A stretch of DNA of 37,064 nucleotides from a bacterium. Its GTDB lineage: Bacteria; UBP15; UBA6099. This document shows, piece after piece, positions 1 to 37,064 of the stretch. A program made the position numbers and the translations under genes. The stretch is taken from assembly GCA_022709505.1 (NCBI GenBank), contig JAKLIR010000001.1, forward strand, positions 1 through 37,064, given 5' to 3'. The notes beneath the pieces are model-generated. The model searched no databases. It saw nothing but the letters and a program-made list of their open reading frames with translations, and was not told the origin of the DNA. Numbering within the stretch: position 1 is the stretch's first letter; the number at the start of each line of letters is the position of its first letter.

Positions 1-1247
1 CCGCGCCCCTTGGACTCCAGCATCTCTGTAATATTTTTCTTTGCATCTTGCCAATCGACTCCGTTATAAGCGCCGGAATTGATGAGTGTGCCGTCGGTAA
101 TAAAAGCCTCGGCGAGAGCGCCGTCTTCATTCCGTTTAGCTTCCGCGTTGTAAATAACTTCTATGATCGGTATGTTGAACTTCACCGCGAACTCGAAGTC
201 GCGCTCGTCGTGCGCCGGCACAGCCATGATCGCCCCGGTCCCGTATCCCATCAGGACATAGTCCGAGATCCATATCGGCACTTTTTCGCCGTTCACCGGA
301 TTGATCGCGTATGCGCCCGTGAACACGCCCGTTTTTTCCTTTTTCACATTCGAGCGGTCGATGTCCGTCTGCTTGCCCGCCCAATCGATGTAGTCCCTTA
401 TTTCCTTTTCGCGCTCCGTGGCGCAGATTTCGAGCACCATCGGATGCTCCGGCGAAAACACCACGTACGTCGCCCCGAAAAGAGTGTCCGGCCGCGTCGT
501 GTAAACGGTGAAATCGCGCTCCGAACCATCCTTCGCGTTGATCGCCGTGAACACCACGTCCGCGCCTTCGCTTCTGCCAATCCAGTTCCGCTGCAGCATC
601 TTCACCGGCTCGGGCCAATCCAGCTTGTCGAGATCCCGCAGCAACCTGTCCGCGTACTCGGTTATCTTCAACATCCACTGACTCAGATTCCTCTTCGAAA
701 CCTCCGCGCCGCAACGCTCGCACGCCCCGTTGATCACTTCCTCGTTCGCAAGCCCCGTTTTGCAGGACGGACACCAGTTGATCGGCATCTCCTTCTTGTA
801 AGCGAGCCCTTCCTTGAACATCTTGACGAAAATCCACTGAGTCCAGTGGTAGTATTCGGGATCGGTCGTGCTGAACTCGCGGTTCCAGTTGTACATAGCG
901 CCGATCTCTTTCAACTGCCGGCGGATGTTGTCAATATTCTTCTGAGTATTCACGCGGGGGTGAATTTTCTTCTTTATCGCGTCGTTCTCCGCGGGCAGGC
1001 CGAACGCGTCCCAGCCCATCGGATGCAGAACGTTGAACCCCCGCAGCGTTTTATATCGAGTGCAAACGTCGGACAACACGTACCCGCGCCAGTGCCCCAC
1101 ATGCAGCCCGCTGCCGGAAGGGTAGGGGAACATGTCGAGACAATAGTACTTCGGCTTATCGCTGTCGTCGTCGCATGTGTGCAGGCCGGATTCCTCCCAG
1201 ACCTGTCTCCATTTAGCCTCAAAATTTTCAAAGTCGTAGTCTCTCAT
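1..1247 (-). CDS. leuS: leucyl-tRNA synthetase, N-terminal ~415 codons; the 3' end runs off the left edge of the window
   Basis: This ORF is absent from the ORF track because it stays open to the window edge. My translation of the reverse strand from the ATG at 1247-1245 gives MRDYDFENFEAKWRQVWEESGL...YCLDMFPYPSGSGLHVGHWRGY (class I HIGH-type motif). It also contains MGWDAFGLPAEN, INWCPSCKTGLANEEV, NWIGRSEG, TTRPDTLFGATYVV and AVPAHDERDFEFA, all typical LeuRS blocks. The Arg-rich + strand ORF 48..1325 is its antisense shadow. Confidence 0.95.
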   Translation of the reverse strand, partial: MRDYDFENFEAKWRQVWEESGLHTCDDDSDKPKYYCLDMFPYPSGSGLHVGHWRGYVLSDVCTRYKTLRGFNVLHPMGWDAFGLPAENDAIKKKIHPRVNTQKNIDNIRRQLKEIGAMYNWNREFSTTDPEYYHWTQWIFVKMFKEGLAYKKEMPINWCPSCKTGLANEEVINGACERCGAEVSKRNLSQWMLKITEYADRLLRDLDKLDWPEPVKMLQRNWIGRSEGADVVFTAINAKDGSERDFTVYTTRPDTLFGATYVVFSPEHPMVLEICATEREKEIRDYIDWAGKQTDIDRSNVKKEKTGVFTGAYAINPVNGEKVPIWISDYVLMGYGTGAIMAVPAHDERDFEFAVKFNIPIIEVIYNAEAKRNEDGALAEAFITDGTLINSGAYNGVDWQDAKKNITEMLESKGR

Positions 1248-1432
1248 GGTTGCCTTATTCATATCCTTATAAATTTAATAACCTTCAGCGCGTGCAAGCC
1301 GCGCGTGTCAGGATGTCTAATTTAGCACATGGCAGCCCTCATTTCAAATATAAACACCATGCGAAAACCGGAAACCGCGCTGAAAAAAAGGAACAAATGA
1401 GAAAAACACGCTCGTGAGCTTGTCGAAGTTTA

Positions 1433-1460
1433 TTGACATGCAAGCGCAAAGAGTTAGAAT
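1433..1460 (+). promoter_or_regulatory. candidate sigma-70 promoter for tRNA-Leu
   Basis: TTGACA at 1433-1438, a 16-nt spacer, then TAGAAT at 1455-1460. It lies about 65 nt upstream of the tRNA 5' end. Confidence 0.45.
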
Positions 1461-1526
1461 CTTTTCTTGAACCCGGAAACCCGGCGCATCAGCCTCGCGG
1501 CCGGCCCGGAACCGGGGAACGCAATC

Positions 1527-1612
1527 GCCGAAGTGGCGGAACTGGTAGACGCAGCAGACTCAAAATCTGCCGAGGATCACTCCTCGTGGGGGTTCGATTC
1601 CCTTCTTCGGCA
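1527..1612 (+). tRNA. tRNA-Leu, anticodon CAA (type II, long variable arm)
   Basis: I folded the cloverleaf by hand. The acceptor stem GCCGAAG pairs with CTTCGGC and is followed by discriminator A. The D arm is GCGGAACTGGTAGACGC. The anticodon stem GCAGA/TCTGC carries the loop CTCAAAA, giving anticodon CAA. The long variable arm is CGAGGA-TCAC-TCCTCG. The T arm is GGGGG-TTCGATT-CCCTT. No CCA is encoded. Confidence 0.9.
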
Positions 1613-1615
1613 AGT

Positions 1616-1642
1616 AAAAGCCACTGATGAAGTGGCTTTTTT
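1616..1642 (+). terminator. rho-independent terminator, possibly bidirectional
   Basis: A perfect 10-bp stem pairs AAAAGCCACT (1616-1625) with AGTGGCTTTT (1631-1640) around the loop GATGA. The T run extends to 1642. An A run on the 5' side means it could also terminate the convergent minus-strand operon that ends at 1787. Confidence 0.75.
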
Positions 1643-1786
1643 GATGTTTTAATAAATTGAAATAAATTGTCGATATCAAAGGAAAACTAATTCGCTTCAA
1701 AACAACAGCTTCATGGAGATAGGCGAAGCAATGTCAAAGAGAAGTTCATAGTGCCGACCAACAACCGGGATGATATATAGAATATT

Positions 1787-3244
1787 TCAAACGATCAATT
1801 GGTACACGTTTATCGTGTCAGATTTGCCTTTCACCGATGCCTTGTGAACGCCGGAGAAATCCACTCTGTCCTTCACTTTCATGTATGTCGATTCCCCGAT
1901 CAGTATCGGGACGCTGTTCTTTTTAGAAAATGATTTAATACGGGATGCCGTGTTGACCGTGTCGCCTATGATCGTGTATTCCATACGTCTGATACTGCCG
2001 AGGTTTCCGGCGACGACTTCTCCCGAGTTTATCCCTATGGATATTTTGAATTCCTCTTTATTCTCGTCTCGCCATAGTGCGTTTTGATCGTTCATCTTTT
2101 TAAGAAAATCCACGGCGCAGTTGACGGCTCTCAGTTCGCTGTCGTCCATCGCAAGCGGAGCGCCCCAGAAAGCCATAACGTTGTCTCCGATGAACTTGTC
2201 CAGTGTTCCCTTTGTCTCATATATCGTATCAATGGCGATGCTGAAGTAACGGTTCAGCATGTCGAGCAGAAGCTCGGGCTCTGTTGTTTTAAGTATATCC
2301 TTGAAGTTCGTAATCTCGGTGAACATCACTGTTACGTTCTGGCGCTTTCCACCGAGGTTCAGCTTCGAGGAATCCTTCAAAATTTCTTCCGCCACTGTCC
2401 GAGAGACATAGGACGAAAACGTGTCTCGGATCTTTTCACGTTGCATCTCGTGCATTATCGTCTTATGACGTTTTTCCACGATTTCGAGGGCGTTCTCGAT
2501 GAATTTTATTATTGTTTCCAACAACTTGATGGTTTCGCTCCCCAAACGCTCGAGGCCGCTGTTCGCAAGAACTATGATACCCCGGTTCCGCCCGCCGAAC
2601 GCCAGCCTGAAAGCCAGAAGCTGGCTTACTGCTTCCATTTCCTCTGCCGGACCGTAGTACTCAAAACGTGTATCTTCGAGAACATTGTTGCTCAAAAGAT
2701 ATTTTCCGTCCTGTATTACTTTATAGAAGATGTGATCATCGGGCAGAGGTTCGTCTTCGGGATTCAATCTGCTTTTGAGCTGATCGTTTTCGTCGAGAAG
2801 GAATATCTCCACCGTTTCAGATTTGCCGAGTTCGCTGAATTGTTTTTCAAGCATCCGAAAGATCATGTCGGCTGTTGCGTTTTCAATGAGTCCGATCAAT
2901 ATTTCCCTGCATCGCTGCATCATCGCATATTCTTCGTTCCCTTTGCGGATGACGTGCCCCAGATGAACGCTCAAAACGGTGATCACGACCATCGCGACCA
3001 TGTAGTTTATTCCATAGACGGAATTCTCCGAAACCTGCATGGCGAGAAACGGGGCTTGAAAAACAATGAGCACGAAACCGATGAAAATCGAGCCGGTGCG
3101 CCTGAAATGAATTCCCGTATAAAGGATAGGGATGCCCATGAATAATCGCGTCCATTCGTATAGAGGCCATCTGTAGTAATGGGATGCTCCTATTAATGAG
3201 CAGGAGATAACTGAAGATATTATTATAATCAATATCTTTTTCAA
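1787..3244 (-). CDS. cassette 1 gene D: membrane-anchored (about 4 TM) GAF-like class III nucleotide cyclase, C2-like variant
   Basis: 485 aa. Four N-terminal hydrophobic helices occupy residues ~4-98. The central region ends in a GAF-like block (RGIIVLANSG...IENALE). The C-terminal cyclase homology domain reads VTVMFTEITNF...DKFIGDNVMAFWGAP...IGINSGEVVAGNLGS..MEYTIIGDTVNTASRI. Key residues are E310 (normally the first metal Asp), K350, D354, T424, N431 and R435. The start codon overlaps the stop of the upstream gene in ATGA (3241-3244). Confidence 0.9.
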   Translation of the reverse strand: MKKILIIIISSVISCSLIGASHYYRWPLYEWTRLFMGIPILYTGIHFRRTGSIFIGFVLIVFQAPFLAMQVSENSVYGINYMVAMVVITVLSVHLGHVIRKGNEEYAMMQRCREILIGLIENATADMIFRMLEKQFSELGKSETVEIFLLDENDQLKSRLNPEDEPLPDDHIFYKVIQDGKYLLSNNVLEDTRFEYYGPAEEMEAVSQLLAFRLAFGGRNRGIIVLANSGLERLGSETIKLLETIIKFIENALEIVEKRHKTIMHEMQREKIRDTFSSYVSRTVAEEILKDSSKLNLGGKRQNVTVMFTEITNFKDILKTTEPELLLDMLNRYFSIAIDTIYETKGTLDKFIGDNVMAFWGAPLAMDDSELRAVNCAVDFLKKMNDQNALWRDENKEEFKISIGINSGEVVAGNLGSIRRMEYTIIGDTVNTASRIKSFSKKNSVPILIGESTYMKVKDRVDFSGVHKASVKGKSDTINVYQLIV

Positions 3245-4152
3245 GTGATTCCCACTCCCTGAAGGATGGCCTGAAGTACGGAAAGTATTACTGCGGACAC
3301 GAGGGCGTTTCTGAATCTGGCGAACGTCAGGCTTGCGAGCAGAATTGAAATAAGTGAATACGTGATGAAGCCGCCCAACGCTTGAAAAAAGTTAACTTTG
3401 CCTATGAAATAGAAAAAGACGAACTGAGGCAGCGAGATAATTGATATTAGCGATAGCAGAATGAAAATATTGCCGAGTAGTCCGGGTCCCTTCGCCTGAA
3501 GGTTTTTCCATACGGTGAAAATAAAGATATATATCACGAGACTCATTGGGAATGTCGTGGAAATTTCAGAGGCGAATCTCCATATGTGAAATTCGAACTT
3601 CAGCCCGTAAGCGTTCATTCCGATTATTGTGTACACCGCTATTAGCGCCGAAGGAACGATCGCCACGAGAGCGTCTGTAATCAATTTGCTTTTTCTTACT
3701 CCAAGTTTCTCCATAACTTCGGGTTCCGTCCATGTCCAATAGAAAATCTGCCATGTGGCCAGCAACCAGTATGGGGTTTCAAGGGTATGGTTTCCATAAG
3801 TGACTATCAGATACGTTTCAAATATCACAACGGAAACAAATAGCAGGATAAGCTTTCGTGAGTCAAAATGGCCCGTGATATAAAACGCGCCCGGCAGAAG
3901 GATCAGAAAATATACGGAGTCGATAAGAATTCTCGCGCGGAACGAACCGAAATAATCCGTAACATTTAAGTATTGCAGCGTCGTGCATAAAATACCGCAG
4001 CAGAAGACGAACAAAAGGCTTTTTCGGAAAACGGGCTCGGACGTCAGTCTGACGCGAATCCGGCCCGCCGCAAGTTTTTCCACAAGATCGAGGCGTGAAA
4101 ACCATTCGCCGTCGGGAACAATATTTTTCGTCTGTTCATTCATAGCCTTCAC
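3241..4152 (-). CDS. cassette 1 gene C: polytopic integral membrane protein of unknown function
   Basis: 303 aa with about 8 hydrophobic helices. It is colinear with the paralog at 9079..9984. Shared motifs are YW[TM]W[TS][ED]P..M..[LM]G, YG[LF]KF, FPM, VW[KN][NR]L and F.[RK]FR.AL. It has ATGA overlaps at both ends. I recognise no catalytic motif. Confidence 0.8.
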   Translation of the reverse strand: MKAMNEQTKNIVPDGEWFSRLDLVEKLAAGRIRVRLTSEPVFRKSLLFVFCCGILCTTLQYLNVTDYFGSFRARILIDSVYFLILLPGAFYITGHFDSRKLILLFVSVVIFETYLIVTYGNHTLETPYWLLATWQIFYWTWTEPEVMEKLGVRKSKLITDALVAIVPSALIAVYTIIGMNAYGLKFEFHIWRFASEISTTFPMSLVIYIFIFTVWKNLQAKGPGLLGNIFILLSLISIISLPQFVFFYFIGKVNFFQALGGFITYSLISILLASLTFARFRNALVSAVILSVLQAILQGVGIT

Positions 4153-5000
4153 TTCAGAATCGGCATGGATTTAAGAAACAAATAATAAGCAAGATATGAA
4201 AACAGCACCATTCTTGTTGAACGGCAGAAGAAAAACGCCATTCCCGTCGGGAGTTGGGTGACTACGGCGACAGAGAAAATGCTTAACAGACCCATCAAAA
4301 TCTTTCCGGAACCAACGGCCGACGGGAACCACAAGACGAACATGAATAAGATGTTGATGACAATCAGAACCGAGGGTTCGTATCGCATACCCAGAAGACG
4401 TCTTGTCATGATACCGTAAGTGAATCCGAAAACGATGAAATAGTTAGCGATGCCGTTCATGAAAAAAATGAGATAGCCGCCCAAGGTAAGGGGTGTGAAC
4501 TTGAAGTGTCCTACTCTTGTCAGAAAATAATAAACTAAAGTAATGGTTAATGTTGAAAGGAGTATGGAGAAAAGGATTTCCATGGCGAAGTTTCTTTTTC
4601 CAGAGTAGCCCAAGCGAAAGAGAAAATCCCGCTCGTTGATCAGAAACATGTACAGGCAGAGCGCCGCCGGCATGAAGAAGAGCGCGAACCAAGCCGAGAG
4701 GCCGAGCAAAAGAGGGGCCTGTCCTGATGCGAAAAGTATGCAGAATCCGGCGAACCACGCCCAACTGCGTTTCGAGGCCCCGCCGAGCAGGAACAGACCC
4801 AATGGGTAAACGATTAGAATCGTTTTGATCATATTGCCGGTTTCTATCAGCACCGCATTGTGGAGTATATTCAGCAGAAAGGTGCAGAATGACATCGTGA
4901 CTATGATCAGCGCCGCTTTTCGAAACGAGTGGTCAGCAAACAAATTCATACGCTGCGAACCGGGATAGTAATCCGATGTGGTTCTGAAATAATATTTCAC
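4149..5000 (-). CDS. cassette 1 gene B: polytopic integral membrane protein of unknown function
   Basis: 283 aa with about 8-9 hydrophobic helices. It is colinear with the paralog at 10001..10855. Shared motifs are YF[RK]...[DN]YYPG.QR at the N-terminus, LGY[ST]G, RR[LF]L.MRYE, F.RSTR and YYLFL. It has ATGA overlaps at both ends. Confidence 0.8.
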   Translation of the reverse strand: MKYYFRTTSDYYPGSQRMNLFADHSFRKAALIIVTMSFCTFLLNILHNAVLIETGNMIKTILIVYPLGLFLLGGASKRSWAWFAGFCILFASGQAPLLLGLSAWFALFFMPAALCLYMFLINERDFLFRLGYSGKRNFAMEILFSILLSTLTITLVYYFLTRVGHFKFTPLTLGGYLIFFMNGIANYFIVFGFTYGIMTRRLLGMRYEPSVLIVINILFMFVLWFPSAVGSGKILMGLLSIFSVAVVTQLPTGMAFFFCRSTRMVLFSYLAYYLFLKSMPILK

Positions 5001-6502
5001 TTATCTAATCCCTTAAGCTCATAAAGTCCGCCGAGCGCGCCGTTCTCGCGGTCCGGGAGTTTCTCGAGCCGTATCATGGTTTTCGCGGTCTGCTCTGAAA
5101 GAATGATCTTCGTATTATATTCTTTAGTCAGTGATTCAATCTCCATGGCTTTTTCGACTTCCTCGCCGAGAATCGTGAACTCCCTCTTTCTTTCGTCTCC
5201 GATGTTGCCGATGAGCACATTACAAGTGTGAAGCCCGATCCCCGAGCGGAAAACGGGCCGTCCTTCTTCGATCCATTTTTCGCAGAGTTTTTCGAGTTTT
5301 TCGGACATGGCCGCCGCGGCGCGCGCCGCGTGTTCAGCGTGTTCGGCGTCGTGCGCCGGAGCCCCCCAATAGGCGACGATGCAGTCTCCTATAAACTTGT
5401 CCACGGTACCCTGATGTTCGAATATCACGTTTACTATTTCCGTAAAATATTCGTTGAGCTGCTCCAAAATCTGTTCCGGCGTCATTTTTTCCGAGATTCG
5501 CGTGAAATCACGGATGTCGGACACAAGAATAGTGACTTCCTGCCATCGTCCTTTCAGAAGGTCGGGGTTCTGAAGTATGTGCTCTGCCACGGATGAGGAG
5601 ACAAATCTTGAAAAAAGGTCCCGCATTTGCTCTTCGCGAAGTTTTTCGAATTCCTTGCTGCGCTCCTGCCTTATGTTGTGAATCACGGAGGCGGCTATCC
5701 CAGCCATCAGTTGCGAGACAGAGACATCATTGTCGGTGAACGACTCGCTCCTGTTACTCCCCGCGGCCGAGAGAGCGCCGTAAACAACGCCTCCGGATTC
5801 CACGGGCGTGATTATCATCGGTTTCGGAGGGATATCAGTGCCGGTCTTTTTCAACCTCGGGTCATCCGCCGCGCTATGAATGACAAGTGCGGACTTTTCC
5901 CTTGCGGACCATATCAGGGGATGATTCTCCGCAAGTTTCCATCCTGTTGTCACAGCACTGCGCCCGTTCGCGGCCGCGAATACGGGCCATTCGGCGGAGT
6001 CTCCGTCTGTCATCAGCAGCGTCGCCGCGATCTGAGCGTTGATCAGCGAAACAACCCCCTCCGCCAGCCGGAGCATCACGCCTTTCTCCTCCGTTTCGCC
6101 TGCGATGTTCATAACGATGTCGGAGATTGCAGATACGCTTTTCTGCGCCAGCCGACCGCGTCCGATTGTGTAGCCTATGAATATTCCAAAGAACAATATG
6201 AAAGCAATCATTACCGCGGCGCTGTAAAGACCGTATTCTTCACCAGCTATGGCCTTGTCCATCCGCAGCAAAGGCATGAACAGCAAGGCGCACAAGATTC
6301 CGCCTGTGATTCCGCCGGTCTGTCCGTAAGCTATCCCCAATTGATAAAGCGGTAAGAGTACCATGAAACGGTAGTATTGGTGAAACGGCAGATTATAAAG
6401 AGCTGTAACATATATAACAACGAAGCACACAACGATTTCCGTTAAAACAAATATCCAACGGCCACGGTCAGTGAGTTTGTTAAAGGATAATCTCTTGTTC
6501 AT
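4997..6502 (-). CDS. cassette 1 gene A: membrane-anchored GAF class III nucleotide cyclase homolog, C1-like variant
   Basis: 501 aa with N-terminal TM helices over residues ~15-115. The GAF-like block reads PMIITPVESGGVVYGAL...FTDNDVSVSQLMAGIAASVIHN. The cyclase domain reads VTILVSDIRDFT...VDKFIGDCIVAYWGAP...GIGLHTCNVLIGNIGD..EFTILGEEVEKAMEIES. Both metal Asp residues are present (D329, D373). The transition-state Asn and Arg positions are E450 and E454. Confidence 0.9.
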   Translation of the reverse strand: MNKRLSFNKLTDRGRWIFVLTEIVVCFVVIYVTALYNLPFHQYYRFMVLLPLYQLGIAYGQTGGITGGILCALLFMPLLRMDKAIAGEEYGLYSAAVMIAFILFFGIFIGYTIGRGRLAQKSVSAISDIVMNIAGETEEKGVMLRLAEGVVSLINAQIAATLLMTDGDSAEWPVFAAANGRSAVTTGWKLAENHPLIWSAREKSALVIHSAADDPRLKKTGTDIPPKPMIITPVESGGVVYGALSAAGSNRSESFTDNDVSVSQLMAGIAASVIHNIRQERSKEFEKLREEQMRDLFSRFVSSSVAEHILQNPDLLKGRWQEVTILVSDIRDFTRISEKMTPEQILEQLNEYFTEIVNVIFEHQGTVDKFIGDCIVAYWGAPAHDAEHAEHAARAAAAMSEKLEKLCEKWIEEGRPVFRSGIGLHTCNVLIGNIGDERKREFTILGEEVEKAMEIESLTKEYNTKIILSEQTAKTMIRLEKLPDRENGALGGLYELKGLDK

Positions 6503-6575
6503 CCCCTCGTCTCAAGAGTATCACCGGATGTTTATTGATTGTTTGTGGCACTATTAGACCATGAAATGAGAACAG

Positions 6576-6806
6576 ATGTCAACTTGGATTCGCCGTTTGA
6601 TTACATTTCGGACAATTTCGTATGGGGATAATGATAAAGCTATTGATTATTATCTTCGCTACCTTTGTATTAATGAAAATGAAAAAGAAAAAGACGAAAT
6701 CAACGGTCGTGTTAACGAGTTAGTTGAATCAAAAAAAGCCTGTATATCCGGCTTGACAACGAGCCCGATTTTGATAGAAGCTGTTGTATCAAGAGGCGGG
6801 ATATGA
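6576..6806 (+). CDS. possible small ORF (76 aa) of unknown function
   Basis: Its stop overlaps the downstream ATG in ATGA (6803-6806), and its amino-acid composition is not obviously random. The ribosome-binding site is weak and I see no recognisable motif. It may simply be the 5' leader of the downstream gene. Confidence 0.25.
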   Translation: MSTWIRRLITFRTISYGDNDKAIDYYLRYLCINENEKEKDEINGRVNELVESKKACISGLTTSPILIEAVVSRGGI

Positions 6807-7477
6807 CAAAGAGTAGGGCGATAATCGCAAGTTACGTGGGTGTGCTGGTCATAGCATGTCCGATCTTCATTGCGGGCGGCAGGTTGTTATATTGGCAGGC
6901 AATACTTTATTTGATTGTGGCGATGATAGGTACGACGATTAACCATCTACTTACACCCAAGGGTTCCGATTTGACAGTCGATAGAGCGACAAGAGCGCGT
7001 GAAGGCGTTAAGTGGGACAAAGCGTTGCTCGGCGTCATGTTTCTTCTGAGCATTATCACTTTTGTTGTGGCGGGGCTTGATTCGGGAAGATTCAAATGGT
7101 CCGGAGAATTTCCTGTGCCGGTGACGGCGGCGGGCGTGTTTTTGATGACGGCCGGCCAAATTCTGTTCGCATTGGCGAAACGCGTCAATTCTTTTTTCTC
7201 AAGCACTGTCAACATAGATGCGAAACGGGAGCATGTCGTTTGCGAGAAGGGGCCGTACGGATTTGTACGCCACCCCGGATATCTTGGAATGATAATTTCA
7301 CTCGTCGGATTTCCGCTGATATTGAATTCCTATTGGACCTTCATTTTCGTGGCGATGTCCGTCGGCGTTTTGGTGCTTCGGACATACTTGGAAGACGGCT
7401 TCCTCAAGGCGCGGCTTAATGGATATACGGATTATGCGCTGAAGACCAAGTGGCGTCTTATCCCATATATATTCTGA
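6803..7477 (+). CDS. isoprenylcysteine carboxyl methyltransferase (ICMT)/PEMT-family membrane methyltransferase
   Basis: 224 aa with about 5 TM helices. The C-terminal block VCEKGPYGFVRHPGYLGMIISLVGFPLIL...RTYLEDGFL carries the RHP.Y.G and E[DE] signature of the ICMT family. A GAGG-like ribosome-binding site precedes the ATG. Confidence 0.8.
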   Translation: MTKSRAIIASYVGVLVIACPIFIAGGRLLYWQAILYLIVAMIGTTINHLLTPKGSDLTVDRATRAREGVKWDKALLGVMFLLSIITFVVAGLDSGRFKWSGEFPVPVTAAGVFLMTAGQILFALAKRVNSFFSSTVNIDAKREHVVCEKGPYGFVRHPGYLGMIISLVGFPLILNSYWTFIFVAMSVGVLVLRTYLEDGFLKARLNGYTDYALKTKWRLIPYIF

Positions 7478-7624
7478 AAACCTTTCCGGACATTAATAAA
7501 TACCGTTAAGTCTAAGTTCATAATTAAGTTGCTGAAAAGAGCCGTCTGTAATAGCCGATGGGTGCGAAGCTGTGAGCGTAATAGGCAGGTTTTGTTGAGG
7601 TATGAATGAGAATACAGAGAGTTG

Positions 7625-9082
7625 TCAAAAAGATAGTTGATAAACGGTTATAGCTCCGGACTTTCCTTTTACGACTGCTTCGTGTTTTCGTTCGACTTTC
7701 ACGCTGTCTTTTACTCTTGCGAATGTCGGTTCCCCTATGAGAATGGGGATGCCCTTGGATGTGGAGAGAGTTTTTATGCGGGCCGCCGTGTTTACGGTGT
7801 CGCCGACGATCGTGTATTCCATGCGGCGGATGCTTCCGATGTTACCCGCGATAACCGCGCCGCTGTTGATCCCGATGCAGACGTTGAACGGTTGCATTCC
7901 GTCGCGTTCCCAGCGCGCATTGAGCATGTCGAGCTTACGATGAAGTTCTCGCGCGCAGGAGATGGCTTTTCGTTCGCTGTCGGGGTTTGCCAACGGCGCG
8001 CCCCAGAAAGCCATTATGTTGTCGCCTATGAATTTATCGAGAGTGCCGTCGTACTCGAAAATGGTGTCTATGGCGGTCGAGAAATATTCATTGAGCCTCG
8101 AAAGCAACTCTTCCGGAGGCAATGTCTTCAAGAGAGCGCTGAAGTTGGTGACCTCCGTGAACATGACGGTTACATCGCGGACTTCGCCTCCGAGGTCGAG
8201 TTTGTCCGGATTCTTGAGAATTTCCTCGGCAACCGTGTGAGACAGATAGGAAGAGAAGGTGTCTCGAATCCTGTTTCGCTGAATCTCATGCTGGATTCTG
8301 CCTCGAAGTTTTTCTCCGAGATCGAGAGCGTTTTCCACTGACTGTTTTATTGCGATGAGATATGGCAGTCTATCCTTTTCGAAGTAGTCGTCGGTGGAGT
8401 TTGCGATTGAGATGACACCTCGGGCGCGGTCGCCGTATTCGAGAGGGAAAACCGCAAGTCTGGAAACGCGTTCCTTTTGGTTCTCGGGGCCGTAGTAGGT
8501 CAAGCGTGAGTCCCGCGCCGTGTTCGTACTCGCCATGAACTCGCGCGTTTCGGCCACGGTATAGAAAATGTGCCCCTCCGGGAGCGGTTCGAGGTCTGGA
8601 TTCTTTCGAGGTCTGAGTTTTCCGTCTTCTCCGAACATGAAAGTCTCGACCTCATCCGATTTGCCTGCATCCGCGAAAAAGGCTTCAAGGGTCGAAAGAA
8701 GACTGTCTTCTTCAACGCTCCTGCGCATAGACTGTATCAGGTCGGTGGTTTGTTGCAGCGTAGCCGAGTTTTCCCTGCTTTTCCGAAGTATGTGCCCGAA
8801 CACCACGGAAAAGATGGACACTATTATCGCCACCAGCACAACTTCCACTCCGAACCCGAAGCCGCCGGCATATTGCATGGCGAACAGAGGCCCCTCCGCG
8901 AGCACGAGGATTATTGCGATGGATATGGCGCTTGTGCGGCGGTAGTTGACGCCCGCGTAAATGATGGGCGCCGCGATCAGCAGGCGCGTCCAGCCGACAA
9001 GATTCCAATTGTATTGATGAAATGCATATATAACCGCGAGCGAAGATATGCAAAGAAAAATGAGCGTAGCGATTTTCTTCAT
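7625..9082 (-). CDS. cassette 2 gene D: membrane-anchored GAF-like class III nucleotide cyclase, C2-like variant
   Basis: 485 aa, aligning without gaps to the 1787..3244 product. It has the same key residues: VTVMFTEVTNF (E310), DKFIGDNIMAFWGAP (K350, D354) and MEYTIVGDTVNTAARI (T424, N431, R435). It shares an ATGA overlap with the upstream gene at 9079-9082. Confidence 0.9.
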   Translation of the reverse strand: MKKIATLIFLCISSLAVIYAFHQYNWNLVGWTRLLIAAPIIYAGVNYRRTSAISIAIILVLAEGPLFAMQYAGGFGFGVEVVLVAIIVSIFSVVFGHILRKSRENSATLQQTTDLIQSMRRSVEEDSLLSTLEAFFADAGKSDEVETFMFGEDGKLRPRKNPDLEPLPEGHIFYTVAETREFMASTNTARDSRLTYYGPENQKERVSRLAVFPLEYGDRARGVISIANSTDDYFEKDRLPYLIAIKQSVENALDLGEKLRGRIQHEIQRNRIRDTFSSYLSHTVAEEILKNPDKLDLGGEVRDVTVMFTEVTNFSALLKTLPPEELLSRLNEYFSTAIDTIFEYDGTLDKFIGDNIMAFWGAPLANPDSERKAISCARELHRKLDMLNARWERDGMQPFNVCIGINSGAVIAGNIGSIRRMEYTIVGDTVNTAARIKTLSTSKGIPILIGEPTFARVKDSVKVERKHEAVVKGKSGAITVYQLSF

Positions 9083-9984
9083 ATAAGTCCGTAGATCAGA
9101 AGCAGATTGGACATCGCCGTGAACAGGCAGGCGGAAGGCAGAGCGCTCCTGAACTTTCTGAATGTGAGATGTGTGGTGAGGGCCATGATGCAGGTGATGG
9201 CCGCGAACCCTCCGAAAGACTGTGCCGGTGGTGTGGATGTCGCGATTCCCACGAGGAGGAAGACGGGCGCGTTCAACGCCGCCGACATTATTCCGAGAGC
9301 AAGAAGGATGCTGATGGGCGACAAACCCAGAGTTTTCAGCCTATTCCATACTATGTGAAAGAAACCGAAGATCGTGATGTACATGGGAAATACCTGCACT
9401 GTATTGAAAAAGACTCTCCAAGGCTCAAGCCTGAATTTGAACCCGTAGTTACTCACGCCCCATGCGAAGTAACCCGCGATTGTAACGGCGAGCAGCAGCC
9501 CCGTGAGCAAGTGAATGTGCATGTTTTTTTTAGCGAAGCCCATGTCTTTCATCATGCCGGGATCGGACCACATCCAGTAGATCGGAAGCCATAATCCCAG
9601 AACGATGATAAAGCCGGCGAGAACCGGCTTGTGGTAAAACACAGTGTTCCATGTTTGGAATAAGATTGTATTGCCGATCAGCATCAGAGAGTGCTTTTTG
9701 TCGAGTTTTCCCGCAATACGAAGCGCACTTCCGAACATGAGAACATAGTACACTCCGACGAGGACGTCCTTCTCTTCTACGCTAATGATTTTTCTTGAGT
9801 AGAGAATTGAGAGAATGCCTGTGATGATGCCTGCGACTGCTAAAACCGCGGATGCTTTTGTAATCAGATTTTGGCTGAAGATACCGTGGTTCGCCCATAC
9901 TTCACCGGAGGCTTCGAGCACGTGAATGGAAGATGCGGTGCGGGCCGCGCAGTGGATGTTTTCGTGATTTGCCGTCTCTTTCAT
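9079..9984 (-). CDS. cassette 2 gene C: polytopic integral membrane protein of unknown function
   Basis: 301 aa and a paralog of the 3241..4152 product, sharing the motifs listed there. A 16-nt spacer containing AGGA separates it from the upstream gene. Confidence 0.8.
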   Translation of the reverse strand: MKETANHENIHCAARTASSIHVLEASGEVWANHGIFSQNLITKASAVLAVAGIITGILSILYSRKIISVEEKDVLVGVYYVLMFGSALRIAGKLDKKHSLMLIGNTILFQTWNTVFYHKPVLAGFIIVLGLWLPIYWMWSDPGMMKDMGFAKKNMHIHLLTGLLLAVTIAGYFAWGVSNYGFKFRLEPWRVFFNTVQVFPMYITIFGFFHIVWNRLKTLGLSPISILLALGIMSAALNAPVFLLVGIATSTPPAQSFGGFAAITCIMALTTHLTFRKFRSALPSACLFTAMSNLLLIYGLI

Positions 9985-10000
9985 TTATTAGGACATCCTA

Positions 10001-10855
10001 TTAAAAGACTACGGTCTGAAGGAAAAGATAATAGATAACGTAGGCGGCAAGAAGGGGCCTTGTCGAACGGAAGAAATTGAAAGCCAGACCGAGTGAAGCT
10101 TGAGATGCGATGGCTTGAAGTACAGCGCCCGCTATCATGTAGTGGACCTTCATGTTGTGGCGGCCGATCAGCGATAGCATCCAATATACCGACATGATGG
10201 TTGTGTTAAGTGCGATAGGCGCCGTAACTTCATAACGCATGTCGAGAAAGCGCCGCATTAGCAGTCCCAGCAGTATGCCCCAGAATGGGAAGTAGTAAAG
10301 CGTGCATATAGATAAGTGCAAAAGATATTTTGTCACCGGAAGAACTTCAAAACCACTTTTTCTTATTAATACCTGACCAATCCATGTGTATGAGATAAGA
10401 ACGCCGGCTATCAAAATCGTGAAGACGATCTCGATAATGGGTTTTGAACTGCCTGTATAGCCGAGTTCGGCGAGCACATGCGGAGCGGTCCTGTTCGCCA
10501 TCGCGAGGCAGATCAGGGACACGGGAATGAGTGCAAGAAAGAAATACGAAGCGCCGAGGGTGACGGAAATGGTCGCGGCGGCGTAGAGAGCGGCGGCGGC
10601 GGCGTACCAGAGCCAACCTGAGGCGGGCATGCCCCCCGCGAGCGAAAATGAGGCGGGGATCATATATATAAGGAATAAAAGAATGAAGAATATATCTCTG
10701 TTAGGTCCGGGGGTGAATGAAACCGCTCCCACCACCTGCATCACTCCTAAAGGAATGAAAGTAATGAGGCATCGACGGAATAGCCTGTCTGACAGGATTC
10801 TGAATCTCTGTAAACCGGGGTAGTAGTTCTCATTCGATTTGAAATATATATTCAT
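10001..10855 (-). CDS. cassette 2 gene B: polytopic integral membrane protein of unknown function
   Basis: 284 aa and a paralog of the 4149..5000 product, sharing NYYPGLQR, LGYTG, RRFLDMRYE, FFRSTRP and YYLFL. It shares an ATGA overlap with the upstream gene at 10852-10855. Confidence 0.8.
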   Translation of the reverse strand: MNIYFKSNENYYPGLQRFRILSDRLFRRCLITFIPLGVMQVVGAVSFTPGPNRDIFFILLFLIYMIPASFSLAGGMPASGWLWYAAAAALYAAATISVTLGASYFFLALIPVSLICLAMANRTAPHVLAELGYTGSSKPIIEIVFTILIAGVLISYTWIGQVLIRKSGFEVLPVTKYLLHLSICTLYYFPFWGILLGLLMRRFLDMRYEVTAPIALNTTIMSVYWMLSLIGRHNMKVHYMIAGAVLQAIASQASLGLAFNFFRSTRPLLAAYVIYYLFLQTVVF

Positions 10856-12375
10856 GCATTCTCCGATATCGGCGTGAACAGCTTTCCGTATTCTTCGGGG
10901 GCGCCGGTAATGGAAGTCAGCCGGACGCCGGACGCGCGAGACGCGGTTTCGGACACTATTATCTTTGCGTCGAGATTTTTCGTCAGAGCCTCCAAGCTCA
11001 TTGCTTTTTCAACTTCCTCACCCATGATAGTGAACGCTTTCTTCCTTTCATCGCCGATGTTGCCCATGAGCACCCTGCATGTGTGGATTGCTATGCCTGT
11101 CGCATAGGCGGGCATTCCACGCTCGGCCCAAGAAACGTTGAGCGTTTCGAGCGCCCGGGCCATGGCGGCCGCAGCCTTTATCGCGTTCGCTGCATGCATG
11201 GGATCAGGCGCCGGCGCTCCCCAGTATGCAATGATGCAGTCGCCTATGAACTTGTCTATCGTTCCTTTGTTGTCAAAGACGACGTCCACCATAGCGGTGA
11301 AGTACTCGTTCAACTGCGTCACGAGCTCGTGAGCGGGGATTTTTTCGGACATGGCCGTGAAGCCCCTTATGTCCGACACGAGCAATGTTATCTCCTTCCA
11401 GTTCCCAGCGAGAAGGTCCGGATGTTCGAGGATGTAGTCCGCCACTGTGGAGGAAACGTATCGGGAGAACAATTCCCTCATTCGTTCCTCCCGCATTATT
11501 TCCTCCTGCCGGTTTTTTTCCTGCACCATATTGTGGATTGCGTCTCCGGATGTTTCCGCTATGGTTTTCGCGATCTCGAGGTCTTTTTCGGAAAAGTTTT
11601 CGCCGTTCTTTTTGTCGGTGAGGAGGATTGCGCCGTAAACGTCGTTCTCGTAAGAGACGGGTATGGACATGAATGATTTCAAATAATGCGCGGGAGCGTC
11701 GAGAGACAATCGGGAATCGTTTGCGGCGCTGTTTGTGGCGAGGGATGTGTTATTCCGGACGCTCCACAGCAGAACGTTATCTTGCGGAGGAGAGGAGTCG
11801 GGTATGTGTTTTTCATCGTCGTAAGGGCTTGTTATGCGCCAATCCGAGGAGCCATCCACACTGTGTCGCACGAGCGCCGCGCATCTCGTTGCCTCAGTGA
11901 GCGAGGCCGCCGCTTCGCATGAGCGAAGCATGACGGACCTTTCATCGGGCTCCGCGAATAACTCCATGAATATTCCGGATAGATCTTCGACATATCTGTG
12001 GGTTTTGCGCGCCTCGCCGACTGTGCCGCCAACTACCACGCCGAATAAAGTGTACAGAACAAGGAGTGCGATGGATGAATAACTGTCGAACTGAAACATT
12101 GCGTTCGGCGTCTGCACGGGAAGGATCGGCACGAAAAGAAAAAGGGACAGCAGGCTTAACATTATGCCGCCGCTATATCCGAACGCCGCGCCCGCCTGAT
12201 ACAGCGGGATCAGCAAGAAAAACCTAAGATGGTTGTGGTACGGCCACGCCATATAAAGAGAAACTATTATGATTATATAAATCAGTGCAAACTCGGCAAG
12301 AATAAAAGCCCATCTCGTTTTGTCAGAAATTCTTCGCTTTCCCTTTTTTGGGGTTTTCTTATTCACGCGCGTCAC
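10852..12375 (-). CDS. cassette 2 gene A: membrane-anchored GAF class III nucleotide cyclase homolog, C1-like variant
   Basis: 507 aa with a GTG start immediately after an in-frame stop. The GAF-like block reads SFMSIPVSYENDVYGAILLTDKKNGENFSEKDLEIAKTIAETSGDAIHN. The cyclase domain reads ITLLVSDIRGFT (D335), IDKFIGDCIIAYWGAP (K375, D379) and AFTIMGEEVEKAMSLEA. The Asn position is E456 and the Arg position is S460. Confidence 0.88.
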   Translation of the reverse strand: MTRVNKKTPKKGKRRISDKTRWAFILAEFALIYIIIIVSLYMAWPYHNHLRFFLLIPLYQAGAAFGYSGGIMLSLLSLFLFVPILPVQTPNAMFQFDSYSSIALLVLYTLFGVVVGGTVGEARKTHRYVEDLSGIFMELFAEPDERSVMLRSCEAAASLTEATRCAALVRHSVDGSSDWRITSPYDDEKHIPDSSPPQDNVLLWSVRNNTSLATNSAANDSRLSLDAPAHYLKSFMSIPVSYENDVYGAILLTDKKNGENFSEKDLEIAKTIAETSGDAIHNMVQEKNRQEEIMREERMRELFSRYVSSTVADYILEHPDLLAGNWKEITLLVSDIRGFTAMSEKIPAHELVTQLNEYFTAMVDVVFDNKGTIDKFIGDCIIAYWGAPAPDPMHAANAIKAAAAMARALETLNVSWAERGMPAYATGIAIHTCRVLMGNIGDERKKAFTIMGEEVEKAMSLEALTKNLDAKIIVSETASRASGVRLTSITGAPEEYGKLFTPISENA

Positions 12376-12538
12376 TTAGAAATTTTCTTTCCCGACAGAG
12401 TATCGCCGGTGTGATTCACTCGCATGACGTTGTTTCCGAGGATATCCCGGCCGGAAAATCTAATTTCATGATTAGACTTTCTCTTTTCCATTCTTGTATT
12501 AAAGGATAAATATATTTATTGATTCACTTCATCATATT

Positions 12539-12553
12539 GCGAATACCGTGCCG
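12539..12553 (-). promoter_or_regulatory. candidate sigma-54 (-24/-12) promoter upstream of cassette 2
   Basis: The reverse complement reads CGGCAC-GGTAT-TCGC, against the consensus TGGCAC-N5-TTGC. The GG and GC dinucleotides are correctly spaced. It is very similar to the strong site at 18960 (TGGCAC-GGAAT-TTGC). It lies about 165 nt upstream of the GTG start at 12375. Confidence 0.3.
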
Positions 12554-12966
12554 ATTTCAACTAAAATCCTATTGATAATTTGTTGTTATGTCAAAAAGCG
12601 AAATCAAATAGCGGTAATTCGCGTGGCTTCAAAACGATATTCCATGTTGTTCGGAAAGAACGATCGCTTTCGCATATCGTCAATAAATATGCGCTCATCT
12701 CTATGAGCTGTTTCATTCTGAAACGAAAATGTTTTGTATAAAGCTTGTCGTATATGCGTCTTGCGAACAAGAACAATATTTGATATTGTTTGTTGAATTC
12801 AATTACCGAAGAGATGAAATGCTTAAGCAATATCCATGTTGAGCAATTGCGCTCGGATGGAGCAGTTCGATGTGAAGAACTTCTATGTTCCGGATAATAA
12901 GCAACCGGAAGATAAGAGTAGGGCGTAGTCGACGTTTTTCACTGTGGATCGGGAGGTAAAACGAAA

Positions 12967-13815
12967 ATGAAGGAAAGGGAATGTATCCTCATTTTTGAGC
13001 CTCACCCTGACGATGTAACGTTTCAGATCGCCGGGAGCGTGTACAAGTGGATGTCGCAAGGAAAGGACGTCCATATCTGCACAGTGACGACCGGGAACAG
13101 ATCAACGTTCGATATCGATACAACTTCCGAAGACATAAAGCGCATAATGGCAAAGGAGCATGCCGGCGCCATGGAAATTCTCGGAATAGCGCCGGACAGG
13201 TTCACGCAGTGGGACTACGATGATCTCGGGCTCGACTGCGGCCGAGACAGGCTTCGCCTTCTCGAAGACATGGTAAAGCTGATCAGAAAGGTTAGGCCGG
13301 CGACCGTTGTCACAATGGATCCGAGGAACCAATTCGACGAGGAGAACCCTGACCACCGGCTTGTGGCTTCGGTCGGATTCGACGCAGCCGCAATGGCTGC
13401 AAACCCGAACGTCATGCGCGAACAGTTCGATGATCCCGAGGTCTCGCGGCACTTCGTCGCGCGCGTGCTTTTCTACATGAGCCCTCAACCGGACGTCTTC
13501 ATAGATATCGCCGGCGCTCCAATAGACAAAAAAATAGAACTCGGCCTTGTCTATGATTCGCAACTGAACTTGATGATGATGGAGGGGGAAGGTCGTCTTG
13601 CCGCTCTCGGGGTGGAGTCACCCATTTTCAGCATGCCGAAGGATGTCGTCTGGCCGCAGGTCTGCAACGCCATCGCAGCCGACATTGCGACCGAGTGCGT
13701 GAAGATGTACCCGAATCGGAAGAACGTCGTGCTTGCCGAAGCCTTCAGGCTTCAATATCTCGGGATCGTCCACAAGCTCAAAGATATGCTGCCCGAAGAT
13801 GCGGCGCTTATGTGA
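12967..13815 (+). CDS. PIG-L/LmbE-family N-acetylglucosaminyl deacetylase
   Basis: 282 aa. The N-terminal ILIFEPHPDDVTF carries the PHPDD metal-binding motif. A downstream ENPDHRLV provides the HPDH-type motif. A GGGAGG ribosome-binding site lies about 10 nt upstream of the ATG. Confidence 0.8.
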   Translation: MKERECILIFEPHPDDVTFQIAGSVYKWMSQGKDVHICTVTTGNRSTFDIDTTSEDIKRIMAKEHAGAMEILGIAPDRFTQWDYDDLGLDCGRDRLRLLEDMVKLIRKVRPATVVTMDPRNQFDEENPDHRLVASVGFDAAAMAANPNVMREQFDDPEVSRHFVARVLFYMSPQPDVFIDIAGAPIDKKIELGLVYDSQLNLMMMEGEGRLAALGVESPIFSMPKDVVWPQVCNAIAADIATECVKMYPNRKNVVLAEAFRLQYLGIVHKLKDMLPEDAALM

Positions 13816-13987
13816 AGAGCCGGGACTGGTCGTAAATTTATGATAAGAAAACGGCGGTGCCCACCATATTGAGAAGTTTTCGAATAAGGTCATTTATTGT
13901 ACTTAAACAAAATACCAATATCGGGAACGGAAACATACTCATGTTTTCGCGAACCTCCGATATTAAAGAACCGGAAAGGAATCTGCA

Positions 13988-15517
13988 ATGAAAAAAATGA
14001 AATACGGCATCTTGCTCGCCTGCTATGTTGTAATGTTCGCAATGTCATCAGTCGCGGTGTGCGTGGAGATCGAGCATCCGGGAAAAATAAGTGTAGTGGG
14101 GAAGAGTGGAGCCGGACGGTTGTTAATGATGGAGACACCCAAGGGAGAAGTGAGTGTGGCGGTCCTGAAGGGCACCCATTACGAGATGGGGAAACAATAT
14201 GGGGTGTTATTGGGACCGAAGATAGCCATGATTGTGAAGAGCATGGGCATCGGTATGGTTCTGGACGGTGAACATTCCAAGGTGGAACTTGATCGGCTTG
14301 TCAAGTCGGTGTGGAGCGTGATGACACCGCATATTCCCATAAAATTCAAAGAAGAAATAAAAGGAATAGTGGCCGGTGCGCGAGAGGCGGGAGTCGAATT
14401 GACGCAACTTGAACTTATCACTCCGTTGTTGATCGCGAACATAAGCGATATGAGCGATAAGAATTTGTTGTTAAAAGAATACTCCTATTTGTTGCCCAAG
14501 TTGAACGAATTGGCGTACACGTGCTCCGCATTCGCCGCGTGGGGCGAGCGAACCGAAGAAGGAAAACTCTTTTCCAGCCGGGTGCTGGACTGGAAGCCCG
14601 GCACGGGCACCGATAAATTCAAGCTGATAACGGTTTACGAGCCGGTTGATGGCAACGGGAAAAAGCTGAACGCGTATATGACGGTGGGTTATATCGGTTT
14701 CATCGGAGCTACGAACGGAATGAACGACAAGGGCATAACAGTGTCCGAGATCGGCTCGGAGAACAAGGTCGAGAAATTGGACGGTATGCCGTGGACTTTG
14801 ATGTTCAGGCAAGTGCTGGAGGACTCGAACAGTCTCGACGATGCGATTAAAATCGTGCGCGACGCGGAAAATACAATCGGGTACAATTTCGTGATAGGGG
14901 ATGGTGATGCGGAGAATTACGGGCGCGAAGCTTGGCGGCCGCGGGCGGCGGCGGTGGAGGAGAACGGTGAATATACTGCGGTGATGTATGACGATGATCC
15001 CGTGGACCGCGATGCCGTCTGGCGTGATTCCAACGGGAAGGAAATTCTTGTGAAAGGCGCTCCGGTGCATTACGGAACTCCGTTGAAACAGGCGGTCCTG
15101 AGAGCGGATGTGGCCATGAACCCCGATGTGCGGAAAACACAAATGGCGGACCACGGGCCGGGGAATGCGGACGGCGGCAAGAATCCGGTCGAAGGCGGAT
15201 CTTATCGTGATCGCCACAAATCTCAGTATGATGCTTTGACGGCGCTCGCCGCCGGCGGAGAGTTTCGTAATCCATATACCAAGGAATTAGTTTTCAAGCA
15301 GACAGGCGTAAAAAAGCTGATCGATGCTCAAACCGCTCTTCAATTAGCTTCCGCCGTGGCGATACCGGATCAGAATGTTCTATCGATTGTTTACGCCGCA
15401 ACCGATCTCGATTTCTACGTCTCTTGGGAGAATACCTCCGGCGCCGAATGGCAACCGGCATTCAAAATGCCGTATCTGAAATTGAAGATGAAGGATATAT
15501 CGGACAAGGAATGGTGA
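13988..15517 (+). CDS. secreted C45-family peptidase/acyltransferase (Ntn-hydrolase fold)
   Basis: 509 aa. The signal peptide is MKKMKYGILLACYVVMFAMSSVAVC. GTHYEMGKQYGVLLG is a typical C45 N-terminal block. YTCSAFAAWG supplies the candidate self-processing nucleophile Cys. Confidence 0.6.
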   Translation: MKKMKYGILLACYVVMFAMSSVAVCVEIEHPGKISVVGKSGAGRLLMMETPKGEVSVAVLKGTHYEMGKQYGVLLGPKIAMIVKSMGIGMVLDGEHSKVELDRLVKSVWSVMTPHIPIKFKEEIKGIVAGAREAGVELTQLELITPLLIANISDMSDKNLLLKEYSYLLPKLNELAYTCSAFAAWGERTEEGKLFSSRVLDWKPGTGTDKFKLITVYEPVDGNGKKLNAYMTVGYIGFIGATNGMNDKGITVSEIGSENKVEKLDGMPWTLMFRQVLEDSNSLDDAIKIVRDAENTIGYNFVIGDGDAENYGREAWRPRAAAVEENGEYTAVMYDDDPVDRDAVWRDSNGKEILVKGAPVHYGTPLKQAVLRADVAMNPDVRKTQMADHGPGNADGGKNPVEGGSYRDRHKSQYDALTALAAGGEFRNPYTKELVFKQTGVKKLIDAQTALQLASAVAIPDQNVLSIVYAATDLDFYVSWENTSGAEWQPAFKMPYLKLKMKDISDKEW

Positions 15518-15744
15518 CTTTGCGACGAGACGGACATTCCTAAAGGTAATTTACCGAATTTCCCTGTTCGAGCAAAATAATGGCAGATGAAATGAACCTG
15601 CCATTCCTGAATATCGCAACTTTCCAATTCATATCGATGATAGATGAGTATTATGCTATACAGGGTCTTCACTCAAATGAAGATTGTCGCGCTTCATGAT
15701 TGTATTGAGTTTGAGGGAGCTCATCAGGATACTGTATAATATCG

Positions 15745-17448
15745 TTGGAGAAAAGAGTTAAAACGGCTGAGGAGCAAAGATTGACGGCAATGAATTTCGA
15801 GAAGATCCGGATTTCCCTCATAGCCGTTTTCTTTCTGGTGGCGATATTTCCACTTTCACTTCTTTCAAGAAAAATAGTCTTGCAAGGTGAGTATCTGATA
15901 AAGGAGAAGGCCTCTGCTCATTTGATAGATCTTGCGAAGGGAAATGTAAATGCCCTTGAAAGATTCATGAATGAGAGAATAAACGACATACAGGTCATGT
16001 CGAAGATGGTGTCCGCGCGTGGAAGCGACCGAGGATTCGTAATAAAGCAGTTGGAAAACATGAGGAAGCAGTATCGAATATATCCGGGTATCGTGCTATC
16101 TGACAGTGAAGGCCGTCCCCTGATAGGCACGAAAGGGTTGACGTCCGAAAGCATCTTGAGAGTTGAACGGTTTATCAAAAGAGGAGGCATCGTTTCAAGC
16201 GGCGTCGGCGACGTGGAAATGTTAAAGGTATCGGATGGAACAATCCCGGCCGTTATTATCTGTTCACGTCTCAAGGGGGCTGGCGGCGGTTACGATTATT
16301 TATGCGGGATCGTGGATTTCAGATATGTGAACAAAATACTTAAGGAGAGCGAAATCGGCGGTACGGGTGAAGTGTACATAGTTAACAAGGTCGGGTATTT
16401 TTTAACGGCGTCGCGCTTTGGAGCGAGGATCCTGAAAGACAAATATTCGCTTTTCTTAGATGAAAGAGAGCCGGCGCCGGCGTCGGAAGTGACTGATTAC
16501 AGAGGGCATAAAGTTCTTCACACGCAAAGAAAGGTTGGAGATTATCCTTGGTATGTAATTGCGGAACAGGACAAGAGCGAGACGCTTGCGCAGATCGTAA
16601 GATTACGGAAAGAGACCTTGTTTTATGTTTTTCTGATAACGGTAGTTGTATTTGCGATGTCATACATTGTATCGATGTTGATTGTAAATACCTTGAAGTC
16701 AAAATACAGATATGAGAAGGAGCTTGAATTTCAGGTTATTCAGAAAGACAAGCTGGCGGCTCTGGGATTACTTTCCGCGGGGCTTGCACACGAACTGAAC
16801 ACGCCTCTTGCGAACGCTTTGCTTTATGTGCAGATCGCGCGTGAAGAGTTAAAAGAAAACGAGCATGAGTCTTTGGATGACAGGCTGTTGACGATAGAAG
16901 ACGAAGTGAAACATGGCGGTGAAGTGGTGAAAAACCTTCTGGGGTTTTCCCACAGTGCTCAAGATGGTAAAAAGAGTGCGAATGTCAACGACGTCATATC
17001 GAAGTTATTGTCGATAGCAGGCCCGCATTGCGAATCCAAAGGTTTGTTGATGCACGTGGACTGCGAGGAAGGCATTCCGAATGTGGCGGCCGAAAAGAGC
17101 ACGTTGCAGGAAATAATCACGAACATAGTGGTCAACGCGATAGACACCATGCAGTGCGGCGGAGACATAAGGATATCGACAAGATATATTCCGTCGATAG
17201 GGAAGATAAGGATTGATGTGTCCGATACAGGGCCCGGAATACCCAAGGATGCAATTAGCAGGATATTCGACCCGTTTTACACAACAAAGAAACCCGGAGA
17301 AGGGACGGGACTCGGATTGTTCATGTGCTATCAGATGGTGCGTAAACTCGGTGGAGATATAAAGGTGGTAAGCAAAAGCGAAGGAACGGAAAAGACGGGA
17401 ACGACTTTCACCGTTGAATTGCCCGCCGAAACGGAGCGAAGCTTGTAA
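15745..17448 (+). CDS. sensor histidine kinase with a Cache-like periplasmic domain
   Basis: The protein has two TM helices flanking an extracytoplasmic region of about 250 aa. That region ends in YPWYVIAEQDKSE, which is Cache-like. The H-box is LAHELNTPL, the N-box is NIVVNAIDTM, G1 is DTGPGI and G2 is GTGLGL. The ORF-track start at 15745 is TTG. The in-frame ATG at 15790 (MNFEKIRISL...) is the more likely start. Confidence 0.9.
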   Translation: MEKRVKTAEEQRLTAMNFEKIRISLIAVFFLVAIFPLSLLSRKIVLQGEYLIKEKASAHLIDLAKGNVNALERFMNERINDIQVMSKMVSARGSDRGFVIKQLENMRKQYRIYPGIVLSDSEGRPLIGTKGLTSESILRVERFIKRGGIVSSGVGDVEMLKVSDGTIPAVIICSRLKGAGGGYDYLCGIVDFRYVNKILKESEIGGTGEVYIVNKVGYFLTASRFGARILKDKYSLFLDEREPAPASEVTDYRGHKVLHTQRKVGDYPWYVIAEQDKSETLAQIVRLRKETLFYVFLITVVVFAMSYIVSMLIVNTLKSKYRYEKELEFQVIQKDKLAALGLLSAGLAHELNTPLANALLYVQIAREELKENEHESLDDRLLTIEDEVKHGGEVVKNLLGFSHSAQDGKKSANVNDVISKLLSIAGPHCESKGLLMHVDCEEGIPNVAAEKSTLQEIITNIVVNAIDTMQCGGDIRISTRYIPSIGKIRIDVSDTGPGIPKDAISRIFDPFYTTKKPGEGTGLGLFMCYQMVRKLGGDIKVVSKSEGTEKTGTTFTVELPAETERSL

Positions 17449-17460
17449 AAAGGTGACTCG

Positions 17461-18834
17461 ATGAACGGATATAAAATATTGGTTGTTGAAGACGACAAGA
17501 AAATGCGGGATGGTCTTTTCTATGTCATGACGAAGGAAGGATACGAGGTGGATGCGGTCGATTCCGGCGAGGCGGCCTTGGGACGAATAAAAAATCATGC
17601 TTACGACCTCGTCATCTCGGACATGAAACTTCCCGGTATCGACGGCATGGAAGTTCTCAAAGCGGTGAAGAATTATGACAAAGACATAAGCATAATAATA
17701 ATCACTGCGTACGGCTCCGTTTCCGCGGCCGTCTCATCCATGAAAGAAGGCGCCGATGATTATGTCTTGAAGCCGTTTGATATGGAAGAGTTGAAATTCG
17801 TAGTGAGGAAAGTTTTTGAGAAAAGGGAGTTGGTCACGAAAAATCTACTGTTGCAAAGCCAACTGGAAAAGAAATACAAGTTTGACAACATAATAGGATC
17901 AAGTGAGAGCATAGTTAAAGTATTCAAATTGATAAATCAGATTAACAACTCAAAGACGACGGTTTTAATTCAAGGAGAAACCGGAACGGGAAAGGAACTC
18001 GTTGCAAAAGCCATACACTTCAACAGCATACGGGCGTCAAAACCTTTCTTGCCGGTGAATTGCGCGGCGCTGAATGAAAACCTGCTTGCGAGCGAATTAT
18101 TCGGCCATGTGAAGGGGGCTTTTACAGGAGCGGTGAAGGACAAAAGGGGCATATTCGAGGTGGCGGAAGGAGGAACTGTTTTCCTCGATGAAATCGGCGA
18201 CATAGATACAGGGATGCAACAGGTCCTCCTGAGAGTCCTCGAGGATGGCGAGATACAACCCGTGGGCTCGACGGAAAGAAGAAAGACTTCAGTCCGGATA
18301 ATCGCTGCTACCAACAAAGACCTCGAACAAATGATAAAGGAAGAGCGTTTTCGGGAAGACCTCTATTTCAGACTAAATGTTATTACGATAAAGATGCCGT
18401 CTCTCAGAGAGCGAAAAGAGGATATCGGAATACTGGCGCGGCATTTTCTAAAGATCTATTCGAATGAGAACAATAAAAACATAACATCGATTTCTCCGGA
18501 AGTTTTGTATCTGTTGGAAGAATACATCTGGCCGGGGAACGTGCGAGAACTTGAAAATGTCATAGAGCGGGCAACATTACTTGAGACGACTAACGAGATA
18601 ACGCCTGAAAGCCTTCCACCGTCAATTATGGATTTTTTTCAGCCTAAAGGAGGCGCGGCCTGCGGTTCGGATGATGTTGTGACCTTGGAACAAGTGGGAC
18701 GCTGTCACATTTTGGATATATTGAAGGCGTCAGGCGGAAACAAGGCCAAGGCGGCGGAGATGCTCGGGATAAACCGGACTACCCTTTGGCGTATGATGAA
18801 ACGGCTTAATATTGCGATAGATGATCAAGTGTAA
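17461..18834 (+). CDS. sigma-54-dependent response regulator (NtrC family: REC-AAA+-Fis HTH)
   Basis: The REC domain has its acceptor Asp in DLVISDMKLPG. Walker A is GETGTGKE. An intact GAFTGA loop is present (VKGAFTGA). Walker B is VFLDEIG. The arginine-finger region is RFREDLYFRL. The C-terminal HTH is AAEMLGINRTTLWRMMKRL. Confidence 0.93.
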   Translation: MNGYKILVVEDDKKMRDGLFYVMTKEGYEVDAVDSGEAALGRIKNHAYDLVISDMKLPGIDGMEVLKAVKNYDKDISIIIITAYGSVSAAVSSMKEGADDYVLKPFDMEELKFVVRKVFEKRELVTKNLLLQSQLEKKYKFDNIIGSSESIVKVFKLINQINNSKTTVLIQGETGTGKELVAKAIHFNSIRASKPFLPVNCAALNENLLASELFGHVKGAFTGAVKDKRGIFEVAEGGTVFLDEIGDIDTGMQQVLLRVLEDGEIQPVGSTERRKTSVRIIAATNKDLEQMIKEERFREDLYFRLNVITIKMPSLRERKEDIGILARHFLKIYSNENNKNITSISPEVLYLLEEYIWPGNVRELENVIERATLLETTNEITPESLPPSIMDFFQPKGGAACGSDDVVTLEQVGRCHILDILKASGGNKAKAAEMLGINRTTLWRMMKRLNIAIDDQV

Positions 18835-18850
18835 ATATCACCTCAAATTT

Positions 18851-18886
18851 GTTGCATAATGCAACTCGCGTGTTGCATTATGCAAC
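18851..18886. promoter_or_regulatory. two tandem 15-bp palindromes, a likely enhancer (UAS) for the adjacent sigma-54 activator
   Basis: GTTGCATAATGCAAC lies at 18851-18865 and GTTGCATTATGCAAC at 18872-18886. Their centres are 21 bp apart, two helical turns. They lie about 80-110 bp upstream of the -24/-12 promoter at 18960. As RNA the two copies could also pair with each other and act as a terminator for the upstream operon. Confidence 0.65.
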
Positions 18887-18959
18887 TTCAACTCGCATGC
18901 GTCTTTTGTTGAACGCATGAAAACCCTCATAACAGAACGTTATTTAAAACCCCGGAATC

Positions 18960-18974
18960 TGGCACGGAATTTGC
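18960..18974 (+). promoter_or_regulatory. sigma-54 promoter (-24/-12)
   Basis: TGGCAC-GGAAT-TTGC matches the TGGCAC-N5-TTGC consensus exactly. It sits downstream of the palindromes and about 95 nt upstream of the ATG at 19070, which has a strong ribosome-binding site. Confidence 0.8.
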
Positions 18975-19069
18975 CTCTTATGTTCGGTGCCGTGTCGAGT
19001 CGCAAAACTCATTCGACACAGATTCGCGCGACTGGTCTATTCAGCGCAAATAACAAAGGGAGGGTTCTT

Positions 19070-19519
19070 ATGAAGAAATATGTGATAGACGATCTTGATA
19101 ATTGGGACACAGTCCTTAATACGCTCGAAGAGCTAAAAAACAAAAAACTTTTGGACAGCCATCAGGATGAACTTATACGGCTCATAAGATACAACGACAA
19201 TTGGCGGTTGAGGGAGGCCGCGTTGCAAGCCGCGTGTCATGTGAGGAAACCGACGCGGGACTTGATCGACGAAGTAATGAATATCGTCGTTAGAGAGGAC
19301 GTCGGTATCGATGCGAGGATTTTCGCCGTCGAAGCCGCGGAAAGCATGATCGAGAATGCTTTTAGCCTGAAGAAACCCGAGAAAAGGGACATTCAGGCTA
19401 TAGCCGCGCAAACGGTGCAGCGCCTCAGATACCTCCGGTCTTGCCCGCAAGTTCCGATATTTACATCGGCGCTTAATAAGGCGCTTGGGAGAATTAATGA
19501 TTTATTGAAAACCGCCTGA
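19070..19519 (+). CDS. small HEAT-repeat-like protein (149 aa) of unknown function
   Basis: I trimmed the start relative to the ORF track (18917). The ATG at 19070 is preceded by AAAGGGAGGG and lies downstream of the sigma-54 promoter. NDNWRLREAALQAACHV resembles a HEAT/PBS-lyase repeat core (VR..A...L). Confidence 0.6.
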   Translation: MKKYVIDDLDNWDTVLNTLEELKNKKLLDSHQDELIRLIRYNDNWRLREAALQAACHVRKPTRDLIDEVMNIVVREDVGIDARIFAVEAAESMIENAFSLKKPEKRDIQAIAAQTVQRLRYLRSCPQVPIFTSALNKALGRINDLLKTA

Positions 19520-19559
19520 CACGATGACAGCGCTGTAATATCCCGAAAGGAGAAAGACA

Positions 19560-20720
19560 ATGATAATCGGTGTTCCAAAAGAGATCATGCCTCAGGAAAA
19601 CAGAATTGCGGTGCTTCCCGAAAATATCGCCAAGTATAAGGCCATGGGATTCAACGTGGTGGTTGAAACCAATGCCGGCGCCGGGGTCTATCAATTTGAC
19701 GAGGATTATGAAAAAGCGGGCGCTAAGATCGCGGAGGACGCTCGCGCCGTCTATGAAACAGCAGACATTATTCTGAAAGTGAAGGAGCCTATGCTCGATG
19801 ATAAAACCGGCGCCCATGAAATATACATGTTACGGAACAAGCAGTTCTTAGTGACGTTCCTGCATCCGGCGGCACCGTCGAACCACGGCATGATAAGGAA
19901 ACTAAGGGATAAAAATATAACCGCGTTCACCATGGACGGCATTCCGAGAATTTCGCGCGCGCAGAGGATGGACGCCCTAACCTCGATGAGCACTATAACC
20001 GGTTATAAAGCGGTGCTCATAGCCGCGAACCAGTTTTCAAGATTCATTCCGATGATAGGCGCTTCGATAGGGATGACGAAGCCCGCGAATATCCTTGTGA
20101 TCGGAACCGGCGTGGTGGGCTTGCAGGGCATAGCGACCGCAAAGAGAATGGGCGGTGCGGTGAAGGCGATCGACATAAGACCGGCCGCGAGGAAAGAGGC
20201 TGAATCGCTCGGCGTCAAGACGGTGGGGTTCGACATGCCTCCCGAAGTCGCCATGGGAGAAGGCGGATATGCAAAGGCTCTGTCATCCGAATGGCTCGAT
20301 AAGGAGCATGAGGCGATAAGACAGACCGTTGTGGAATCGGACATTGTGATTCTCAGCGCGCTCGTACCCGGCGAGGTGGCCCCCATACTGGTGACGGAAG
20401 ACATGGTTGAAAAAATGAAACCGGGGTCGGTCATTGTGGATGTCTCCATCGACCAAGGAGGCAACTGCGCCTTGACCGCGCCGGGAAGCATGACGACAGT
20501 ACACAACATCCACATCTGCGGAATCAAGAACATCCCGGGTTCAGTCCCCGTCCATTCCTCATGGATGTATGCGAACAATATGTTTTATTTCATCGAAAAT
20601 CTCTTCAAAGGCGGCCTTGGTGCATTTGACACGAGCGATGAGATTGTCTCTGGCACTCTTGTGACTCATGAGGGAAAAATATATCATCGCGGCGCTTTGA
20701 AAGCGATGGGAGTATCATAA
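19560..20720 (+). CDS. pntAA: NAD(P) transhydrogenase subunit alpha part 1 (dI, NAD(H)-binding domain)
   Basis: 386 aa. It begins MIIGVPKEIMPQENRIAVLPE, the AlaDH/PNT N-terminal block. The Rossmann motif is VIGTGVVGLQGIATAKRMGA. An AGGAG ribosome-binding site is present. Confidence 0.9.
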   Translation: MIIGVPKEIMPQENRIAVLPENIAKYKAMGFNVVVETNAGAGVYQFDEDYEKAGAKIAEDARAVYETADIILKVKEPMLDDKTGAHEIYMLRNKQFLVTFLHPAAPSNHGMIRKLRDKNITAFTMDGIPRISRAQRMDALTSMSTITGYKAVLIAANQFSRFIPMIGASIGMTKPANILVIGTGVVGLQGIATAKRMGGAVKAIDIRPAARKEAESLGVKTVGFDMPPEVAMGEGGYAKALSSEWLDKEHEAIRQTVVESDIVILSALVPGEVAPILVTEDMVEKMKPGSVIVDVSIDQGGNCALTAPGSMTTVHNIHICGIKNIPGSVPVHSSWMYANNMFYFIENLFKGGLGAFDTSDEIVSGTLVTHEGKIYHRGALKAMGVS

Positions 20721-20882
20721 CACGATTTTCACCCGGAGTAACTGAAGGTCCGGAGTGAGTGCTGTTCCATAGTCTTGTTACGGTTCCAATTCGTCTGAAT
20801 TCGAATCTCGGCCGCGCCGCCGAGCAGAACTGTGGTTTCGCATTGATGTAAGCAAGTTATTGAAAAGAAGGAGCGTTGAAGC

Positions 20883-21164
20883 ATGGCGAACATTCTTTTA
20901 CTCATAGGAGTGATGCTGTTTTCGTTTATCATTGGGTATATATTGATATCCCGCGTGCCGCAATTACTGCATACACCTCTTATGTCCATGACCAATGCAA
21001 TATCCGCAGTCACTATTCTCGGAGTGCTCATATTGTTCTCGAAAGACATTGAAGGTATCGAGAAATTACTCGCATGCGTCGCGCTCGCGACCGCCTCGTT
21101 CAACATAATCGGGGGGTTCGCGATAACGGACAGAATGCTGACTTATTTCAAAAAAAGTAAATGA
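20883..21164 (+). CDS. pntAB: NAD(P) transhydrogenase subunit alpha part 2 (membrane helices)
   Basis: 93 aa with three hydrophobic helices. It contains the characteristic HTPLMSMTNAISAVTILG block. An AAGGAG ribosome-binding site lies 11 nt upstream. Confidence 0.85.
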   Translation: MANILLLIGVMLFSFIIGYILISRVPQLLHTPLMSMTNAISAVTILGVLILFSKDIEGIEKLLACVALATASFNIIGGFAITDRMLTYFKKSK

Positions 21165-21176
21165 GGCAGTTTTGAC

Positions 21177-23168
21177 ATGGGACTGAACATTATACTTAAC
21201 AACTCGCTGATTGATTTTCTGATCATCTTCATTCTGATTTACGGTATATCGCGATTCCGCAATCCACCCGGCGCGAAGGTCGGCAACCGGACCGCCGCAT
21301 TTGCGCTGTTCAGCGCGGTCTTGCTCGTTATCGCAAGGCATGGAATACATGATCCGGTTGCCGTTGTCATTACACTCCTAATAGGTTCCGCGGCAGGATT
21401 GTATCTGGCGAAAACAGTGAACATGATACAAATACCGGCGATGGTCGCGTTCCAGCACGGAGCGGGCGGGGTGGCTGCTTTTCTGGTGTCTTTCGTGGAA
21501 CTGACATCCGTTGGCAAGACCCACGCTGCGATGAATGAGATTTCCGGGATACTCGGTCTTGTGATCGGAGCGGCCACTTTCAGCGGGAGTATGATCGCGA
21601 GCGGAAAACTCTCCAACAAGCTGAAACAGACACCGCAAAATATCCGCTTCCACTCTCATATCGCCTTAGCCGTCTTGATATCGATAATAGCGCTCGGCGC
21701 AATGTCGTTCCATCTGCCGCAGCAGCAGGATAAGATGATCTTCGTCTCCATGATAGTTCTTTCCGCCGCGTTCGGTGTGATCGTCTCGATCCGCATAGGC
21801 GGCGCCGACATGCCCGTACTGATATCATTTTTGAACGCCTCGGCCGGCCTTGCGGCGGCATTCTGCGGCATGATTATCGAAAACAAGCTTCTCATAGCGT
21901 GCGGGGCTACCGTGACAGCGTCCGGGTCCATCCTTACTCACGTGATGTGTAAAGCCATGAACCGCAAACTGATATGGATATTTATCCCGAGGAAAACTGT
22001 CACTGCGAAAAAAGCCCCGGGAGCTAAAAATGTCAGCACAGCCGTAACAGCGCCGCGGGCTGTTAAAGATGAGAGCAAAAGTCCTTCGGACCCAATCGCA
22101 ACGGCGGCTCGGTTGGCGCTCGAGGCGGATAATGTGATCATCATACCGGGATACGGAATGGCGATCGCTCAGGCTCAGAGTGAAGTCGCGGCATTTGCGA
22201 AGCTCATGTCCGAAATGAAAAAGAAAGTCAGGTTTGCGATTCATCCCGTGGCGGGAAGGATGCCGGGACACATGAATGTGCTGCTTGCGGAAGCGGAAGT
22301 AGAATATGAGATGTTGTTCGAAATGGACGATATTAATCAGGATTTCAAGCACACCGATCTGGTTTTGATTGTTGGCGCGTGCGACGTAGTCAATCCCTCA
22401 GCGATCAGCGTCGAGGGCACCCCTATCTCCGGCATGCCCATTCTTCGCGCGAATGACTCGAAAAATGTAATATGCTGCAACTTCGACACTAACCCCGGAT
22501 ACTCCGGCGTTCGGAACCTTCTCTATGAAATGGATAAAACGATTTTGCTTCTCGGTGATGCGAAGCAAACGGTCGGACGTTTGATAGAACGAGTGCGATC
22601 TGGCGTGGCGGAGACGATTCCCGAGGATGAAAAGAAACCAACATCGAACTATGAAAAAGCGGCGCAAACGCTGACGTCGGCAAAAAGCGTGATAATCGTT
22701 CCGGGGTACGGCATGGCGATCGCTCAGGCTCAGTTTAAGGTCGCCGAAATGGCGCGATTACTCGAAAAAAACAATACCGTTGTGAATTTCGCGGTACACC
22801 CGGTCGCGGGGAGGATGCCGGGCCACATGCATGTTCTTCTCGCGGAAGCTGAAGTGGACTATGAAAAGCTGAAAGAGATGGATGTGATCAACCCGATGTT
22901 TAAAGATGCGGATGTCGTTCTTGTCGTCGGGGCATGTGATGTGATCAATCCATCCGCCATCAGAATTGAAAACACGCCGATTTCGGGCATGCCGGTATTG
23001 TCTGTTATCGATGCGAAAAACATATTAATTTGCAACTATGACGAGAAGCCGGGATATTCCGGCGTGGACAATCCGCTGTACAGGGAACGGAAAACCACGT
23101 GTCTTTTCGGAGACGCCCGGGAGACAATCACGAAATTGATATCACTTTGCTCTGAAACTACGGCTTGA
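21177..23168 (+). CDS. pntB: NAD(P) transhydrogenase subunit beta with two tandem dIII (NADP(H)-binding) domains
   Basis: 663 aa. The N-terminal ~265 aa are multi-TM. Two consecutive dIII copies follow, each containing PGYGMAIAQAQ, HPVAGRMPGHM.VLLAEAEV, GACDV.NPSA, PISGMP and PGYSGV. Copy 1 starts near V320 (nt 22134) and copy 2 near V505 (nt 22689). Confidence 0.9.
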   Translation: MGLNIILNNSLIDFLIIFILIYGISRFRNPPGAKVGNRTAAFALFSAVLLVIARHGIHDPVAVVITLLIGSAAGLYLAKTVNMIQIPAMVAFQHGAGGVAAFLVSFVELTSVGKTHAAMNEISGILGLVIGAATFSGSMIASGKLSNKLKQTPQNIRFHSHIALAVLISIIALGAMSFHLPQQQDKMIFVSMIVLSAAFGVIVSIRIGGADMPVLISFLNASAGLAAAFCGMIIENKLLIACGATVTASGSILTHVMCKAMNRKLIWIFIPRKTVTAKKAPGAKNVSTAVTAPRAVKDESKSPSDPIATAARLALEADNVIIIPGYGMAIAQAQSEVAAFAKLMSEMKKKVRFAIHPVAGRMPGHMNVLLAEAEVEYEMLFEMDDINQDFKHTDLVLIVGACDVVNPSAISVEGTPISGMPILRANDSKNVICCNFDTNPGYSGVRNLLYEMDKTILLLGDAKQTVGRLIERVRSGVAETIPEDEKKPTSNYEKAAQTLTSAKSVIIVPGYGMAIAQAQFKVAEMARLLEKNNTVVNFAVHPVAGRMPGHMHVLLAEAEVDYEKLKEMDVINPMFKDADVVLVVGACDVINPSAIRIENTPISGMPVLSVIDAKNILICNYDEKPGYSGVDNPLYRERKTTCLFGDARETITKLISLCSETTA

Positions 23169-23350
23169 TGCTACTGCCGATGCGTGATCCCGGGCGATAT
23201 GAAAGATTAAGGGGTGGGGTTGGATAAACCAATTGTTGATGCATGGAGAGTTGTTGTATGATGTAATGATCGGGCGATGAAAGCATCCTCGGCCGGGGAT
23301 GCGTCCGGGCATACGTAACTGTTCATGCTGACAGTGTGGTGGAAACCTAA

Positions 23351-24640
23351 GTGGCGGGAGAACGATATAATCTGAACCTCGAGTTTTTAAGAAAGCGCGA
23401 CCGCGATTTGGCTGAGGCGGTGGTCGAGGCTGCCGCATCTTCCGCGAAAGTAACGGAGATACTTCACGGGAACTTCAACGCAAGCAATGTTTTCGGCGGT
23501 GATTTGCGGAAGACGACCGTCCCCGATGAGAAATTCTCACTCGTTCTGGGACTCGGAGATGATATATCCTTGTTCAATACAATCGCGAGGAAGGATGGTT
23601 CGTTTTGTTTTATATTCGAGGAAGGCATCGAAAAGCTGATTCACGTAATGAGAAAGGAAGATTTAAGGGATTTATTTCTGTCTGAGAACATTTCCTTTTT
23701 TTGTGGAAAAGAATCCTTCAATGCTTTTTTAGACAGTGCCGAGAATGCGATATATAGATGGGTTTTGGATATGGTTGTCGGCGGTGGACATTCGCCGGAT
23801 AGAGTAGATGCCGCCATGTTTGTAAACGACACGATGAGCCCGGAGGAGATAGGCTCATACAGTATTTATGAAGATTATGCAAAGCAACTGATTGCGAAAC
23901 TCGAGATGCATTTAAACTGCTTGAAAGCTATCAAGGAAGGTTGCGGCGATCTCGCGGAGTATCTGGGGAAGGAGAGTAAGGACATTGTGATGGATGTTTT
24001 TTCGTCCACGAAAACACTCTCTGACGATTGGTATGAATTCAATCCCGAGACACCGGAAGAAATCCACGAATGGTACTGTAAAACAGACAAATATCTGTAT
24101 GAACTTTGCTTTTATCACAGCGTAAGCCCGACCTATCCGATTGTTGTTAAAGTGGTTGAACTTTTCTGTGACAGATTCGGGGGCAGGATACTCGATTTCG
24201 GCGGCGGGGACGGCGATATGAGTATCCGATTATCGCGGAAAGGGCAAAATGTCGAATATTGCGATGTCTCCGGTAAAACGATGGATTTTGCTCTTTGGAG
24301 ATTTAAAAAACACGGGCTGAATATTAGAACGATGGTTTCAACTGAGCCGGACACGATAATCCTTGAAGGGAATTACGATGTGATACTGGCGCTCGACGTG
24401 CTGGAGCATCTCGTCAATCCTCTTCACTATTGTTCGGTGTTCCACGAACATCTTTCGGATAACGGGCTGTTGATCGGCAGGCCGTCTTTCGGAAACGACC
24501 CTCTTCATCCGATGCATTTGAAGGAGAATATGAAATACAACGAAACATTCGCGGAGACCATGAAGAATATCGGCTTTGCGGAAATCAATCTGAATACGGG
24601 AATAGATATCATCAGCGTATGGATGAAAACAAGAAATTAA
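23351..24640 (+). CDS. two-domain protein: unknown N-terminal ~270 aa plus a C-terminal class I SAM-dependent methyltransferase
   Basis: 429 aa with a GTG start, so the start is uncertain. Motif I is ILDFGGGDGDMSIRLSRKG. The post-I acidic residue is in VEYCDVS. Motif IV is YDVILALDVLEHLVNP. Confidence 0.7.
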   Translation: MAGERYNLNLEFLRKRDRDLAEAVVEAAASSAKVTEILHGNFNASNVFGGDLRKTTVPDEKFSLVLGLGDDISLFNTIARKDGSFCFIFEEGIEKLIHVMRKEDLRDLFLSENISFFCGKESFNAFLDSAENAIYRWVLDMVVGGGHSPDRVDAAMFVNDTMSPEEIGSYSIYEDYAKQLIAKLEMHLNCLKAIKEGCGDLAEYLGKESKDIVMDVFSSTKTLSDDWYEFNPETPEEIHEWYCKTDKYLYELCFYHSVSPTYPIVVKVVELFCDRFGGRILDFGGGDGDMSIRLSRKGQNVEYCDVSGKTMDFALWRFKKHGLNIRTMVSTEPDTIILEGNYDVILALDVLEHLVNPLHYCSVFHEHLSDNGLLIGRPSFGNDPLHPMHLKENMKYNETFAETMKNIGFAEINLNTGIDIISVWMKTRN

Positions 24641-24767
24641 AGTGGAAAATAAAGATGTACGTGGCATAGAATTATCATATTTAAACCGTCACATTAAAAA
24701 GAAATGTATCGAAAGGACGCGCATCCGAAACACGAGTTGACTCATCCTGTTACGGTGGTTTCGAAAT

Positions 24768-25637
24768 ATGAAGATATGTCTTAAATGCGGCAATAGATTC
24801 GAAAGACCTGAATGGGAATGCCCCGCATGTAATTTTGCTCCCACGAACAAAGGTGGGTTTCTTTCTTTCGCGCCTGAACAGTCGAACGGCGGCGATGGTT
24901 TCAAGGAAGAATATTTTGCTGAATTGGAGAGTGTGGAGAACAATAATTTCTGGTTCCGCTCGCGGAATGAGTTGATCATTTATGCATTGAAGCGTTTTTT
25001 CCCGGAAGCAAAAACCATGATGGAAATCGGTTGCGGGACCGGTTTCGTATTGAGCGGGATCAAGAAAGCGCTACCTGAAATTTCAGTAACGGGAAGCGAA
25101 CTGTTCAGCGCGGGGCTCGGTTTCGCCGCAACGCGATTGCCCAAAGCCGACCTGTTTCAGATGGACGCACGCAAGATTCCTTTCGAGCAGGCTTTCGACG
25201 TGATCGGCGCTTTCGATCTTATAGAACACATAGAGGAGGACGAGGTGGTGTTGTCACGGATCCATAATGCACTTCGTCCCGGCGGGGGGCTGATTCTCAC
25301 CGTGCCGCAGCATCCATTTTTGTGGAGCGATTTCGATAGGATCGCCTGTCATGTGCGAAGGTACCGGGCGAGTGAATTGAAGGCGAAAGTCGAGCGCGCG
25401 GGATTCAGAGTGGTCAAAACGACATCCTTTATGTACTTGCTTTTCCCATTGATGCTCGCCATGCGGCTGAAGCCTGTGCCGGACCCCGAGAAATACGATG
25501 TCATGAAACCTATGCGTCTTAGCCACGGCATAAATAATATTTTTGAAATGCTGCTCGGATTCGAGCGCGCTCTGATCCGGATGGGAGTTGCGCCTCCGTT
25601 CGGAGGTTCCCTGCTGCTTGTGGCCGAGAAGAATTAG
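24768..25637 (+). CDS. class I SAM-dependent methyltransferase with an N-terminal zinc ribbon
   Basis: 289 aa. CLKCGN...ECPACN forms a CxxC...CxxC ribbon. Motif I is MMEIGCGTGFVLSGI. DVIGAFDLIEHIEED and LRPGGGLILTVP follow. Confidence 0.8.
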   Translation: MKICLKCGNRFERPEWECPACNFAPTNKGGFLSFAPEQSNGGDGFKEEYFAELESVENNNFWFRSRNELIIYALKRFFPEAKTMMEIGCGTGFVLSGIKKALPEISVTGSELFSAGLGFAATRLPKADLFQMDARKIPFEQAFDVIGAFDLIEHIEEDEVVLSRIHNALRPGGGLILTVPQHPFLWSDFDRIACHVRRYRASELKAKVERAGFRVVKTTSFMYLLFPLMLAMRLKPVPDPEKYDVMKPMRLSHGINNIFEMLLGFERALIRMGVAPPFGGSLLLVAEKN

Positions 25638-25687
25638 TGCTTCAGAAAGCGATTTTCACAGTCCGAAAAAATTCAGCCGACGGTCTG

Positions 25688-26968
25688 TCAGAACGGTAGA
25701 TATTTAGCCTGTTTAACGCACATTTCGTCGAACATCTTGCGTGCTTTATCTTTGTCCGGCGGGCATTGCGGGTCTTTGAGTAGCGCCTCGAAGGCGAGTT
25801 CCTTGTCGCCTTTCGCCGCGGCATCCACTATCAGCGACTGAAGTTCGATCTGAAGCCTCATCAGTTCCGCGAGTGATTCCTTGACCGGCGGCACTGCTAT
25901 CGGGTGTATCCCATCCCCGTCGCAGAAGGCCGCAACCTCGACCATTGCGTCTTCAGGGAAATTAGGCACATAGCCTTTGTTGGGAACATTCACCGCACCC
26001 ATGTAAACCCGCTCGCCCGTCGTCATGCTTTCTATGATCGGCAGGGTAAGCTCTCCCGACTTCCGTATCAGATTCTCCGGAATACGCGAATTCCTGTCGC
26101 CGCACGCCATCGTCACCGAGTTTCTCATGGCCCATTCCTGAGAGAAGAAAAAATAGAATGGATATTCCAATTTCTTTAGTTTGTTAGGCGCGGGTATATA
26201 TTCCGCCACGTGACTGTCGGTGGATGTGGCGAGCATTCCGTGGTCGCGATAGAGCTGGGCGACCACGGGTCCCCAGAAAAGCGGGAACACGGAAATGTGT
26301 TCATGAACTCTCGGATAGAGGTCTTCGCCGGTCTTCTTGTTCATCAGCTTGTAGAAAAAAGTGAAGTGGTTGATACCCGACGCTTCGCCGTCGATGTCTT
26401 GTACGGGCGTGAAAAGCGCGTTCGCCACTCTTTCTATTCCGCCGTGAAGCTCGTGGCACAGCCCGACGTTGCGCAACTTCGTGTACCTGTTTATCGCCAG
26501 ACAAACACGCGACATCGGGTTTGTCAGGTTTATGACGAATGCATCCGGGGCGTACTTTTCTATATCAGCGCAGATGGACAGGATCAACTTCACGCTACGG
26601 AGTGAATGGAACAATCCTCCGGGGCCGCCGTTTTCACCCATTATCTGCGACGATCCGTATTTCTTGGGAATCGTGTAATCTTGTTTCCAATATTTGAACC
26701 TTTCGTTTTCAACAGAAGTGAGCACGAATTTCGCGCCGTCGAGCGCTTTTGCTATGTCTGTTGTCTTCTCTATTTTGATCGGCGATCCGGCGTCCTCGTT
26801 CAACCGTTCCGCCGCTTTGTAGCAGATGTCGAGGCGCTTCTTGTTGATGTCCACCAGAACCAAGGTTGCTCCTCTTGCTTTCTCGGACATGATTGCGTCG
26901 TACACCGTCACCGGCCCGAAAGACATTCCCGCAGCGCCAACCAATGCTATTCTCAAATCTTCGTTCAT
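25688..26968 (-). CDS. glycoside hydrolase family 4 (NAD+/Mn2+-dependent alpha-glucosidase/galactosidase type)
   Basis: 426 aa. The N-terminal Rossmann segment is RIALVGAAGMSFG. It also contains INLTNPMSRVC and the GH4 catalytic-region motif NVGLCHE. Confidence 0.85.
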   Translation of the reverse strand: MNEDLRIALVGAAGMSFGPVTVYDAIMSEKARGATLVLVDINKKRLDICYKAAERLNEDAGSPIKIEKTTDIAKALDGAKFVLTSVENERFKYWKQDYTIPKKYGSSQIMGENGGPGGLFHSLRSVKLILSICADIEKYAPDAFVINLTNPMSRVCLAINRYTKLRNVGLCHELHGGIERVANALFTPVQDIDGEASGINHFTFFYKLMNKKTGEDLYPRVHEHISVFPLFWGPVVAQLYRDHGMLATSTDSHVAEYIPAPNKLKKLEYPFYFFFSQEWAMRNSVTMACGDRNSRIPENLIRKSGELTLPIIESMTTGERVYMGAVNVPNKGYVPNFPEDAMVEVAAFCDGDGIHPIAVPPVKESLAELMRLQIELQSLIVDAAAKGDKELAFEALLKDPQCPPDKDKARKMFDEMCVKQAKYLPF

Positions 26969-27378
26969 TCAAACCCTCCCAAGAAGTTCTTTCTTAAACC
27001 ATTCAAAGAGTACAAAATATAAACAATAATAACAATACATTGTCAGAAAACCCCAAATTCAGCGTATTTTGCCGGATTTGACAATTGATTTCCAGCATTT
27101 CTGTTTAATTCCTTCATTTCCAATCCGTGAAAAGGATTATTCAGAAAAATTAAAATTATTTCTAACTTCCGCAATAGAACCATCGTGGGCCGCGTATTTT
27201 TAATAGAAGGTGAGTTCAGAGATATTGGAATATGCTTATGATCGTGCGGATATCTCCATTATTTTCCGAATGGCGGATACGCTTTTAGGGGCTGCACGTA
27301 CTGATTTACTTTGACTTGTAATTAGGCCGGACGGTAATAAAATGGATTATCAGGAATATTGATAGGAGATGAAAAATC

Positions 27379-28041
27379 ATGACGACGGGAATAGACCTTA
27401 GTCTCTTTTCGCTTCAAAGCAAATTATTTCTTAGCCAGACTCTGCTTTCTTCGCTGAGTACCTCGTCATCGAACAGCACGTCGGATTCGAACTCGATAGG
27501 AAGTCTTCTTACATCGCTCTTGAACGTGAAGAATTCAGCGATCACCCAGACCTCCAACATTTCATTGCTGAATCTGAACAGCGCCGCGATGGCTTTGAAT
27601 GCTTCAAACACGACATCCATATTTAGCAAATCGTCCACTCCGGACGCATCGACTCTCGAAACGGACATAACGAATTTCGTTTCCGCTTTTAACAAAGCCG
27701 TCCAACTCGACGCCGCCGGCTCTTCGCCCACCGGCGAGTTGGCGTCCCTCGCCGAGAATAATTCGGAAGCTCTCGCGTCCATCGGGATAACAGTGAACAG
27801 CGACGGTACGTTGTCAGTTGACGAGGCTGCTCTGAAAAATGCCATTGCAAATGACTCGCAGGCCGTCGAAGACGCATTCAACGGCGCCGGTTCATTCGCC
27901 GCATACGTTCAGTCGAAAGCCATGAACGCCGTTACTCAGTCTCTCTCGGGAGTGAATTTATTGTCGTCCTTGTACGGGAGTTCGTCTTCTTCCGATCTCA
28001 TGACGACTCTTTCGGGACTGCTCTATAACACAACGGCATAG
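27379..28041 (+). CDS. Ser/Thr/Leu-rich protein with a FliD (filament cap)-like C-terminal segment
   Basis: 220 aa with an AGGAG ribosome-binding site. The N-terminal half is low complexity (SSLSTSSSNSTSDSNS). The segment ITNFVSAFNKAV...LASIGITVNSDGTLSVDEAALKNAIANDSQAVEDAFNG resembles the conserved FliD C-terminal block (GI....dGtL..De..L..Al...p..V...F). It is far shorter than a normal FliD. Confidence 0.4.
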   Translation: MTTGIDLSLFSLQSKLFLSQTLLSSLSTSSSNSTSDSNSIGSLLTSLLNVKNSAITQTSNISLLNLNSAAMALNASNTTSIFSKSSTPDASTLETDITNFVSAFNKAVQLDAAGSSPTGELASLAENNSEALASIGITVNSDGTLSVDEAALKNAIANDSQAVEDAFNGAGSFAAYVQSKAMNAVTQSLSGVNLLSSLYGSSSSSDLMTTLSGLLYNTTA

Positions 28042-28135
28042 AATCAGGCGAAACTTTCATGGACGAAGATATTTAACGCAATCTCACTGTGAAATCATCT
28101 TCCAGTTAAATTATGAATGTATGTTGCGGTTTAAA

Positions 28136-28184
28136 CCGAATCCTTCGTTGGGATTCGGCGGACTATCTTCGAATCCGGATTCGA
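28136..28184. repeat. cluster of GAATCC/GGATTC inverted repeats
   Basis: A hairpin pairs CCGAATCC (28136-28143) with GGATTCGG (28151-28158) around a 7-nt loop. A perfect 16-bp palindrome, TCGAATCCGGATTCGA (28169-28184), follows. No T tract follows either element. Confidence 0.6.
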
Positions 28185-28421
28185 AACGAACCCGTATTTA
28201 TTCTCTGCTTTGAATTGTCTTCTTAAACCGAAAGACACGGCCACGACTCCCGATCTGTTTTTGATCATCAAACGAAGAGTTTTTCGCGGGAATTTTCCGA
28301 TCTCTTGTAATGTCTCTCATGAAGGACGAATTTAAGGCCGATTTATTATTTCTGTGAAACATCTATAATAACTGATGCATTAAGCGGGAATGATTTTGAA
28401 CGAATGAAAGGAAATCGAAAG

Positions 28422-29138
28422 ATGAAAAGAATTATAACCGGCATAGTTTCTATCGCGATATGTCTGATGATTCCTATTGCGGCGCACTCGGTCGATAAAA
28501 AGAACACGGCTTCCGGCGAGGCGAAGCCTTCCGTGAAACAAGAGGGGAAGAGCACGTCGAAAAAGGATTTGGCGATCGTATTGGACATCGGGAAAACCGC
28601 CGAAGATATCTTTAACAATGTGAATGCCGGGAAATGGAAAGCGGTGCCCGGCAAGATCAAGCATCTGAGAACGGCGGCGCTGAACAGCGATCTTGCTCGC
28701 ATAATAGGCGGCGATGACGCGAAGAAAGTGAACACCGCGTTGGATGCGATCGAAAAGGCCGCCGCGGATAAAGACAAGAAAAGCGCGCTCGAAGCTGCGA
28801 ATCAGTTAACATTTTTAGCTATTAACATAGCGGGGCGCTACAACCCGGCGATTCCGGTGGGAATTTCGCTGCTCGAATATTTCGGCCGCGAACTTCAGCT
28901 CGGTGCGGCCGCGAAAGATACCGCACGAATAAACGCCGCGATAAAAAATATCAGAAACACATGGGACATGGTTAAGGGGCCTGTCCGCGAGCATGGCGGC
29001 GTCGTCGAGGAAAAAGCATTCTCCCTGCTCGTGCTCGGGCTTGAAAAAGCGGGCTCGTCCTCTGCAATCGTCAGTTTGTATCCGCGAGTGATCGAGCAAG
29101 TGGGCCGGCTCGAAAAGGTCTTCGAAAAGAAGCGTTGA
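28422..29138 (+). CDS. secreted helical protein of unknown function
   Basis: I prefer the ATG at 28422, which has an AAGGA ribosome-binding site about 10 nt upstream, over the ORF-track start at 28404. The signal peptide is MKRIITGIVSIAICLMIPIAAHS. The remainder is Ala/Lys-rich. Confidence 0.6.
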   Translation: MKRIITGIVSIAICLMIPIAAHSVDKKNTASGEAKPSVKQEGKSTSKKDLAIVLDIGKTAEDIFNNVNAGKWKAVPGKIKHLRTAALNSDLARIIGGDDAKKVNTALDAIEKAAADKDKKSALEAANQLTFLAINIAGRYNPAIPVGISLLEYFGRELQLGAAAKDTARINAAIKNIRNTWDMVKGPVREHGGVVEEKAFSLLVLGLEKAGSSSAIVSLYPRVIEQVGRLEKVFEKKR

Positions 29139-29273
29139 TGTTGAAACGAGTATGTGGAACAATCGGATATGAACAACATCTTCGCGGCGACGGAGAGTAG
29201 CCGGGCTTCGAAACAAAAGGGGAAGTATGTTGATTCCGAAGCCGAAAGGATATAATTTTCATAGGAGGATATT

Positions 29274-29534
29274 ATGGCGATAGAAGCGTACGACAGTCTC
29301 TCGATCTGGAGATGTCCTTCGCTCGGCGGTCCGGTGCCGTTCAGCCATTGTCGAAAAACAAACAATAATCTTCCATGCCAAAGCATAGTCGCGTGTTGGA
29401 GCAACCAGATAGATTTGCAGGCTTTTCTTAGCGAAAACTACACTCACGAGGAACTGCAACAAGCATTAGGCGTCCCCAAAAAAAGCCGGATCGAAACGAT
29501 CCTCGAAGCACTGGATAAAAGCAAACAAAAATAG
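29274..29534 (+). CDS. small Cys4(His) protein of unknown function, possibly metal-binding
   Basis: 86 aa, with a strong AGGAGG ribosome-binding site 6-7 nt upstream of the ATG. The N-terminal half reads RCPSLGGPVPFSHCRKTNNNLPCQSIVACW, containing C14, H25, C26, C35 and C41. The C-terminal half is a charged helix. Confidence 0.6.
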   Translation: MAIEAYDSLSIWRCPSLGGPVPFSHCRKTNNNLPCQSIVACWSNQIDLQAFLSENYTHEELQQALGVPKKSRIETILEALDKSKQK

Positions 29535-29719
29535 TTGTCTTGCCAAGATTTTTCGTTTCCAAGCAACCTTCAATTTGTAGTTTCATGTGAGCGATGCTCC
29601 CGCATCGTGAAAAAGTGTGGATTACTGTTGACTAACCTGTTTGACTACTGCCGTCGTAAGCATTATCTAAAGAAAATCGGGAAATATTTTTATTTGAAGC
29701 TATAATCGAACGCCAGTTG

Positions 29720-29746
29720 TTGACACAAGGGGAATTTAGCTATAAT
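29720..29746 (+). promoter_or_regulatory. candidate sigma-70 promoter with both hexamers at consensus
   Basis: TTGACA lies at 29720-29725 and TATAAT at 29741-29746. The spacer is only 15 nt, which is short. It lies about 35 nt upstream of the signal-peptide ATG at 29780. Confidence 0.4.
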
Positions 29747-29779
29747 TAAATATATTCGTGTCTTCGGAAGATAATATCA

Positions 29780-30687
29780 ATGTATATGGCCATCAAAAGA
29801 ACCGCATTGTTTTATATTGGTTTATTTGTTTTGTTATCATATTCATCCGTCTATGCCGCCAATAACACATATCAGTAGGTTTTTGCTTTAACATAAACTC
29901 CGGAATCGATGGGCAATACAAAGCGGTGTTTACAGATTGGGTGAAAGCTCTTGGAGAAAAAGAGGGCATAAATTTTGAAATAAAAAATTATAACGATCCA
30001 CAAAAATTCATAGACGATGCCAATAAGGGTTTGATAGACATAGCCGCGGCGATACAAGAGGAAGATTATTACTCTATCTTAAAAAAGAAAAAATTGACGC
30101 CGTTTATGTCCGTCAAGGTATTCGAAAAAAAGGAATTCATATATTGCCTTTATGCAAAGAAAGGAAAAGATTACAAAAACATAAGCGATCTGAGAGGCAA
30201 GCATGTTTTAACAACTAAAGAAATGAGTAAGTATTTCATTTTGAGGAAGCTCATCGGAAAAAATCCTGAGGAAATGTTTGTGCTGGGGATAAGCCCTAAC
30301 GCACTTTCGGCGATATACGCACTCGGGCTGGACGACACCGATGCGGTTTTTACCGCCGATATGACTCTTGATTATTTTAAGATAACCAACCCGGGCCCGG
30401 TCAGGAAAATTGTTCCCGTGGCATGCACCGGGGGGATAAGATACCTTCCAATATTCAAGTCTTCAAAAGTTAGCGATTCCCTTGCACGGAAGTTTGTGGA
30501 TTTCGCTTTGAATATTGAAAATGTAGCCGAAATGAAGAAATACATTCCCTTGATGAAACAAGTTAAATTTTCTTTTTATACCGTAACGGAAGACGATTAT
30601 AAATCTTTCGTAAGTCTGCTTGATGAAGGGAAAAAGCTCGGCTGGAATAAAGATTTTGATAATTGGCTCAAATATCAAAAGAAATAG
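29780..30687 (+). pseudogene. PhnD/SsuA-like periplasmic substrate-binding protein, frame-disrupted between signal peptide and mature domain
   Basis: The ATG at 29780 opens a 32-codon signal peptide, MYMAIKRTALFYIGLFVLLSYSSVYAANNTYQ, which stops at TAG 29876-29878. The binding-domain frame is offset by one nucleotide and is open from 29866 (HISVGFCFNINSGIDGQYKAVFTDWVKALGEKEGINFEI...) to 30687. The ORF track models only 29926..30687, from an internal GTG. Confidence 0.55.
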
Positions 30688-30733
30688 ACGGGAAGAATAT
30701 TTCTTTCATCTCAGATTCCATTCCATCCATTTT

Positions 30734-31375
30734 CTAATGAATGAGGAACGGTTTAAGATGCAGAAAATCGAAAAATATGACTACTAAAGGCCAGAGGTAT
30801 CTGTGAAAAACGGCAATCACCGGCAAAGCGCAACAGAGACCGATCAGCGCGCCCGCGGCGACATCGGAAGGATAGTGCGCGCCGACGTATATCCGTGAAA
30901 ATGCTCCGAGAAAACCTATCGCCAGAAACAATGGCGCGAGATTCGGAAAATATGCGGCCAGCAAAACCGCGCTGCCGATGTATGCAGAGGAGTGCCCTGA
31001 TGGGAATGACGATGTTCGAGAGAAAAAACGGGCCGGGACTCTTAAAGAGACGCCTTCGATTGTTTTGTACGGTCTGTCCCGCCACCAGATGTTCTTAATA
31101 ACACCTTCCGCCGCGAGTTCCGCCAATCCAATTCCAGATAGCATCGCCAACACAGGTTCGAGCAAGGGTTTTTCGAGCCATATAATCCCGATAAAAAGAA
31201 CGAGAACGGAACCGATGATCCACAGTCTTCCGCTGTTTCCGGCGTTGGATAACACCGGCATAACCACGTCGAAGACAGGATTACGGAGCCGGTCGTAGCA
31301 GAATAGAAAAATCTTCTCGTCGGTTTTCCGGAACCGGCCGTTTATTGTTTTCGCGCGGTTTTCTTCACTTATCAT
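30734..31375 (-). CDS. PAP2-family membrane phosphatase (phosphatidic acid or undecaprenyl-diphosphate phosphatase type)
   Basis: All three PAP2 motifs are present: KNIWWRDRP (KX6RP), FPSGHS (PSGH) and SRIYVGAHYPSD (SRX5HX3D). Confidence 0.88.
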   Translation of the reverse strand: MISEENRAKTINGRFRKTDEKIFLFCYDRLRNPVFDVVMPVLSNAGNSGRLWIIGSVLVLFIGIIWLEKPLLEPVLAMLSGIGLAELAAEGVIKNIWWRDRPYKTIEGVSLRVPARFFSRTSSFPSGHSSAYIGSAVLLAAYFPNLAPLFLAIGFLGAFSRIYVGAHYPSDVAAGALIGLCCALPVIAVFHRYLWPLVVIFFDFLHLKPFLIH

Positions 31376-31440
31376 AATAGGTCATAAATTTTGGCATCTG
31401 GCGATATTCGAGTCAAGACGGGGTTTTGGGAGCGGCTGGA

Positions 31441-33363
31441 TTATATTTTTAACTGAACTCCGACTTCCATAACTTGTTCTGGGGGGATTTCGTAGAAAGC
31501 GGTTGCGTCCTGAGCGTTTCGGGACATGAATGCAAACAGCGCCGCGAAACGAGGTTTCATTGCGCCGCCTCCGGGCAGCAATTTCTCTCTACCGAGGAAG
31601 AAACAAGCTTTACCGGCATCGAAATCCAACCCTTTTTCACGCGCAAGTTCGAACGTTTTTTTTATGCTCGGGCTTTCCATATATCCGTGTGATATCTGAA
31701 CCCGGTGGAACCCCATTCCGAGTTCCTCTACCTTTACTTTTTCCTCGTCGGGAACTCGCGGTTCGTCCTTACTTGAAAAATTCAGGATTGCGACTTGGCT
31801 GTGAATAATCCCGTTTTGTGAAAGATTTTTAAGAAGGGCGGGAGGCACTATTTCCGGGTTGCCAGTCATGAAGACCGCTTGACCGGGTACTCGTTGCGGG
31901 GGATTACTTCTAATGGTTTTCATAAAGTCGCTGAAAGAAACCGTGCGTGACTTTAACTCCGCCGAAAGGACTTCGCGGCCTTTCTTCCATGTGGTCATCA
32001 GGAGGAAAATACCGCCGGCGATGACGAGAGGGAACCACGCGCCGTTGAAGAGCTTTGTCATGTTGGCGCTGAAAAAGGTGATGTCCACGATAAGGAACAT
32101 GCATACGATGCCGCCGGCGATGAGACGACTCCAGCGCCAGCGTTCGCGCGCGACGCGGTAGAACAGGAAAGATGAAATCAGCATGGTGCCGGTCACGGCG
32201 ACACCATAAGCGGCTGCGAGCCTGCTCGAAGATTTGAATCCGAGAACAAGCCCGATGCAGGCGATCATCAGAAACCAATTGACGGCCGGCACGTATATCT
32301 GACCCACGTGGTGCTGAGAGGTGTGCAGTATCCTCATGCGCGGCAGATAGCCGTACTGCATGGCCTGCCGTGTCAGGGAGTATGCGCCGGAAATGACCGC
32401 TTGCGATGCTATTACGGTCGCCATCGTCGCGAGAATTACCATCGGTATCACGAACCAATTGGGAACCAATCCATAGAACGGGTGGAAAGTTTCTTTAGGG
32501 TTTTCAAGCAAGAACGCGCCTTGCCCGAAGTAGTTTAGAAGCAGCATGGGCATCGCGAAGAACAGCCACACGATGCGTATCGGCTTCTTTCCGAAATGAC
32601 CGAGGTCCGCGTACAAAGCTTCCGCTCCTGTAACGCAAAGAAAAACCGAACCCATGGCGAGGAAACCGTGAAACTTGTTGTTTACGAGAAATTTTATTCC
32701 GTGCCACGGAAAAAGGGCCTGAAGAATGTCCGGCCTCTTGATTATCGCATTTAGTCCGAATGAACCGATGACCACCATCCAAACTACGATGATTGGGCCG
32801 AACAGGGCGCCTATGCTTGCCGTGCCCCTGTACTGCAACACGCAGAGCAGCGCGAGTATCGTGACCGTAGCAGGTATGATAAACGGCTTTAAGCCCGGCG
32901 CGACTCTTTCGAGCCCTTCGACGGCGCTGAGCACCGAGATCGCTGGCGTGATCATCCCATCTCCGTATAGCAGAGAAGCCCCGAAGAGACCCATCGCTAT
33001 GAGAAGCCAGCGGTTCGATTTGTTTTTCGAAACGATCGACGCCACCAGCGATGTGAGAACCAGCACTCCGCCTTCGCCTTGATTGTCGGCTCGGAGAATA
33101 AAAATCAGATATTTCAATGTAACGATGATCGTCATCGCCCAGAAAATCAGGGACACGATTCCGATCACGTTCGCACTCAACGGATGTATTGCGGCTTCGC
33201 CGGTGAAACATTCGCGTATGGCGTATAGCGGGCTTGTTCCGAGGTCGCCGAACACCACGCCGAGAGCCGCCAATGAAAGCCCGGCCAATTCGAGATTTTT
33301 CGCGTTTGGTCGTTGAACTGTTTCTTGTTTATCTTTTAATTGGGAGTCTTCCGCGTTGTTCAT
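31441..33363 (-). CDS. kup: KUP/HAK/KT-family potassium uptake transporter
   Basis: 640 aa. It contains the hallmark N-terminal LGVVFGDLGTSPLYA. About 12 TM helices are followed by a cytoplasmic C-terminal domain of about 180 aa. Confidence 0.92.
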   Translation of the reverse strand: MNNAEDSQLKDKQETVQRPNAKNLELAGLSLAALGVVFGDLGTSPLYAIRECFTGEAAIHPLSANVIGIVSLIFWAMTIIVTLKYLIFILRADNQGEGGVLVLTSLVASIVSKNKSNRWLLIAMGLFGASLLYGDGMITPAISVLSAVEGLERVAPGLKPFIIPATVTILALLCVLQYRGTASIGALFGPIIVVWMVVIGSFGLNAIIKRPDILQALFPWHGIKFLVNNKFHGFLAMGSVFLCVTGAEALYADLGHFGKKPIRIVWLFFAMPMLLLNYFGQGAFLLENPKETFHPFYGLVPNWFVIPMVILATMATVIASQAVISGAYSLTRQAMQYGYLPRMRILHTSQHHVGQIYVPAVNWFLMIACIGLVLGFKSSSRLAAAYGVAVTGTMLISSFLFYRVARERWRWSRLIAGGIVCMFLIVDITFFSANMTKLFNGAWFPLVIAGGIFLLMTTWKKGREVLSAELKSRTVSFSDFMKTIRSNPPQRVPGQAVFMTGNPEIVPPALLKNLSQNGIIHSQVAILNFSSKDEPRVPDEEKVKVEELGMGFHRVQISHGYMESPSIKKTFELAREKGLDFDAGKACFFLGREKLLPGGGAMKPRFAALFAFMSRNAQDATAFYEIPPEQVMEVGVQLKI

Positions 33364-33709
33364 ATTGAGAGCTTATTATCCTACTCGCATACTGCCGTCT
33401 TAGCATTTTATTTTGATTCGTCAGTTCGCACCGATTACCGCGAACTTGAAATTCGCTTCCGTATTCTACCCCATCCTAATAATAAAAAAAAGTTGAGCAT
33501 GGGAAAATGTCACGGAAATCGATTTTTCCGGGCGCCTGCTTTCGGCGAGAAATCATGCCCCGAAAAACTTTTTTCCGTTAAAGAATGCATTTATGGGAAA
33601 TACAGGCTAAATTATCGAGCGGAAAGTGATGTTGCTGTTTGTTTCTATTGTTACAATATAGCGGCGAGTGTTATATTGAGCCCATGACAGCTAAGGAAAA
33701 ACATTACAA

Positions 33710-34573
33710 ATGAAAAAAACGATCGTTGGCATTGGTCTTGCATCTTTCGCAGTGTTCTTGCTCTATGTAGGCCCGATAGCGATGGCGGTTTGGCTCTTGG
33801 TGGCGACTTTTTTCGGTCTCAAGGAATATTATGATCTTCACCGAAAAAATGGCGTTTACGCGTTACCTTGGTTAGGAATCCCCGTCGGGTGTTCCTTCAT
33901 TGTTCTCGCACTGTTGCCGATTTATATTAAAGGTAAGATATTCGGCCCGCAGAACTTCGCGCTTATGGTCACTTTCATAGTGCTGGGAACGCTCGTTTAC
34001 CAGTTTTACTTCGCTGCGAGAGGAATGAAGCCCATAAGCTCCGTGGATATAGCAGTCACGATTTTCGGCAGTTTGTACGTGGGCGGCCTTTTAAGCTACA
34101 TACTTCTGGTTTGGGATCTCGGAGTGAAGTATTTTCCGGACGACCATTTGAAAACGAATCTATGCGTCTTCATGCCGTTCTGGGCGGCTTACGGATCTGA
34201 CAGCGCCGCGTTTCTCGTAGGATCAAAATTCGGGAAGAACAAGATGTTCCCGAAAGTCAGTCCCAATAAAACGATAGAGGGAAGTATGGGCGCGATGGTT
34301 TTTTGCGTGGCCGGGATAGTAATAGTCGGCCGCATTTTGGGCTATCCGTTCCTTCCTCTTATCGGAATCGGAATCCTGTCCGGCGCGGCTGCGCAGGTGG
34401 GCGATTATTGTGAATCGGTTTTCAAGCGCGAACACGCGGTAAAGGATTCGGGCAGCACGTTCGGCTCCACCCACGGCGGTTTTCTCGATAAGATGGACAG
34501 CATAGTTTTTACGCTTCCGGTTATCTATTATTTCCTTTATTGGTTCCGCCCACCGGCCGTATCGGGAGGATAG
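33710..34573 (+). CDS. cdsA: phosphatidate cytidylyltransferase (CDP-diglyceride synthase)
   Basis: 287 aa and multi-TM. It contains SDSAAFLVGSKFGKNKMFPKVSPNKTIEGSMGA and the CdsA signature region SVFKREHAVKDSGSTFGSTHGGFLDKMDS. Confidence 0.9.
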   Translation: MKKTIVGIGLASFAVFLLYVGPIAMAVWLLVATFFGLKEYYDLHRKNGVYALPWLGIPVGCSFIVLALLPIYIKGKIFGPQNFALMVTFIVLGTLVYQFYFAARGMKPISSVDIAVTIFGSLYVGGLLSYILLVWDLGVKYFPDDHLKTNLCVFMPFWAAYGSDSAAFLVGSKFGKNKMFPKVSPNKTIEGSMGAMVFCVAGIVIVGRILGYPFLPLIGIGILSGAAAQVGDYCESVFKREHAVKDSGSTFGSTHGGFLDKMDSIVFTLPVIYYFLYWFRPPAVSGG

Positions 34574-34649
34574 AAATTTCCTTTCCGCCCGGAAGGGTGG
34601 AAGCATATCTCTTTCCGGATTTTCGCATCGAAATTTCAGAACGCGTGTT

Positions 34650-37064
34650 TCAGCGACTTTTTATAGTGAGTTTCCCCGTCAGGCGTGTGGCTTCGGACGA
34701 ACTCCCGACGAAGATGGTGAATTCGCCCGGTTCGACTATTTCCCTCATATCCTTGTCGAAGATGGTCAGATTCTTCCTCGGTTTGATTGTGAATACAACG
34801 GTTTTAGTTTCTCCGGGTTCGAGTGAGACCCGTTCGAAACCGGCGAGTCTCTTGTCATAGGTGACAACGCTCGCGACCTCGTCTCTCGTATAGAGCTGAA
34901 CCACTTCGTCTCCTTTGTATTTACCCGTGTTCGTGACCTTGCATGAGACTTTCACATCCGATTCCGCATCTGCCGAATTCGGAGAGATTTTCAGATCGCC
35001 GTACTCGAACGTCGTGTAGCTCAACCCGAATCCGAAAGGATAGAGAGCGCCGCTGGCCATCGAGTCCACGCCTTCGAGAAGTTTCTTCGCTTGCGGAAGT
35101 TGCGAGCCGTATTTGAACGGGAAATTAAAAGGGATCTGCCCGACGGTTTTCGGAAATGTTATCGGAAGCTTACCGCTGGGATTATTGAGCCCGAAGATTG
35201 TTTCGGCGATGGCCTGCCCGGCGTATTCGCTCGGGAACCACGCCTCTATTATCGCCGGAATGTATTTCTGAATGTAGTTGATTGTCAGAGGGCGGCCGTT
35301 GATGAGTACGACGATTATTGGTTTGCCGGTTTTGTATAGCGCTTCCACGAGGTCTTCCTGATTTCCGGGAAGGTTCAGCGATGTTCTCGATTTGGATTCG
35401 CCCACCGTTTTTTCGTTGTCTCCGACGGCCACGACGATGACATCGACGTCTTTCGCCGCCTCGACGGCTTTAGAGATCATGGATTTTTGTTTCTTTGCAA
35501 TCGGTTTGTCATAGAGTTCGTTTTCGGGCCAATTTGAGTCGTAATGGTCGCATCCTTGAGAATAGCGAACGTCCACGCGGTCGCCCACGAGCTGTTTGAT
35601 CCCTTTCAGCACCGTTATCACGTCTATCTCCGAAGGACCGTAACGGCTGATCATCGGACTGGTCGCATCTGCGTTCGGGCCTGTGACGAGGATGGATTTT
35701 ATCCGTGACGCGTCGAGTGGAAGCAGATCCTTGTTTTTGAGCAGCACGAGCGATTCGCGCGAGCTTTGAAGCGAAACCTTCCTATATTCCGGATTGCTGA
35801 TAATGGTGTCCGCCGCGTCCGGGTCCTTCACGTACGGTGAGTCGAACAGGCCGACTTTGAACTTGACCCGGAGGATGTCGCGCACGCGCTCGTCGAGCAC
35901 GCTCATGGGTATTTTGCCTTCGGCGACGAGTTTTCTCAGCGGGACGACATAGTTGTCCGGCGGCGTGAAGTTCGTTCTGATGTTGAGGCCGGCCATGACG
36001 GCGAGATAAACGGATTGCTTGTAATCGGCGGCTATGTGATGCTTGGCGTTGATGAACTCGACCGCGCCGCTGTCCGATACGATGTAGCCTTTAAAACCCC
36101 ATTGCTTTCTGAGGAGGTCGGTCATGAAGTAATGGCTCGCGGTGATCGGGATACCGTCGAAGTCGTTATAAGAACTCATCAATCCGAGAATGTGGGCTTC
36201 GGTCACCGCCTCTTTGAAAGGTTTGAGGAGTATTTCGTAAACTTCGTGCGGCGTAACGTGCGGATCGGTCCGGACTTCGCCGTCTCTTCCCCCCTTGGGA
36301 ACGCTGTAAACCGCGTAGTGCTTTGCAGTGGATGCGATCCCCTCGCTCTGAATGCCGAATATCATTTCCTTGCCGAGTTCGGAAGCGAGGTATGGGTCTT
36401 CGCTGTAGCATTCGACCACTCGCCCCCACCGGGGATCGCGGGCGAGATCGAGAATCGGAGAATAGACGTTCGTGTAGCCGAGTGCTTTCGCTTCCTTGCC
36501 CGTGATGCGGCCGATCTCGCCGATCAGTTTTTTGTCCCACGTACTGCCTTGCCCGATCTGCACCGGAAATGAAGTGGCCTTCGTATGGTTCAAGCCGCTT
36601 ATCCCTTCGTTGGTGAAATCGACGGGGATGCCGAGCCGCGTGTCCTCCACGAAGAATCTTTGCACCTCGTTTATCGCGCGTGCATGTTTTGAAGCGGGCC
36701 ACGAATACTGTGTCGTCGCCAATCCGTTCAAGTGTTCGTCAATGTTTCCTATGCCGTCCTTCCACAGCGAACTTTTCCATGAAGCCACCGGAAGCTCGTC
36801 TTTCGCAACTCTGCCGTATCCGTAGAGAGTCACCAATTGAACCGTTTTTTCATCGGCGTTCATCTGCCGGATAAGATCGTTGATCCTCTTTTCAATATCC
36901 GCTTTGGGATCCTCGTAAACATCTTTTTTACCGTTCTTATTAAAATCGATCCACGAGCCGTGATAGATATTATTTTGCTTGCCGGAATTGATGAAGATCG
37001 ATTGGGATCGAGCGGAGGTGGAAGTTAATAACACGAGAATCTGGCAAATGACGCATACTGATAA
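34650..37064 (-). CDS. glycoside hydrolase family 3 beta-glucosidase (BglX-like) with a C-terminal Fn3-like domain; the 5' end is probably outside the window
   Basis: GH3 blocks present include RLGIPV, DLARDPRWGR, KHYAVYS and GYIVSDSGAV (nucleophile Asp). The Fn3-like tail carries EVVQLY. The frame stays open from the ORF-track GTG at 37034 to the window end. There it reads LSVCVICQILVLLTSTSA, the hydrophobic core of a signal peptide, so the true start lies beyond 37064. Confidence 0.9.
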   Translation of the reverse strand, partial: LSVCVICQILVLLTSTSARSQSIFINSGKQNNIYHGSWIDFNKNGKKDVYEDPKADIEKRINDLIRQMNADEKTVQLVTLYGYGRVAKDELPVASWKSSLWKDGIGNIDEHLNGLATTQYSWPASKHARAINEVQRFFVEDTRLGIPVDFTNEGISGLNHTKATSFPVQIGQGSTWDKKLIGEIGRITGKEAKALGYTNVYSPILDLARDPRWGRVVECYSEDPYLASELGKEMIFGIQSEGIASTAKHYAVYSVPKGGRDGEVRTDPHVTPHEVYEILLKPFKEAVTEAHILGLMSSYNDFDGIPITASHYFMTDLLRKQWGFKGYIVSDSGAVEFINAKHHIAADYKQSVYLAVMAGLNIRTNFTPPDNYVVPLRKLVAEGKIPMSVLDERVRDILRVKFKVGLFDSPYVKDPDAADTIISNPEYRKVSLQSSRESLVLLKNKDLLPLDASRIKSILVTGPNADATSPMISRYGPSEIDVITVLKGIKQLVGDRVDVRYSQGCDHYDSNWPENELYDKPIAKKQKSMISKAVEAAKDVDVIVVAVGDNEKTVGESKSRTSLNLPGNQEDLVEALYKTGKPIIVVLINGRPLTINYIQKYIPAIIEAWFPSEYAGQAIAETIFGLNNPSGKLPITFPKTVGQIPFNFPFKYGSQLPQAKKLLEGVDSMASGALYPFGFGLSYTTFEYGDLKISPNSADAESDVKVSCKVTNTGKYKGDEVVQLYTRDEVASVVTYDKRLAGFERVSLEPGETKTVVFTIKPRKNLTIFDKDMREIVEPGEFTIFVGSSSEATRLTGKLTIKSR

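Follow-up and report, generated by a model that had tools for sequence, protein, structure and literature searches.

The known homodimeric class III cyclases of bacteria carry six catalytic residues on each chain and have two equivalent active sites (PMC9552081). P. aeruginosa CyaB (3R5G), Synechocystis Cya2 (2W01) and M. tuberculosis Rv1625c/Cya are examples of this type. The mammalian adenylyl cyclases AC1-9, of class IIIa, are single chains of the form TM1(6)-C1-TM2(6)-C2, with one active and one degenerate site. Obligate heterodimers of paralogous chains, in which likewise only one of the two sites works and the other is degenerate, are found in soluble guanylyl cyclase (alpha/beta) and in the heterodimeric rhodopsin-cyclases of chytrids; these are eukaryotic and make cGMP, their sensors are H-NOX and rhodopsin respectively, and they lack separate accessory membrane subunits. 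In the Pycsar systems a class III-type cyclase (PycC) is encoded beside an effector in which a cNMP-binding domain is fused to a TM or TIR module. Lastly, in DcuS-DctA/DcuB, UhpB-UhpC and BceS-BceAB an enzyme with a small membrane anchor, in these cases a kinase, works with a polytopic, transporter-like co-sensor.

Here we analyze a gene cassette from an uncultured bacterium; it appears to share elements with each of these. It comprises four genes, termed A, B, C and D, and occurs twice in the window, by which we mean the whole stretch of 37,064 nucleotides that was studied (GCA_022709505.1 JAKLIR010000001.1:1-37064). A and D are membrane-anchored cyclases, and B and C are polytopic membrane proteins. 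The catalytic fold of A and D is that of the homodimeric bacterial enzymes, and with P. aeruginosa CyaB they share both the membrane anchor and the class IIIb Lys/Thr pattern. In contrast to those enzymes, two co-encoded paralogs here divide the catalytic residues reciprocally, and alongside them a pair of dedicated accessory membrane proteins is always encoded. On balance we favour the reading that each cassette encodes one four-subunit, membrane-embedded adenylyl cyclase in which B and C act as signal input, and we hold this to be somewhat probable.

Organization of the two cassettes

Eight ORFs on the minus strand make up the two A-B-C-D cassettes (Table 1), and all eight have exactly the order, coordinates and sizes given in the initial annotation of this DNA. 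In copy 1 each of the three junctions is a 4-bp overlap as had been described, but the overlapping sequences are GTGA, GTGA and TTGA, not ATGA as was claimed. B1 and C1 begin with GTG codons that overlap the stop codons of A1 and B1 respectively, and D1 begins with a TTG that overlaps the stop of C1. The non-ATG starts of B1 and D1 are backed by N-terminal conservation among homologues; C1 has an alternative ATG start 9 nt downstream, which is the one used in the NCBI MAG annotation. The junctions of copy 2 are those originally reported, with ATGA overlaps at A2/B2 and C2/D2, and a 16-nt spacer containing AGGA between B2 and C2.

Table 1. Coordinates of the cassette genes and associated elements, counted from the first nucleotide of the window.
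Feature	Coordinates	Strand	Description
Hairpin	1616..1640	.	G+C-rich, 10-pair stem; between tRNA-Leu and the 3′ end of D1
D1	1787..3244	-	485 aa; TM + divergent GAF (probable) + class III cyclase domain
C1	3241..4152	-	303 aa; membrane protein, about 9 TM; distant B paralog
B1	4149..5000	-	283 aa; membrane protein, about 9 TM
A1	4997..6502	-	501 aa; TM (3-4 helices) + GAF + class III cyclase domain
Cassette 1 upstream region	6503..6802	-	non-coding, presumed promoter region; shared divergently with ICMT-family gene
D2	7625..9082	-	485 aa; D1 paralog
C2	9079..9984	-	301 aa; C family
B2	10001..10855	-	284 aa; B family
A2	10852..12375	-	507 aa; A1 paralog
Cassette 2 upstream region	12376..12966	-	non-coding, presumed promoter region; sigma-70-like sites (consensus matches)

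Upstream of cassette 1 there are sigma-70-like sequences at 6673-6646 and 6515-6487, which as matches to the consensus are putative promoters. A single sigma-54-like GG-N10-GC element, again a consensus match, lies about 160 nt upstream of A2. The hairpin beyond D1 has an A-run on one side and a T-run on the other, and may be a bidirectional terminator that closes cassette 1, a function on the minus strand that is suggested by its sequence.

Conservation of the cassette

Homologues of B are rare, forming only 29 clusters among 1.84 billion (1.84e9) representative proteins in an exhaustive search. The loci with a B homologue that were long enough for judgement provided a census of gene neighbourhoods. 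The A-B-C-D order, the sizes and the junctions are the same in both copies of the window and in L001, L002, L004, L006, L008, L009, L010 and L013, with a junction spacing that ranges from -4 to +29 nt across the cassettes. The flanking genes differ from locus to locus, and the GC content of the loci ranges from 0.49 to 0.63. B has not been seen outside the cassette; every B homologue examined sits in one. Thus the four genes keep their order, are tightly coupled and strictly co-occur. Conserved co-occurrence had been set beforehand as a test of the initial annotation, and it is borne out by these tight junctions between unrelated flanks. We have found no description of the operon in the literature.

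The membrane proteins B and C

The members of the B/C family are about 280-310 aa in length, with about 9 TM helices, and are always encoded between the two cyclases. They had been listed simply as two membrane proteins. That they are membrane proteins is correct, but they are not two unrelated ones, for B and C are paralogs by profile comparison (hhalign probability 97.3%, E 1.9e-11, 254 columns). B is marked by an N-terminal YYPGxQ(K/R) (YYPGFQK), a kEI, the invariant E141, YGxLxRRLL, N216, CRSTR and YYLF, and C by W..EPE.M..G.RK, VWN.L...G and LTF.RFRN. Neither matches any entry in Pfam, NCBIfam, PADLOC, PHROGs or the PDB; they are not a known housekeeping family, and no ligand-binding, transport or enzymatic motif is recognizable in them. 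Both lie outside any family yet described.

The AF2 model of B1 has a pLDDT of 90.7; that of C2 is of low confidence (64.5), and its predicted helices are laid out as in B. The confident B model matches the fold of no solved transporter or channel; its best Foldseek match in the PDB has E 0.6 and a TM score of at most 0.26. Nor have B and C detectable similarity to solved structures including the full-length membrane cyclases AC5, AC8 and M. tuberculosis Cya. In the model nearly all the conserved residues of B map to the side predicted to be cytoplasmic, and two further conserved polar residues, N216 and Q249, are placed in mid-membrane. A relationship to the CPBP/CAAX proteases (Abi, PF02517; motifs EExxxR, FxxxH and HxxxN/D) was considered and rejected. 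None of 27 B members matches PF02517 in Pfam, and neither B nor C has a histidine conserved at 60% or more. The likeness is confined to weak BFVD fold matches (E at least 0.15, TM 0.38-0.46), of which one bears the name 'CAAX protease self-immunity', and Rce1 is absent from the PDB fold matches.

Might B and C be the output of the system, as a transporter or channel coupled to or gated by A and D, via contact or local cAMP? Fusions of cyclases with channels and with P-type ATPases are known in protists. B and C are polytopic, and the mid-membrane polar residues of B would suit such a role. Moreover, no cNMP effector is encoded beside the cassettes: a Pfam scan of 20 window ORFs of at least 120 aa outside the cassettes found no cNMP-binding protein, phosphodiesterase or CRP-type regulator, just as the initial annotation had asserted. 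Strict co-occurrence fits an output role as well as it fits an input role. Against this, B and C contain neither a cNMP-binding domain nor a transporter family signature, the fold comparison gives no transporter or channel, and the predicted conservation follows the cytoplasmic face and not a membrane-spanning pathway. We consider an output role unlikely.

The cyclases A and D

The Guanylate_cyc profile (Pfam PF00211, cut-off 21.9 bits) recognizes A1 with 69 bits (E 4.8e-19), D1 with 96 (E 2.7e-27), A2 with 54 and D2 with 81, and the best PDB matches of D are the homodimeric bacterial enzymes CyaB, Cya2 and Rv1625c/Cya, with E-values in the range 1e-28 to 1e-33, the lowest being 8e-33. A and D are full-length paralogs (hhalign E 1.6e-57, 448 columns across the TM, GAF, transducer and cyclase regions). 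Both had been labelled TM-GAF-cyclase proteins. For A this is upheld by matches to GAF_2 (E 8e-12 in A1 and 3e-11 in A2), but for D, Pfam finds no GAF domain in D1 and gives D2 only a sub-threshold 19.7 bits with GAF_3 (threshold 27). The region does align with the GAF region of A in the profile-profile comparison by hhalign, and a GAF domain in D is probable. The N-terminus of A2 has a weak likeness to the KdpD-type TM module DUF4118 (PF13493; E 0.18, 12 bits against 28.4, profile positions 7-102 of 107), and the YqhR profile scores 24 bits against 27 in the same scan; no DUF4118-type module was matched in A1, D1 or D2.

Catalytic residues were assigned by alignment to CyaB and Cya2, and could be scored in 10 A sequences (one of them partial) and six D sequences, from eight cassette lineages. 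The two metal-binding Asp, the Lys and the Thr (or Ser) are kept in 10 of 10 A sequences, while the Asn is never present, being replaced by E, D or R, and the Arg position is variable. In A1 the residues are D329, K369, D373 and a Thr, with E450 and E454 in the Asn and Arg positions; in A2 these two positions are E and S, the other residues being the same. The D sequences have the pattern E, K, D, T, N, R in six of six. Thus D1 has E310 in the first metal position, with K350, D354, T424, N431 and R435 intact, and D2 follows suit. The full canonical set of six occurs in neither A nor D, and is complete only as A plus D. Lys and Thr are present in every D, and A has Lys with Thr, or with Ser in L004. 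This Lys/Thr pair is the ATP-specifying pattern of class IIIb in the classification of Linder and Schultz.

In all the cassettes checked the aligned residues of A and D are complementary, and on this reciprocal pattern A and D are predicted to pair as a heterodimer in which a single ATP site is competent. That active site is probably common to the two chains, as it is to the halves of the mammalian adenylyl cyclases. The complementarity, which the initial annotation had not noted, lends strong indirect support to the complex of fixed stoichiometry proposed there. Because Arg is kept in three A sequences (L002, L008 and L010/L013), the degeneracy of the second site would rest mainly on the missing Asn and the Glu of D. 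That Glu might still bind metal, so that D homodimers could retain some activity.

The last point leads to another reading, in which a homodimer of D is the working cyclase with Glu in place of Asp, A is a regulatory pseudo-cyclase or nucleotide sensor, and B and C are unrelated partners, for example in assembly or anchoring. D does possess five of the six canonical residues with a conservative substitute for the sixth, and A, without Asn and often without Arg, is like the inactive homologues of cyclases. Yet in every cassette A has held on to both metal Asp, the Lys and the Thr, although its overall divergence is 41-63%. This retention implies that A contributes to a catalytic site, since otherwise nothing would select for it. 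Furthermore the losses in A and D are exactly reciprocal, and the two are always encoded together. We therefore judge this reading improbable.

It is more doubtful still, and indeed very improbable, that the cassette is an anti-phage system akin to Pycsar, making a cyclic nucleotide upon infection with B and C as membrane-disrupting effectors. Both systems place a class III-type cyclase beside membrane proteins, A and D match the PADLOC PycC models (best E 4.8e-27), and two loci have neighbours of mobile-element or defence type, AbiEii and a phage tail protein at L006 and PemK at L009. However, what the PycC models match is only the generic cyclase domain of class III, and this domain has equally good matches among housekeeping cyclases; B and C have no PADLOC match and lack the cNMP-binding domain of a Pycsar effector. 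In contrast to Pycsar, the cassette has two complementary cyclases that bear TM and GAF sensor modules, their specificity residues are of the purine (ATP) type, and the context is mostly housekeeping, the window and L013 having genes for thiamine, purine, MetK, PntAB and Kup.

Divergence of the two copies

Each protein is colinear with its counterpart, as had been proposed, with global identities of 40% for A1/A2, 29% for B1/B2, 26% for C1/C2 and 48% for D1/D2; the 485-aa pair aligns without a gap (233/485 identical), close to the half estimated by eye. The DNA is indeed not a repeat, for blastn finds only two patches of about 660 and 530 bp at 65-67% identity, both within cyclase-coding parts. 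Copy 2 has 46-63% protein identity to the cassettes of L001 and L002 (51-52% for B2 and 46% for C2), and copy 1 has 61-66% identity to one metagenome relative, compared with only 27-48% between the copies in the same comparison. Thus each copy is closer to cassettes of other organisms than to its partner in the window, which strengthens the claim that both are old and maintained. Either the split is older than the divergence from those organisms, or else one of the copies came in by transfer. All four genes group alike, copy 2 with L001 and L002, showing that the genes of the cassette evolve as a unit. That the adjacency is fortuitous or the duplication an assembly artefact can be dismissed: no point was found in its support, the order recurs in at least eight independent cassette lineages with unrelated flanks, the DNA identity of the copies is low and patchy, and an independent NCBI MAG contig reproduces positions 1464-6070 of the window with 100% identity, as does an ENA assembly with 99.7%.

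A proposed split membrane cyclase

The four-subunit cyclase that we favour might work as follows. A and D would form an obligate head-to-tail heterodimer, A giving the two metal-binding Asp, and D the substrate-specifying Lys and Thr with the transition-state Asn and Arg, thereby creating one site competent to convert ATP to cAMP. The second, pseudo-symmetric site would comprise the Glu and Asp of D with the Lys and Thr of A, lacking Asn; this site would be degenerate in catalysis, with a possible role as a regulatory pocket. B and C probably pair in the membrane with a matching pseudo-symmetry, docking via the conserved cytoplasmic face onto the membrane and juxtamembrane region of A and D. 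As a receptor or co-sensor this pair would be the signal-input module, acting through the GAF domains and transducer helices upon the catalytic dimer. We infer the physical heterodimerization, the four-subunit complex, the cAMP product and the input role of B and C from the genes and their alignments. An analogous arrangement of a small-anchored enzyme with a polytopic co-sensor may be seen in the DcuS, UhpB and BceS systems, although there the output is a kinase and the co-sensor transporter-like, whereas here it would be a cyclase, and for B and C neither a transport function nor a family is known. The proposed A/D pair likewise recalls soluble guanylyl cyclase and the chytrid enzymes, but with different sensors and with separate membrane subunits.

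The residue pattern suggests the division of labour of mammalian AC1-9. A would correspond to C1, with the two metal Asp, and D to C2, with the Lys, specificity residue, Asn and Arg, although D differs from its mammalian counterpart in having the second metal Asp and Glu in the first position. In both, the membrane moiety is large and in two parts, and transducer helices precede the catalytic domains. The cassette differs in being four separate polypeptides of class IIIb pattern, with a GAF domain (probable in D) in each half and a short N-terminal TM module in A and D, most of the membrane mass residing in the separate 9-TM proteins B and C. The likeness is almost certainly convergent; Schultz 2022 (PMC9552081) traces the eukaryotic pseudoheterodimer to an origin within eukaryotes.

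The cassette would then be a bacterial four-gene split membrane cyclase, with B and C in the putative role of input. The window would encode two anciently diverged isoforms of this cyclase machine, presumably answering different cues.

Two diverged copies of the cassette

The window carries two copies of a four-gene cassette of order A-B-C-D, in which A and D are transmembrane cyclase proteins and B and C are membrane proteins of around nine helices. All eight reading frames lie exactly where the initial annotation had placed them (see table). The two copies have diverged extensively. Global alignment gives identities of 40% for A1/A2, 29% for B1/B2, 26% for C1/C2 and 48% for D1/D2, the last corresponding to 233 of 485 positions aligned with zero gaps. 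At the DNA level the likeness is confined to two patches of 65-67% identity, both inside the cyclase-coding parts. Thus the duplication is old, as had been proposed, and the cassettes are neither a repeat nor an artefact of assembly. In both copies all reading frames are intact and the reciprocal pattern of catalytic residues is complete.

Positions 1464-6070 are found again on an independent NCBI MAG contig (GCA_035389745.1, DAOOSK010000065.1; 100% identity), and in an ENA assembly (99.7%). The former is a 4.6-kb contig that carries cassette 1 in DNA identical to the window and ends within A1. The genes are tightly coupled. The copy-1 junctions are 4-bp overlaps that had been read as ATGA but are in fact GTGA, GTGA and TTGA; those of copy 2 are, as first described, ATGA, a 16-nt spacer with AGGA, and ATGA. 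The GTG start of B1 and the TTG start of D1 are backed by N-terminal conservation across homologues. On the 4.6-kb contig C1 is called at 300 aa, from an ATG lying 9 nt further downstream, and D1 at 450 aa, from codon 36. The latter call would cut off the conserved first transmembrane helix, and the TTG start of D1 is better supported by homology.

Each copy has closer relatives elsewhere than in the window. Copy 2 shares 63, 51 and 46% identity (A, B and C) with the related locus L002, and 52, 46 and 53% (B, C and D) with L001. Copy 1 matches two fragments of a single JGI metagenome (P0002 and P0004) at 61-66%. Between the copies themselves the identity in this comparison is only 27-48%. The same grouping is obtained from all four genes, showing that they evolve together as one cassette. 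Either the isoforms split before these lineages diverged, or transfer brought in one of them.

Features of the window and of two related loci
Feature	Location	Strand	Size	Remarks
A1	4997-6502	-	501 aa	
B1	4149-5000	-	283 aa	
C1	3241-4152	-	303 aa	
D1	1787-3244	-	485 aa	
A2	10852-12375	-	507 aa	
B2	10001-10855	-	284 aa	
C2	9079-9984	-	301 aa	
D2	7625-9082	-	485 aa	
Candidate ORF	48-1325	+	425 aa	No Pfam match; raised GC (0.55), strongly negative GC skew
Antisense candidate ORF	136-837	-	233 aa	Overlaps the 425-aa ORF
tRNA-Leu(CAA)	1527-1612	+		Immediately beyond the 3' end of D1; opposite strand
Hairpin	1616-1640		10 pairs	After the tRNA; A-run on one side, T-run on the other
CCGG[T/C]GATACTCT	6515-6527, 12397-12409	-		12/13 identical; E 0.5, not significant
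ICMT/PEMT-family membrane methyltransferase	6803-7477	+	224 aa	PF04140, 9.8e-11; between the cassettes, on the opposite strand
Sigma-54-like element	12538-12553	-		CGGCAC-N5-TCGCA; 9/11 consensus positions, GG/GC spacing correct
dCache histidine kinase and sigma-54-dependent response regulator	15745-18834			
PntB	21177-23168	+	663 aa	Unusually long
FliD-like protein	27379-28041	+	220 aa	Matches C-terminal part only of flagellar cap protein FliD (PF07195, 3e-11)
Phosphonate-bd ORF	29926-30687			Lone; no cyclase adjoining
Phosphonate-bd/HAMP-cyclase gene pairs	L009 191-1174, 4443-6793			Adjoin the cassette
cNMP_binding protein	L013 19859-20383	-	174 aa	Not adjacent to the only cassette; 6.6 kb downstream

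Surroundings in the window

Comparison of the upstream regions of both cassettes gave no significant common motif. The short CCGG-containing element lies within ~12-34 nt before the A1 and A2 start codons, at the same position in each cassette. The sigma-54-like element is found upstream of cassette 2 only, ~160 nt from A2. Downstream of D1, the hairpin that follows the tRNA could terminate transcription both ways.

The ICMT-family gene between the cassettes was rejected as a component, being absent from three other cassette loci (L006, L009 and L013), and is probably incidental. Its placing beside weakly CPBP-like membrane proteins is curious. Elsewhere, an ENA assembly (L011) has a gene call on the opposite strand in the region of the 425-aa ORF. 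The C-terminal extension of PntB has a weak TPP_enzyme_M match beyond the 456-residue PNTB domain, and the FliD-like ORF is not close to a flagellar operon within the window.

Occurrence of the cassette

How general is the cassette? A census of B homologues had been suggested as the test that might refute the association, and the A-B-C-D cassette was found at every one with a readable contig. It is complete in L006 (501-281-294-485 aa), L009 (507-280-302-484 aa), and the 113-kb contigs of L013 and L014 (504-280-296-485 aa). L001, in the MAG DeMMO6_30 (GC 0.63), has the C-terminus of A followed by B, C and D; the contigs of L002 and L004 run out within C, after A and B; and L008 and L010 hold partial cassettes of unchanged order. 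All intergenic distances in the cassettes lie between -4 and +29 nt. The flanks are mutually unrelated: thiamine, purine, MetK and NamZ genes in L013, AbiEii and a phage tail protein in L006, HAMP cyclases and PemK in L009, and RpoN and chemotaxis genes in L004. No conserved fifth gene was seen beside the cassettes among the loci read. A single cassette is visible in each of L006, L009 and L013, the last from an organism close to bacterium ADurb.Bin236 (unclassified Bacteria). The B family is rare (29 clusters), and is confined to uncultured bacteria.

Two of these loci have further features of interest. The cassette of L009 adjoins at least one, and probably two, pairs of genes encoding a Phosphonate-bd periplasmic binding protein and a HAMP-cyclase; one pair is complete, and the other is cut off within its cyclase at the locus end. 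This indicates that the organism has many cyclases. The cNMP_binding protein of L013 is possibly a cAMP receptor. No cNMP_binding gene was found close to a cassette in the window, L004, L006 or L009.

Catalytic residues divided between A and D

The class III cyclase domain (PF00211) is found in A and D with scores of 54-96 bits (cut-off 21.9). Pfam also finds a GAF domain in A, while that of D is undetected or sub-threshold. The transmembrane module of these proteins gives sub-threshold hints only (YqhR, 24 bits; DUF4118, E 0.18). Profile-profile comparison of the A and D families aligns 448 columns (E 1.6e-57), spanning the N-terminal transmembrane module, the GAF region, the transducer helix and the cyclase domain. 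Thus A and D are full-length paralogs.

The six canonical positions were placed by alignment of the cyclase domains with Pseudomonas aeruginosa CyaB (3R5G) and Synechocystis Cya2 (2W01). They are divided between A and D in a fixed manner in all cassettes. The first metal Asp, the Lys, the second metal Asp and the Thr are present in A (with Ser for Thr in L004); the transition-state Asn never is, being replaced by E, D or R, and the Arg position is variable (E, S, A or R). In D the first metal position is Glu, and the Lys, Asp, Thr, Asn and Arg are intact. The active site of class III cyclases spans the dimer interface, with metal ligands from one subunit and the Lys, the Asp/Thr specificity residue, the Asn and the Arg from the other. 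The Lys/Thr pair is the class IIIb pattern and indicates ATP as substrate, so that cAMP is the likely product. Given a site built at the interface (the dimer architecture is described in PMC9433096 and PMC9552081), the division of residues points to an A/D heterodimer with one complete and one degenerate site, the former comprising, we infer, the metal ligands of A and the Lys, Thr, Asn and Arg of D. The reciprocal pattern is kept despite 41-63% divergence among the A proteins, which would be difficult to account for if the two proteins did not work together.

B and C, a family of nine-helix membrane proteins

The initial annotation had allowed that B and C might belong to a well-characterized housekeeping family, and no known family was matched in any library searched. 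There were zero matches for either protein in Pfam at E<=10, nor any when all 27 B family members were scanned one by one. Searches of NCBIfam and PADLOC were equally blank, PHROGs gave nothing beyond one 17-bit chance match, and PDB sequences gave zero matches at E<=10 using either a single sequence or a profile. When 1.84 billion cluster representatives were searched exhaustively with the B profile in HMMER, only 29 proteins matched, all ~280 aa. Indexed homology searches gave one or two relatives each, or at least that many, among 8000 candidates, in the one that used the 27-sequence profile, and scans of a genome collection and of metagenomes each gave one locus, the latter short. On profile comparison B and C are paralogous to each other; with deeper alignments hhalign gives a probability of 97.3% (E 1.9e-11) over 254 columns.

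The AlphaFold2 model of B is confident (pLDDT 90.7, pTM 0.85), with nine long helices; that of C is weaker (pLDDT 64.5) with the same helix layout. The best Foldseek match of the B model in the PDB has only E 0.6 and TM 0.26, and a fold search with the low-confidence C model found no match. BFVD gave only weak matches (E >=0.15, TM 0.38-0.46), one of them annotated as a CAAX-protease-type immunity protein. Membership of the CPBP family was rejected because the catalytic motifs are missing, and there is no conserved His in B or C. The family is unnamed, lacks a Pfam model and is without a relative of solved structure.

Helix boundaries and the positive-inside rule predict that B has nine transmembrane helices with its N-terminus inside. 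In the model the cytoplasmic face would carry almost all the conserved residues (R27, G73-G74, P124/G131, the invariant E141, an RR motif and R260-S261-R263), with two conserved polar residues, N216 and Q249, placed mid-membrane.

A model for the cassette

The finding is real, and goes beyond the initial annotation. From the sequences, the cassette encodes a class III cyclase comprising a natural split pair resembling the C1 and C2 halves of mammalian membrane adenylyl cyclase (names unrelated to our genes C1 and C2), and two dedicated accessory membrane subunits, as a predicted complex. On the best-supported reading the product of each cassette would be a membrane adenylyl cyclase of four subunits, with A·D forming the catalytic heterodimer with a single active site, and B·C a pseudo-symmetric membrane pair touching A·D via its conserved cytoplasmic face. 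B·C would supply the signal input, relayed through the GAF domains and transducer helices. We infer both the physical assembly of the four proteins and this direction of information flow. A bolder, tentative proposal is that A·B·C·D is a new bacterial signalling holoenzyme, with a nine-helix B·C receptor of new fold and a split C1/C2-like A·D output. Its origin would be independent of the eukaryotic membrane cyclases, with which it would share by convergence the pseudo-two-fold design with one active site.

Were B and C a coupled transporter or channel they would be the output of the cyclase rather than its input; this seems less likely; neither shows evidence of transport. That D is the sole active enzyme and A a pseudo-cyclase is disfavoured, since A keeps every residue needed for its share of the joint site. 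A Pycsar-like defence system is suggested by PADLOC matches to PycC, but these are generic, B and C have no cNMP-binding domain, the specificity residues are of the purine type and the contexts are mostly housekeeping, and we reject it. Chance adjacency or artefact is refuted by the neighbourhood census.

A literature search for the A-B-C-D operon found no description of it. The asymmetric one-site cyclase has been regarded as a eukaryotic innovation that came about through gene fusion. The predicted A/D heterodimer matches the C1/C2 arrangement of the mammalian membrane enzymes, with one complete and one degenerate site. Bacterial class III cyclases, in contrast, are described as homodimeric enzymes whose two sites are equivalent (PMC9552081), while here two co-encoded paralogs divide the catalytic residues reciprocally. 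A conserved bacterial operon of this kind would be a natural and independently evolved counterpart of C1/C2. Because its parts are separate genes it would, if the reading is correct, provide a genetically separable model of a large membrane moiety controlling a class III cyclase. The presence of two diverged isoforms side by side in one genome offers a built-in test of specificity, by cross-pairing A1 with D2 or B1 with C2. Should all four proteins assemble into a single complex, each could be removed or swapped genetically, giving a tractable route to the long-standing question of the role of adenylyl cyclase membrane domains.

Follow-up and report, generated by a model that had tools for sequence, protein, structure and literature searches.

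The window, i.e., the whole 37,064-nucleotide stretch of bacterial DNA analysed here, carries two minus-strand cassettes, each with genes A, B, C and D, of which both A and D code for class III cyclases. Field reviews describe bacterial class III cyclases as monomeric proteins whose homodimers have two equivalent sites. The locus raises the question of whether the two cyclases of a cassette work separately or, as a sequence-only reading had proposed, as a complementary heterodimer resembling the C1 and C2 halves of the eukaryotic tmACs.

Two cassettes and the residues of their cyclase domains

The genes of the two cassettes are as follows:

A1: 4997-6502, minus strand; 501 aa; membrane region (~4 TM), GAF and class III cyclase domain; C1-like half
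B1: 4149-5000, minus strand; 283 aa; polytopic membrane protein without known family
C1 gene: 3241-4152, minus strand; 303 aa; polytopic membrane protein without known family
D1: 1787-3244, minus strand; 485 aa; membrane region (~4 TM), divergent GAF and class III cyclase domain; C2-like half
A2: 10852-12375, minus strand; paralogue of A1, 42% identity
B2: 10001-10855, minus strand; paralogue of B1, 31% identity
C2 gene: 9079-9984, minus strand; paralogue of the C1 gene, 29% identity
D2: 7625-9082, minus strand; paralogue of D1, 48% identity

A1 and D1 are separate genes lying ~1.75 kb apart with B1 and the C1 gene between them; 4 bp are shared between the A1 stop and the B1 start, and the C1 gene likewise overlaps B1 at one end and D1 at the other by 4 bp each. 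The start codon of D1 is a TTG at 3244, a choice backed by its co-linearity with D2 and the orthologues, which begin with 'MKK...'. Hydropathy analysis marks three strong segments in the N-terminus of each A and D protein, and a fourth, amphipathic helix was read from the sequence of this region, giving the count of ~4 TM. A GAF domain follows (a GAF_2 match of 46 bits with Pfam in A1).

All four proteins match the Pfam model PF00211 (bit scores of 69.1 for A1, 53.9 for A2, 96.0 for D1 and 80.6 for D2; cut-off 21.9), and class III cyclases head their PDB matches, with E-values from 1e-23 to 1e-33. The register of the active-site residues was tested by phmmer alignment to CyaC (1WC0/1WC1), Cya2 (2W01) and CyaB (3R5G), with A1 aligned to 1WC0, 2W01 and 3R5G, and D1 to 2W01 and 3R5G. 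In A1, 'VSDIRDFT' aligns with 'FSDIVGFT', 'DKFIGD' with 'DKFVGD', and 'FTILGEEVEKAMEIE' with 'FTAIGPSVNIAARLQ' of the solved cyclases. In D1, 'MFTEITNF' aligns with 'LTSDLRGF' and 'FFSDIRGF', and 'YTIIGDTVNTASRI' with 'YGVVGAQVNLTYRI' and 'YTIIGREVNLASRL'. The substrate-specifying Thr falls on the Thr of CyaC 'FTAIG'. The register is thus unshifted against the solved structures, and a check of the codons gave the following residues:

A1, minus strand: D329 (GAC, 5516-5518), K369, D373 and T443
A1, minus strand, Asn and Arg positions (also aligned to CyaC 'VNIAAR'): E450 (GAA, 5153-5155) and E454 (GAG, 5141-5143)
A2, minus strand: D335, K375, D379 and T449; E456 replaces the Asn and S460 the Arg
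D1, minus strand: E310 (GAG, 2315-2317) at the first metal position; K350, D354, T424, N431 and R435
D2, minus strand: E310 (GAG, 8153-8155), K350, D354, T424, N431 and R435

These residues bear out the mapping of the sequence-only reading throughout: the A-type proteins keep both metal-binding Asp residues (D329/D335 and D373/D379) and replace the Asn by Glu (E450/E456) and the Arg by Glu or Ser (E454/S460), with the codons as it had read them; the D-type proteins keep K350, D354, T424, N431 and R435 and, in both paralogs, have a GAG-encoded Glu in place of the first metal Asp. Beyond that reading, the A proteins also retain the substrate Lys and Thr. No single A or D polypeptide in the window carries all six canonical residues, A being without the Asn and Arg, and D without the first metal Asp; it takes A and D together to complete the set there.

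Constraint across the family and in other genomes

The family comprises about 35-40 lineages, all of them metagenomic, from which we compared 38 D sequences (37-57% identical to D1) and 34 A sequences. The Lys, Thr, Asn and Arg are each present in 38/38 D proteins. Metal site 1 is occupied in them by Glu (35), Lys (2) or Gln (1) and by Asp in none of the 38; metal site 2 is Asp in 34, Glu in two, and Asn and Ser in one each. In the A family, the two Asp and the Lys are found in 34/34 and the Thr in 33/34, while the Asn position holds Glu in 17, Asp in eight, Asn in four, Gln in two, Arg in two and Ala in one of the 34, and the Arg position ten different residues in the same sample. The minimum number of changes by the Fitch procedure is 0/0/0 at the Asp, Lys and Asp of the A family, versus 16 at its Asn position and 19 at its Arg position; it is 0 at the Lys, Thr, Asn and Arg of the D family. 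An unbiased column scan of A versus D recovers the canonical positions unprompted, and additionally brings out Thr334 of the phosphate loop, which is the same in all A sequences and varies among those of D. Both Asp and this Thr are kept in 40/40 A sequences.

The complementary pattern was recorded for 14/14 cassettes, of which 13 have the order A-B-C-D and one (L085) the order A-C-D; the cassettes are tightly packed and lie between unrelated flanks. A and D share one operon at every locus fetched via a normal A-type or D-type protein. The junctions in these operons are mostly 4-bp start/stop overlaps, with such an overlap between C and D in 11 of the 13 called cassettes (L167 left out). Recurring as it does in each of the 14 cassettes examined and in the A as well as the D family, the pattern is far beyond chance. 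In two of the cassettes (L214 and L215), however, A still has the Asn and Arg, which indicates that the defect of A reflects relaxed constraint and is not a fixed feature. The reciprocal constraint, with the D Lys/Thr/Asn/Arg and the A Asp pair invariant, holds family-wide. The A proteins of L214 and L215, which have all six residues, could function as homodimers.

This conservation bears on the proposal that neither A nor D makes a cyclic nucleotide, and that, as degenerate cyclase-homology domains, they act as scaffolding or sensing parts of a membrane complex that also contains B and C. It draws on the canonical residues missing from A alone and from D alone, and on the absence of a known function for B and C; yet strict complementary invariance (the Asp pair and Thr334 of A; the Lys, Thr, Asn and Arg of D) over 37-57% divergence would be unexpected for such scaffolds, and we regard the proposal as extremely improbable.

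The sole stand-alone relative found, P0130, is a natural recombinant consisting of A (1-430) joined to D (431-530). Its N-terminal part scores 640 bits against the A-type versus 199 against the D-type, and its C-terminal part 140 bits against the D-type versus 54 against the A-type. It occurs on 6 contigs, with B, C and D absent, and its single chain, which has one cyclase domain rather than two, carries the full Asp, Lys, Asp, Thr, Asn and Arg.

The recombinant and the family-wide counts also allow us to weigh the view that the D homodimer is the real enzyme, with Glu310 replacing the metal Asp, and that A is a regulatory pseudo-cyclase or has an unrelated role. D does have five of the six canonical residues and a carboxylate at the sixth, with the Glu kept in 35/38 and the second Asp in 34/38 D-type proteins. 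However, metal site 1 is Lys or Gln in three D lineages, and metal site 2 is Glu, Asn or Ser in four, with the Lys, Thr, Asn and Arg still invariant; the Asp pair and phosphate-loop Thr of A are kept in 40/40 sequences, where they would be useless in an A-A site devoid of Asn and Arg; and the operon collapsed into one gene has the Asp pair of A, not that of D. These points make the D homodimer an improbable candidate for the main enzyme. Where the Glu is present, a weakly active D homodimer may nevertheless exist, as Glu can bind metals and the second Asp is there in 34/38 D proteins.

All public copies checked are annotated merely as 'adenylate/guanylate cyclase domain-containing protein'.

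A predicted A-D heterodimer and its relation to known cyclases

Since the half of the catalytic residues that is missing differs between A and D, one working, cAMP-making site is expected from the two together. We consider it likely that they pair as a heterodimer that has a single catalytic site and would probably make cAMP. Every computational test (constraint, linkage, fusion, C1/C2 profiles and substrate pair) agreed with the complementary C1/C2-like heterodimer as originally proposed. A and D are homologous separately in their TM, GAF and cyclase modules and would be whole-gene paralogues with a common TM-GAF-cyclase architecture and an active site divided between them. The distance between their cyclase domains (0.68) exceeds that from either to generic homodimeric cyclases (0.61-0.62); hence, the cyclase domains alone do not prove that A and D are sisters.

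The genes would be co-transcribed and probably translationally coupled with B and C, and the products would assemble as a head-to-tail heterodimer. In its catalytic pocket, the metal-binding Asp pair and the Thr of the phosphate loop would come from A, and D would contribute the Lys and Thr that specify adenine, the Asn that positions the ribose and the Arg of the transition state. This site would probably convert ATP to cAMP, and only A+D would be active. ATP, the substrate suggested earlier, is favoured by the Lys and Thr, since class IIIb adenylate cyclases such as CyaC have this pair; D has both in 38/38 sequences, and A has K369 in 34/34 and T443 in 33/34. The second pocket, formed by Glu310 and Asp354 of D with the Lys/Thr and Glu/Glu of A, would be non-catalytic and maybe regulatory. 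The conservation of D Glu310 (35/38) and of the A Lys and Thr (34/34 and 33/34), excessive for a dead pocket, hints at an extra function.

Pairing need not be obligate: A-D could coexist with A-A and D-D dimers and, in this window, with A1-D2 and A2-D1, the output being set by the dimers formed. The two cassettes of the window are neighbours whose A and D paralogues are 42-48% identical between cassettes, the A proteins of L214 and L215 are catalytically complete, and class III domains are promiscuous dimerisers in engineered systems (PMC4821796). Against this, in the window A-A would be without Asn/Arg and D-D without the first Asp, leaving a complete site only in mixed dimers, and tight operon coupling favours cognate pairs. 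We hold such free pairing to be rather unlikely; it would in any case refine the A-D model without contradicting it.

Among known systems, the tmACs (AC1-9) come close to the predicted A-D heterodimer. Both metal Asp and the phosphate loop come from their C1 half, the counterpart of A, and the Lys, the base-specifying residue, the Asn and the Arg from their C2 half, the counterpart of D; in A-D too, the Asp pair is on A, and the Lys, specificity residue, Asn and Arg are on D. As in the tmACs, A-D would have one active site and one degenerate pocket. In PDB searches, the A profile matches best to C1 of AC5, AC8, AC9 and sAC (VC1 56.9 bits, with IIC2 not among the best 60 matches), and the D profile to C2 of the same four cyclases (IIC2 42.9 bits versus 28.4 for VC1), upholding the earlier remark that the MF..I.NF form of the D-type proteins is closer to the mammalian C2 half than to C1. 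We also take 'GDC' and 'GIxxH' in A to parallel C1, and 'MF..I.NF' and 'GIN' in D to parallel C2. The tmACs differ in having both domains in one chain, rather than in separate genes, and six TM segments per half, as opposed to ~4 TM and a GAF domain in A and D, which do not show the hexahelical arrangement. Moreover, A and D are IIIb-like, their second specificity residue being a Thr and not an Asp, and match Cya2, CyaB and CyaC best in the PDB; D retains a Glu and the second Asp, whereas C2 has neither the carboxylate nor the second Asp; and A and D are accompanied by the extra membrane proteins B and C. The A/D asymmetry probably arose independently of that of the tmACs. sAC (ADCY10) shares the Lys/Thr specificity pair, and the A and D profiles fall on its C1 (45-197) and C2 (267-417), respectively, but it is a single soluble chain. 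Its degenerate pocket binds bicarbonate via the C1 Lys.

Soluble guanylate cyclase (sGC) alpha/beta likewise consists of two separate polypeptides, with the metal Asp pair on one and the base-recognition and transition-state residues on the other, and it has a pseudo-symmetric non-catalytic pocket (PMC3591389). A and D are, similarly, separate homologous subunits, encoded within one operon, and A-D would be the sole active dimer. The A profile favours sGC alpha (47 bits versus 33-35), and no preference for alpha or beta is seen with the D profile; sGC differs in being eukaryotic and GTP-specific, with an H-NOX/PAS/coiled-coil architecture. The fungal rhodopsin-guanylyl cyclases RGC1 and NeoR, encoded by two linked genes, pair as a heterodimer in which one site is catalytic and the other putatively regulatory (PMC12264004). 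In the fungal pair, however, both subunits have all the canonical residues, such that the asymmetry is functional and invisible in sequence; they are also eukaryotic and use rhodopsin sensors and GTP.

The bacterial class IIIb enzymes characterised to date, such as CyaC and CyaB1, are homodimers with two complete sites. An artificial precedent comes from Rv1625c, whose D300A and R376A mutants are each inactive and regain activity on co-expression as a heterodimer (PMC4821796); one partner is without a metal Asp and the other without the transition-state Arg, which is the logic proposed for A-D, although wild-type Rv1625c is a homodimer with two active sites. A single site split over two cyclase halves has so far been described mainly in animal and fungal enzymes, and the A-D family would be a natural bacterial counter-example to the homodimer rule, seen at a 'duplicated but not fused' stage, with the halves re-fused in one lineage. 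Confirmation would provide a simple and genetically tractable system in which to study why a single active site and a pseudo-site evolve, and a test of the role of the pseudo-site.

The membrane proteins B and C

C is found in 14/14 cassettes and B orthologues in 13/14, the latter with 22-35% identity. B1 has no Pfam or NCBIfam match even at E<=10, and an hhalign comparison identifies B as a remote homologue of C (probability 96%, E 3e-9), the two being taken as distant paralogues. The AF2 model of the C1 gene product is all-helical (pLDDT 87.1), and a PDB fold search with this protein gave no match at E<=0.001. B and C would presumably assemble with the membrane domains of A and D; if the A-D heterodimer is confirmed, they would represent two new membrane-protein families whose sole known context is this cyclase.

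As a tentative possibility, about which we are doubtful, the four genes might specify one pseudo-two-fold-symmetric membrane machine, in which A-D is docked to a B-C heterodimer of an unseen fold. The A-D and B-C pairs would then go back to one ancestral unit, a cyclase plus a membrane protein, that was duplicated, and bacteria would have invented the C1/C2 asymmetry independently. Allosteric binding of a nucleotide or bicarbonate would take place in the dead pocket, where A Lys/Thr and D Glu/Asp are conserved, and B and C would serve as a ligand receptor or transporter-sensor.

C is the only membrane protein accompanying A and D in the A-C-D variant of L085, and the C2 gene product is 53% identical to it. 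The C family as a whole has just 30 representatives among 1.84 billion proteins.

The two cassettes of the window and the register of their catalytic residues

Both cassettes lie on the minus strand and encode an A-type and a D-type protein of the same layout (membrane region, GAF domain and class III cyclase domain), with two polytopic membrane proteins, B and C, encoded between them. The cyclase domain (PF00211) is recovered in A and D at 54-96 bits (cut-off 21.9), a clear GAF domain is present in the A proteins too, and neighbouring genes overlap by 4 bp at all but one of the six junctions within the two cassettes.

Cassettes and adjoining features of the window
1-1260, minus strand: fragment of a leucyl-tRNA-synthetase-like gene, downstream of D1; the window begins inside the gene
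1527-1612, plus strand: tRNA (55.6 bits), downstream of D1
1616-1640: strong hairpin with a T-run, directly downstream of D1
1787-3244, minus strand: D1, cassette 1
3241-4152, minus strand: C1, cassette 1
4149-5000, minus strand: B1, cassette 1
4997-6502, minus strand: A1, cassette 1
6803-7477, plus strand: isoprenylcysteine carboxyl methyltransferase-like membrane protein (ICMT/PEMT; E 1e-10), between the cassettes
7625-9082, minus strand: D2, cassette 2
9079-9984, minus strand: C2, cassette 2
10001-10855, minus strand: B2, cassette 2
10852-12375, minus strand: A2, cassette 2

Judged by their proteins, the two cassettes are old paralogues; identity between them is 42% for A1/A2, 31% for B, 29% for C and 48% for D, and A and D are about 25% identical over their full length. 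The public gene call for D1 (database protein P0001, 450 aa) begins 35 codons too late (window 3139-3244, minus strand): a start at the TTG at 3244, in 4-bp overlap with the C1 stop, makes the N-terminus co-linear with those of D2 and the orthologues ('MKK...').

The sequence-only reading had assigned complementary catalytic defects to the two cyclases, A keeping the metal-binding Asp pair and D the Lys/Thr/Asn/Arg set, and had predicted from these an obligate heterodimer like that of C1 and C2, the two catalytic halves of eukaryotic adenylate cyclases. Its motifs, residue numbers and codons all proved correct on re-checking against the DNA, and phmmer alignments to solved class III cyclases showed no shift in its residue mapping. 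In A1, 'VSDIRDFT' aligns to 'FSDIVGFT' and 'DKFIGD' to 'DKFVGD' of CyaC, and 'FTILGEEVEKAMEIE' aligns to 'FTAIGPSVNIAARLQ', which places Glu450 at the Asn position and Glu454 at the Arg position. In D1, 'MFTEITNF' aligns to 'LTSDLRGF' and 'FFSDIRGF', placing Glu310 at the first metal position, and the alignment of 'YTIIGDTVNTASRI' to 'YTIIGREVNLASRL' confirms Thr424, Asn431 and Arg435. The substrate Lys and Thr are also kept in A, a point absent from that reading.

Conservation of the two families and their linkage at other loci

In database searches the A-type and D-type proteins form two compact families known from metagenomes only, each set off by a steep step from generic cyclases. Full-length D-type proteins make up about 37 clusters (37-57% identity to D1) and A-type proteins about 32 (38-49% identity to A1); their public annotations are generic. 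A genome scan with the D-type alignment chose generic motifs and was set aside, as none of the 80 loci listed held a family member (HMM scores ≤296 versus >650 for true members). The motif RRMEYT..GD, used in a DNA-pattern scan of metagenomes, is common in ordinary cyclases, and a cassette was present in one of 120 loci (L167).

Catalytic residues in 38 D-type and 34 A-type sequences
Metal site 1: D-type E35, K2, Q1 (never Asp); A-type D 34/34
Substrate Lys: D-type K 38/38; A-type K 34/34
Metal site 2: D-type D34, E2, N1, S1; A-type D 34/34
Substrate Thr: D-type T 38/38; A-type T 33/34
Transition-state Asn: D-type N 38/38; A-type E17, D8, N4, Q2, R2, A1
Transition-state Arg: D-type R 38/38; A-type ten different residues (R11)

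Fitch parsimony on neighbor-joining trees requires at least 16 changes at the Asn and at least 19 at the Arg position of the A family and none at its D/K/D positions; the D family requires none at K/T/N/R. An unbiased scan of all cyclase-domain columns for conservation in one family combined with variability in the other picks up the canonical catalytic positions. Two further differences emerge from it: the phosphate-loop Thr in 'D-I-x-x-F-T' (A Thr334) is invariant among A proteins but variable among D proteins, and A has 'GIxxH' where D has 'GIN'. At the level of sequence, this pattern is the signature expected if only the metal/phosphate half of A and only the base/ribose/transition-state half of D are used.

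Some differences go beyond simple loss and are conserved in both families (A positions 450 and 456; D positions 310 and 437, in A1 and D1 numbering). The Asn position of A (450) is acidic in 31 of 40 sequences, Glu456 is invariant in A where D has Lys437, and Lys439 of A stands against Arg420 of D. Such conserved differences may be features of a pseudo-site or of the interface.

We compared 14 cassettes, the two of the window and 12 fetched in addition. Every locus reached via a normal D-type or A-type protein carries both the A and the D gene, in the same order. The full A-B-C-D order is found in 11 of the 12 fetched cassettes (L081, L082, L083, L087, L167 and L210-L215), and the twelfth (L085, 4558-8461) is A-C-D, without B; L086 carries the same genes as L085. 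The D protein of this variant has Glu at both metal positions; its C protein shares 53% identity with the C2 gene product of the window. The C-D junction is a 4-bp overlap in 11 of 13 called cassettes (L167 left out), and the genes flanking the cassettes are unrelated between loci.

In all 14 cassettes A reads D-K-D-T and D reads (E/Q/K)-K-(D/E/S/N)-T-N-R, and Asn is absent from A in 12. In the remaining two, L214 (6001-10791) and L215 (6001-10759), A keeps Asn and Arg and hence all six residues, with Glu still at metal site 1 of D. The claim of complementary defects thus holds for D, which lacks Asp at metal site 1 in 14 of 14 cassettes, but not as a universal trait of A. Since L215 is the closest relative of cassette 2 (60% identity in A, 64% in D), A2 lost these residues comparatively recently. 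Taken with the large number of parsimony changes, this suggests repeated loss of the Asn and Arg of A, as expected of dispensable residues.

Other cyclic-nucleotide signalling genes adjoin some cassettes: a 301-aa cyclase, a cNMP-binding protein, a receiver domain and a multi-GAF protein in L081 (10532-16437), a GAF-GAF-HD protein in L085 (10700-12316) and a HAMP-cyclase in L087 (9265-10989). Some cassettes have LpxK and outer-membrane efflux genes nearby, which suggests that the hosts are diderm cells. Three different cassettes (L081, L082, L212) come from one ENA assembly, ERZ21869602, on contigs of 3.17 Mb, 1.63 Mb and 0.85 Mb. Several paralogous cassettes may thus occur together in some genomes, as they do in the window, and cross-pairing of A and D would then be possible. 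The ICMT/PEMT-like gene of the window is probably unrelated to the cassettes, as no counterpart was called beside them in the other loci. The long ORFs at 48-1325 (plus strand) and 136-837 (minus strand) are shadows of the leucyl-tRNA-synthetase-like gene. No phage- or defence-like genes and no rRNA gene were found in the window, the remainder of which is ordinary chromosome (with, among other genes, a Cache histidine kinase and a sigma-54 regulator beside it, a transhydrogenase, a Kup transporter and glycosidases).

Origin of the paired cyclases and their membrane proteins

Compared with hhalign one module at a time, A and D prove homologous in each, with probabilities of 97% for the TM module (E 2e-11), 97% for the GAF module (E 2e-10) and 100% for the cyclase module, versus 0.1% for a negative control (A TM against D GAF). 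B and C are likewise remote homologues (96%, E 3e-9, 240 columns). In view of these two relationships, the operon looks like a duplicated cyclase-plus-membrane-protein unit that turned hetero-oligomeric. A midpoint-rooted neighbor-joining tree of the cyclase domains with outgroups recovers A and D as each monophyletic; their sisterhood lies beyond this rooting, and we therefore base the paralogy on the TM and GAF modules. The cyclase-domain distance of 0.68 between A and D, versus 0.61-0.62 from either to generic cyclases, fits divergence in opposite directions, short of proof.

The B and C families evolve fast, with 22-35% identity from one cassette to another, and neither matches a Pfam or NCBIfam entry even at E≤10. 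A word-indexed search found only two relatives of C, whose family has 30 representatives among 1.84 billion proteins; members matched at full length have 294-312 aa and five others are shorter fragments. An AF2 model of C from three sequences reached a pLDDT of 48.7, and one from 27 sequences was confident and all-helical (pLDDT 87.1, pTM 0.83), with no significant fold match in the PDB (best E 0.29, TM ≤0.31). No support emerged for the idea that degenerate CPBP/CAAX-type proteases account for B and C. We infer that B and C assemble with A and D.

A predicted A-D heterodimer

Among eukaryotes, class III cyclases that are heterodimeric or pseudo-heterodimeric are well known (tmAC, sAC, sGC, RGC/NeoR). 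In a search of all PDB sequences, the A and D family profiles sorted onto the two catalytic halves.

Best matches of the family profiles in the PDB
AC8: A profile 411-574 (C1); D profile 949-1163 (C2)
AC5: A profile 432-617 (C1); D profile 1068-1251 (C2)
AC9: A profile 390-547 (C1); D profile 1161-1237 (C2)
sAC: A profile 45-197 (C1); D profile 267-417 (C2)
Isolated VC1: A profile 56.9 bits; D profile 28.4 bits
Isolated IIC2: A profile not among the 60 best matches shown; D profile 42.9 bits

This search, independent of the choice of residues, bears out the C2-like look that had been noted in the 'MF..I.NF' motif of D.

The sole case found of an operon collapsed to one gene is the database protein P0130 (530 aa; L088:7001-8593 and L089:7001-8593), which is present on 6 contigs and is flanked by neither B, C nor D. 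Its residues 1-430 are A-type (640 bits versus 199 as D-type) and residues 431-530 D-type (140 bits versus 54 as A-type), the switch falling between about residues 420 and 431. It unites the Asp pair and Lys of A with the Thr, Asn and Arg of D, so that all six catalytic residues stand in a single gene. P0130 appears to stem from a deletion between A and D through which homodimer competence was regained.

Conservation, linkage, P0130 and the C1/C2 resemblance together support the complementary heterodimer, and we regard this model of A and D as likely. A and D would pair head to tail, with a complete pocket formed by Asp329, Asp373 and Thr334 of A and Lys350, Thr424, Asn431 and Arg435 of D. This pocket should turn ATP into cAMP, since class IIIb adenylate cyclases have the same Lys/Thr pair; the inputs would presumably be the GAF domains and membrane parts. 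The other pocket, combining Glu310/Asp354 of D with Lys369/Thr443/Glu450/Glu454 of A, would be catalytically dead. A D-D pair may retain some residual activity. More speculatively, it may still be in use, perhaps as a regulatory site, given that Lys and Thr are kept in all or nearly all A proteins, and Glu (35/38) and the second Asp (34/38) in D. sAC has a regulatory pocket of this kind, to which the dead A-D pocket may be likened. Another parallel is the putative regulatory second site of fungal RGC1/NeoR (PMC12264004).

Bacterial class III cyclases are said to homodimerise, a fundamental difference from the eukaryotic ones (PMC4821796, PMC9552081). The accessible literature yielded no description of a class III cyclase naturally split between two complementary bacterial genes; subscription reviews may contain one. 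For a guanylyl cyclase of R. centenum, the genes gcyB and gcyC have been described as 'non-catalytic subunits' (PMC4681086). That a split site works in principle was established with the complementary Rv1625c mutants D300A and R376A (PMC4821796); unlike that pair, the A/D pair is a natural one, known from sequence.

Follow-up and report, generated by a model that had tools for sequence, protein, structure and literature searches.

A conserved two-component, sigma-54-type cassette predicted to control a HEAT-led transhydrogenase operon

The window considered here is a stretch of 37,064 nucleotides from a bacterium of the UBP15 lineage. It carries, in this order, the genes for a dCache sensor kinase and for an activator with receiver, AAA+, and HTH domains, two palindromes, a sigma-54-type promoter, a ribosome-binding site with its ATG, a gene for a HEAT-like protein, and pntAA-pntAB-pntB (Table 1). 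An initial annotation had read these elements as a complete regulatory circuit; every component that it listed was found in the claimed order and at the claimed coordinates, except for the start of the kinase gene.

Table 1. Features of the regulatory genes, the intervening control region, and the operon (positions in the window; EBP, enhancer-binding protein)
Feature	Position	Strand	Basis or remark
Sigma-70-like promoter, TTGAGG-18-TATAAT	15711..15740	+	10/12 consensus match, top score in scanned region
Sensor histidine kinase gene	15781..17448	+	Pfam, translation, AF2 model, orthologues beside the cassette in other loci
NtrC-family response-regulator EBP gene	17461..18834	+	Pfam, NCBIfam, motifs, orthologues
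UAS1, distal predicted enhancer site, GTTGCATAATGCAAC	18851..18865	.	Centre 103 bp upstream of -24 GG
UAS2, proximal predicted enhancer site, GTTGCATTATGCAAC	18872..18886	.	Centre 82 bp upstream of -24 GG
Sigma-54 promoter, TGGCAC-GGAAT-TTGC, TGGCACGGAATTTGC	18960..18974	+	Exact match; position and sequence conserved in 14/14 class-1 loci
HEAT-like gene, first of the operon	19070..19519	+	RBS AAAGGGAGGG ahead; 149 aa
pntAA (transhydrogenase dI)	19560..20720	+	PF05222/PF01262; own RBS
pntAB (4-TM part of alpha subunit)	20883..21164	+	PF12769
pntB (dII and two tandem dIII, 663 aa)	21177..23168	+	PF02233, 719.7 bits

The kinase is organized as TM1, a periplasmic dCache domain, TM2, HisKA (H-box HELNTP), and HATPase_c, the last two domains being clear in Pfam. 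Its dCache_1 match (38.7 bits, E = 1e-9) lies under the Pfam gathering cut-off of 45; the orthologues in other loci carry the precomputed PF02743 flag. For the periplasmic region, an AF2 model (pLDDT 81) was matched by Foldseek to solved dCache ligand-binding domains (TM 0.65-0.73, E down to 2.5e-10), including those of PctA/B/C, CtaA, Mlp24/37, and histidine-kinase sensors. Model and translation together describe a double PAS-like fold with a long N-terminal helix ahead of it and two flanking TM segments. Searched by sequence against the PDB, the sensor domain has no close solved relative; the top match of its profile is the KinD sensor, at E = 0.003. Residues invariant in the family concentrate in the membrane-proximal module. 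The identity of this protein as a Cache-type sensor kinase stands as first proposed, while the proposed start at 15745 does not, being the maximal start of the open reading frame. Translation more probably begins at TTG 15781 or ATG 15790, both placed behind the sigma-70-like element, from which, judging by its sequence, kinase and activator are likely to be expressed constitutively.

The activator gene begins 12 nt past the kinase stop. Pfam confirms the NtrC-family assignment, with a receiver (PF00072, E = 1.4e-30) that has the phospho-acceptor D54, a Sigma54_activat domain (PF00158, 233.9 bits, E = 1e-69), an AAA_lid, and a C-terminal Fis-type HTH (HTH_8, PF02954, residues 408-448, E = 3.2e-13). 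Walker A is GETGTGKE at 172-179, the GAFTGA loop is intact at 219-224, and FLDEIG is found at 241; the kinase-activator pair has kept every catalytic and signalling motif intact. Judged by its predicted receiver, AAA+, and HTH domains, the protein belongs to the response-regulator class of bacterial EBPs; the source genome encodes about 10 EBPs in all. Its NCBIfam scores, in bits, fall far short of the equivalog cut-offs (AtoC, 459.6 against 714; NtrC, 422.2 against 558.6; ZraR, 399.3 against 760).

Between the activator gene and the operon, the two 15-bp palindromes are perfect and their centres are 21 bp apart, as originally described. None of 100 shuffles yielded two palindrome matches, even with two mismatches allowed. 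The initial annotation had asked whether the palindrome occurs elsewhere in the genome: the whole 3.71-Mb assembly holds only these two copies, and no further occurrence of the core TGCAT-N-ATGCA was found in it. The promoter is the sole exact TGGCAC-N5-TTGC in the window, with the -24 GG (18961-18962) and the -12 GC (18973-18974) exactly 10 bp apart, and the transcript is predicted to start near 18985-18987. The pattern alone is not significant, with three matches at one mismatch or fewer against 1.9 expected in the window, and the strict pattern is not enriched genome-wide; the weight of the promoter call comes from position and conservation. No IHF-like site was seen between the predicted enhancer and the promoter in the window, which we count against reading the region as a switch.

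The strong ribosome-binding site and ATG noted previously are present, and the downstream genes, from the HEAT-like gene to the end of pntB, are as first assigned. The HEAT-like protein is modeled as a cytoplasmic alpha-solenoid of the ARM/HEAT-like type with seven helices (AF2 pLDDT 92), and comparison of the model with the PDB gave generic ARM/HEAT repeat matches only. The transhydrogenase is of the three-polypeptide, proton-translocating type, with dI, the 4-TM alpha part, and the dII and dIII beta polypeptide encoded in order; there is no second PntB in the assembly, and this is its sole pnt locus. A 40-nt gap carrying an RBS separates the HEAT-like stop from pntAA. A scan from the activator gene to pntAA gave no sigma-70-like promoter and no terminator, and because no terminator intervenes, transcripts reading through from the upstream promoter could express the operon independently of the signal. 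The 162-nt spacer between pntAA and pntAB contains a GC hairpin at 20807-20824, and ahead of the spacer lies a weak sigma-70-like match (20659-20687); with these two features, pntAB-pntB could be handled separately.

The same layout occurs in 14 independent loci of Desulfobacter, Desulfobacula, 'Desulfobacterium', and unclassified MAGs, which we call class 1. In every one of them, two G-w-TGCA-N3-TGCA-w-C sites occur with a spacing of 18-21 bp, at 82-88 and 103-107 bp from the -24 GG (11 loci) or at 109-110 and 127-129 bp from it (three loci). Among the orthologous promoters, three are without the C of the -12 GC (TTGT, TTGA). When the four nearest loci were aligned, 32 of 45 columns were invariant in the three elements, compared to 24 of 181 elsewhere (p = 7e-14). 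In L064, L065, L072, and L073 the kinase and activator genes are 3-5 kb away and the sites and promoter still precede HEAT-pnt; L064 has a second site-plus-promoter pair before a Usp gene. Activator orthologues in nine other cassettes are 57-77% identical, and that of L068 is 83% identical. D11, D12, D54, T82, and K104 are invariant across the 10 orthologues aligned, all of which keep Walker A/B and the HTH, and the loop varies as GAFTGA, GSFTGA, or GAYTGA. The identities of the six cassette proteins co-vary across loci, and by these comparisons the cassette appears to behave as one evolutionary unit common to the source genome and Desulfobacterota; at the level of sequence, the arrangement is a conserved cassette and not a peculiarity of the source genome. 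Relatives of the same family that have no two-component system carry pnt behind a TATAAT-type region with no -24/-12 element. Desulforapulum autotrophicum HRM2 encodes an activator that is 63% identical, with both pnt and the sites missing from the surrounding 7 kb, which counts against the switch reading.

Other loci, class 2, have a PAS-type one-component activator in place of the two-component pair and CGCCC-N5-GGGCG as the enhancer, and share the target, with a sigma-54 promoter before HEAT-pnt. We count these loci as independent support for sigma-54 control of HEAT-pnt. Both classes have the HEAT-like gene behind the promoter at every locus, including those in which pnt is replaced or missing. 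Many genomes of sulfate reducers carry the cassette; with the classes pooled, it is present in about 10% of the species sampled from one order of Desulfobacterota.

The reading first put forward, that HEAT-pnt is driven by an enhancer-dependent sigma-54 circuit of the two-component kind, is supported by phylogenetic footprinting over the 14 loci, by the retention of sites and promoter beside HEAT-pnt where the regulator genes are distant, by sites unique in the genome, by the clean scan between the activator gene and pntAA, and by a complete rpoN (a 479-aa ORF on contig C373 with AID, CBD, and DBD domains). We consider it probable that the locus works as an enhancer-dependent switch resembling DctB/DctD, with the HEAT-like gene and the proton-translocating transhydrogenase operon as its output. 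In such a switch, kinase and activator would be expressed from their own, probably sigma-70, promoter, and a small molecule would bind the kinase at its periplasmic dCache domain. As the intact motifs suggest, the H-box histidine would autophosphorylate and the phosphate would then pass to D54 of the activator. Activator dimers would occupy the two sites, which lie about 107 and 128 bp ahead of the start and whose assignment to this protein has the support of comparative genomics. The dimers would assemble as an active AAA+ ring, and its GAFTGA loops would remodel the sigma-54 holoenzyme sitting at TGGCAC-N5-TTGC. A single transcript would presumably span the HEAT-like gene, pntAA, pntAB, and pntB. 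Since this is the sole pnt locus, the capacity for NADH/NADPH exchange, with pmf either spent or gained, would then be under a switch operated by an external cue.

Other readings of the same features differ in what they make of the palindromes, the operon, and its cargo. It is highly improbable that the palindromes serve another regulator, or act as an RNA hairpin or terminator of the activator gene, with a fortuitous -24/-12 match. A 6-7-bp hairpin could form from each, both lie 16-52 nt past the activator stop codon, and statistically the promoter pattern is unremarkable by itself; however, neither is followed by a T-run, the distance from sites to promoter is conserved, and HTH_8 is conserved throughout the aligned activator orthologues. 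Moreover, in four loci the sites accompany the target and not the 3' end of the activator gene, and L064 has them, with the promoter, duplicated before another gene. Distinctly unlikely, too, is a promoter that serves the HEAT-like gene only, with pnt transcribed mainly by kinase-activator read-through or from an internal promoter. The HEAT-like gene is tied to the EBP more tightly than to pnt, since L055, L060, and the class-2 loci L096, L098, and L092 have EBP, promoter, and HEAT with pnt not directly behind; Desulfobacter-type loci have strongly structured HEAT-pntAA gaps of 136-343 nt, and the window has the weak sigma-70-like match at 20659-20687. Yet pnt is directly behind HEAT in 12 of the 14 class-1 loci, the two genes overlap in L057 and L062 (HEAT-like stop with pntAA start), and the gap in the window holds the RBS only, with no promoter-like or terminator-like site.

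A circuit that is mainly a stress or envelope response, with pnt as interchangeable cargo and not the point of the system, we regard as unlikely. The Usp gene is a second target in L064, an acetyl-CoA hydrolase/transferase-GNAT gene lies behind HEAT in L060, the genes behind the homologue in HRM2 encode an ECF sigma factor, an LTXXQ protein, and a MacAB-like efflux pump, and the nearest named NCBIfam families are AtoC and ZraR, both under cut-off. Against this, the cargo is pnt in 12/14 class-1 loci and in most class-2 loci, and in the source genome the sites are found solely before HEAT-pnt. It is rather doubtful, if somewhat less so, that the invariant output is the HEAT-like protein instead of pnt, as a partner that would feed back on the activator AAA+ or dock on the transhydrogenase. 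In the docking variant it would bind the transhydrogenase head domains and set direction or activity. Such a partner, if real, would represent a previously unseen protein-level control of NADH/NADPH exchange, with an external ligand as the gate in class 1 or an internal PAS signal in class 2.

The preferred reading, an enhancer-dependent switch for the whole operon, has a close parallel in the rhizobial DctB/DctD-dctA system for C4-dicarboxylates. In that two-component system, the kinase sits in the membrane and senses through a periplasmic double PDC/Cache domain, the activator has receiver, AAA+, and HTH domains, and the dctA operon adjoins the regulator genes and has two adjacent enhancer sites about 100-150 bp upstream of its sigma-54 promoter. 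Kinase sensor type, activator domains, paired upstream sites, and adjoining target are all matched here, but the target is a HEAT-led transhydrogenase operon instead of a transporter, and the site sequence, G-w-TGCA-N3-TGCA-w-C, is different. E. coli NtrB/NtrC-glnAp2, AtoS/AtoC, and ZraS/ZraR, which provide the top NCBIfam matches, share activator architecture and mechanism; their regulons differ, and NtrB is cytoplasmic whereas the kinase here has a periplasmic dCache domain. In PspF/PspA, the first gene product of a sigma-54 operon feeds back on the activator. The HEAT-like protein resembles PspA in being a small, all-helical, cytoplasmic first-gene product, kept here with the activator when the cargo changes, but it is an ARM/HEAT solenoid, unrelated to PspA in both sequence and fold, and a similar feedback role for it would be pure conjecture by analogy.

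Two literature cases connect transhydrogenases with this type of regulation: in Azoarcus BH72 the cluster azo1003-1005 is among those with NifA-affected expression (PMC3916325), and in Bradyrhizobium DOA9 an RpoN promoter is predicted upstream of sthA (PMC13207237). These are expression or motif observations in broad regulons, one of them for a soluble enzyme, and unlike the present locus neither comes with a sensor-activator pair dedicated to the transhydrogenase or with enhancer sites beside it. The novelty suspected in the initial annotation held up, in that the literature searched gave no description of the cassette, no dedicated regulator of a membrane transhydrogenase, and no paper on a dedicated enhancer-binding protein for pnt. 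The mechanism of the circuit is of the ordinary NtrC/DctD type; its target is undescribed in that literature.

The usual view of membrane transhydrogenase is that of a housekeeping redox valve. For the source genome and for a sizeable minority of Desulfobacterota, the prediction is that the enzyme stays silent until a specific activator fires. The convergence of two unrelated sensor types on HEAT-pnt implies that these anaerobes meet a discrete condition in which pmf-coupled NADH/NADPH exchange is needed or has to be avoided. The circuit is compact, with one sensor, one activator, a 36-bp enhancer, and a promoter region of about 120 bp, and the product of its conserved first gene, the HEAT-like protein, is a so far unstudied candidate for a partner of either the regulator or the enzyme. 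The dCache ligand, once identified, would name the condition that governs HEAT-pnt.

The elements of the proposed sigma-54 circuit in the window are listed in the table. They stand at the positions claimed in the initial annotation, with the exception of the kinase start, which had been placed at the first codon of the open frame; a TTGAGG-18-TATAAT match ending at 15740 makes a start slightly further downstream most likely. The source genome is a metagenome-assembled genome (MAG) of 3.71 Mb in 621 contigs, with a completeness of about 81%. Its RpoN is complete, with AID, core-binding, and DNA-binding domains; the genome also encodes about ten enhancer-binding proteins and a single PntB. The window, which is one entire contig (C1), has a G+C content of 48.7%, compared to 52.9% for the whole assembly; mis-binning is not indicated, since the same cassette (kinase, activator, HEAT-like gene, and pntAA-pntAB-pntB, with two enhancer sites and a sigma-54 promoter) is present in a family relative, G004. 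Here, G numbers denote species genomes and L numbers denote compared loci from other genomes.

Features of the kinase-activator-transhydrogenase cassette in the window
Feature	Position	Strand	Remarks
Sensor histidine kinase	ORF open from 15745	+	Start likely TTG 15781 or ATG 15790
Activator gene	17461-18834	+	Begins 12 nt past the kinase stop
Intergenic region, activator to HEAT-like gene	235 nt		Contains two palindromes and the -24/-12 match
Palindrome, distal candidate enhancer site	18851-18865		GTTGCATAATGCAAC
Palindrome, proximal candidate enhancer site	18872-18886		GTTGCATTATGCAAC
Predicted sigma-54 promoter	18960-18974	+	TGGCACGGAATTTGC, exact -24/-12 match
HEAT-like ORF	ATG 19070, 149 codons	+	RBS AAAGGGAGGG upstream
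pntAA	19560-20720	+	Followed by a spacer
pntAB	20883-21164	+
pntB	21177-23168	+

The activator consists of a receiver, a Sigma54_activat domain (233.9 bits), an AAA-lid, and an HTH_8 domain. D54, Walker A (GETGTGKE), GAFTGA, and Walker B (FLDEIG) are all intact, which bears out its description as an NtrC-family activator with an intact GAFTGA loop. It scores far under the cut-offs of the AtoC, NtrC, and ZraR equivalog models and lies outside every named equivalog. Its closest relative in the species-genome collection, at 75% identity, is found in L002, from a MAG that belongs to the same GTDB family and is recorded as an unclassified “bacterium”; there it stands in a cassette of the same six genes. 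Desulforapulum autotrophicum HRM2 (L066; CP001087, 642491-657846) encodes a dCache kinase along with an activator that shares 63% identity with that of the window; the genes behind them encode an ECF sigma factor, an LTXXQ/Spy-like protein, and an OEP-MFP-MacB efflux set. TGCA-type sites and the HEAT-like gene with pnt are absent within 7 kb of the HRM2 activator, whose target may lie elsewhere in that genome, as in L064, L065, L072, and L073.

The kinase has two transmembrane segments flanking a periplasmic domain of 250 residues (about 27 to 276 of 552), on which Pfam dCache_1 scores 38.7 bits, under the threshold of 45. An AlphaFold model of this domain, with ten orthologues as input (pLDDT 81), aligns structurally with solved ligand-binding domains of the dCache type at TM scores of 0.65 to 0.73 (PctA/B/C, CtaA, Mlp24/37, and several kinase sensors). 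These structural matches are generic dCache domains and gave no clue to the ligand. The sensor sequence had no match in the PDB, and the best match of its profile there was a weak one, to the Bacillus KinD sensor (E = 0.003). Residues invariant across the sensor family cluster in the membrane-proximal module. The genes neighboring the cassette vary between loci and give no consistent hint of the signal: glutamate dehydrogenase in L064 and L067, GreA-like genes in L062 and L063, single-domain receivers and a Kef-type exchanger in L057 and L068, and methyltransferases in the window.

Both the perfect palindromes and the exact promoter match described in the initial annotation were seen in the intergenic region. 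None of 100 shuffles gave two matches to the palindrome, with two mismatches permitted, and the palindrome is highly non-random. The annotation had also suggested looking for it elsewhere in the genome; the whole assembly contains no further copy of the palindrome or of its 11-bp core. The -24/-12 pattern has three matches in the window at up to one mismatch, against 1.9 expected. Genome-wide enrichment of the pattern was discarded as evidence, the strict version giving four matches compared to two to six in shuffles. Because ten bases are too short a pattern to be rare across a genome, the credibility of the promoter match rests on its context and conservation.

That conservation was assessed across 14 independent loci of common plan with a dCache kinase and a response-regulator activator (class 1), tabulated for sites, spacing, and promoter. 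These loci were found through HEAT-like homologues, which are few and, in all cases examined, stand in cassette context; through an activator search, which added two cassettes; and through two chromosome-level “Desulfobacterium” MAGs, which added two more. The consensus of the two 15-bp sites is G-w-T-G-C-A-N3-T-G-C-A-w-C, and within the TGCA cores of the 28 sites G and C are conserved in 26 to 27, the flanking A in 23, and the inner T in 22. The site centers are 18 to 21 bp apart. The promoter has the form TGGCAC/T-N5-TTGC, with TTGT or TTGA at -12 in three loci, and the HEAT-like gene begins 46 to 182 nt beyond it. Distances to the -24 GG are 82 to 88 bp from the proximal site and 103 to 107 bp from the distal site in 11 loci, and 109 to 110 and 127 to 129 bp in the remaining three. 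When the four nearest intergenic regions were aligned, invariant columns made up 32 of 45 in the sites and promoter and 24 of 181 outside them (Fisher p = 7e-14, a value to be read with the caveat that the aligner was itself anchored by these blocks). L057 has the sites GTTTCA-N3-TGAAAC and an N-to-S change ahead of the activator recognition helix; L068, with a similar activator, retains GTTGCA, so this co-variation of HTH and site is anecdotal.

A palindrome just past the end of a gene might instead serve as a terminator or bind an unrelated factor. Inserted genes in L064, L065, L072, and L073 place the kinase-activator pair 3 to 5 kb from the target, and in these loci both sites and the promoter have stayed ahead of the HEAT-like gene instead of following the activator gene. 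Furthermore, L064 has a second enhancer-like pair (GATGCGTTCCGCATC and GTTGCATTGTGCGGC) and promoter (TGGCATAGTTGATGC) at 1584-2166, directly behind the activator gene and before a tandem-Usp gene, which is thus a predicted second target there. Retention of the sites with the target when the regulators separate, together with this second copy, argues strongly against both alternatives. The comparison shows a predicted enhancer-promoter-target geometry that is conserved and travels with the target. Between the activator stop and pntAA, on the plus strand, neither a sigma-70-like promoter nor a terminator-like hairpin was predicted; the kinase-activator transcript could therefore extend into the operon.

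Other candidate control elements were sought around the promoter. No IHF-like site was found at up to one mismatch in the window's enhancer-promoter spacer, which is A/T-rich, and matches in the other loci were scattered. There was no Rfam match at E <= 1 across 18800-21300, and the predicted fold of the 90-nt leader is no more stable than those of shuffled sequences (z = -0.12). An inverted repeat in the enhancer-promoter gap, CATGCGT-N10-ACGCATG (18896-18919), was considered as a third regulatory site and rejected, as it shows no conservation across the nearest loci.

The HEAT-like protein is confidently modeled as a seven-helix ARM/HEAT-type solenoid (pLDDT 92) with no obvious hydrophobic N-terminal segment. 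It matches no Pfam or NCBIfam family, and its model matched only designed or generic ARM/HEAT repeats in the PDB. Its gene lies behind the sigma-54 promoter in all loci of both classes (class 2, with one-component activators, is described below), even where pnt is not next. In two loci of Desulfobacter postgatei type, an acetyl-CoA hydrolase/transferase fused to a GNAT domain replaces pntAA (L060:7686-9608) or the following gene is not pntAA (L055:7793-8011). L093 has, at 7701-8276, a stand-alone 191-aa protein matching only dIII of PntB (PF02233 positions 287-401), and no pnt was seen near the HEAT-like gene in L096 and L098. Retention without pnt implies that the HEAT-like gene is linked no less closely to the activator-promoter unit than to the enzyme, and its product is a candidate feedback partner of the activator or transhydrogenase accessory.

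The HEAT-like gene and pntAA are closely linked: the gap between them is 40 nt in the window, and the stop and start codons overlap in L057 and L062. Long gaps in L061 (7448-7776), L064 (7448-7588), and L002 (8040-8290) are hairpin-rich and very stable (in L061, -122.9 kcal/mol across 329 nt) and might act in processing or attenuation. The pntAA-pntAB spacer of the window (20721-20882) is 162 nt long, compared to 17 to 41 nt in other cassettes, and has a GC hairpin without a T-run (CTCGGCCGC/GCCGCCGAG, 20807-20824); a weak sigma-70-like match (20659-20687) lies upstream, inside the end of pntAA. This stretch might modulate the distal genes. Behind pntB, the sole candidate for an operon end is a hairpin at 23283-23302 that lacks a T-run. 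PntB of the window has two tandem dIII (NADP(H)-binding) domains (22074-23168). Such double-dIII proteins, of 660 to 695 aa, also occur in L002, L057, L061, L064, L065, L068, L097, and L100; L062, L063, L067, L072, L073, and the same-family relatives have a single dIII.

Identities of the six proteins co-vary between loci: in the order kinase, activator, HEAT-like protein, PntAA, PntAB, and PntB, those to the window are 63, 83, 53, 79, 85, and 74% for L068 and 40, 57, 36, 67, 62, and 55% for L061. In the GTDB phylum of the window, 2 of 13 species genomes (G000 and G004) have the cassette. Four same-family genomes have pntAA-pntAB-pntB and lack the kinase, the activator, the HEAT-like gene, and any -24/-12 element; what they have upstream is a TATAAT-type region. 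PntAA of the window is 65 to 68% identical to cassette-borne Desulfobacterota PntAA, against 61 to 62% to that of same-family relatives. This slight closeness and the distribution of the cassette indicate that it is common to different phyla. Composition gave no sign of recent horizontal arrival (48.4% G+C in the cassette, 48 to 49.5% in the rest of the contig).

A search with the HEAT-like profile in 201 species of the GTDB order containing the “Desulfobacterium” MAG gave matches in 20 genomes. Four are of the two-component type, and about 15 have, directly upstream of the HEAT-like gene, a one-component activator of 590 to 640 residues with an unassigned N-terminal region, PAS, AAA+, and HTH_8 (class 2; including L093-L100, from G112, G137, G218, G077, G087, G162, G242, and G191). 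This arrangement is commoner than class 1 in Desulfobacterota. Its candidate enhancer, CGCCC-N5-GGGCG overlapping GGGCG-N4-CGCCC, lies 11 to 21 nt past the activator stop, with a predicted promoter, TGGCAT-N5-TTGC, about 170 nt beyond. The promoter is usually followed by an ORF of about 80 codons, the HEAT-like gene, and mostly pntAA-pntAB-pntB. The small ORF (L093:6604-6852, L095, L096, L098, L099, and L100; pattern M.LVKNKASGK.F.VLDD....L.ITPEGK.K.L...LF...) is conserved in most class-2 loci and absent from the window's class. The predicted enhancer-dependent transcription of the HEAT-like gene and pnt has thus been retained, or arrived at, with two sensing modules that are unrelated.

Strong comparative evidence, drawn from sequence, thus supports the claim that a sigma-54 two-component circuit controls the HEAT-like gene and pnt. 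If the circuit works as NtrC/DctD-type systems are known to, the binding of a ligand in the periplasmic dCache domain would control kinase autophosphorylation, and phosphotransfer to D54 would release or promote oligomerization of the activator on the two sites. The AAA+ ring, using ATP and its GAFTGA loops, would then open the closed sigma-54 complex, giving a single mRNA from the HEAT-like gene through pntB. The predicted mechanism is that of an ordinary enhancer-dependent two-component switch, likened in its working mode to DctB/DctD-dctA and NtrB/NtrC-glnAp2. Full-text searches outside the subscription journals, covering sulfate reducers and any link of pnt or transhydrogenase to sigma-54, to RpoN, or to enhancer-binding proteins, found no account of a dedicated pnt activator, in agreement with the initial view of the arrangement as undescribed. 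Transhydrogenase is unmentioned in the Desulfovibrio vulgaris sigma-54 regulome paper and in a 2025 cross-phylum sigma-54 regulon survey. The closest reports are two: a transhydrogenase cluster is among those with NifA-affected expression in Azoarcus BH72 (PMC3916325), and a predicted RpoN motif lies ahead of the soluble sthA in Bradyrhizobium DOA9 (PMC13207237).

New, within the literature covered, are the target, which combines the membrane transhydrogenase with a HEAT-like protein so far unstudied, and the conservation across phyla, with two activator types, of this pairing and its predicted enhancer-dependent control. Since the sole PntB of the assembly sits in this cassette, transhydrogenase capacity in the organism would be inducible rather than constitutive.

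Follow-up and report, generated by a model that had tools for sequence, protein, structure and literature searches.

The window, a 37,064-nucleotide stretch of bacterial DNA (assembly GCA_022709505.1, contig JAKLIR010000001.1), carries the pntAA, pntAB and pntB genes of a predicted three-polypeptide transhydrogenase, preceded by a gene for a predicted HEAT-repeat protein, candidate promoter elements and the genes of a response regulator and a sensor histidine kinase (Table 1). The pntAA product scores 346.6 bits against NF006942, under the 383-bit cut-off, and the NAD-type signature AIDIR can be read in the sequence of its dI domain. pntAB adjoins pntB in 79 of 80 related loci, and pntAA and pntAB are single-copy at each locus; a second dI gene to match the second dIII was found in none of the 80. 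An extra dI-like match at one of them, L008, is weak (37% over 143 aa) and probably represents an alanine-dehydrogenase-type paralogue. Because one pntAA and one pntAB accompany each pntB, the encoded dI:dII:dIII ratio is 1:1:2, in agreement with the view, put forward in a first-pass annotation made from the sequence, that the stoichiometry of the enzyme is altered.

The 149-aa HEAT protein of the window has no Pfam or NCBIfam match; its homologues are 145-163 aa long, some match PF13646, one is named 'HEAT repeat protein', and the gene stands at the same place in ~45 of the 80 related loci. Counted window-wide, elements of the -24/-12 type are not above chance; among 68 related loci, however, 23 have an equivalent one preceding the HEAT gene, and none of the loci without that gene does. 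The inverted repeats are placed ~75-110 nt upstream of the -24/-12 element, a position typical of enhancer sites, and may be binding sites of the adjacent sigma-54 activator. In many related loci the pnt genes are preceded by homologues of this response regulator (56-83% identity); the histidine kinase, which has a syntenic counterpart of 62% identity in L018, the closest locus, is likely the regulator's partner.

Table 1 Genes, domains and candidate regulatory elements of the pnt locus (nucleotide positions in the window)
Feature	Position	Strand	Description
Sensor histidine kinase	15745-17448	+	dCache, HisKA, HATPase_c (Pfam)
Sigma-54-dependent response regulator	17461-18834	+	PF00072 receiver, PF00158 AAA+ sigma-54 interaction, PF02954 Fis-type HTH
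Inverted repeat GTTGCAT-N-ATGCAAC, two copies	18851-18865, 18872-18886		21 nt apart; read from sequence
Candidate sigma-54-type -24/-12 promoter TGGCACGGAATTTGCC	18960-18975	+	One mismatch to TGGCAC-N5-TTGCW; upstream of HEAT-pntAA-pntAB-pntB
HEAT-repeat protein (predicted), 149 aa	19070-19519	+	Directly upstream of pntAA
pntAA (alpha1, dI), 386 aa	19560-20720	+	Soluble NAD(H)-binding subunit; PF05222, PF01262; only dI gene of the operon
pntAB (alpha2), 93 aa	20883-21164	+	4TM part of dII; PF12769 at 97 bits
pntB, 663 aa	21177-23168	+	dII membrane domain and two dIII domains; ORF call, PF02233
dII	21177-21992	+	Residues 1-272; nine predicted long helices; channel histidine H94
Linker 1	21993-22085	+	Residues 273-303; tethers dIII-1 to dII; predicted disordered, pLDDT below 50
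dIII copy 1	22086-22604	+	Residues 304-476; 240.1 bits to PF02233; AF2 alpha/beta pattern; 'copy 1' clade (NJ)
dIII copy 1 motifs			GYGMA 325-329, HPVAGRMPGHM 356-366, GACDVVNP 400-407, PISGMP 416-421, loop E CNFDTNPGYSGV 434-445
Linker 2 VAETIPEDEKKPT	22605-22643	+	Residues 477-489; tethers dIII-2 to dIII-1; predicted disordered, pLDDT below 50
dIII copy 2	22644-23165	+	Residues 490-663; 239.1 bits to PF02233; 'copy 2' clade (NJ)
dIII copy 2 motifs			GYGMA 510-514, HPVAGRMPGHM 541-551, GACDVINP 585-592, PISGMP 601-606, loop E CNYDEKPGYSGV 619-630

A beta subunit with two dIII domains

The PF02233 (PNTB) profile matches the window PntB in full length over residues 13-471 (719.7 bits, gathering score 31.7), with a second dIII stretch besides, and each dIII segment scanned singly matches profile positions 305-455 at ~240 bits. 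Since solved PntB chains are only 450-462 aa long, the extra length of the window protein corresponds to one further dIII and a linker. The motifs PGYGMAIAQAQ (324/509), HPVAGRMPGHM (356/541), GACDV (400/585), PISGMP (416/601) and PGYSGV (440/625) each occur exactly twice in pntB, always 185 residues apart; the linker SGVAETIPEDEKKPTSNYEKAAQTL begins at residue 475, and a gapless self-alignment of the two copies gives 99 identical residues of 160. At the level of sequence, a tandem duplication of the whole dIII unit with a 185-aa period is confirmed. The first-pass annotation had described a beta subunit longer than typical PntB, with two complete dIII copies after the membrane domain that both keep PGYGMAIAQAQ, HPVAGRMPGHM, PISGMP and PGYSGV, and all of this is borne out; its estimate of ~97 identities in ~152 is replaced by the count of the self-alignment. 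Against the NCBIfam equivalog NF006974 (Re/Si-specific NAD(P)+ transhydrogenase subunit beta), which is built around the E. coli type, the protein scores 522.3 bits, under the cut-off of 689, and it carries two dIII domains rather than a single C-terminal dIII per beta subunit. Weak matches to TPP_enzyme_M, acetolactate synthase and sirtuin profiles (Pfam/NCBIfam), and to ThDP enzymes in Foldseek, reflect the known fold that dIII has in common with the nucleotide-binding domains of those families and do not represent an extra domain.

The AF2 model, which is of a single, ligand-free chain and speaks to domain folds and linker disorder only, shows two identical alpha/beta dIII patterns, disorder in both linkers, and dII helices from H3-28 through H237-260. 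Its TMt is 0.80 against E. coli PntB (9l76_A) and 0.84 against T. thermophilus PntB (4o9u_D), and structural matches of the dIII domains have an rmsd of 1.1-2.1 Å. In an alignment to residues 60-104 of 9l76_C, H94 of the window dII falls on E. coli beta-His91, the sole protonatable residue in the proton channel (PMC9529548). Conservation of this histidine is 90% or more among 77 two-dIII homologues, and the alignment shows that the predicted dII of the window retains the protonatable channel histidine.

The second dIII would be an artefact if a misjoined or collapsed repeat had created it, and repeats are a general risk in metagenome assemblies. However, the two copies share only 62% identity at the DNA level (37.5% when only third codon positions are counted; the same base at 15 of 43 four-fold sites), their longest common run is 21 nt, which makes them too diverged to confuse an assembler, and the reading frame of pntB is intact. 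Moreover, orthologous copies 1 and 2 recur in more than 100 independent assemblies, among them many MAGs and two records titled complete genomes (Desulfosarcina variabilis and D. widdelii), so that an assembly error, vanishingly improbable on these data, is effectively refuted as the source of the second dIII. The identical 21-nt stretch had been recognized earlier at ~22149 and ~22711; it exists, and its correct positions are 22158 and 22713. Given both protein sequences and the codon usage of the gene, a run of this length is only marginally unusual (p ~0.025), and synonymous sites between the copies are near saturation, which offers no good evidence of recent gene conversion.

Both copies appear to be maintained alike. 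The dN/dS values, 0.04-0.16, are similar in dII, dIII-1 and dIII-2, and column entropy is 0.76 versus 0.78 for the two dIII copies. Across 106 proteins, neither copy departs from GYGMA, HPVAGRMPGHM.VLLAE, GACDV.NP, P.SGMP or CN.D..PGYSGV.N..Y, and both window copies have the nucleotide-site core consisting of GYG (Y315), HPVAGR (R350), GA.D (D392), loop D P.xGMP and loop E GY.GV.N. These data show both predicted dIII domains of the window to be complete, and each to have been kept by strong purifying selection since the duplication, which is old. They uphold the earlier impression that neither copy is decayed, and contradict the idea of a degenerate spacer, in that neither copy is without the conserved binding-site residues. 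No functional divergence between the copies was resolved as a position fixed differently in both at the 90% level (106 homologues). The copies do show preferences: Cys occupies position 422 in copy 1 throughout (100%), where copy 2 mostly has Val (71%); K in copy 1 stands against A in copy 2 at position 338, and G against E at 363; and helix A shows weaker conservation in copy 1. Proteins P0173 and P0155 of other lineages carry one visibly degenerate dIII, so it seems that extra copies are not always kept catalytic.

Copy number in the family, and the loop E signature

A survey of related PntB proteins, as the first-pass annotation had proposed, finds the architecture to be recurrent. The best 120 homologues, ranked by summed score, comprise 79 two-copy, 28 three-copy and 13 four-copy proteins, and none of these 120 has more than four dIII copies. 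The window PntB is one member of a large, widespread family with 1-4 dIII copies and not a one-off. In a neighbour-joining (NJ) tree of dIII domains, its copies 1 and 2 fall in separate clades, which indicates that the duplication is old. The tree has 58 duplication nodes, and the NJ method does not separate repeated duplication from concerted evolution. Identity between copies is 60-70% in most multi-dIII proteins and 90-100% in others, and it appears that other lineages reached two, three or four copies independently. Among 86 two-copy proteins the repeat period runs from 177 to 204 aa around a median of 186 aa, against 185 aa in the window, and linkers between copies can be flexible stretches of Ala, Pro and charged residues, as in P0003 (e.g. 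APATPATTPAAADTPQS). Two apparent dIII-only proteins were discounted. P0041 (710 aa) is a frameshifted full-length gene rather than a stand-alone poly-dIII protein: a dII ORF lies immediately upstream in another frame, homology crosses the junction, and the junction is inside a GC-rich homopolymer linker. P0039 (526 aa), a candidate soluble dIII-only protein, is presumably frameshifted too, to judge from a start identical to that of P0041 (MIVVPGYGMAQ).

Neither window copy has the loop E KRS motif (E. coli K424-R425-S426), a point that the first-pass annotation had overlooked; copy 1 reads NFD here and copy 2 NYD. Across the dIII domains of multi-copy proteins, K424 is replaced by N in 294 of 294 and S426 by D in 293 of 294, with F, L or Y at R425, and the N-x-D replacement also occurs in single-dIII relatives, making it clade-wide. 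The full signature, C-N-[LFYM]-D-x-x-P-G-Y-[SA]-G-V together with Tyr at the equivalent of E. coli residue 439 and, as a rule, GACD or GASD, completely splits 45 N-x-D from 24 KRS representatives, and both window copies fit it. Position 428 is basic (K or R) in 36 of the 45; window copy 1 has Asn instead. The equivalents of Y315, R350, D392, loop D, G430-Y431 and N436, which make up the remainder of the site, are invariant. The KRS motif and loop E form part of the E. coli NADPH site, where loop E aids specificity for NADP over NAD (PMC9529548) and Arg425 contacts NADP+. Because N-[LFY]-D stands in place of KRS, dIII in this clade would have to recognize the 2'-phosphate end of the nucleotide differently, and with neither copy carrying KRS, the clade's dIII domains are only presumed to bind NADP(H). 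An N-x-D loop E is present in no solved PntB chain or structure matching the AF2 model, and the full-text literature and solved structures yielded no characterized or solved member of the N-x-D clade. As for GACDV.NP, which the first-pass annotation had set against GANDV.NP as the usual NADP-site motif, both parts of the observation are correct: GAND is found in E. coli, T. thermophilus and every KRS-type representative where the motif was located, and the window has GACD at residues 400 and 585. However, GACD is a clade trait that single-dIII relatives share, and is for this reason unrelated to the duplication. Genes of the N-x-D type, annotated as NAD(P) transhydrogenase, occur among sulfate reducers, Planctomycetota, Dehalococcoidia, Syntrophales and Bacillota.

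The closest parallels among known systems are three-polypeptide PntAA/PntAB/PntB enzymes. That of Thermus thermophilus likewise combines a soluble dI (PF05222, PF01262) and a 4TM alpha2 (PF12769) with a beta subunit in which dIII comes after dII, and the Rhodospirillum rubrum enzyme is another of the kind. The window dII and dIII align in full length with such enzymes at 33-50% identity, reaching 50% over ~165 residues between copy 2 and the T. thermophilus dIII. In contrast to the two dIII domains, N-[FY]-D and GACD of the window, they have one dIII, a KRG/KRS loop E and GAND, and their dII-dIII tether is ~13 residues shorter than in the window clade (MNR motif to PGYG: median 47 aa in KRS-type enzymes versus 60 aa in the N-x-D clade). 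T. thermophilus also has Asn at the position of E. coli beta-H91, where the window has the channel His. E. coli PntAB (9l76; 2bru) is alike in beta-H91, which equals H94, and in GYGMA, HPVAGR.PGHMNVLLAE, D392, loop D and G430-Y431, all kept in both window copies; it differs in having dI fused to TM1-4, a single dIII and the KRS motif.

Reviews and structural papers describe transhydrogenase as a dimer with one dI, dII and dIII per protomer. Tandem or multiple dIII domains, or an N-x-D loop E, found no mention in the full-text literature covered, which included transhydrogenase reviews, structure papers and Desulfobacteraceae proteogenomic papers and left subscription journals outside. The 1-4-copy family therefore appears to be undescribed in the literature covered.

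Possible roles of the extra dIII domain

In the accepted mechanism, two dIII domains alternate between a face-down, proton-coupled and a face-up, hydride-transferring orientation. The dI dimer holds a single dIII tightly, and there would be a clash with a second one in the face-up orientation (PMC5742237), while dIII itself switches between an attached face-down state and a detached state (PMC13635403). We favor, with some confidence, a functional proton-translocating NAD(P) transhydrogenase (EC 7.1.1.1) of three polypeptides, whose tethered dIII modules would dock in turn. The window PntB would be the beta subunit of an alpha1/alpha2/beta enzyme that bears the mobile dIII head twice in series on flexible tethers, and, as in the canonical cycle, each head would dock by turns on dII, face-down, and on the dI dimer, face-up. 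Since the dI dimer would take only one face-up dIII at once, the extra dIII is most likely an additional, catalytically competent swinging carrier taking turns at the same docking sites. The retained NAD-type aspartate of dI leads us to presume that the enzyme is still an NADH/NADP(H) transhydrogenase. Canonical enzymes are tightly energy-coupled, with no obvious gain from an extra dIII; this, the sub-threshold NF006974 score, the absence of KRS and the degenerate copies in P0173 and P0155 are observations that sit uneasily with the favored reading.

Two kinds of system offer partial precedents. Tandem lipoyl domains of the 2-oxoacid dehydrogenase E2 component and tandem ACPs of PUFA synthases are swinging-arm multi-carrier enzymes. 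As in the dIII family, a small mobile carrier moves between fixed stations on flexible linkers, copy number varies with lineage (1-4 for dIII), and repeats within a protein are often near-identical; by analogy, an extra dIII would raise docking-site occupancy and hence throughput. These systems share no homology with dIII, whose nucleotide is dissociable rather than a covalent prosthetic group, and whose docking is coupled to proton translocation. The second precedent comes from protozoan beta-alpha single-chain and engineered single-subunit E. coli enzymes, in which the dIII C-terminus is extended by a flexible linker and a further globular domain with activity kept (PMC13635403). These differ in being KRS-type and in that the domain after dIII is dI and not a second dIII; P0261 is a natural example of the beta-alpha type in our representative set.

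A selectively maintained family in which one dI gene accompanies a membrane domain bearing 2-4 dIII domains amounts to a natural experiment on the alternating model, and could show how many dIII domains one channel and one dI dimer can serve, whether they take turns and whether turnover scales with copy number. The mechanistic significance of the architecture would lie here, and the Desulfosarcina species, named organisms with records titled complete genomes, make the family experimentally accessible.

An alternative hypothesis is that only one dIII is catalytic, the other being a regulatory or structural module such as a nucleotide sensor, a plug at the cytoplasmic mouth of the proton channel or a throttling competitor. 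A face-down dIII plugs the channel in the apo E. coli enzyme, so a second domain could act as a gate, and the copy-specific preferences at 422, 338 and 363, the less conserved helix A of copy 1 and the degenerate copies of P0173 and P0155 point the same way. However, invariant nucleotide-site residues, equal dN/dS and the lack of any position fixed differently at the 90% level are unexpected if one copy has left catalysis, and lineages with 3-4 nearly identical copies better match a dosage effect. We regard this alternative as possible but rather unlikely.

Still less likely, in our estimate, is that the clade does not perform classical NADH/NADP(H) transhydrogenation, with dIII binding NAD(H) or another dinucleotide, or binding NADP(H) much more weakly, so that the multi-dIII architecture would be an adaptation to different chemistry. 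The change from KRS to N-[LFY]-D in multi-copy domains and single-copy relatives alike, with its complete split from KRS-type enzymes, affects the NADPH site and the Arg425 contact. An acidic residue at the 2'-phosphate site usually disfavors NADP, and the Asp of N-x-D would be such a residue. Yet dI is NAD-type, and were dIII to bind NAD(H) as well, the reaction would lack a driving force; the remaining site residues are invariant, and K/R at 428 could replace K424/R425 in most representatives, with Asn at this position in window copy 1.

A broader and speculative proposal, which we hold only tentatively, combines the swinging-carrier reading with this rebuilt site: in a large anaerobe PntAB lineage, dIII may serve as a swinging hydride carrier present in 1-4 copies, its 2'-phosphate pocket remodelled (N-[LFY]-D, new K/R 428). 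If that pocket loosened the tight nucleotide grip of an undocked dIII, or shifted its specificity, undocked copies could exchange nucleotide during the docking of another copy; copy number would then tune turnover, in a binding-change cycle unlike that of the E. coli, Thermus and mitochondrial enzymes, and nucleotide preference could differ across an entire branch of PntB-annotated enzymes. The loss of KRS in itself means that annotated NAD(P) transhydrogenases across the clade may differ from their assumed nucleotide specificity or affinity, a question that bears on metabolic models of NADPH supply in anaerobes.

A change of quaternary structure, in which one alpha2-beta unit with two dIII domains serves each dI dimer and a 'monomeric' unit mimics the canonical dimer, is the least probable of the functional alternatives and, we judge, very unlikely. 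It would suit a dI that is a separate soluble polypeptide whose dimers bind one dIII tightly, and would place the alternating pair within one chain. However, three- and four-copy forms do not fit a fixed 2:1 design, and dII is dimeric in the solved enzymes, with which the window dII aligns in full length.

Two dIII domains in one beta subunit

When the window PntB is scanned against Pfam, PF02233 (PNTB) gives 719.7 bits over residues 13-471, and the two C-terminal segments, scanned apart, score 240.1 and 239.1 bits, both on PF02233 positions 305-455, which represent the dIII part. A PF02233 scan had been proposed in the first-pass annotation, and its two dIII matches, the doubled motifs and a gapless self-alignment with 99 of 160 residues identical between the copies bear out the tandem dIII duplication described there in all material respects. 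Each of the five motifs it named occurs exactly twice at a spacing of 185 residues, and the linker it quoted is present, starting at residue 475. PntB chains in solved structures have 450-462 aa. An AlphaFold2 model built from a 77-sequence alignment consists of nine long membrane helices followed by one alpha/beta pattern twice over, with pLDDT below 50 only at residues 273-303 and 477-489. Foldseek matched this model to E. coli PntB (9l76_A) at a TMt of 0.80 and to single dIII structures at rmsd 1.1-2.1 A. Window His94 aligns with E. coli beta-His91, the sole protonatable residue of the proton channel (PMC9529548).

Features of the pnt region, in window coordinates
Feature	Position	Strand	Remark
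Two GTTGCAT-N-ATGCAAC palindromes	18851-18865 and 18872-18886		21 nt apart, 5' of the -24/-12 element
Sigma-54-type -24/-12 element, TGGCACGGAATTTGCC	18960-18975	+	regulator-HEAT intergenic region
HEAT-repeat protein, 149 aa	19070-19519	+	directly upstream of pntAA; homologues with PF13646
pntAA (dI)	19560..20720		upstream of pntB
pntAB (4TM alpha2)	20883..21164		upstream of pntB
pntB	21177..23168	+	ORF, 663 aa
dII-to-first-dIII tether	21993-22085		
Loop E N435-F-D437 codons, copy 1	22476-22484		KRS position
Loop E N620-Y-D622 codons, copy 2	23031-23039		KRS position

Are both copies intact? Among 106 proteins with the window-type duplication, copy 1 (residues 304-476) and copy 2 (residues 490-663) have mean column entropies of 0.76 and 0.78, and both keep the segments GYGMA, HPVAGRMPGHM.VLLAE, GACDV.NP.A, P.SGMP.L, CN.D..PGYSGV.N..Y and G.A invariant. 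Eight informative pairs of close relatives give dN/dS values of 0.04-0.16, alike for dII, dIII-1 and dIII-2. The invariant site segments and equal dN/dS agree with the earlier statement that neither copy is decayed, and both copies are judged to be alive, their conservation being observed and their catalytic competence suggested by it. Extra dIII domains are not always kept intact across lineages. In P0173, a protein of a distant two-dIII lineage, copy 2 reads HPYAGRILGH, its loop D has no GMP and its loop E contains NLAEDTGWAEV, and in P0155, also of a distant two-dIII lineage, the altered copy is copy 1; such degeneracy is not seen in the window copies.

Proposed mechanism and the loop E replacement

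Each of 80 related loci contains one pntAA and one pntAB, so the encoded dI:dII:dIII ratio is 1:1:2, and the changed stoichiometry proposed earlier holds at the gene level. How could one membrane domain make use of two dIII domains? Published work describes tight binding of one dIII by the dI dimer and a clash if a second one were also face-up; movement of dIII between a face-down position on dII, where it plugs the channel, and a detached or face-up position; extremely tight holding of NADP(H) by isolated dIII; and an activity that tolerates extension of the dIII C-terminus by a linker plus a further domain. We hypothesize that two equally conserved dIII domains on disordered tethers would act as additional competent carriers, taking turns at the same docking sites, with a possible effect on rate. 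This reading is favored because of the equal conservation, the disordered tethers, the three or four copies found in related lineages and the literature background. Tandem lipoyl or ACP domains are analogous carriers in swinging-arm enzymes, whose linkers are rich in Ala, Pro and charged residues, as are those of multi-dIII PntB. One dIII copy could instead serve as a regulator or as a channel plug, which we consider unlikely; no position is differently fixed between copy 1 and copy 2 at the 90% level in the 106 proteins.

The first-pass annotation noted GACD in both copies and gave GAND as the usual motif, which is right for canonical enzymes. GACD is unlinked to dIII duplication: GACDVVN also occurs in relatives with a single dIII, among them members of Planctomycetota, Dehalococcoidia, Syntrophales and Bacteroidales. 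A more important difference, missed in that annotation, lies in loop E, which contributes to specificity for NADP over NAD. In E. coli this loop contains the KRS motif (K424-R425-S426), which belongs to the NADPH site (PMC9529548); Arg425 contacts NADP+ in the literature. In the window PntB, copy 1 has N-F-D in place of KRS and copy 2 has N-Y-D. Of the 294 dIII domains in multi-copy proteins, all 294 carry Asn at position 424 and 293 carry Asp at position 426, with a hydrophobic residue at 425.

The replacement, N-[LFY]-D, is common to the whole clade, single-dIII members included. A dII-only search of 1.84 billion representative proteins found the nearest relatives to be all N-x-D, with one to four dIII domains, and KRS/KRG enzymes only at or below ~40% dII identity. 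Positions 424, 425, 426, 428 (small to K/R), 439 (F to Y), 404, 423 and 324 divide the two types. The tether from dII to the first dIII is ~13 residues longer in the N-x-D clade, even in single-dIII members (medians from the MNR motif to PGYG of 60 aa versus 47 aa for KRS-type), and the window PntB scores below the cut-off of the NCBIfam PntB equivalog. Every multi-dIII protein seen, in a sample centered on the window's relatives, is of the N-x-D type. The absence of the KRS motif would fit a changed nucleotide preference or affinity of dIII across the clade, a quite unlikely explanation that is compatible with additional carriers. Because N-[LFY]-D is clade-wide and an N-x-D loop E is in no solved structure, the nucleotide specificity and affinity of many genes annotated pntB in anaerobes are put in question.

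Occurrence and history of multi-dIII genes

Homologues of 650-680 aa were numerous in a search of 5.8 billion proteins. Among the best 120, a count of HPVAGR motifs gave 79 with two dIII domains, 28 with three and 13 with four, which answers the earlier call for a survey of domain counts in related genomes. It is very improbable that one two-dIII beta subunit serves one dI dimer, an arrangement hard to square with the three- and four-copy forms. Databases list hundreds of such genes simply as 'NAD(P)(+) transhydrogenase subunit beta'. Reviews call the three-domain architecture universal, and neither multiple dIII domains nor the N-x-D loop was found described in the literature open to searching, subscription-only papers excluded.

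The two copies share 62% DNA identity, with 37.5% at third codon positions and 15 of 43 four-fold sites matching; therefore the duplication is old and the copies are too different for an assembler to mix up. The 21-nt run reported as shared is indeed identical, but lies at 22158 and 22713, slightly away from where it was first placed, and has a probability of ~0.025 given the proteins and codon usage. When GTDB species were scanned, each through one genome, two-dIII genes were present in Desulfosarcina variabilis str. Montpellier and D. widdelii PP31, whose records are titled complete genomes, and in many MAGs (Desulfotignum, Desulfobacula, Desulfatitalea, Desulfobacter and others); the closest relative, 74% identical, comes from a MAG assigned to Victivallales by binning. 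Given the old divergence and these other genomes, the chance that the second dIII is an assembly artefact is practically nil.

In a neighbour-joining tree of 405 dIII domains, the clade with window copy 1 comprises 106 copy-1 domains together with copies 1 and 2 of seven three-copy proteins of the Desulforhopalus/Desulfopila type. Window copy 2 belongs to another clade, made up of 107 copy-2 domains and copy 3 of those seven, which makes the window duplication ancient and shared. The copies within a protein are 60-70% identical in the window's group and 90-100% in others (e.g. P0003, P0005, P0083 and P0092), and 58 nodes, one deep and many shallow, have a protein common to both child clades. 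Thus there has been repeated copy-number change, or conversion has homogenised tandem copies in some lineages, two histories that look alike in a neighbour-joining tree.

The D. variabilis and D. widdelii pntB genes are identical across dII and dIII-1 and differ in dIII-2 (dS 0.11), which suggests very close strains named differently or recent exchange in part of the gene. P0041 was considered as a soluble four-dIII-only protein and rejected as a gene-calling artefact (contig L081, 5057-8133): a frameshift in a GC-rich Ala/Pro linker splits the dIII repeats from dII, and it is really a four-dIII PntB. P0039, with three dIII repeats and the same starting residues, is probably the same kind of artefact.

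Genomic setting and putative regulation

The window dI keeps an aspartate after its second strand (AIDIR), which we take, from the dI fold, to be the NAD-type determinant. The HEAT gene occupies the same place in ~45 of 80 related loci, in several phyla and with single- and double-dIII types, and its product is a candidate partner, accessory or regulatory, of this PntAB clade; the window's own 149-aa protein has no Pfam or NCBIfam match. A 200-aa ORF call from 18917 probably has its start placed too far upstream. Genes for a dCache histidine kinase and a sigma-54-dependent response regulator precede the HEAT gene, and the six-gene block from histidine kinase to pntB is syntenic with the closest locus. 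Of 68 related loci, 23 have an equivalent -24/-12 element 5' of the HEAT gene, and the element is confined to loci that possess this gene. Based on this recurring element and the adjoining sigma-54 regulator, the pnt operon is probably sigma-54-dependent.

Elsewhere, the window carries two tandem copies of a four-gene module on the minus strand (1787-6502 and 7625-12375), comprising a ~485-aa adenylate/guanylate cyclase, ~302-aa and ~283-aa proteins without Pfam matches, and a downstream ~500-aa protein (4997-6502) with GAF and cyclase domains; the Pfam scan covered the 1787-6502 copy, and the 7625-12375 copy is assigned from like ORF sizes and order.
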